A stretch of 25,668 bases of DNA from a virus. Lineage: Duplodnaviria > Caudoviricetes. The notes under the pieces are model-generated. The model was not told where the DNA came from. It saw nothing but the letters and a program-made list of their open reading frames with translations, and searched no databases. Shown in pieces: positions 1 through 25,668 of the stretch. A program made the position numbers and the translations under genes. Positions within the stretch are counted from its first letter, which is position 1, and each line of letters opens with the position of its first letter. The DNA is taken from positions 1-25,668 of IMG/VR virus record IMGVR_UViG_3300012667_000220; one strand, 5' to 3'.

Positions 1-18
1 CTCCCACACCGACAGCCT

Positions 19-46
19 TTGCCCTAACGTCTTAGGGCTATACAAT
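19..46 (+). promoter_or_regulatory. Sigma-A-like promoter with an inverted repeat overlapping -35 and spacer
   Basis: TTGCCC(19-24)-16 nt-TACAAT(41-46), the same 16-nt spacing as other promoters here; perfect inverted repeat GCCCTAA-cgtc-TTAGGGC at 21-38. Confidence 0.6.
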
Positions 47-50
47 GCTC

Positions 51-292
51 ACACCTCACGATGTGGCGAGTCTCATGGAGACTAATAAGGGTAAGTTAGT
101 GCCCTTATCGTGCCGGCTCAAGGTGCGACCTTGATGTCTCGATAATGAGATGGTTTCATCCCGCCGGCTGTTGTTCGAAGGTGAAGAAGCCCACCAGCCT
201 ACCCCTCAACGCGAGCCGAGAGGCTAACGCGGAGTCTCCTTAGGTACCTTCACTCTATGTAAAGGGTTCGGTGAGGCTGAAAGCGAACTCAG
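51..292 (+). ncRNA. Candidate large structured ncRNA, family unknown
   Basis: Region without a convincing ORF, downstream of a promoter, almost fully tiled by nested helices (69-83, 85-108, 112-117/163-168, 118-134, 135-152, 173-177/284-288, 188-195/270-278, 197-201/241-245, 205-234 with a GAGA tetraloop); most G-U wobbles favour the + strand. Confidence 0.6.
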
Positions 293-450
293 GAGAGGAT
301 ATTACTGAGAACGATTGTCATTGTGACGGCGACGGAGCCTAGTGCGAGTCCTAGCCAGAACGAGGTCTTTTCGAAGCCTCTGGTGGCTCTCAGGCCGTCT
401 TCTAGGCCGTTCTCATAGCCTTCTAGGTAGTCTTCTGTGTGGTAGGTCAT
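289..450 (-). CDS. Small membrane protein, 53 aa (not in ORF track)
   Basis: Hand translation MTYHTEDYLEGYENGLEDGLRATRGFEKTSFWLGLALGSVAVTMTIVLSNILS; ATGA overlap with the upstream stop at 447-450; C-terminal hydrophobic helix. Confidence 0.75.
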   Translation of the reverse strand: MTYHTEDYLEGYENGLEDGLRATRGFEKTSFWLGLALGSVAVTMTIVLSNILS

Positions 451-728
451 AGGTCTAGCCCTTTCAAGTCTGTTGGTACTGGGACGTCTACTGGGAAGCC
501 TCGGAGATAGTCTCTGATTGCTTCAGTGGCTTGGTCGTAGGAGAGGCGGTCATATTGGTCACGTCGTTCTGGGTCTATCAGTGCGCTACGGGTTAGGAGA
601 TAAATGCGATATGCCCGTTTAGTGTCGTCTGGCTCGTTCATGACTGAGTGGACTCGGTTAGCTGGGAGTTCCCCTAGGAAGAGGGCGTCAGCTTCAAAGT
701 GTTCAGTTCTGATGTGAACGAGTTTCAT
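447..728 (-). CDS. Hypothetical protein, 93 aa
   Basis: ORF 447..809 trimmed to the ATG at 728 (ATGA overlap with the upstream stop). Confidence 0.7.
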   Translation of the reverse strand: MKLVHIRTEHFEADALFLGELPANRVHSVMNEPDDTKRAYRIYLLTRSALIDPERRDQYDRLSYDQATEAIRDYLRGFPVDVPVPTDLKGLDL

Positions 729-916
729 GAGTAGTCCCAATTCAGTGAGACGGCGTAAAGAAAGGACCCTAGCCAGATGTCGAGGTGTCGTGAGGTGTCT
801 GTGCGCCACAGTTGGAAGCCGAAAGTCCGATATTTGGAGAGGTAACGCTTCCTCGCACAGCGATACTTTCTGAATAGCCAGTAGTAGCGTCGTCTTTCTT
901 TCATCACTGCTCCCAT
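725..916 (-). CDS. Hypothetical basic/aromatic protein
   Basis: Fills the gap and is translationally coupled to the next gene; may start at ATG 904 behind GGAG. Confidence 0.6.
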   Translation of the reverse strand: MGAVMKERRRYYWLFRKYRCARKRYLSKYRTFGFQLWRTDTSRHLDIWLGSFLYAVSLNWDYS

Positions 917-919
917 CGC

Positions 920-953
920 GTCAGAACTATACCTGTAACGGTATAGTTTTGAC
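920..953. repeat. 14-bp inverted repeat (operator or hairpin)
   Basis: GTCAGAACTATACC-tgtaac-GGTATAGTTTTGAC, one mismatch, fills nearly the whole intergenic gap. Confidence 0.7.
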
Positions 954-1301
954 TCATTCTGTTTCCCAGCTTCGATAAGGATTTAGAGTGTGGTCAACCG
1001 GCTCAAAAGTGGCATCCTCAACACCAGCATCGTGGCCCTCTTGCCAAGCTTTCGCTTTCAAAGCCCTAGCCCTGTAGGAGAGCCCGTTTTCTGTGAAGAA
1101 GTCTGCGACTGCTAGTTTCTTTGTTTCGTCAAGCCAGCGGTCGAACTCGGCGTCAGCTTGAGCCTCGTCAATCAGCTCGAACCTGTTGTCACCAATCTTG
1201 ATTAGTCGGCTCTGATATACGTCGCGGACTTCTTCTGTTGTAGGTGTGTAATGCCTTGTAGAGCCGTCACTAACAGTGTTACTGCCTGAAATATCAGTCA
1301 T
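954..1301 (-). CDS. Hypothetical phage protein
   Basis: 115-aa ORF with GGAG upstream; YTPTTEEVR...AEFDRWL and AWQEG...NPY motifs resemble small actinophage proteins. Confidence 0.75.
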   Translation of the reverse strand: MTDISGSNTVSDGSTRHYTPTTEEVRDVYQSRLIKIGDNRFELIDEAQADAEFDRWLDETKKLAVADFFTENGLSYRARALKAKAWQEGHDAGVEDATFEPVDHTLNPYRSWETE

Positions 1302-1470
1302 TATCGTCTCCCTCAGCGTCTAGAACAGCCTGAGTCGCGGCCCAACGCTTCGGATAATCCTTCTTATCCCACCGATTCACCCGTGACCCGTCCTTCATCA
1401 CAGCGATACTCCAGCCGTCATACACGCCTCGAAGCTCGACAAGGTAGGCGACGTTTTCGCGGTCAATCAC
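1294..1470 (-). CDS. Hypothetical protein
   Basis: ORF 1294..1491, probable GTG start at 1470; contains GVYDGWS...NRW. Confidence 0.65.
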   Translation of the reverse strand: MIDRENVAYLVELRGVYDGWSIAVMKDGSRVNRWDKKDYPKRWAATQAVLDAEGDDND

Positions 1471-1816
1471 GCTCAAGCCTCTGAATCTCACGCTCGATGA
1501 ACTCGATAGCTTTTGTTAGCGCGTCAATCTCTTCGCTCATGTCAGCGATGACTCCCACGAGGGTCGAGATAGCTTCTGATTTTACGTCGGCAACGATTCC
1601 AGACAGAGCAGACTGTACGGATGCGTCATCTCGGTTCTTGGAGCGAAGTTCTCGGTCGTGGTCGTCTAGGAAGTCCCACGCGAGCTCTGTGACAGCGTCC
1701 TGAGTCGTTCCATACACTCGGACCGGGTACAGCATCCCTTCAGGGGTGAACTCGGCGTAATGGCTCTTCCCTGACGGATGGTCTGTAGTGCCGAACTTGA
1801 TGGTCGGGAGGGTCAC
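1463..1816 (-). CDS. Hypothetical protein with C-terminal coiled coil
   Basis: ORF 1463..1873 trimmed to GTG 1816 (GTGA overlap). Confidence 0.7.
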   Translation of the reverse strand: MTLPTIKFGTTDHPSGKSHYAEFTPEGMLYPVRVYGTTQDAVTELAWDFLDDHDRELRSKNRDDASVQSALSGIVADVKSEAISTLVGVIADMSEEIDALTKAIEFIEREIQRLERD

Positions 1817-2004
1817 TTTGTTTTCTCGATTTCTTTGATAGCCCATGCGATGACGGAGCACTCGGTACAGCAATCTCCCCCACAGTCTTGGTCTCTGAGG
1901 ATGGTTAGGACGCGGGTGCGTTCAGCTTGGACTCCTTTAGTAAAGGCGTCTCTTTTGAGGATGTTCAAGGTCTCTCCTGTCGTGACGATTTCGTCTGGAA
2001 TCAC
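1813..2004 (-). CDS. Small Cys-rich hypothetical protein
   Basis: 63 aa, GTGA overlaps at both ends, CGGDCCTEC cluster. Confidence 0.7.
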   Translation of the reverse strand: MIPDEIVTTGETLNILKRDAFTKGVQAERTRVLTILRDQDCGGDCCTECSVIAWAIKEIEKTK

Positions 2005-2168
2005 GAGGTCTTCTTGGCTGGGCGTCGCCCGTCGAGGATGTCTCGGATGCGTGCCTCTTCGATGTTCTTGTCCGCTTCTTTGCGGTGTTCAAGATAGTCG
2101 GTATTGAAACGCTCGGATTCAATCTTGCCAAGGTACTCGTTAATCTGTTGTGCGGCTGTTAGTGCCAT
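2001..2168 (-). CDS. Hypothetical protein, 55 aa (not in ORF track)
   Basis: Hand translation MALTAAQQINEYLGKIESERFNTDYLEHRKEADKNIEEARIRDILDGRRPAKKTS; GGAGG upstream; stop overlaps the next start. Confidence 0.75.
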   Translation of the reverse strand: MALTAAQQINEYLGKIESERFNTDYLEHRKEADKNIEEARIRDILDGRRPAKKTS

Positions 2169-2172
2169 GTTC

Positions 2173-2847
2173 TTATCCCTCCAAAAGCGAGAAGTCGAAT
2201 GTCTGATTTGCTAGGCGTGAAGCGATGATTTCACAGTATTTCTCCTCTAACTCTACGCCTACGGCTTTCCTTCCGAGGTTTCGAGCGGCTAGGAGTGTCG
2301 AGCCTGACCCTGCAAAGGGGTCTGCGATGGTTCCCTCAGGACACCGGTCTATGAGGAGCTCCATCAGTCCGACGGGTTTAGGCGTCGGGTGTCCTATCTT
2401 GGCGACCTCGATGGAGCGGGCTTCTTTTGTCTCGATGACTGACCTCATAGGGGGAGAGGTCTTCTTGAATCCTGTTCCGAGGACGTAGATTTCTTCGTGC
2501 TGGACCATGAACGGGGCTGTCAGCGGTCCGGGGGCCTGTCCACGCTTCCACCAGATGAGGAGGTGTTGCGTGTTGGCTGGGCGGGGCTTTTTCCATGAGC
2601 CGAAGACTATGGCTGGCTTGTCTCCCCATGCTTGAAGAGCTGAGTCGCGGATTCCGATGTTCTCGTCGTTCGCAATCCCATCCTTCCACTTGGAGGAGCT
2701 CCCTTCTCCGTCGTAGTTGCTCGTCCCTTTCCATGCGATGCCATAGGGAGGGTCTGTGACGAGAGCGTCAGCTTCTAGCCATGCGGTTTCTGTTAGACAG
2801 TCGCCAAGGTAGAGGGTGACGTAGTCGTCTTTGTAGTAGAGGCTCAC
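2173..2847 (-). CDS. DNA N6-adenine/N4-cytosine methyltransferase (beta class)
   Basis: Catalytic TDPPY motif precedes HPTPKP and the SAM-binding DPFAGSGST motif. Confidence 0.93.
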   Translation of the reverse strand: MSLYYKDDYVTLYLGDCLTETAWLEADALVTDPPYGIAWKGTSNYDGEGSSSKWKDGIANDENIGIRDSALQAWGDKPAIVFGSWKKPRPANTQHLLIWWKRGQAPGPLTAPFMVQHEEIYVLGTGFKKTSPPMRSVIETKEARSIEVAKIGHPTPKPVGLMELLIDRCPEGTIADPFAGSGSTLLAARNLGRKAVGVELEEKYCEIIASRLANQTFDFSLLEG

Positions 2848-3026
2848 GCTGAGGCTTTCTGAAAGTCGAATAGTTGGTAGAGGTCTTTTCGTCCGGCTCT
2901 CCAGAGTGCCTTGTAGAGTGCGCCGGGGCTTTTGTTGAGCGCGGTCGGGATGTAGTAGGGGCTCATCCCGTTATCGAGGAGCCAGACTGTCTCTTCGACG
3001 ATTTCTTCACGAGTCAAGTCGCTCAC
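2844..3026 (-). CDS. Small HTH-like protein
   Basis: 60 aa, coupled at both ends; GMSPYYIPTALNKSPGALYKALWRAGR resembles a helix-turn-helix. Confidence 0.65.
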   Translation of the reverse strand: MSDLTREEIVEETVWLLDNGMSPYYIPTALNKSPGALYKALWRAGRKDLYQLFDFQKASA

Positions 3027-3313
3027 TTTGACACCTGCCAGACCTTAGCGAAGCGTCCTGAGGGTAGTTTGACCTCTAGGCCAGTAGCGGAGACGAAGCC
3101 TTCACGGACAAGCTCTGCTCTCCGGCTCCGTATGCCACTCTCAGAGGCTCTTGGAGCTCCCTTGAGGTTTCCATACGCTTCGACGAGTTCGACGTCTGTA
3201 CGGGCTCTCACGAGACACTTCAAAATGTAGTGTTTGGTCAGGCTGATGTCCTTGACGGACTTCGCGGCGTCGTGTGAGGTCTGTGGGTCTGTTTTGCGGG
3301 CTTTAGCGGTCAC
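3023..3313 (-). CDS. Winged-helix DNA-binding protein
   Basis: ARKTDPQTSHDAA...SGIRSRRAELVREG...SGRFAKVW, a phage HTH-type pattern; GAGGAG RBS before GTG 3313. Confidence 0.8.
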   Translation of the reverse strand: MTAKARKTDPQTSHDAAKSVKDISLTKHYILKCLVRARTDVELVEAYGNLKGAPRASESGIRSRRAELVREGFVSATGLEVKLPSGRFAKVWQVSK

Positions 3314-3431
3314 GGTTCTTCTCCTCAAATGGAAGGGTGATTGTGTAGTGCTCTGGGTCGAAGGGGCAGAAGACTTCTCCGGGTGGAAGGTCTTTGCGGC
3401 AAGTCATACAGCGGTCATACGTCGGAGCCAT
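3303..3431 (-). CDS. Small Zn-finger-like protein, 42 aa
   Basis: ATG 3431 behind GGAGG; CxxC...C..H (MAPTYDRCMTCRKDLPPGEVFCPFDPEH). Confidence 0.6.
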   Translation of the reverse strand: MAPTYDRCMTCRKDLPPGEVFCPFDPEHYTITLPFEEKNRDR

Positions 3432-3433
3432 GC

Positions 3434-3562
3434 TTAGCCTCCCTGTATGGCCCACAGGGCGACGATGAACAGTTGTAGGGCTACTGCGAAGGATGCGAGC
3501 AGAGCTGTCCAGAAGACGAAGCGGACGGCGGTGCGGACTCGGTAGTAGTTGCGTGACTTCAT
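3434..3562 (-). CDS. Small membrane protein, 42 aa (not in ORF track)
   Basis: Hand translation MKSRNYYRVRTAVRFVFWTALLASFAVALQLFIVALWAIQGG; TAATG overlap with the upstream stop. Confidence 0.7.
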   Translation of the reverse strand: MKSRNYYRVRTAVRFVFWTALLASFAVALQLFIVALWAIQGG

Positions 3563-3777
3563 TACTTCCCCGCAATCAGGATGACGGTCAGGATAGTCAG
3601 GAGTGCGATGTTGACACCGACGAGGATGTTTGCGATGCGGACAAGGTGAGGCTCGATTCGGTAGGTGTAGCGAACCCCGGGAGGGAACGTGGAGAAGAGG
3701 TCAGACTGGACTTCTGCCTTCGTCTGATTCCACGCTGTCGATGACACTTGCTGGACGTCGATTTCTATGTAGCTCAT
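3562..3777 (-). CDS. Small protein with C-terminal TM helix
   Basis: ATG 3777 after a purine-rich leader; hydrophobic ILVGVNIALLTILTVILIA. Confidence 0.7.
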   Translation of the reverse strand: MSYIEIDVQQVSSTAWNQTKAEVQSDLFSTFPPGVRYTYRIEPHLVRIANILVGVNIALLTILTVILIAGK

Positions 3778-3793
3778 TTCTCTCTCTTCTCTC

Positions 3794-4336
3794 TTATGCG
3801 GCTTTGACACGGGATAGCTGGGTGGACTTGCGGCCTTCGTAGTCGTCGAACGACTTGACGGTTCCGCGAACGGTGATTCGGTCTCCCTTTTCAGCGGACC
3901 AAGCCCAGCCGGCGGTCGTGAATGCTTTGACCTCGTGTTCGAAGTCGACGCGGATGATGACGAGGAGCGAAGTGCCGAACTGGGTCTCGACGGTGCGGAT
4001 GTAGGAGACGGTTCCGTCGAGTTCTACAGCGTCGCCGATGTTTGATTCGATGTATGCGCTGGAGCTGTTGGCGATGTCGCGCATAGCCTTGAGTTCTGCC
4101 TGACGCTCAATGTCGAAAGCGTGCTGAACGCGAATCTTCTCTCCCTCGATAGCGTCGCGCTTGGCCTTGCGGGCTTCGCGCTTCGCTTCCTCTTCTGGGG
4201 TGTAGACGCGAACGCGGACGACCTTTGCTCCGTTACATTTGAAGCAAACTCCGTCGAACGTGGAAGCGAACTCCATCATCACGCCACGGCCTGAGCACTT
4301 TGGACAGGTGACGGTCGTGTAGACCTTCTCAGCCAT
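3794..4336 (-). CDS. Zn-finger + OB-fold nucleic-acid-binding protein
   Basis: CPKCSGRG...CFKCNG, a charged helix, then an OB-like C-terminus (GDRITVRGTVK...YEGRKSTQLSRV). Confidence 0.75.
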   Translation of the reverse strand: MAEKVYTTVTCPKCSGRGVMMEFASTFDGVCFKCNGAKVVRVRVYTPEEEAKREARKAKRDAIEGEKIRVQHAFDIERQAELKAMRDIANSSSAYIESNIGDAVELDGTVSYIRTVETQFGTSLLVIIRVDFEHEVKAFTTAGWAWSAEKGDRITVRGTVKSFDDYEGRKSTQLSRVKAA

Positions 4337-4581
4337 TAGAGGAACACTCCGTACTGAGTAGCGACAGCCTTTGCGGCGTAGAAGCGAAGCTGAGCTGACT
4401 GGTAGATGTCTTTGAAATCTTCATTGTCACCGATGAGCTTACGAAGACGGTCGAGCTTACGCATTTCGTACTCAGCGGCCCAGAAGTCGTCAGAAGCTTT
4501 CTTTTCTGCGGCGTAGAACTCAGCCATCATCTCGTCAGTGACGTCCGATGTGTCGATGTTGTCGATGTCGATGTTGCTCAT
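4336..4581 (-). CDS. Acidic hypothetical protein
   Basis: 81 aa, first gene after a strong promoter; TAATG overlap downstream. Confidence 0.75.
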   Translation of the reverse strand: MSNIDIDNIDTSDVTDEMMAEFYAAEKKASDDFWAAEYEMRKLDRLRKLIGDNEDFKDIYQSAQLRFYAAKAVATQYGVFL

Positions 4582-4625
4582 GATTTCTTCTCTCTATTAG
4601 CGGGATGATTTACCCGGTATAAACA

Positions 4626-4653
4626 ACAATATCCCCAGAAGCTGAGATGTCAA
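4626..4653 (-). promoter_or_regulatory. Strong sigma-A-like promoter
   Basis: TTGACA(4653-4648)-16 nt-TATTGT(4631-4626) in an AT-rich intergenic gap. Confidence 0.75.
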
Positions 4654-4689
4654 CTTCCGAGGATAATGTTTTGTAACGGTTTGATAACG

Positions 4690-5106
4690 CTAAGTCACGA
4701 CAAGCGGGATATGTTCGAACTCCAGAATCGTCACGTCAGCTCCGGGAGGACGCCCGTCAGCGTAGAACTTCTCCGCTTCCCACCGGATTATTAGGCTGTC
4801 GTCGACGAGCAGATTTGAGTTAATGCTCAATCCGTCTCCGAGCGAGCGACACAGCTTGTCTAAGTCAGGAGCGACCGTGGGGAGCAGACGCTTCACCGAC
4901 GAAGGGCGAGGAAGAAAGAACTTCACCCGCACCTCCACCGACGTCGCGAAAGGCTCCACGTCTCCAAGGTCAGCGACAGCTTCAGCTACAGCGTTACGCC
5001 ACGGACCGACCTTCTTAGACGACTCGATGAATCGACCGTTCCCAATGTAACGCTTGCTCCCCTGAGGGGCAGGTTCGCCCACAATGGTCAGGTCGACTCG
5101 ACGCAT
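4690..5106 (-). CDS. rusA: RusA-like Holliday junction resolvase
   Basis: GEPAPQGSK...PDLDKLCRSLGDGL...DDSLI signature. Confidence 0.92.
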   Translation of the reverse strand: MRRVDLTIVGEPAPQGSKRYIGNGRFIESSKKVGPWRNAVAEAVADLGDVEPFATSVEVRVKFFLPRPSSVKRLLPTVAPDLDKLCRSLGDGLSINSNLLVDDSLIIRWEAEKFYADGRPPGADVTILEFEHIPLVVT

Positions 5107-5462
5107 TAGAACGGAGCGTCAGGGTCTACGGCTGGAGCGGCCCACGGCTCACCCTGCGCCTTCACGAACTTCGACAGTGCTGAAGCGTTAATGACGTTGT
5201 TGTAGTAAATCTTCCCGTCAGCCTTCTCGGTCTTCTTGGTTCGGAACGAGCCCTCGATGACGAGGAGGTCTCCCTCAGCGAACTGAGTCAAGTCAGCTCC
5301 TGCTCGGTCTACCCAGACGTCATAATAAGTGTTCGTCCCGTCCTGCTCCCAAGCTCCGGTCGTCTCGTTCTTGCGAGAGTGGCGTTCACCAATCTCGAAC
5401 AAGGTCGAAGTCCCGATTGACTTGATGGTGTTCAGGTATGCGGTCACTTTGATTTGTGCCAT
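5106..5462 (-). CDS. ssb: Single-stranded DNA-binding protein
   Basis: OB-fold pattern (TYYDVWV...EGDLLVIEG) and acidic C-terminal tail DPDAPF; ATG 5462. Confidence 0.88.
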   Translation of the reverse strand: MAQIKVTAYLNTIKSIGTSTLFEIGERHSRKNETTGAWEQDGTNTYYDVWVDRAGADLTQFAEGDLLVIEGSFRTKKTEKADGKIYYNNVINASALSKFVKAQGEPWAAPAVDPDAPF

Positions 5463-5477
5463 TTTGTTTTCTCTTTT

Positions 5478-5505
5478 CATGTAGAGGGCTGATGCCCTGT
5501 GTCAA
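5478..5505 (-). promoter_or_regulatory. Possible promoter for ssb-rusA
   Basis: TTGACA(5505-5500)-16 nt-TACATG, a non-canonical -10; short inverted repeat AGGGC-atca-GCCCT in the spacer. Confidence 0.4.
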
Positions 5506-5514
5506 TCCTACGGT

Positions 5515-6357
5515 TTACAGATTCCTCTGGGCTTCTTCCTCGGCGAGTCTCTTTGAGCAAGGGATACACCTCCACAGTGAGAGGCCGTGCTCACACTCGG
5601 GGGCTGAGGTGGCGTTCTCACGAGCAAGACGCATCTCTTCAGCCAGTTCACGAGACCGCTGGAGCTCCCGCTCACGAGCTACACGAGCCTTCTCCATCTC
5701 CAAGTCCGCAAGCTCCTCCTTAGAGCGTTCACGAGGCGCGTAGGGCTCGTTAGACCACCCTCCGGCCCTGAGCCAAGACGCAGGGTATGGAATGAACTGA
5801 CGAGGAGGAAGATTCGGGTCGTTAGCAAGTCGACGAGCACCGTTGAGGATGTCCTCTAGGCCGTTGTCTTTCACAGCCTTGACGAAAGCTTTCTTCGCGT
5901 TGAACTTGTCTACCTTCTTCGGATATATCTCCCAGAAAGATTCGAACTCATCCTCACCCGCAGGGTGGGGGATTACTTCTTTAATCTGTTCTTCTTTAGT
6001 AATGGTGTTCTTAGTGGCCTTGTTATCCGTCACCGGGTTTTCCGGCAACGGTGAATCCGCCACCGGCTCCGAAGTAGTCCAGACAGTCTCTGAGAAGCGA
6101 CCGTCGTCAGACCTTTCCTGAGTGCGTGACAAGTAGCCAGCATCCTCCAGCTCACTGATAGCACTTGCTATCAAATCACGCCCGCATCCGTTCGCCTCAG
6201 CGAGAGACCGGATTGAGACAGACCACCCGGGAGAGTGAGTCATGAGCTGAGCGAGCAAGCCCTTCGACTTGAGTGAGAGACGCTTATCTCTGAGCCATGC
6301 GTTCGGAATCTGAGTGAACTGGTCCTCGAACGTGTGACGGCTTCTGACAATCGGCAT
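5515..6357 (-). CDS. Phage replication initiator (HTH + replisome-organiser-like domain)
   Basis: FTQIPNAWLRDKRLSLKSKGLL HTH N-terminus; FESFWEIYPKKVDK...AF and FIPYPASWL motifs; ATG 6357 coupled to the HNH stop. Confidence 0.85.
   Translation of the reverse strand: MPIVRSRHTFEDQFTQIPNAWLRDKRLSLKSKGLLAQLMTHSPGWSVSIRSLAEANGCGRDLIASAISELEDAGYLSRTQERSDDGRFSETVWTTSEPVADSPLPENPVTDNKATKNTITKEEQIKEVIPHPAGEDEFESFWEIYPKKVDKFNAKKAFVKAVKDNGLEDILNGARRLANDPNLPPRQFIPYPASWLRAGGWSNEPYAPRERSKEELADLEMEKARVARERELQRSRELAEEMRLARENATSAPECEHGLSLWRCIPCSKRLAEEEAQRNL
6022..6066. repeat. Three tandem 15-bp imperfect repeats, putative iterons/origin
   Basis: Minus strand CCGGTGGCGGATTCA / CCGTTGCCGGAAAAC / CCGGTGACGGATAAC, next to an AT-rich tract at ~5971-6021. 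Confidence 0.6.
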
Positions 6358-6689
6358 TAGTCGTCCTTCCCTACTTCTTGAATCGTGTATTCGTCGTCTA
6401 TCAGGAACCAAGCTCCACGGTTCGGATACCAGACAGGCACGAGAGACGAGTCAGTGTTTGTTGACACCTTCCAGCCATACGTCCGGGCCAGCTCCGCCGT
6501 GTAAGCGTCAGACTCCATGAGGCCATTAATCAGCGAGCACATGGAGACGATGTTCGAAGGGACGTCACGCTTCTTCGACCCACCCATTCCGCGATTAGCT
6601 CGATGATGTGGGACAGCGGTCTCGACGTCGCCACAGTGGACACAGCCGCCGTCACGGTCGAGGAACTTCTTGAACTGTTTGACGTTCAT
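6357..6689 (-). CDS. HNH endonuclease-family protein
   Basis: RDGGCVHCG...HHRANRGMGGS...SNIVSMC; ATG 6689 (ATGA overlap). Confidence 0.85.
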   Translation of the reverse strand: MNVKQFKKFLDRDGGCVHCGDVETAVPHHRANRGMGGSKKRDVPSNIVSMCSLINGLMESDAYTAELARTYGWKVSTNTDSSLVPVWYPNRGAWFLIDDEYTIQEVGKDD

Positions 6690-7054
6690 CGCTCCCCCTG
6701 CCCAGCACTCTTCCACATGAGCTCCACGAGTCGCGCCTGAGTCTGGATAGACATTTGAGCGAGCTCTAGGTTCTTCATCTTGGTTCGGACTCTGTTGTAT
6801 TCAGCCTTAGAGATTGCCTCGTGAAGACGTTCCTTCTCAGCTCGAAGCTTTGCCCCAGCCTGACGGTCAACGACAGTCCCCTCCAGCGAGAGAAGAGCCA
6901 TAGCCTCAGCCTTCTCAGCGGCAAGAGTAGCCTCAGCATATTTGACCTCTGCCTCGTACTGAGCCTTCACTCCACGAGATGCTTCTGCCCGGACGTTCAC
7001 CAGTTCACGGATGATGACGTCAGGCGTTACGAGCTCACTCAACGGTCTCTCCAT
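6686..7054 (-). CDS. Helical/coiled-coil protein in the recombination operon
   Basis: 122-aa Ala/Glu/Lys-rich helical ORF; a recombination-mediator role is inferred from position only. Confidence 0.7.
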   Translation of the reverse strand: MERPLSELVTPDVIIRELVNVRAEASRGVKAQYEAEVKYAEATLAAEKAEAMALLSLEGTVVDRQAGAKLRAEKERLHEAISKAEYNRVRTKMKNLELAQMSIQTQARLVELMWKSAGQGER

Positions 7055-7202
7055 CTAGGACAGCGTTCAGCCTGTCAGCGATGCGCTTCTGTTCCTTCTT
7101 CAAGCCCGGAAGGCGAGCGTCATACTTTGACGTCTCCACAATGAGCTCAGTTATCTGGGCCAGCGAAGAGATGAGAATCTCACGCTTCACGAAGTCACTC
7201 AA
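7035..7202 (-). CDS. Hypothetical protein
   Basis: ORF 7035..7223, probable TTG start at 7202 behind GGGAG. Confidence 0.6.
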   Translation of the reverse strand: MSDFVKREILISSLAQITELIVETSKYDARLPGLKKEQKRIADRLNAVLDGETVE

Positions 7203-7764
7203 GGGTCGCTCCCTTAGCCTCAATCGCTGTCACGATGTCCTTAGACGCCTTCTTCTTAGTTGCCTCCGCCCAGAGAGCACGAGCTTCCTCCTTGGTCGTC
7301 AGAGCGTCGATTGCGACCTGCCAGTCAAGCCCAGCACTTGCCTCGTAAGAGAACGTGTCAGGGTCAGGCTCGTCCGTAGGGAGACACAGAAGCTGAAGGA
7401 GGAAGGTTCGGTAAGCGACAGACATGGCCTTAGCCGTTGCCTTGTCCCCAGAGTCGAACGCCTCCGCCGAGACAGCCCCGAGGATTGGTTCCCCAGTCTG
7501 ACCATGGACAGCGTAAGTCACTGTCACGCGAGCGATGTTCATGAGCGACCCCTTGGCTGTCGTAGCCGTGTCATAGGTGACAGAGTCGACCGCTGGCACG
7601 ATGAACCCTCCATGAGTTCGGAGTGCCGGGCCGACAGCGTTCATGACGGCGTCAATGCCTCGGAAGTCGAATCCAGTCCCGGTCGTGTTGCGTTCACGCT
7701 TAGCGAGACCTTGGACGTCAGTCATCACGTTACGGATGACCTCGGATGCGGTTAGCTGTGTCAT
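7195..7764 (-). CDS. erf: ERF-family ssDNA annealing protein
   Basis: FDFRGIDAVMNAVGPAL...EAFDSGDKATAKAMSVAYRTFLLQLLCLPTDEPDPD signature. Confidence 0.9.
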   Translation of the reverse strand: MTQLTASEVIRNVMTDVQGLAKRERNTTGTGFDFRGIDAVMNAVGPALRTHGGFIVPAVDSVTYDTATTAKGSLMNIARVTVTYAVHGQTGEPILGAVSAEAFDSGDKATAKAMSVAYRTFLLQLLCLPTDEPDPDTFSYEASAGLDWQVAIDALTTKEEARALWAEATKKKASKDIVTAIEAKGATLE

Positions 7765-7768
7765 GTTC

Positions 7769-8668
7769 TTAGCCTCTCTTAGCTACTAGGTAGGGGGTTC
7801 CGGTTCCGCGAGCCTGACGCGTCAAAGACCAACGGCCCTCGATTAGACCACGCTTAGCGGAGCCCATAGCGTCAAGGACGCGGGACTTCATCTCGTTCAT
7901 CTCTTGCTCGGCTTGCTTATATTTGACCTCAGCGAGCTGGTAGTAAACGCCAAGGTCGCCCAGCTCTACCTCGTCGTCTGAGATGTCTGGGTGGATTGCT
8001 CGGATTGTCGTGTAGGTCGACAGTGCTCCGTCGTAGTCAGGCTGGACGTCGTGGAGCATATGGTCGCGGAAGCGTTCAACGTCTACCAGTGCGGCGTCCT
8101 GAGCAAAGCGGGAAGCTTCGACAGGGAACTCTCGGTAACGGTTCCCGTGGAACAAGGCCACGACCCACGCCTTCGAGTAGCCGAAAGTCTGGAGATACCA
8201 TTGGACTTGTGTCATGTAGTGAGCAGGGACCCCGTCGCTCCAGTCGTCCTCATACTGAGCCGTCTTGACCTCGACGATGCCGAACTCTCCCTCATGCTCA
8301 AACAGAGCGTCAGGGTTTGCCAACTGCCAAGGACGGTCTGGGTGAGACCACGTTCCGACGTTACGGTGAAGCGTGAACTCTGGGTGAGTGTCCTCGAACT
8401 TATCGAGCACGACAGGCTCTAAACGGTTGCCCCACTCCATAGCCTCATTCGGCTGGACGTGTGCGTCGATGCGTCCGGTCTTCTTCGCCCACAAAGTGAA
8501 CGGAGACTCCCACTTGTTGAAGCCACAGATGGTCCCGACCTCTGAGCCACCGATACCGGTCGCTCGTAAATCGTGCCACTCCTGCGACCCGTTCTCGAAG
8601 TTACCCACGAGACGGGCTGATGTTTTGAATGAGCTGTCCGGCTGATTTGCTAGAGTTCTAGAAGTCAT
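7769..8668 (-). CDS. YqaJ/lambda-exonuclease-family (RecE-like) recombination exonuclease
   Basis: EWHDLRATGIGGSE, WGNRLEP, ANPD, EVKT and YMTQVQWYL motifs; ATG 8668 behind GAGGAG. Confidence 0.92.
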   Translation of the reverse strand: MTSRTLANQPDSSFKTSARLVGNFENGSQEWHDLRATGIGGSEVGTICGFNKWESPFTLWAKKTGRIDAHVQPNEAMEWGNRLEPVVLDKFEDTHPEFTLHRNVGTWSHPDRPWQLANPDALFEHEGEFGIVEVKTAQYEDDWSDGVPAHYMTQVQWYLQTFGYSKAWVVALFHGNRYREFPVEASRFAQDAALVDVERFRDHMLHDVQPDYDGALSTYTTIRAIHPDISDDEVELGDLGVYYQLAEVKYKQAEQEMNEMKSRVLDAMGSAKRGLIEGRWSLTRQARGTGTPYLVAKRG

Positions 8669-8695
8669 CGGTTCTCCTCTCTCTCCCGGCGACTG

Positions 8696-8739
8696 AAGCC
8701 CCCGGTCTAGTTCCCCCAACTAGGTCGGGGGCTTTTCTT
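8696..8739 (+). terminator. Strong hairpin with U-tract on the + strand
   Basis: AAGCCCCCGGTCTAGTT-cccc-CAACTAGGTCGGGGGCTT followed by TTCTT. Confidence 0.6.
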
Positions 8740-8756
8740 ATCTGGAATTAGTTCTG

Positions 8757-8778
8757 ACTATAGTCGAAGCTACAGACA
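8757..8778 (-). promoter_or_regulatory. PafBC/RecA-NDp-type promoter for the recombination-replication operon
   Basis: TGTCTG-tagcttcgac(10 nt)-TATAGT matches TGTCGG-N10-TA-N3-T with one mismatch. Confidence 0.6.
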
Positions 8779-8801
8779 TTCCCCTAATAGAGAGAGACGA
8801 A

Positions 8802-8996
8802 ATGTTGAAAATCAGTAGAGCAGGCGTAGACGTAATCTGCGACCACTGCGGACTCGAAGCAAGCCAAGCCACAGGACACCTACTAGAGACAGTCCAAGGA
8901 GCTCAGACCGTCGCCAAAGAACTCGGCCTCCACCTCGCCGAAGACGGAAAGACTCACGCCTGCGAGATTTGCCGAGTGACAGGAGCCAACTCATGA
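8802..8996 (+). CDS. Small Zn-ribbon protein
   Basis: CDHC...HACEIC; purine-rich leader; ATGA overlap with whiB. Confidence 0.75.
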   Translation: MLKISRAGVDVICDHCGLEASQATGHLLETVQGAQTVAKELGLHLAEDGKTHACEICRVTGANS

Positions 8997-9274
8997 GCGA
9001 CCTCTACCTTGAACTCATGGAAGCCAAAGATAAAGTCGGGGAGACTCCATGCGAGACAGACCCAGACCTGTTCTTCGCTGACCCAGAATCTTTCCACCAC
9101 CTGCGACAGGTCGCATACGCCGTCAGCATTTGCCGAGAGTGCCCAGTACGAGTCCAGTGTGGGACTTACGCTGTAGACGCCGGAGAAGAGTTCGGAGTCT
9201 GGGGAGGGCTAACCCCTAAGGAGCGGAAGTTAATCCGTCGTATGCCCCGCCCAAGGCTTCCTGAATCCGTGTGA
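8993..9274 (+). CDS. whiB: WhiB-family Fe-S transcription factor
   Basis: C...DPDLFF...CRECPVRVQC...GVWGGLT, with four Cys and the turn motif; ATG 8993. Confidence 0.95.
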   Translation: MSDLYLELMEAKDKVGETPCETDPDLFFADPESFHHLRQVAYAVSICRECPVRVQCGTYAVDAGEEFGVWGGLTPKERKLIRRMPRPRLPESV

Positions 9275-9809
9275 GAGCACGAGTCACGCGCTTCTTTACG
9301 CCACGGTCAGACATAGAGGTCAGAGTCCCGATTTCGTAATACGAAAGTCCGTCACGGAATCGGAGAGCAAGCACTGAACGAACCTCCTGAGGAAGACTCG
9401 CATACGCTCCACGGATGTCAGTCATCACAGCAACAGCTCGACCATAGTCACCAGAGAACCCGGAAGTCTTTTCGTGTTCGTGGACAGCGGTCTGAGGGGT
9501 CTCCTCCCACAGGAACGGAAGAGCACGCTCTATCTGTCCGAGAGAATAAGTTGCCCCAGCATCGAGACGAGCACCCGAGCGGGCCTGTTGCTCATGAGCG
9601 CAATATTTCGAAGCGACTCGGCGAAGAGTGACGAACAGCTTCGCGTCTCCACCTTCCTCGTTTCGGTAACGCTTCACAGTGTCCACGTTCTCAAACAGCC
9701 ACAGCGTCAGCTCCTGAGTCAAATCCTCAACCTCGACAGCGGACCACTTCGAGCCAATCTTCCAAGAGATGCGACGAGCAAGCGTCAGCTCTTTCTCTTC
9801 AATGCTCAA
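9216..9809 (-). CDS. ECF-like RNA polymerase sigma factor (sigma-70 regions 2 and 4)
   Basis: VEDLTQELTLW region-2-like segment; LPQEVRSVLALRFRDGLSYYEIG...VKKRVTRAL region-4 HTH. Confidence 0.82.
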   Translation of the reverse strand: MSIEEKELTLARRISWKIGSKWSAVEVEDLTQELTLWLFENVDTVKRYRNEEGGDAKLFVTLRRVASKYCAHEQQARSGARLDAGATYSLGQIERALPFLWEETPQTAVHEHEKTSGFSGDYGRAVAVMTDIRGAYASLPQEVRSVLALRFRDGLSYYEIGTLTSMSDRGVKKRVTRALTRIQEALGGAYDGLTSAP

Positions 9810-11077
9810 CGTGACAGCTCCTTAGAATCGACGGTCGTGCGTTCCCACGAGTAGGGAAGAATCATCTCAACAGCATCGGCACGAGTAATCGTCCCCTTCA
9901 TGACCACAGGGTCAGAGACGAGGCCAGCCGACTGAGAGAACCAAGACGAAGCGTCGCAAAGAGCCCCACCCTGAATCCACTGAGTGTCCCCGACGAGCTG
10001 TTGAAAGCGTGCGTGATGGTAATGGCCTGTGAAGAGGAGGTCTGAATCCCCGATAGGGTCACGAGTCGCCGCCATAGATTTGAACCAACCCAGAATCTTT
10101 CCCTCGACGCCTGTACCTCCACCTCGTGCGATGTGACCATGAGTGAGGCCGACAACGTGTCCGAGGATTTCTACGGTCAGAGAGAGGCGTTCACGGGCTG
10201 GGAAAGAGAACGTCACGTCTTTGATGCCAGCGAGCTGGAACGCTTCAGCAATCTGCTCCACGACCGCGACGTCATCATTGTCACCGAGGCTCGTGTAAGC
10301 CTTGCCGTTCTGACGGTTCTCGCCATGGTTCCCGGGAACGACTGCGACGTGAATCGGGAGGCCAGACTTGCGAAGCGTCAAAAGGAACTCGGTCAAGAGG
10401 CGACGGACGAGCTTCACTTGGTCACGACGGTCCAGCTCAACACTGAAAGTCTGTGTCTCATACCAGCCAGAAATCCCCTCAACAAGGTCTCCAGTCATAG
10501 GGACAAAGATTGACGTCGCTGGCTTCTTCATCAGGGCCAAGCCTTCAAGGTCTTCAAGAGCGAGCTCGCCAAGCTGAAGAGCCTTCTCGACCATGCCAGC
10601 CACTCCGTCGCCGTCAGCCTGCCCAGCCTGTAGGTCTGTGATTTGTAAGAAGTAGGCACGCTCCACGTCAGCCTTCTTCGCACGCTTGCCGGGAGTCGAA
10701 GCCTTTACGGCGGAGATGATGTCCTCAAGGTCAATCGTCTCTTCGAGGGGCTTGCGTCGAGTAATCCGGGCCTTGAAATAGTAGAGGCGAGTCACGTTCC
10801 CATCGCCTGCGTTAGCGTCCCACGCACGAACCTCGACCGAGTCGCCGACGACAGCGAACTGAGAGGCGTCGATGCCGGGAGGAAGAAGCTCAGCTAAGAC
10901 TGAATCCCAATCCTCAGGAGCATCTCCACGAGGGTCAGTGACGACGTATCCGCCGTCCTTGCTTATCTGAACACCGGGAGTCCAGCCGGTCGGGTGAGAG
11001 TGCTTTCGACCATGGCGCACTTCTGTCGCGTGGCCTTCGGTCCCGACCTTGAGAAGTCGGTCTAGTGGAGAAGTCAA
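9806..11077 (-). CDS. Calcineurin-like metallophosphoesterase (Mre11/SbcD-like)
   Basis: TDLQ, GDLVEG, GNHG, HGH and GHYH motifs; probable TTG start at 11077 (TTGA overlap, GAAAGG RBS). Confidence 0.88.
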   Translation of the reverse strand: MTSPLDRLLKVGTEGHATEVRHGRKHSHPTGWTPGVQISKDGGYVVTDPRGDAPEDWDSVLAELLPPGIDASQFAVVGDSVEVRAWDANAGDGNVTRLYYFKARITRRKPLEETIDLEDIISAVKASTPGKRAKKADVERAYFLQITDLQAGQADGDGVAGMVEKALQLGELALEDLEGLALMKKPATSIFVPMTGDLVEGISGWYETQTFSVELDRRDQVKLVRRLLTEFLLTLRKSGLPIHVAVVPGNHGENRQNGKAYTSLGDNDDVAVVEQIAEAFQLAGIKDVTFSFPARERLSLTVEILGHVVGLTHGHIARGGGTGVEGKILGWFKSMAATRDPIGDSDLLFTGHYHHARFQQLVGDTQWIQGGALCDASSWFSQSAGLVSDPVVMKGTITRADAVEMILPYSWERTTVDSKELSR

Positions 11078-11307
11078 TGGTTCGCCTTTCGTAGGCACGA
11101 ACAGGAACGCTTCCTGTGTCGAGCGACGGCTGAAGAAGAGCTACGAAGTCCAGCCTCGGTCATGATTCTGAACACCTCGTCCGAGCTCTCCCCACCCTTC
11201 GAGTATGGGGTGTCAATCAGGGCCTTCAGGGCCGGCTTGTAAGTGTCAGGAACTTCCAGCAAGGCGCGACCGATTACGCACACGGGCGCACGTTCTGAAC
11301 TGTCCAT
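11074..11307 (-). CDS. Small HTH/Zn-binding protein coupled to the phosphoesterase
   Basis: CVIG...AVARHRKRSCSC; probably a leaderless start. Confidence 0.75.
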   Translation of the reverse strand: MDSSERAPVCVIGRALLEVPDTYKPALKALIDTPYSKGGESSDEVFRIMTEAGLRSSSSAVARHRKRSCSCLRKANH

Positions 11308-11313
11308 AGATTA

Positions 11314-11335
11314 AGGGTAGCTGGGACGGTGGACA
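11314..11335 (-). promoter_or_regulatory. PafBC/RecA-NDp-type promoter, leaderless transcript
   Basis: TGTCCA-ccgtcccagc(10 nt)-TACCCT, then 6 nt to the ATG at 11307; no RBS. Confidence 0.5.
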
Positions 11336-11369
11336 GTCGAGCCGGTCATAGCCCCGGGCGTGTCTGAAT

Positions 11370-11411
11370 AACAAAGAGCCCCACCTCCCGCCGATAGGAA
11401 GATGGGGCTCT
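11370..11411 (-). terminator. Intrinsic terminator
   Basis: AGAGCCCCATCTTCC-loop-GGGAGGTGGGGCTCT followed by TTGTT. Confidence 0.75.
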
Positions 11412-11423
11412 GAGAGCTGTGGG

Positions 11424-11864
11424 CTATTTGACCGTGACGGTCGCCCGGATGATGTGCTCACGGTATCCGCGAGCCGCCTTCTTGGCGAGCTCGAAGTCAG
11501 CGTGCCACGACGCCTTCTCCCAGATGAAGGTCCCAGCGGGGACAGACTCCAGAGCCTTGAGCTCCTTCTGGGCACGCTTGGCCTCGGGGAGGAGACGGCT
11601 GAGCTTGACCTCAGTTTGGTCAGCGAGCCACTCAGCGCGAGCCTCAGGAGTCCACGCAGAAGTCCGCTCGTCACCCTCAAGGAAAGCCTCAAGGCGAGAG
11701 GATACGCGCTCAGGGTTAGCCGAGTCGATAGTGCGCTGGAGCCCCGCACGAATGGCCTCAATCTTGCGCCCAGCAACGAGCACAGCGAACTCGTACTTGT
11801 AGCCGTTAGTGGTGCGAGTGAGGGTCTGACCGTTGACCTCTACGGTGTGGAGGAAGTAAGACAT
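11424..11864 (-). CDS. Accessory hypothetical protein (monocistronic cassette)
   Basis: 146 aa with AGGAG RBS, its own promoter and a terminator. Confidence 0.8.
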   Translation of the reverse strand: MSYFLHTVEVNGQTLTRTTNGYKYEFAVLVAGRKIEAIRAGLQRTIDSANPERVSSRLEAFLEGDERTSAWTPEARAEWLADQTEVKLSRLLPEAKRAQKELKALESVPAGTFIWEKASWHADFELAKKAARGYREHIIRATVTVK

Positions 11865-11877
11865 TTGGGGCTCCTAG

Positions 11878-11968
11878 CTCGGCGGGCCTTTCCCGCTCGG
11901 TAGGGTTCCAGAATACACGGAACCGGAGAAAAAGCAAACACATATTCAAGGCAAAGAAAAAGCCCCTC
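11878..11968 (-). repeat. Promoter-cassette repeat, copy 1
   Basis: Terminator tail, GAATATGTGT, TTGCTT(11937-32)-16-TATTCT(11915-10), then leader hairpin CCGAGCGGG-aaagg-CCCGCCGAG; 20-bp identity with copy 2. Confidence 0.85.
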
Positions 11969-11989
11969 ACCTTCTCAGGCAAGGGGCTT
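11953..11989 (-). terminator. Intrinsic terminator
   Basis: AAGCCCCT...AGGGGCTT followed by TTTCTTT. Confidence 0.8.
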
Positions 11990-11999
11990 CTCCCGGGGG

Positions 12000-12197
12000 T
12001 CACTTTCCGTTAGCTACGGCGTAGTCATCAGCCGCGAAGTATGCGGGCTCAAGAGACTTGACAGCGCGAAGAGCGCGACGGTCGATGTCGTCGATGCCAC
12101 AGCCTCCGCCTTCGTAGGATGCCTCGAAGATGTTGAGAGCCCAGACGAGATTCCGTGCCTGAGTGGGGGTCAGTTCGATTGTGAGTTTCTTAGCCAT
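12000..12197 (-). CDS. Accessory hypothetical protein
   Basis: 65 aa with GAGGA RBS. Confidence 0.75.
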   Translation of the reverse strand: MAKKLTIELTPTQARNLVWALNIFEASYEGGGCGIDDIDRRALRAVKSLEPAYFAADDYAVANGK

Positions 12198-12223
12198 GGT
12201 CTTATTCCTCCTAGGAGCCCGCT

Positions 12224-12583
12224 TTAGCGGACTCCCTCCTCTGCGAGCTTCTCGTCAATGCGGGCGACCCAAGTCTTGAGGACTTCGATGTCCTTGCCGA
12301 GGCAACGCTGGCAGACAGCTTCGAAGGGGACACGTCCGTCTGTGATTTCACGGATGGTCTCAGCGAGCACCTTGAGCCCGAGGTTCTGGATGAGGTCGCG
12401 CTCTTCGTCGCTCTGAGCGTTCCAGTTCTGACCGCCCTCGATTTCAACGACAGTCTCGTTTACTGCGAAAGCACCGGTGCGGTAGTGACCGACGCACTTC
12501 TGGATTCCGTAGCGAGGGTGAAGAAGGTGAAGCTTCTGATTGCGGATAAGTCCTGCGGTGAGCTTTACGGTGGTCATTTTCAT
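12224..12583 (-). CDS. Accessory hypothetical protein
   Basis: 119 aa with AAGGA RBS; H...C...CQRC possible metal ligands. Confidence 0.78.
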   Translation of the reverse strand: MKMTTVKLTAGLIRNQKLHLLHPRYGIQKCVGHYRTGAFAVNETVVEIEGGQNWNAQSDEERDLIQNLGLKVLAETIREITDGRVPFEAVCQRCLGKDIEVLKTWVARIDEKLAEEGVR

Positions 12584-12592
12584 TTTCCTTGT

Positions 12593-12684
12593 CTCGGCGG
12601 GAACGTCCCGCTCGGCTTATATGTCAATGATACACAGAACCTAACAAAAAGCAAACACATATTCACCCAAAAGAAAAGCCCCTC
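12593..12684 (-). repeat. Promoter-cassette repeat, copy 2
   Basis: TTGCTT(12654-49)-16-TATCAT(12632-27); leader hairpin CCGAGCGGGA-cgt-TCCCGCCGAG. Confidence 0.85.
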
Positions 12685-12710
12685 CCGAACCCGAAGGAAC
12701 GAGAGGGGCT
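12669..12710 (-). terminator. Intrinsic terminator ending the structural/lysis operon
   Basis: AGCCCCTCTCG...CGGGAGGGGCT followed by TTTCTTTT. Confidence 0.85.
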
Positions 12711-12718
12711 GAACCTAC

Positions 12719-12805
12719 CTACTGACAGGAGTCACACTGAAGGAAGTCCATTGGGTCGACGGGAACTGCTATCCCACCGATGATGTCTTGAGGGTCGTTA
12801 TCCAT
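12719..12805 (-). CDS. 28-aa acidic peptide with C-terminal CxxC (not in ORF track)
   Basis: MDNDPQDIIGGIAVPVDPMDFLQCDSCQ; AGGAG RBS 6 nt upstream; stop lies just before the terminator. Confidence 0.75.
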   Translation of the reverse strand: MDNDPQDIIGGIAVPVDPMDFLQCDSCQ

Positions 12806-12814
12806 AAGGAGCTC

Positions 12815-13102
12815 CTACTTGATTTTCACGATGCTACCGGGACGAACCGGTGCGCCGTTGTTGAGGGAAAATAATGTCTTAGCAAACTCGCGACCACTAA
12901 CACCCTTAGGAGCGTTAGTCTCACCGAGCGAAGCATACGAGTCGCCGTCCTTAGCAATCACGGCCCCGTCAAGACCATCAGCGAATCCCGGCTTCTTAGC
13001 ATCCGGGCTCTTAGCCATAGCCTTCTCGTTAGCCGGCTTGAGAGGAACGCCCTCAACGTCGACAGGCTGATTCTCTACGAGTTCTTCTTCTAACTTAGCC
13101 AC
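12815..13102 (-). CDS. LysM-like domain protein
   Basis: GTG 13102 behind AAGGAG; VIAKDGDSYASLG...LFSLNNGAPVRPGSIVKI resembles LysM. Confidence 0.65.
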   Translation of the reverse strand: MAKLEEELVENQPVDVEGVPLKPANEKAMAKSPDAKKPGFADGLDGAVIAKDGDSYASLGETNAPKGVSGREFAKTLFSLNNGAPVRPGSIVKIK

Positions 13103-13112
13103 ACGAGGCTCC

Positions 13113-13370
13113 TTACTGATTGACGAAAATCCGGTCAAGGATTCCGAGGATGATAGCCGACACAGAGGCGACGATAGCGATGACCGTCATCCAGTGGACC
13201 TTAGGTCCCTGACGTTCCTTGAGTAGAGCAATCTCAGTCTCAAGCTCGCTAATCTTTTTCCAGTGACGGTCAGTGGTGGACTCAAGCCTGTCAAGCTTGT
13301 CGTTCATGGCCTTCACCATTTCTTCAATGCGGCCTATAGCAACGAGGACCTCTACGTTCGAATCGCTCAC
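13113..13370 (-). CDS. Coiled-coil + C-terminal TM protein (probably lysis-associated)
   Basis: Heptad-rich N-terminus and a WMTVIAIVASVSAIILGIL helix. Confidence 0.75.
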   Translation of the reverse strand: MSDSNVEVLVAIGRIEEMVKAMNDKLDRLESTTDRHWKKISELETEIALLKERQGPKVHWMTVIAIVASVSAIILGILDRIFVNQ

Positions 13371-14431
13371 GAGACGTCAACCCAAGCCGTACCAGTCCAA
13401 CGCTTGACAGTCGTCAGAGTGACCCATGCTGAACCCGTCCAGCGTTTAGCGACAGTGTTGACGATGAAGTCAGTCCCGTCCCAACGCTTGCCACCGGCTG
13501 TCAACAAGAACGGCGAAGAAGTAGCGTAGGAGCTGTTCCCCACAGAGTTCGTCGAGTATGCGCGGAAGGTGTAGATAAGACCCGGCGTGAGGCCAGTGTA
13601 AACGTATTGAACACCCGGCGTCACAGCAACAGGAGACGAGTAAGTCGTGCCGTCAGTAGTCCACTGAACGGCGTATCCCGTGATTGGGTCGCCACCTGTA
13701 GAGCCAGAAGCCCCGACAGTGACACCAATGTCTGTCCCGTCAACAGAGACCACGTTCACCGAAGCTGGTGAAGAAGGCACTGTAGGGATTGCGACCGTGC
13801 TGGAGTAAGTAATGGCACTAGAGCCGTCAGAGTTCGTCGCGTATGTTCTGAACTGTTGAGACGTTCCCAGAGTCAACGAGCTGAAAGTAGCTGACTGACC
13901 TGTACGGGTGTCTCCCCACGCTCCACCGTTCTCGCTTCGCTGTATGTAGTAAGTCGCCGTCCCAGCGGGGGAGGAGACAGAGCTGACAGCAACTGAGACA
14001 GTGCTTGCTGTACGAGAGAGAGTCGTAAACGTGGGAGCTCCGGGAGCTCTGTTGTAGTCGGCAAATCCTCCGACGCTGTTAGAGCAAGACGCAGAGCCCC
14101 AGCCACCAGTCGAAGCACTGCCAGAGAAGCCGACGCTTCCGAGGTAGCCGTTCGCGTCATGGCCTACCCAGACGTCAAAGCCAGAGACAACAAGACGAGC
14201 CCCCGCGCCACTGTAAGACTGAGTCCCAATATTCCACGAGCCCCCTGAGCCGTTAATGTTCAGGCTCACGGTGTTGTTGTAGGACGTCGCACTTCCCCCA
14301 GAGAAGTCGATGTAAGCGTCAGCGCGGACTAGGCTCCTGTTGTTTGCCGAGTCGTCCTGAATCTTGTAACACTCAACCCGGAGAGTTAGGAGGCTCGGGT
14401 ATGAGCTGAAAGTACCGGTCGCGGTAGCCAT
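13367..14431 (-). CDS. Minor tail protein with fibronectin type III domains
   Basis: Siphoviral N-terminus (QDDSANNRSLV...VGHDANG); two FN3-like repeats (TVPSSP...GGDPITGY...YTFRAYSTNSVG); C-terminal KRWDG/KRWTG repeats. Confidence 0.8.
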   Translation of the reverse strand: MATATGTFSSYPSLLTLRVECYKIQDDSANNRSLVRADAYIDFSGGSATSYNNTVSLNINGSGGSWNIGTQSYSGAGARLVVSGFDVWVGHDANGYLGSVGFSGSASTGGWGSASCSNSVGGFADYNRAPGAPTFTTLSRTASTVSVAVSSVSSPAGTATYYIQRSENGGAWGDTRTGQSATFSSLTLGTSQQFRTYATNSDGSSAITYSSTVAIPTVPSSPASVNVVSVDGTDIGVTVGASGSTGGDPITGYAVQWTTDGTTYSSPVAVTPGVQYVYTGLTPGLIYTFRAYSTNSVGNSSYATSSPFLLTAGGKRWDGTDFIVNTVAKRWTGSAWVTLTTVKRWTGTAWVDVS

Positions 14432-14441
14432 TGACTACCCC

Positions 14442-15164
14442 TTACCAGAACCACAGGTCGCCAACAGAAGGGCTAGTAGGAGCTGTCTCCTGAACACTAA
14501 CCTTCGAGCCGTTCACCTTGCCAGCGTTGAGGAGAGCCTGCTCGCCTGAGCTCAACTGAGAAGCTAGAAGAGCGTCTCCTTCGTAAGCGAGAGACTTCCA
14601 AGTCGTGCCATTGTGAACTTCTGGCTTGACCGTTGAAGTGTTGAATCCACCAGTACCGATGACAGGAGAAGAAGGACGAAGAGCTGTCGTCCAGCGACCC
14701 CACTGAGCACCGAGGAACGTGCGAAGGTCAGCCACGTCAGAGGCAGAGATAGTCACAGCGTTAGCAGGGACCGTCACGCGGGCGATAGGGAGCTCGTAGA
14801 TTCCCTCTTCAGTCTGGGTGAGCGTCGGGTCTGTTGGACTAGCCGCCGCTGTCCCGGCCTTGACGGCGAGAGTCACAGAGTTCGTCGATGGGTCGAGCTT
14901 GAGGATGACGAGGTCACGTCGAGGGTTAGTCGAAGCGGAGCCAATGTTCAGAGTGACAATTGCGTCGCTGTTGTAAGCGTGACCGCGAACGATAGCGAAG
15001 CCGACAGCTACCTTGACGGTCATTCCAGACGAGTCACCGTAAGCCTTCAGCTCAGTTCCCGCAGGAGCACCAGAGACGCCCGTGTAAGTCAAGCGACGGA
15101 AGAGCTGAGAATACTGAGCCTCAGTCGTGTCCTGCGCGTCGAAAGGGTAAGAAGTCTGAGTCAT
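14442..15164 (-). CDS. Minor tail/baseplate protein
   Basis: SYPFD...GMTVKVAVGFAIVRGH...NPRRDLVILKLD...YELPIARV...DLR; ends APTSPSVGDLWFW. Confidence 0.82.
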   Translation of the reverse strand: MTQTSYPFDAQDTTEAQYSQLFRRLTYTGVSGAPAGTELKAYGDSSGMTVKVAVGFAIVRGHAYNSDAIVTLNIGSASTNPRRDLVILKLDPSTNSVTLAVKAGTAAASPTDPTLTQTEEGIYELPIARVTVPANAVTISASDVADLRTFLGAQWGRWTTALRPSSPVIGTGGFNTSTVKPEVHNGTTWKSLAYEGDALLASQLSSGEQALLNAGKVNGSKVSVQETAPTSPSVGDLWFW

Positions 15165-15457
15165 TAGTTTTCCTTCGTGGTGATGTTAGCCATGGCGAGA
15201 GAAGAGAACGCTGGGCCGAGAGCTGTATAGGCTCCAGTCGCAAACATGAACCACTCAGGAGCGAGAGCACCAGTAGCCGTCAAGCCACCCATGAAGCCGA
15301 TGATAGCCAGACCGGTGATGCCGTAGATAGCCCAAACAATCTTCCGGGCCTTGTTGTTCGTGATGATGGAGCCAAGGTCAGCGGGCTTGAGCTGTGAAGC
15401 TAGAGCTACCTGTCGGGCGTTAATCTCAGCGATTTCTTGTTCATTTAGTTTTGCCAC
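15164..15457 (-). CDS. Putative holin from an internal in-frame start, 97 aa
   Basis: AAGGAG(15469-64)-6 nt-GTG(15457), in frame and just after the Pro linker. Confidence 0.55.
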   Translation of the reverse strand: MAKLNEQEIAEINARQVALASQLKPADLGSIITNNKARKIVWAIYGITGLAIIGFMGGLTATGALAPEWFMFATGAYTALGPAFSSLAMANITTKEN

Positions 15458-16237
15458 AGGCTTCTCCTTGTGTTCGATATTTTCGGGCTTGACAGAGGGT
15501 GGAGGGGTCGGCTCTACAGGAACCGGAGGAGGCGTCACAGGGACGGCTGGAGCAGAGTTCAAGTCAGGCAGGCCGTCAGTGCCGGCGTTAGTGAACGCAC
15601 CACTCCAGAACCAATTCCCAGAAACGCCTTGGAACCATACAGGATTCCCGCCGACGTCCTCACCATAAATCCAGCCGATGAAGTTCCCGACCTCGTTAGG
15701 TTCAAGGTCGCCGTCAAGACGAGCTGACTGAGAGGAGGGAGCTTCACGACGGAACACTCCCGCAGGGCCGGCCTGACGTTGAGTGCCTGCCAGTGCTGGA
15801 GGAGCCGGTGCGATGGGAGCCTGATTTATTGGACGAAGGAACCCGTCGACGTTAGCCATAGTTCTATCGTGACGAGTGACAGCGTTAGCGATGCCCGCGT
15901 TCTGTTCGATAGTGCCAAAGGTCGAGCCGTCCCACGCACGAGTCACGACGCCGATGTGACCATCGCGTCCGTCATAGATGTCCCCAGAGGCGATGAAGAT
16001 GTCTCCGACTTGAGGGTTCGAGTCGACACGGGTGAAGCCGTGAACTTCTGAAACGCGAGCATTGAACCACCAGTCAACAGCCGCACCCACAGCGACGAAC
16101 CCGCCACCGAGGACGCCCTCATTGTAAAGGTTAGCTAGAGCTACACACTCAGAAGCTCCATGGTTGAAGACCTGAGTCCCGTTAGGGATACGGATGAACT
16201 CGTCCCAGCTCATAGGGGGACAGTCATAAATCGCCAC
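15164..16237 (-). CDS. Endolysin (CHAP + cell-wall-binding domain) fused in frame to a holin-like 2-TM domain
   Basis: ECVAL...GDIF...GHIGVV...IEQN catalytic motifs; GWIYGEDVGGNPVWF binding-like domain; Pro-rich linker; two hydrophobic helices; AAGGAG-GTG start. Confidence 0.85.
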   Translation of the reverse strand: MAIYDCPPMSWDEFIRIPNGTQVFNHGASECVALANLYNEGVLGGGFVAVGAAVDWWFNARVSEVHGFTRVDSNPQVGDIFIASGDIYDGRDGHIGVVTRAWDGSTFGTIEQNAGIANAVTRHDRTMANVDGFLRPINQAPIAPAPPALAGTQRQAGPAGVFRREAPSSQSARLDGDLEPNEVGNFIGWIYGEDVGGNPVWFQGVSGNWFWSGAFTNAGTDGLPDLNSAPAVPVTPPPVPVEPTPPPSVKPENIEHKEKPVAKLNEQEIAEINARQVALASQLKPADLGSIITNNKARKIVWAIYGITGLAIIGFMGGLTATGALAPEWFMFATGAYTALGPAFSSLAMANITTKEN

Positions 16238-16269
16238 GTCGGCTCCTTCTGTGAAAGCGGGCTTGAAAA

Positions 16270-16581
16270 TTATCCAGAAATAGACTTTTTCGGGAACTTA
16301 TTTTTGACAGTCTCGACAGCCAAAAGCCAGTCCTGTTCTGTCGCTTCGCCCCTTTGCCAGCGGAAAAAAATGGGGTCAGACTCTTCCCTGTAGGCAAGCT
16401 GTCTACTAGCCTCGACTGTTTTGTTTAGGAATTCATTTTCAACCTCAGGCCAAAGGTTAGCAAGTTCTTTCTCGGTTGGTTTTTTTGAGTCATCAAGCCA
16501 CTCAAGTCCCGAATATTCGTTGCCAGAAAGAGCCCACTTTTTTCCCGGGAATCTAGCTTGTAAGATTTGAGAAATATCCAC
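16270..16581 (-). CDS. Tail fibre assembly chaperone-like protein (XkdW-like)
   Basis: PGKKWALSGNEYSGLEWLDDSKKPTEKEL; similar to 17843..18151; directly follows a fibre gene. Confidence 0.7.
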   Translation of the reverse strand: MDISQILQARFPGKKWALSGNEYSGLEWLDDSKKPTEKELANLWPEVENEFLNKTVEASRQLAYREESDPIFFRWQRGEATEQDWLLAVETVKNKFPKKSISG

Positions 16582-17840
16582 TATCCGGCTACCTCCATTA
16601 ACGTGATTGTTGAAGCACCAATCGCGGCAAACATATACGTCCCGTTTTGATAACTTCCAGCGGGGGCCCTGTTCAAGAACATGGTCCCGCCCTCTGAGTT
16701 GAACTGGACGTCATAAGTTATCGCAGAGCCAGAATTAGGAGAGTCAAGATAGTTCACAGTCACAACTCTTCGAGAGTGGTTCGTGTCCGAAGCGTAGAGC
16801 ATACCGGTCACACCACTCGCCAATTGGTTTCCAGTACCCGGAGGATTACCCGTGGCAATTGGAGAGCCGTTCCTTAGTATCCTGAAAGCGGCATCGTTAG
16901 ACGAGTTTCCTAGGTCTGCGTTTACAATGACAAGTATTTTACTAGATGAGCTTCTCGGAGTTATCGAAAGATTCATCCTGCTAGAGGGCCAAGTAATCCA
17001 AACATTTTGAGAGACCCCCGCCGCATAAGCGTTGCCGTCAGTCTTAGAAACAACCTGAAGAACCCTGCCCGGCTGTTCAATAGAGTTAAGTCTTGACTCT
17101 GCTGTAGCCAGCCTGCCGTCATACGCCGTCACTGTTGCTTCTGCCTCGCCCATGCGGACAGCCAGTTCGGTGTCTGACGGAGCTACAGAAACAGTCGTCT
17201 TAATGATGTAGTTGAGAACTGCGTAAGGCTGAAGGTTCGTGTGAGCCTGCCCGCCACCAGTGTTCTGGTTAGTCGCTGTCGTCGGGAAGTTCCCATATTG
17301 GACCTCACCCGAGCCACTAGCCGCACCTTGGTCGTTAGCCGCTCCGGTGTTATACGAATATCCGAATCCATAGTGGGCCCCGCTGGAGCCAGCCCCATTG
17401 AAAATCCATTGACGGTGGACGTGGTTGTGAGCGTTCTGAATGTGCGTGTGGCTAGGCATCTGAGCCTCAGTCAAAGCAACAGACTCGACACCGCCAGTCC
17501 AGCCAAGACCTTCGAAGGTTTGACCGTCCCCATTCTTGCCGACAGGGATACGTCCACGGAGGTCAGGCACGTTGAACGTAGATGACCCGTTACCTTGACC
17601 CCAAGGAGACGAAGCCCCACCGAGAGCCGCATAAAGGGACGAGTAAGTAGAGCGTGAAACAGCCGCACCGTTACAGAGAAGCCAGCCCGCCGGGATGGTA
17701 GCTGAGGCCCAAGGGATGACAGCACCACAGGGGAGAGTCCCGTACTGAGCTATTGACCTCCACGCCGGGAGGCTTGCGTCGTACTGGTACTCCCCGAAGA
17801 TGTCGCCGTCGCTCGGAGAGTTAGGGAAGTTGAGAGCCAC
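16581..17840 (-). CDS. Tail fibre with tail-collar domain
   Basis: PCGAVIPWA...PAGWLLCNG.AVSRSTYSSLY...FNVPDLRGR collar motif; AHTNLQPY..LNYIIK; coiled coil and beta-rich tip. Confidence 0.88.
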   Translation of the reverse strand: MALNFPNSPSDGDIFGEYQYDASLPAWRSIAQYGTLPCGAVIPWASATIPAGWLLCNGAAVSRSTYSSLYAALGGASSPWGQGNGSSTFNVPDLRGRIPVGKNGDGQTFEGLGWTGGVESVALTEAQMPSHTHIQNAHNHVHRQWIFNGAGSSGAHYGFGYSYNTGAANDQGAASGSGEVQYGNFPTTATNQNTGGGQAHTNLQPYAVLNYIIKTTVSVAPSDTELAVRMGEAEATVTAYDGRLATAESRLNSIEQPGRVLQVVSKTDGNAYAAGVSQNVWITWPSSRMNLSITPRSSSSKILVIVNADLGNSSNDAAFRILRNGSPIATGNPPGTGNQLASGVTGMLYASDTNHSRRVVTVNYLDSPNSGSAITYDVQFNSEGGTMFLNRAPAGSYQNGTYMFAAIGASTITLMEVAG

Positions 17841-17842
17841 GA

Positions 17843-18151
17843 TTACGCCTTAGGGTATTTCTTCTTGACGTCAAGACACTTCTGTATGTAGTTCGCTACC
17901 TGAGCCTCGTCGCCCTTGACCACGCCGTCGATGTAGTCACGGAAGTCAGGGTACTCAGCCGCGCGAAGACGCTGGTACTCAGTCGCATCGTATTCGGCCT
18001 GTAAGCGTGCGAGCTCGGCAAGGATAGCCTCATCTGATGGGCGTTCAATGTCTTCACTCATCCATTCCAAAGTCGAGAGGTCGTCTTCTTCGTAGGACCA
18101 CGCAGAGCTTGGAGCAAGAGAAAGAATTGCGTCTCCGAGTTGTAATGTCAT
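17843..18151 (-). CDS. Tail fibre assembly chaperone-like protein (XkdW-like)
   Basis: ATG 18151 (ATGA overlap); LEW...PSDEAI...YQRLRAAEYP...VKKKYPK. Confidence 0.72.
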   Translation of the reverse strand: MTLQLGDAILSLAPSSAWSYEEDDLSTLEWMSEDIERPSDEAILAELARLQAEYDATEYQRLRAAEYPDFRDYIDGVVKGDEAQVANYIQKCLDVKKKYPKA

Positions 18152-20091
18152 TGTGCTATCTCCCAAATCACGGCGGTCGATACTCCGACCTCCCAGCTAT
18201 TCTGACCACTTGAACCGTAGGCCCGGTTCAAAGCAAAAGTCTCTGTACCTCCGCCGGATTGCGTAATCGCTATCTGTAGCGTGGTGCTGTTAGTGTTTGT
18301 CGCTGGGGCGACGTACTGAATACTCGTAGTGTTCGGCGTGCTTGCTACGTCCGTGTCATAAGACAGGGCCGCGAAGCCAGACCAAAAGTTTCCGTCAGTG
18401 TTGTTGAACCCTTGATAACCCGAAGTGCTTACAAGTGAGCCGTCCCTAAAGATGCGAAATGTTCCATTGTATTGAGTTTCATAAGTAATCATCCATTGAA
18501 CCAATAAGAGGCTGTTAGCTCTCTTCGGGGTGTATGTAATATTCAGAGGGCTGATAATTGTCCCACCCGCAAAAGCATAAGTCGCGCGAGTGTCTGTCCT
18601 GATGTGGTTGAACCCGAGAACAGTTCCGGCTGGAAGCCTTGCCTGATTCAGCGTGCCTGAGTTTATAGACCCCGCAGGGACCCCAGAGGTAGCCGTGTAG
18701 ACAGAACCCTCAAGGCTTGCCACACGAGTCTCCACGTCAGCCAAGCCGAAAGGCAGATTCGCGTCACTAGGGTTCTTCACCTCAACCCACTGAGAGGAGT
18801 CGCCGTCGTTGTATCTAACGAAAGCTGAGCCGTCGTTTGAATAGAACCACATAGCGTCATCCGGAGCGTCCACAGGCTGAGAGTCTGCGACGATAATGCT
18901 CGCACCTCCGCCTCCACCTGCGGGCTCGTTACGTTCAAGGTTTGAGATGCGCTCATCTTGAGAAGCCTGAGTAGCGATGACCTGAGACTCGACGTCATCA
19001 GTAGCAACAGAGACAGGGTTTCCGACAGTCGCGCCAACCTTGACGCCCTCATCCGTGACGACGATAGCGACCTCAGTGACTACCTGAGCCACCTCAGCAT
19101 CTCCGACCACGACGGACACCTTGTCGCCAAGGCCCCAGTCGACGCCGTAAGTCATATTGTCGTCATCAGTAGGAGTGACAGAGACTGACTCGATGGTCAG
19201 GCCCTTCTCCGCTAGGAGCTCATCTCCAGCCTGTTCAAGCTCAGCCAGTTCGCTCGTGTTGCGTTGGTCTTTGAAGACCTCGATACGGGCGTTCCATGCC
19301 GTCTCAGCGGTCACAGAAGCTGTCGTAGAACGCTCGATAAGAGTGCGCTCCGCACCGGCTCCCTGACCGGCAACAATGACGCGGGTAGCCTGAGGACGAG
19401 AGTAGGCGTACTCAGACTTAACTAGCCTGTTGTTGTCGATGTCCATACGGACCGAAGCTGAACGGTCAACCGGTGCGAAGATTTGGAACTCTAGCCCGTT
19501 GCCCACCTGTTCGATGGTGTAGCCCAGACCTGACGTAGCCAGAACCTGACCTAGAAGCTTGTCTAGAGGGTCGAAGCGTGCTCGGCCTGTGACAGTTACA
19601 CCACGAGCAGAGTCAGCCTCTACAGTGAGCCCTGAGACGCGACGAGCGACAGGGGCAGAAGAGCCAAGGTTCGCTCCAATGTATGCCTTCGCTACAGTCT
19701 CAGCCTTACCAGTGCGGACGTCATAGTCGCCCTGAGCCGTGAGGTCATCAGAGGCCGGGGTAGGGTATGCGACGCGCTGGCTCAAAAGAGCAGAATCGTC
19801 AGTTCCTTGAATCTCCCAAACACCAGTCGGGTCTTCTGCGGTCTTCACGTTCTTAGCTGTCACGGTCGAGCCGGACAAGAGAACACCGGTCGGGCCGGTA
19901 ATGATGATTCCAGCACCGGGCGCACGAAGAGCGTCAGCGAGAGAGTGGTCTGCTCGAAGGTTTAGCTTCCACCCGCCGACAGCGTTGAAGCGCAAGACAG
20001 CCTCAAGGCCGACGAGCTCTTCTGGCATGATGACGCCAACGCGAGCTAGAGAAGAGTCCCTAACTTCGACGGTGATGTCATTAATCAGCAT
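18148..20091 (-). CDS. Tal/baseplate hub minor tail protein with a fused C-terminal fibre-like domain
   Basis: Follows Dit; RFNAVGGW, VAGQGAG.ER and YGVDWGLGDKV motifs resemble ReqiPepy6 gp37-like proteins; GGGGG linker, then a fibre-type tip. Confidence 0.85.
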   Translation of the reverse strand: MLINDITVEVRDSSLARVGVIMPEELVGLEAVLRFNAVGGWKLNLRADHSLADALRAPGAGIIITGPTGVLLSGSTVTAKNVKTAEDPTGVWEIQGTDDSALLSQRVAYPTPASDDLTAQGDYDVRTGKAETVAKAYIGANLGSSAPVARRVSGLTVEADSARGVTVTGRARFDPLDKLLGQVLATSGLGYTIEQVGNGLEFQIFAPVDRSASVRMDIDNNRLVKSEYAYSRPQATRVIVAGQGAGAERTLIERSTTASVTAETAWNARIEVFKDQRNTSELAELEQAGDELLAEKGLTIESVSVTPTDDDNMTYGVDWGLGDKVSVVVGDAEVAQVVTEVAIVVTDEGVKVGATVGNPVSVATDDVESQVIATQASQDERISNLERNEPAGGGGGASIIVADSQPVDAPDDAMWFYSNDGSAFVRYNDGDSSQWVEVKNPSDANLPFGLADVETRVASLEGSVYTATSGVPAGSINSGTLNQARLPAGTVLGFNHIRTDTRATYAFAGGTIISPLNITYTPKRANSLLLVQWMITYETQYNGTFRIFRDGSLVSTSGYQGFNNTDGNFWSGFAALSYDTDVASTPNTTSIQYVAPATNTNSTTLQIAITQSGGGTETFALNRAYGSSGQNSWEVGVSTAVIWEIAQ

Positions 20092-20972
20092 TAGTGAATA
20101 ACCTCTCGACGTGGCTTATAGGAGCAAGTGATGAGCGTCGCGCCAACTCCACCGATACCGGGAGAAGTGCCTGTCGCTTCGACGTTCAAGACTGAGACGC
20201 CTGCGGGGATGGAGAACAACTTAGGAGAAGCTCCGAGGTTGGCGTACTTGTTGACGTTGTCTTGATTGGTGACGTGTCCTGTTTTCGTGTCGACAGTGAT
20301 GGTCTCCGTCGAAGGGATGACAGCCTCATAAGAGAACGAGCGTCCGTCTGGAGCTGTTACTGTAACGGCGTCGATAGGGCCACGGAACGTCCACGTCGGG
20401 AAAGCATCCACGTCGCCGGCGTTCTCCACAGTGAACTCACCGATTACTTGAGAAGACTTGACCTGTAAAGCGGCAAGCTTAGGGAGCAGACCACGAGGGT
20501 CAGGGTCAGAACCTAGGAAGAGACTCTCTGAGTCAAGCGAAGTCCAGTAAGGGTCTGGAGCCTGAAGAGTGATAGCCCAGCGGGCGAACGTGCTTCCAGC
20601 TTCGTCACCGAATACAGTCTCAGCTCCGCCGGTGTAGTGGACCTCTATCTCGTAGGGGCCTTCACCGTCACCGTACACGGCGCGAAGATGTGGAGCAGAA
20701 GTGCGGTCAGACAAAGCCGAAGCAAGACGGCGAAGTTTAGTCTCCACGTCTTGACGGTCTTCGCCGATGACAGCGATAGGGAAGTCAAAGTCTCGGACAG
20801 TGCGTCGAGTAGAACGCCACGTCCCGCCGTCTCCAGCGGAGTTCTGAATCTTGACCGCTGTAGGAGCGATACCTAGACCACGAAGACCCGACGTCAGGGT
20901 GAATCCCTGCGAGCCGTCGAATGGGATTGTGTCGCCGTTGCCTCCGATGAGGAAGAGTTCGAGGTCTACCAT
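20091..20972 (-). CDS. Distal tail protein (Dit)
   Basis: Immediately after the TMP; LQAPDPYW and NAGDVDAFPTWTFRGP motifs. Confidence 0.85.
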   Translation of the reverse strand: MVDLELFLIGGNGDTIPFDGSQGFTLTSGLRGLGIAPTAVKIQNSAGDGGTWRSTRRTVRDFDFPIAVIGEDRQDVETKLRRLASALSDRTSAPHLRAVYGDGEGPYEIEVHYTGGAETVFGDEAGSTFARWAITLQAPDPYWTSLDSESLFLGSDPDPRGLLPKLAALQVKSSQVIGEFTVENAGDVDAFPTWTFRGPIDAVTVTAPDGRSFSYEAVIPSTETITVDTKTGHVTNQDNVNKYANLGASPKLFSIPAGVSVLNVEATGTSPGIGGVGATLITCSYKPRREVIH

Positions 20973-22759
20973 GCGCTTAGAACCTTTGCTCGCTTGAGTG
21001 CTGTAAAGAGTGCTTGTTCGGCGTCTAGAGATTGGTTAGGAGCCGCGTAGTAGTTCACAGTCTGTCCCTTTCCGTTTCCGTCGAGGCCCATCATGCGCTC
21101 AAAGTCTTTGAGTGGCGTCACTACTTCTGGGCCAGCTTCACCGATGAGGGCTGTCGTGGGTCCGTTTACGAATCCACCCTTGGCGAGGTGAGGGATACGG
21201 CTGAGGCGAATGTCTACGCTTCCATTAGTTGCGTCTTTGATAGCTCCAGCGACCATGTTGACGCCGTCAATGATTCCGTTAATGGTGTCAATGATGTTGT
21301 TAATGGTCCACTTGATGCCGTCTACCACGCCTTCAAATATACCGGAGATAAAGTCTCCGACACCCTGAAACACCGTCTCAAAGAAGCCACCGATTTTGTC
21401 GAGGCTGGACTTGAAGAAGTCAACGATTTCTCCCCAGTGCTCGACGACCCACTGGATTACTAGACCCAGAGGACCGATGAAGAAGGAGAGGACGAGGCCC
21501 CAGTAATCCTTAATCCAGTTCACGAAGTTAGTGATTGCGTCAGTGAACCAATCGACTATCCCTGTCCAGATGGTGTCGATAGCTTCGCCGATGCCAGTCC
21601 AGAGGTCGCTCCACCATTGAGCGATTGCTTTGAACGACTCATCTAGCCAGCCCATGAAGCCAGCCCATACTTCGCCAATCCACTTCGTTACCATCTCCCA
21701 ATTCATAACGAGGAAGACGATAGCTCCGATTAGGAGGCCGATGCCGAGGACAATCCAAGTGAACGGGTTAGCGAGCATCGCGACAGTAAAGGCCCACATA
21801 GCGACGACACCCGCCCAGATAGCCGGGGCTAGTGCCGCGAGGATGATTCCACCCAGTGCCGCAAGGATAGGGATTGAAAAGTTCGCGTTCTCAGTCATCC
21901 ACTCAAAAGCGGCTCCCATGCCGTCAAGGATAGGGATGAAGAAGTCTGCGACGAACTTAGTGACAGCCGCCATGACTGGGAGCAGGGCCTCGCCGAGGCG
22001 TGCCTTTCCGTTCTCAATCTCAGCGTTCGCGCTACGTTGCGAGTTAGCGAGACCGTCCGCCGTGTTCGCGAAGTCCCCCTGAACCTTTGACGTCTGCTCC
22101 ATGAGCGAGCCGTAACGGGCCTGAACCTTCTGGGCTTCCGTCATCTGGCCTGTGCCGTCCCAGATACCAGAGGCGAGAGCGTAAGCTTCGACAGCCGCCG
22201 CGCTCAGGTCGATGCCGTACTTGCGGAGAGGTTCCGTCTCGCCGGCTAGACCTGACTGAAAGAGTCCAAGAGACTCATTGACGTCGAGGTTCATAACCGA
22301 AGCGAAGTCGGCTCCACGAGTTGACAGGTCGTCAATAACCTTCGAGACGTCCCCGCCGTCGCCGGCAATTGTTCCAGCGAAAGCGGAGAACTGTGTCGCG
22401 ATGCCGTTGAACGCTGACGTCGAAAGGCCGAGTCGTTTAGCTGAGTCTTCTCCGAGCTTTGCGATTGAGTCAGCCGCGTCTCCGAATGTGACCTTGATAG
22501 CGTTCTGAGACTCTGTCAAATCGGATGCTGAAGTAATCGCGCCCTTGAAGAAGTCGACAGCCGCAAACACTGAGAAAGCCGCGACAAGTGGTCCGACGAA
22601 AGACTTCGCCGCTGTGACCATCCCGCCACCGAGCTTCTTTCCGCCTTCGGTTCCGGCGGTCTCCATGTCGTCGCCCAGCTTGCCCTTGAGATACCTGTCA
22701 AGGTCCTGCGTGCCGGGGACAATGTTGACGAACGCCGTAGCGAGAGCTCTCGATGCCAT
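20966..22759 (-). CDS. Tape measure protein
   Basis: LATAFVNIVP N-terminus, GETEPLRKYGI, Trp/Phe periodic repeats, LAKGGFV.GPT.ALIGEAGPEVV. Confidence 0.95.
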   Translation of the reverse strand: MASRALATAFVNIVPGTQDLDRYLKGKLGDDMETAGTEGGKKLGGGMVTAAKSFVGPLVAAFSVFAAVDFFKGAITSASDLTESQNAIKVTFGDAADSIAKLGEDSAKRLGLSTSAFNGIATQFSAFAGTIAGDGGDVSKVIDDLSTRGADFASVMNLDVNESLGLFQSGLAGETEPLRKYGIDLSAAAVEAYALASGIWDGTGQMTEAQKVQARYGSLMEQTSKVQGDFANTADGLANSQRSANAEIENGKARLGEALLPVMAAVTKFVADFFIPILDGMGAAFEWMTENANFSIPILAALGGIILAALAPAIWAGVVAMWAFTVAMLANPFTWIVLGIGLLIGAIVFLVMNWEMVTKWIGEVWAGFMGWLDESFKAIAQWWSDLWTGIGEAIDTIWTGIVDWFTDAITNFVNWIKDYWGLVLSFFIGPLGLVIQWVVEHWGEIVDFFKSSLDKIGGFFETVFQGVGDFISGIFEGVVDGIKWTINNIIDTINGIIDGVNMVAGAIKDATNGSVDIRLSRIPHLAKGGFVNGPTTALIGEAGPEVVTPLKDFERMMGLDGNGKGQTVNYYAAPNQSLDAEQALFTALKRAKVLSAW

Positions 22760-23387
22760 TAGTCTTCCTTCGGGTTCATCCAGTCCAGAATCTTTCGAAC
22801 CTCTTGAGGAGGTCGCTGAGTCTTTCCTGTTCTAACTGTGTTCTTGTCAGGGAACGGGTTAGGGTACGGTTTCGGTTTCTTGCCCTTGCCACTGTTAGCC
22901 ATAGCGAGGAGGTCGTAAGTGTGTGAGGTGACTATCCATTCGCGGGAGACTGGATACTTCCAGCCCGCTTTCACGGCTTGAGTCCACGACTCAGGGTCTC
23001 GCAAGATGACGGCGAGGAGGAGGGTCGCCTCACGGTAGGAGACGGACCGTCCAACGTCGTCGATGCTTACGCCACACTTAGAGCGCAGGTCGTAGGCGAG
23101 TTCTGCGGGATGCTCCTCGATTAGCTCTCGGAGCTTGAGGATTCCCCCACAGGCGCACCCTGAGTCCAACCTGCGAGGAAGGTCTGAAAGTCTTCACTGT
23201 TCATGGAGTCGATTGCGTCTAGTGCGTCACTGCCTTCGCCCATGGTCAGCTCGATGATGGTGAACACTGTGTCCATTTCATCCTTGGCCTTGCGCGATTT
23301 ACGGAGGACCCCGACGGGGATGTCTGCGAACTTAGGGACGGAATACTTTTTTCCGTCTACGGTGAAGTGATGTTTTTCTAAAGTCAT
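22759..23387 (-). CDS. Tail assembly chaperone, long form via -1 frameshift (~209 aa)
   Basis: GGGGGAA at 23148-23142 shifts ...APVG into the GILKLRELIEEHP frame (ORF 22759..23169). Confidence 0.88.
23121..23387 (-). CDS. Tail assembly chaperone, short form
   Basis: Lies between the major tail and TMP genes; AAAGGA RBS. Confidence 0.88.
   Translation of the reverse strand: MTLEKHHFTVDGKKYSVPKFADIPVGVLRKSRKAKDEMDTVFTIIELTMGEGSDALDAIDSMNSEDFQTFLAGWTQGAPVGESSSSES
23142..23148 (-). other. Programmed -1 frameshift slippery site G GGG GAA
   Basis: GTG GGG GAA TCC near the end of the chaperone ORF; the -1 frame is open to 22759. Confidence 0.85.
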
Positions 23388-23487
23388 AGCGGTTCCTTTG
23401 CGGTCTTGTATCAGTTCTGATACGGCGGTCAGCGGTCAAGTGTGGTGGAACCCGGGAAGAGGACGACCGCTCTATCCCCTCCCCGGG
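23388..23487 (-). promoter_or_regulatory. Structured intergenic element (hairpin plus pseudoknot partners)
   Basis: 14-bp stem at 23451-23487 with loop AGAGCGGUC; four downstream ACCGC copies; GTATCAG-aa-CTGATAC palindrome. Confidence 0.65.
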
Positions 23488-23495
23488 GGTATTAC

Positions 23496-24026
23496 CTAGT
23501 CAGCTAAAGCTGAATAGAACTTCTTGAAGCTGTAGCCAGCGGCTGAAGCGTAAGCGGTAATCGTGATTTCGTAACCGACGGGCTCACCGTTCTGGTATAC
23601 CTGCTCACCTACGGAGAGGATTTCACCAGCGGGGATGTAGGTGCGGATTGCGTCAGCACCGTCAACAAGGTCGATAACGAACGACTTGCGTCCACCGGTA
23701 GCGGCTGGGTCAATCTCGATTGCTCCACCGGTTACGGTTGCGCCGTAGTATGCGGCGAGAGTAGCGGCTGAAGTCTCCAGAAGAGTCGCGCTGAAAGTAG
23801 CGGTCGCTTCGGTTACTACCTCACGGACGAGGTCAGAGTTCTGCCAAGCGCGAATCTGGTTCGTGCTACGGTCGCGGGTTTCGGAGACACCGTCTGCGGA
23901 AACATATCCGAGGTCAGTGAAGCCGGTGAGAGTTGCTACTGCGCTAGTGGGCGCGGTTGCTGAAGTGGCTCCGACGTAGATTGCGCCGGTAGTTCCAACA
24001 TTCACATTTTCAGCCGATAGGGCCAT
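23496..24026 (-). CDS. Major tail protein
   Basis: FTDLGYVSADGV...IRAWQNSDLVR...LLET motifs; position before the chaperones. Confidence 0.93.
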   Translation of the reverse strand: MALSAENVNVGTTGAIYVGATSATAPTSAVATLTGFTDLGYVSADGVSETRDRSTNQIRAWQNSDLVREVVTEATATFSATLLETSAATLAAYYGATVTGGAIEIDPAATGGRKSFVIDLVDGADAIRTYIPAGEILSVGEQVYQNGEPVGYEITITAYASAAGYSFKKFYSALAD

Positions 24027-24086
24027 AGTGATTTCCTTTCGAAAGGGGGTGAGGCGGGATGCCTCTTACTTCGGCGACGCCGAAAT

Positions 24087-24479
24087 CTAGAGAGTCGAGC
24101 CCTTGACTACAAGGTCGACTGAGAGGGAACGCTTCTCCAACGGAGACTCGTCTGTGAGGCGGACTGGACCAAGCGTGACGACTGCCCGCTTGATATGTTC
24201 GCCGGGTATCTGGACGATGAGAGCACCGACTAGAAGTCCGATGTCTGACGCTGTCGCATAGTCGGCGGAGTAGACGTCGATTGTGAGCGTCGCTTCCTGA
24301 CGTATTACGTCAAGGGTTCCGCTGTAGTTACCAACGACGACGACTTCTGCGTCTGGGACTGTGGCTTCTGGTGGAAGCTTCTTGGTTCCTACTCGCACCT
24401 CTAGAGCTGTAGCTGTAGCAAGTGACTCGTTTAGGAACTCTACGATTAGGGGCTCGATGTCTGGGAAGATGACTGCCAC
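24087..24479 (-). CDS. Tail terminator
   Basis: Directly upstream of the major tail gene; FPDIEPLIV...LTIDVYS. Confidence 0.78.
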   Translation of the reverse strand: MAVIFPDIEPLIVEFLNESLATATALEVRVGTKKLPPEATVPDAEVVVVGNYSGTLDVIRQEATLTIDVYSADYATASDIGLLVGALIVQIPGEHIKRAVVTLGPVRLTDESPLEKRSLSVDLVVKGSTL

Positions 24480-24482
24480 GGT

Positions 24483-24827
24483 TTACCCTCCTCGGGTTGT
24501 GAACTTGTAGAGGGCTCGACGCAGGTGGGCGATGCCCCAGCGTTTCTGTGTGGAGAACATAACTCCGAGAGCTGTTTGTGGGTCTGCCTGTGAGACTACG
24601 TTGACGCGGGGTCGCCCTCCGCGTGACTCCCACTCGACCGCGAAGCCTGCCTCAGAGTATCCAGTGAGGCGTCCGCCGGGGCCCTTCTCTGCGTCTGACG
24701 CTGTGGCCTGAGCTTCTGTAGCTACTTTCTGGCCTACTTCGACGAGGAGGTCTCGGACTTCTTTGTTCTTGTTGAGGAACTCTCGAACACCTAGCTCGTC
24801 AATGACGACCTTGACGTTCTTAGCCAC
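24483..24827 (-). CDS. Neck/tail-completion protein (HK97 gp10-like position)
   Basis: Synteny; ends HLRRAL. Confidence 0.65.
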   Translation of the reverse strand: MAKNVKVVIDELGVREFLNKNKEVRDLLVEVGQKVATEAQATASDAEKGPGGRLTGYSEAGFAVEWESRGGRPRVNVVSQADPQTALGVMFSTQKRWGIAHLRRALYKFTTRGG

Positions 24828-25155
24828 GGCGACGTCTTACGTTGACGACTACTCCGGGGACGAATCCGGGCCAGAGCTGAGGCCACTCTTGAGGGTCTCC
24901 GTCTTTCACCCATTCGCTCTCACGGATGACGAAAATGTCTCCGTCAAGGACTGAAGTGTTCTCGGGTAGATAGAGCGTTAGGCGGGCGTCTACGGCGTCT
25001 CGTGATACCTCTACGGGTTCAGTCGAACCGGTGTAGGCGAAGAGACAGTCTCGAATCAGAACTTCTTGAGTCCCATAAGTGGGATTCCCGTAACTGTCTG
25101 TCCCATTTTCGGAACGTCGAATAATGGTTATGGGTTCATCGCCTCGGATAATCAT
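24820..25155 (-). CDS. Head-to-tail stopper
   Basis: DSYGNP...LTLYLP...D.FVIR..EWVKDGDPQEW. Confidence 0.8.
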   Translation of the reverse strand: MIIRGDEPITIIRRSENGTDSYGNPTYGTQEVLIRDCLFAYTGSTEPVEVSRDAVDARLTLYLPENTSVLDGDIFVIRESEWVKDGDPQEWPQLWPGFVPGVVVNVRRRRG

Positions 25156-25607
25156 TAGACGTTGTCAATCCAAACTGGCTCGTCTGTCCCGGGAAGGCCG
25201 GTGACGTAACGTGCTGAGTTCATGTCGGGGGCTGTAGTGAGTGAGAAAGCTTTTCCTCGCGTTACTGGAGCGAGCATATTTTTCTCATCTGGGGAGAGCC
25301 AAATATCTTTCTCGCCAAAGGAACGACCCTGACCAAAAGGCCCGGTGTTCTGTTGCCAGTAGGTGAGGTTCTCTGGGTTACGAAGAACGCGGGAGACCAT
25401 GCGGACGAGAACAAGCTTGACAGTATCTACAGAGAGAGTCCCTGCGGTGATGCGTTCTTGAATGCGAGGGTACTCGGACAGGATGACTTGTTCAGCGTCG
25501 AGGATAAGTTTTCCGACAAGCTCTTCGTCTGTGGGTGCGCCAGAGCCAACCCAACGGGCTACCACGTCATCGAATGTCGCCCAGTGAACAGTGTGAGGGT
25601 GAGCCAT
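25155..25607 (-). CDS. Head-to-tail adaptor
   Basis: WATFDDVVARW...MVSRVLRNPE...GPF pattern of actinophage adaptors. Confidence 0.85.
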   Translation of the reverse strand: MAHPHTVHWATFDDVVARWVGSGAPTDEELVGKLILDAEQVILSEYPRIQERITAGTLSVDTVKLVLVRMVSRVLRNPENLTYWQQNTGPFGQGRSFGEKDIWLSPDEKNMLAPVTRGKAFSLTTAPDMNSARYVTGLPGTDEPVWIDNV

Positions 25608-25668
25608 AGACCGCGCCTTTCTAAAGTTGAGGGGGTGAGAGGCTGGGGTGGGGGAGGAGTGCTCCCCC

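Follow-up and report, generated by a model that had tools for sequence, protein, structure and literature searches.

The window, by which we mean the whole 25,668-nt stretch of DNA that was analysed, is one linear virus record with a completeness of 73% (CheckV). Its recognisable genes lie on the minus strand: head–tail connectors, tail and lysis genes, followed by genes for recombination and replication. Close relatives of the major tail protein are numerous (796 at E ≤ 1e-20) and, because these include proteins from Aurantimicrobium (a prophage of A. minutum, 65% identity), Frigoribacterium and Curtobacterium, the host of the phage is probably a member of the Microbacteriaceae. DNA pieces that are near-identical to the window occur in freshwater, wetland and lake runs. 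One DNA contig (run X19) omits 590 bases of the window (11411–12002), so the ORFs there are taken to be an accessory insertion in some relatives. A gene-free stretch comes right after the last ORF of the early module, which matched no PHROG and no Pfam family. The features discussed below are as follows.

289..450, minus strand: last ORF of the early module, 53 amino acids; its stop codon abuts the upstream promoter-like block
280..288, minus strand: upstream block GTTCGCTTT, family consensus GTWTACTTT, putative -35 region
259..266, minus strand: downstream block CCCTTTAC, consensus CCYTYTAC, predicted -10 region
177..251, minus strand: conserved ∼75-nt structured RNA with predicted start G251; 20 members
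236..251, minus strand: closing stem P1, 5' strand (GAAGGU 251–246 and AAGGAG 241–236), pairing with 189–177
205..234, minus strand: near-invariant CUCC and GUUGAG with the variable terminal stem P3 (230–211); covariation
190..205, minus strand: asymmetric internal loop whose 3' side carries four G-runs, GGGG-UA-GG-CU-GG-U-GGG; candidate two-tier G-quadruplex
177..189, minus strand: closing stem P1, 3' strand (CUUCUU 189–184 and ACCUUC 182–177)
112..168, minus strand: junction specific to the window and closed by GCCGGC/GCCGGC, where 11 of 19 homologues have a tmRNA tRNA-like domain
21..108, no strand assigned: four further window-specific hairpins (85–108, 69–83, about 54–66 and 21–38)
19..46, plus strand: proposed sigma70-like promoter, probably a chance match
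9216..9809, minus strand: ECF-like sigma factor, 197 amino acids, candidate reader of the promoter (phrog_354, E = 1e-15; Pfam Sigma70_r4_2, E = 7e-10)

The region at about 177–288 is a real conserved structured element that recurs in related phages of actinobacterial type. Exact-pattern scans built from the window alone gave only chance matches (65 and at least 119 viral loci, and 88 metagenome loci), locus searches with the 120-aa gene or the SSB protein alone gave no relatives, and a locus search with RecE gave two loci, both without the element. Against GenBank phages, blastn gave no match for the window and only chance matches for the homologue at locus L417; a blastn-type search of 50 related records gave only short matches. 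Related phages were fetched via the tail protein (80 viral and seven genome loci), and nhmmer over those 87 loci gave three weak matches, each ∼8 kb upstream of the tail gene. Iteration with 20 further stretches led to nine homologues, with no matches in reversed decoys, and two consensus patterns run over the viral collection (15 and nine loci) gave nine more members. L415 and L420 matched the G-run pattern and were dropped as non-members; neither has a covariance-model match. A covariance model built from 18 sequences (R1) scored L427, which was outside the seed, at 70 bits and found the divergent member L448 at 29.5 bits, while over 527 kb of other DNA it returned nothing below E = 0.4. The family has 20 members including the window, with pairwise identities of 41–71% (median 56%).

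R1 matches ten of the 50 related records (nine of the ten being seed members) and seven of the 12 that are at least 90% complete; the element is present once per record and in none of the seven proviruses. Filtered searches run without a positive control found no counterpart in 141 family-level, 151 phylum-level and 13 genus-level host genomes. A first-look filter likewise left no candidates in two Streptomyces phages whose sigma homologues are distant, one Propionibacterium phage and one Gordonia phage. In the window and in each of the first nine homologues, an ORF on the gene-sense strand precedes the element, and downstream of it there is an HNH gene in 15 of the 19 homologues and a small terminase gene (terS) in 11, some loci ending earlier. 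Its place across the family is behind the last early gene and ahead of HNH and the small terminase where the DNA reaches that far. In one locus (L386, record G037) two tandem small ORFs, both beginning MPNPKGINQYSKG, lie between the element and HNH, 168–553 nt past the motif start. As the original prediction for this region had supposed, the class lies outside the catalogued RNA families. In the window no Rfam 15 family reached its gathering score, and at E ≤ 10 there were just chance snoRNA matches outside the region; the loci of 18 of the 19 homologues matched only at neighbouring tRNA, tmRNA and DUF3800-IX RNAs, and one further homologue searched alone at E ≤ 10 gave only a chance miRNA match. 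A conserved small ORF does not explain the region either, since element lengths occur in all three frames (18 members).

The RNA spans 64–93 nt across members, and two of its helices, the closing stem P1 and the terminal stem P3 with its base, covary in 18–20 related sequences, which bears out the expectation that homologues would show covariation. In an alignment-free test with 20 members, the 5' strand of P1 gives a duplex of −10.3 kcal/mol with its cognate tail and one of −5.9 kcal/mol with the tails of other members (permutation p = 5e-5), a kind of test that kinship among members can inflate; in an 18-member version the cognate pairing is at the top of its row in only 7/18. P1 begins at base 1 in 12 of the 20 members and, with base 2 also counted, in 14, and its sequence and length vary freely between members. 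For P3 and its base we used a MAFFT alignment of 18 sequences that was not fitted to the structure (A4): 96.5% of the cells are paired, there are 20 double changes and none of 500 shuffles scores as high. Independently, RNAalifold with 12 members found double changes at eight of the 14 pairs of the terminal stem and base; it favours another register, in which the first G-run (GGGG) pairs with CUCC (GRCUCC). The helix at 210–213 pairs with 228–231.

Four G-runs with G-free linkers of 1–4, 1–2 and 1 nt are present in 20/20 members, most of which were found with patterns containing part of this motif. The sequence pattern of a G-quadruplex (four runs of at least two G with short loops) likewise occurs in all 20, partly imposed by the search patterns, and a quadruplex appears in the predicted minimum free-energy structure of seven of the 20; that of the window has none. 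The G-run loop could form a two-tier RNA G-quadruplex, a possibility that we take seriously while placing it well short of even odds; the varying linker length fits it better than pairing to a fixed target.

The 40 bases in front of the RNA are conserved in a different manner and contain the two blocks, at a fixed gapless spacing with a variable spacer between them. The upstream block has at least six of nine matches in 14/20 members at a fixed distance and is gapless in A4 except in L422; the downstream block has at least seven of eight in 17/20, a count that is partly circular as this block was the anchor. A pyrimidine–purine step follows 7 nt past the -10 block in 18/20, and a weight-matrix scan of the window gave a best site of 17.8, with the next at 7.5. 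The blocks are poor in L422, L412 and L427; in L422 (∼3070–3110) the RNA is kept, the upstream DNA is AT-rich with no promoter blocks and there is no HNH gene nearby. From these patterns, the blocks at 280–288 and 259–266 are likely to be the single late promoter of the phage, with transcription predicted to start at G251. We consider it very probable that the anatomy of the element is as described here, promoter-like blocks followed by a ∼75-nt RNA fold.

The predicted fold depends on where the transcript begins. When 45 upstream bases are added, the mean number of predicted P1 pairs falls from 9.0 to 1.9 and more than half are lost in 15/20 members, mostly through pairing of the G-runs with the C-rich promoter sequence. 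This promoter–G-run pairing is mostly not above what composition gives (mean z = −0.95; below −1.65 in 6/20), so a start-dependent misfolding switch may be incidental, and neither strand shows covariation for it (p = 0.80 and 0.77). No U-tract terminator was found within up to 400 nt of the element in any of the 20 members. Actinobacterial terminators often have no U-tract, and the argument from the absence of a terminator is weakened by this.

One run labelled as RNA-Seq and flagged as probably DNA (X17) has a single 235-nt contig at 62–296, with one difference from the window, and no further long near-identical piece in 1–20000; the DNA runs X18 and X19 have scattered pieces. The contig reaches 45 nt upstream of the predicted start at 251. 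The run was selected using window positions 1–3000, and because the contig comes from one study and contigs carry neither strand nor ends, it was weighed neither for nor against expression.

The model of the ECF-like sigma factor has a pLDDT of 78, and all of the Foldseek matches listed are sigma factors or RNA polymerase complexes; it resembles ECF and sigma-28 factors, weakly by E-value (best only 1.4e-3). Its gene is present in 16 of 33 records, in nine of ten element-bearing records and in none of the seven proviruses; as sigma factor and element share ancestry, this co-occurrence is not independent evidence. Seven sigma-bearing records have no element match; they are fragments or contigs ending in early-type genes, and of the three inspected G008 begins at the HNH gene with the junction absent and G047 and G002 end in early-type genes. 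At E ≤ 1e-5 the GenBank phage relatives of the sigma factor are only 29 Streptomyces phage records and two unclassified ones, at 23–29% identity. In one phage, WRightOn (NC_048684), the sigma homologue is at 35535–36218 and there is a large tRNA cluster with no element match.

What follows the element differs between members and can be a tmRNA-like RNA, a tRNA, HNH or small ORFs, so the element is not tied to one gene; in L301 and L448 it runs directly into the start of HNH. In 11 of the 19 homologues (L381, L284, L378, L353, L278, L414, L416, L417, L424, L426 and L427) the next feature is a tmRNA reduced to its tRNA-like domain (TLD), with no coding part, beginning 9–29 nt past the last G-run. 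These RNAs have a 7-bp acceptor stem with a G3–U pair, a T-arm and no mRNA-like domain. They are ∼78–117 nt long, those of L378 and L424 being the longer ones (∼98 and ∼117 nt). Eight were called by script (7/7 acceptor pairs, G3–U), that of L284 by Rfam and sequence, and those of L378 and L424 by eye. The Rfam tmRNA model scores three of the 11 (47.0, 46.6 and 27.3 bits), and ARAGORN called none in three scanned loci that hold one (L278, L284 and L353). Two further RNAs were noted in these loci: a DUF3800-IX RNA above the gathering score just past the TLD-only tmRNA (L416, 3124–3189, plus strand) and an extra tRNA-like sequence with a T-loop after tRNA-Lys, uncalled by ARAGORN and Rfam (L284, ∼1950–2030, plus strand).

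In the window the corresponding slot holds the junction at 112–168 (stretch 109–171, z = −4.52 on the minus strand against −2.50 on the plus strand). No homologue of it was found, ARAGORN and Rfam each gave no call and the script found no TLD. It was rejected as a tmRNA or tRNA: the acceptor-like stem has 6 bp with no wobble and no G3–U, and there is no T-loop consensus. The stretch with the four further hairpins (17–110) has z = −5.15 on the minus strand and −3.43 on the plus strand; as no homologue was found for the hairpins at 21–108, they have no covariation data.

The element is most likely transcribed from the minus (gene-sense) strand, a choice that follows from the orientation of the adjacent tmRNA-like and tRNA genes in homologues, the promoter signature, the wobble pairs (six G–U against no A–C on the minus strand in the unfitted alignment), the closing-stem pairs (191 on the sense strand against 157 on the antisense strand) and the z-scores of the window. 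In the family as a whole, just 10/20 members have their lower z on the sense strand, so folding energy does not decide the strand there. The original prediction had been an RNA of ∼240 nt on the plus strand, read from a TTGCCC-16-TACAAT promoter of its own, and we now regard this as very improbable. The region is indeed structured: the sequences of the plus-strand helices are all in place and most of the stems pair fully, but it is chiefly the minus strand that folds. Compared with dinucleotide shuffles, the region does fold better than expected, at z = −1.37 (plus) and −3.76 (minus) for 50–295 and −2.18 and −5.21 for 17–251; the 118-nt stretch 54–171 has z = −4.91 on the minus strand, below all 85 minus-strand background stretches (lowest −3.46; lowest on the plus strand −4.23). 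That plus-strand minimum, at 901, coincides with a 14-bp hairpin between two ORFs (920–953) that is terminator-like on the plus strand.

The promoter match on the plus strand does exist, but it is at chance level (two found, 1.4 expected in 3 kb) and is not conserved: no homologue has a 9/12 antisense match, and 8/12 matches in 5/19 lie at scattered distances. Conservation covers only ∼177–288 (at most 173–290) and not the full ∼240 nt, and the tmRNA-like and tRNA neighbours in homologues are on the opposite, gene-sense strand. The nested second domain does not hold up, as its outer helices are the mirror image of the promoter–G-run pairing, which has no covariation; the outer helix GTTCG/CGAAC has a mean pair probability of 0.12 in the plus-strand ensemble, where the alternative CCTCAC/GTGAGG pairing has 0.46. 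The claim that wobble pairs and a GNRA loop work only on the plus strand is true of the helices at 85–108, 135–152 and 197–245 and of the loop at 218–221, which reads GAGA; in the unfitted alignment of the family it is the minus strand that carries the G–U pairs. An antisense RNA specific to the window may exist on the plus strand.

The reading that we prefer, with a probability of about 0.4, is that the element is a late promoter whose first ∼75 nt of RNA act in cis, in the manner of put, for elongation through the late operon. The phage sigma factor would recognise the two blocks and start transcription at G251; the RNA would then pair its first bases with its own 3' tail and leave the G-rich loop exposed. 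Early transcripts that read through would misfold, their G-runs being taken up by the C-rich promoter sequence; under this proposal only transcripts from the late promoter would carry the active fold. The exposed loop would bind the polymerase or a partner and suppress termination, which is the least supported step. The cis role is preferred because the element heads the predicted late transcript in every case, is independent of its cargo, stands before untranslated RNA and a long operon, and has no U-tract terminator behind it. A more elaborate form, in which a G-quadruplex within a duplex, folding only from the sigma-dependent late promoter, makes the polymerase resistant to termination while the tmRNA fragments of the same small non-coding operon disable ribosome rescue, is a long shot; the element would then be a late antiterminator that works without protein and has a structure of a new class.

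Given a shape closed at its ends and a boundary of the RNase P type, it is nearly as likely as cis action that the same promoter and RNA act in trans. The RNA would be cut free on its 3' side, by RNase P in those loci that have a tRNA-like RNA next, and would accumulate as a stable decoy whose G-rich loop binds a host protein or RNA; the tmRNA fragments alongside may titrate SmpB. RNase P cleaves at the 5' ends of tRNA-like RNAs, and P1, which joins base 1 to the tail, ends within a few bases of the TLD in 11/19 homologues, giving the end-closed rod that is typical of stable RNAs that stand alone. According to the available part of PMC4131195, phage DS6A has a TLD-only tmRNA, and a molecule much like it acts as an inhibitor of tmRNA. 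Against a trans decoy, nine of the 20 members including the window have no recognisable processing site, and the filtered searches of host genomes gave no counterpart. The two specific forms of the idea of an RNA polymerase decoy or sponge that were tried, a 6S-like RNA and a sponge for the host 6C RNA, were not supported. For the sponge, the conserved 9-mer was permuted in 252 ways, of which 79–105 pair equally well, and the cofolding gain is close to that of shuffled loops (−1.0 against −0.9 kcal/mol); a 6S-like arm architecture was dropped once covariation marked the upstream arm as promoter-like, and the 6S and Ms1 models fail. Three Microbacteriaceae genomes (L436–L438) have 6C-like RNAs, two of them below the Rfam cut-off, and no 6S or Ms1 match.

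It is unlikely that the RNA merely hides its 5' triphosphate from nucleases and insulates the folding of the tRNA-like RNAs downstream. A protector of this kind would suit a P1 that starts from base 1 or 2 in most members while its sequence and length are free to vary, but it leaves the near-invariance of CUCC, GUUGAG and the G-runs at a median identity of 56% unexplained. Less likely still is a signal in the DNA (an activator site, a packaging or replication signal or an R-loop-forming G-tract) whose inverted repeats merely mimic RNA structure. The site is the early/late junction near HNH and terminase, and Watson–Crick covariation is strand-symmetric (the antisense p is also 5e-5), both of which would fit such a signal; the wobble pairs on one strand (six G–U against no A–C) and a long-range stem that starts exactly at the pyrimidine–purine step behind the promoter-like blocks and ends at the tmRNA-like RNAs argue for RNA.

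On present sequence comparisons the element appears to be an RNA family new to Rfam 15, and its proposed role is of a known kind. We found no published description of it in the accessible literature; in the catalogue likeliest to contain one, that of PMC10690425, a motif search covered tabulated rows without sequences and gave no match. In the literature that we found, little is said on how a single late promoter is kept transcribing ∼20 kb in actinobacterial phages. Should the quadruplex form, a conserved loop of four G-runs flanked by two helices would be out of the ordinary among natural folds; should the element be only a 5' stabiliser, its significance would be modest. Being small and well defined, with a promoter and a sigma factor predicted for it, the element lends itself to in vitro tests with no need for a cultured phage. 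TLD-only tmRNAs are now seen in 11 related phages; the available portions of PMC4131195 and PMC11915505 name DS6A alone.

Among known RNAs, 6S RNA (RF00013, a rod of ∼180 nt) and Ms1 (RF02566, ∼300 nt) are likewise end-closed rods with an internal loop, although neither model matches the element, which is half their length or less and has a one-sided G-rich loop. The internal loop of 6S RNA is a two-sided bubble. The TLD-only tmRNA of DS6A has the same build as the RNA behind the element in 11/19 homologues, as far as the available parts of PMC4131195 and PMC11915505 describe it; this comparison concerns the cargo and not the element, and the window has no such RNA. The position of the element can be likened to that of the highly expressed non-coding RNAs at the genome ends of the actinophages D29, Kampy and WC1 (PMC10986025, in part), and lambdoid phages likewise have a short non-coding RNA at the late promoter (PMC7547250, in part). 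Unlike these RNAs, the element has no U-tract terminator behind it, and the end stretches of D29 (1–2500 and 45000–49127) have no match to it. By sequence it is no homologue of put: R1 found nothing in the whole HK022 record and, with filters off, a single 7.2-bit match (E = 3.5) in 9 kb. The closest parallel is one of arrangement. In the accessible part of PMC9378689, the put RNAs of HK022 are ∼70 nt long, putL comes immediately after its promoter, and activity needs no tether to the transcript; like putL and putR, the element is a phage-encoded RNA of about this length that would act protein-free right behind the promoter (here a predicted one) of a long operon. As described there, put consists of two tandem stem-loops at early promoters of an enterobacterial phage, whereas the element, at a predicted late promoter of phages of actinobacterial type, has the predicted fold of a single rod closed at its ends and bearing a G-rich loop.
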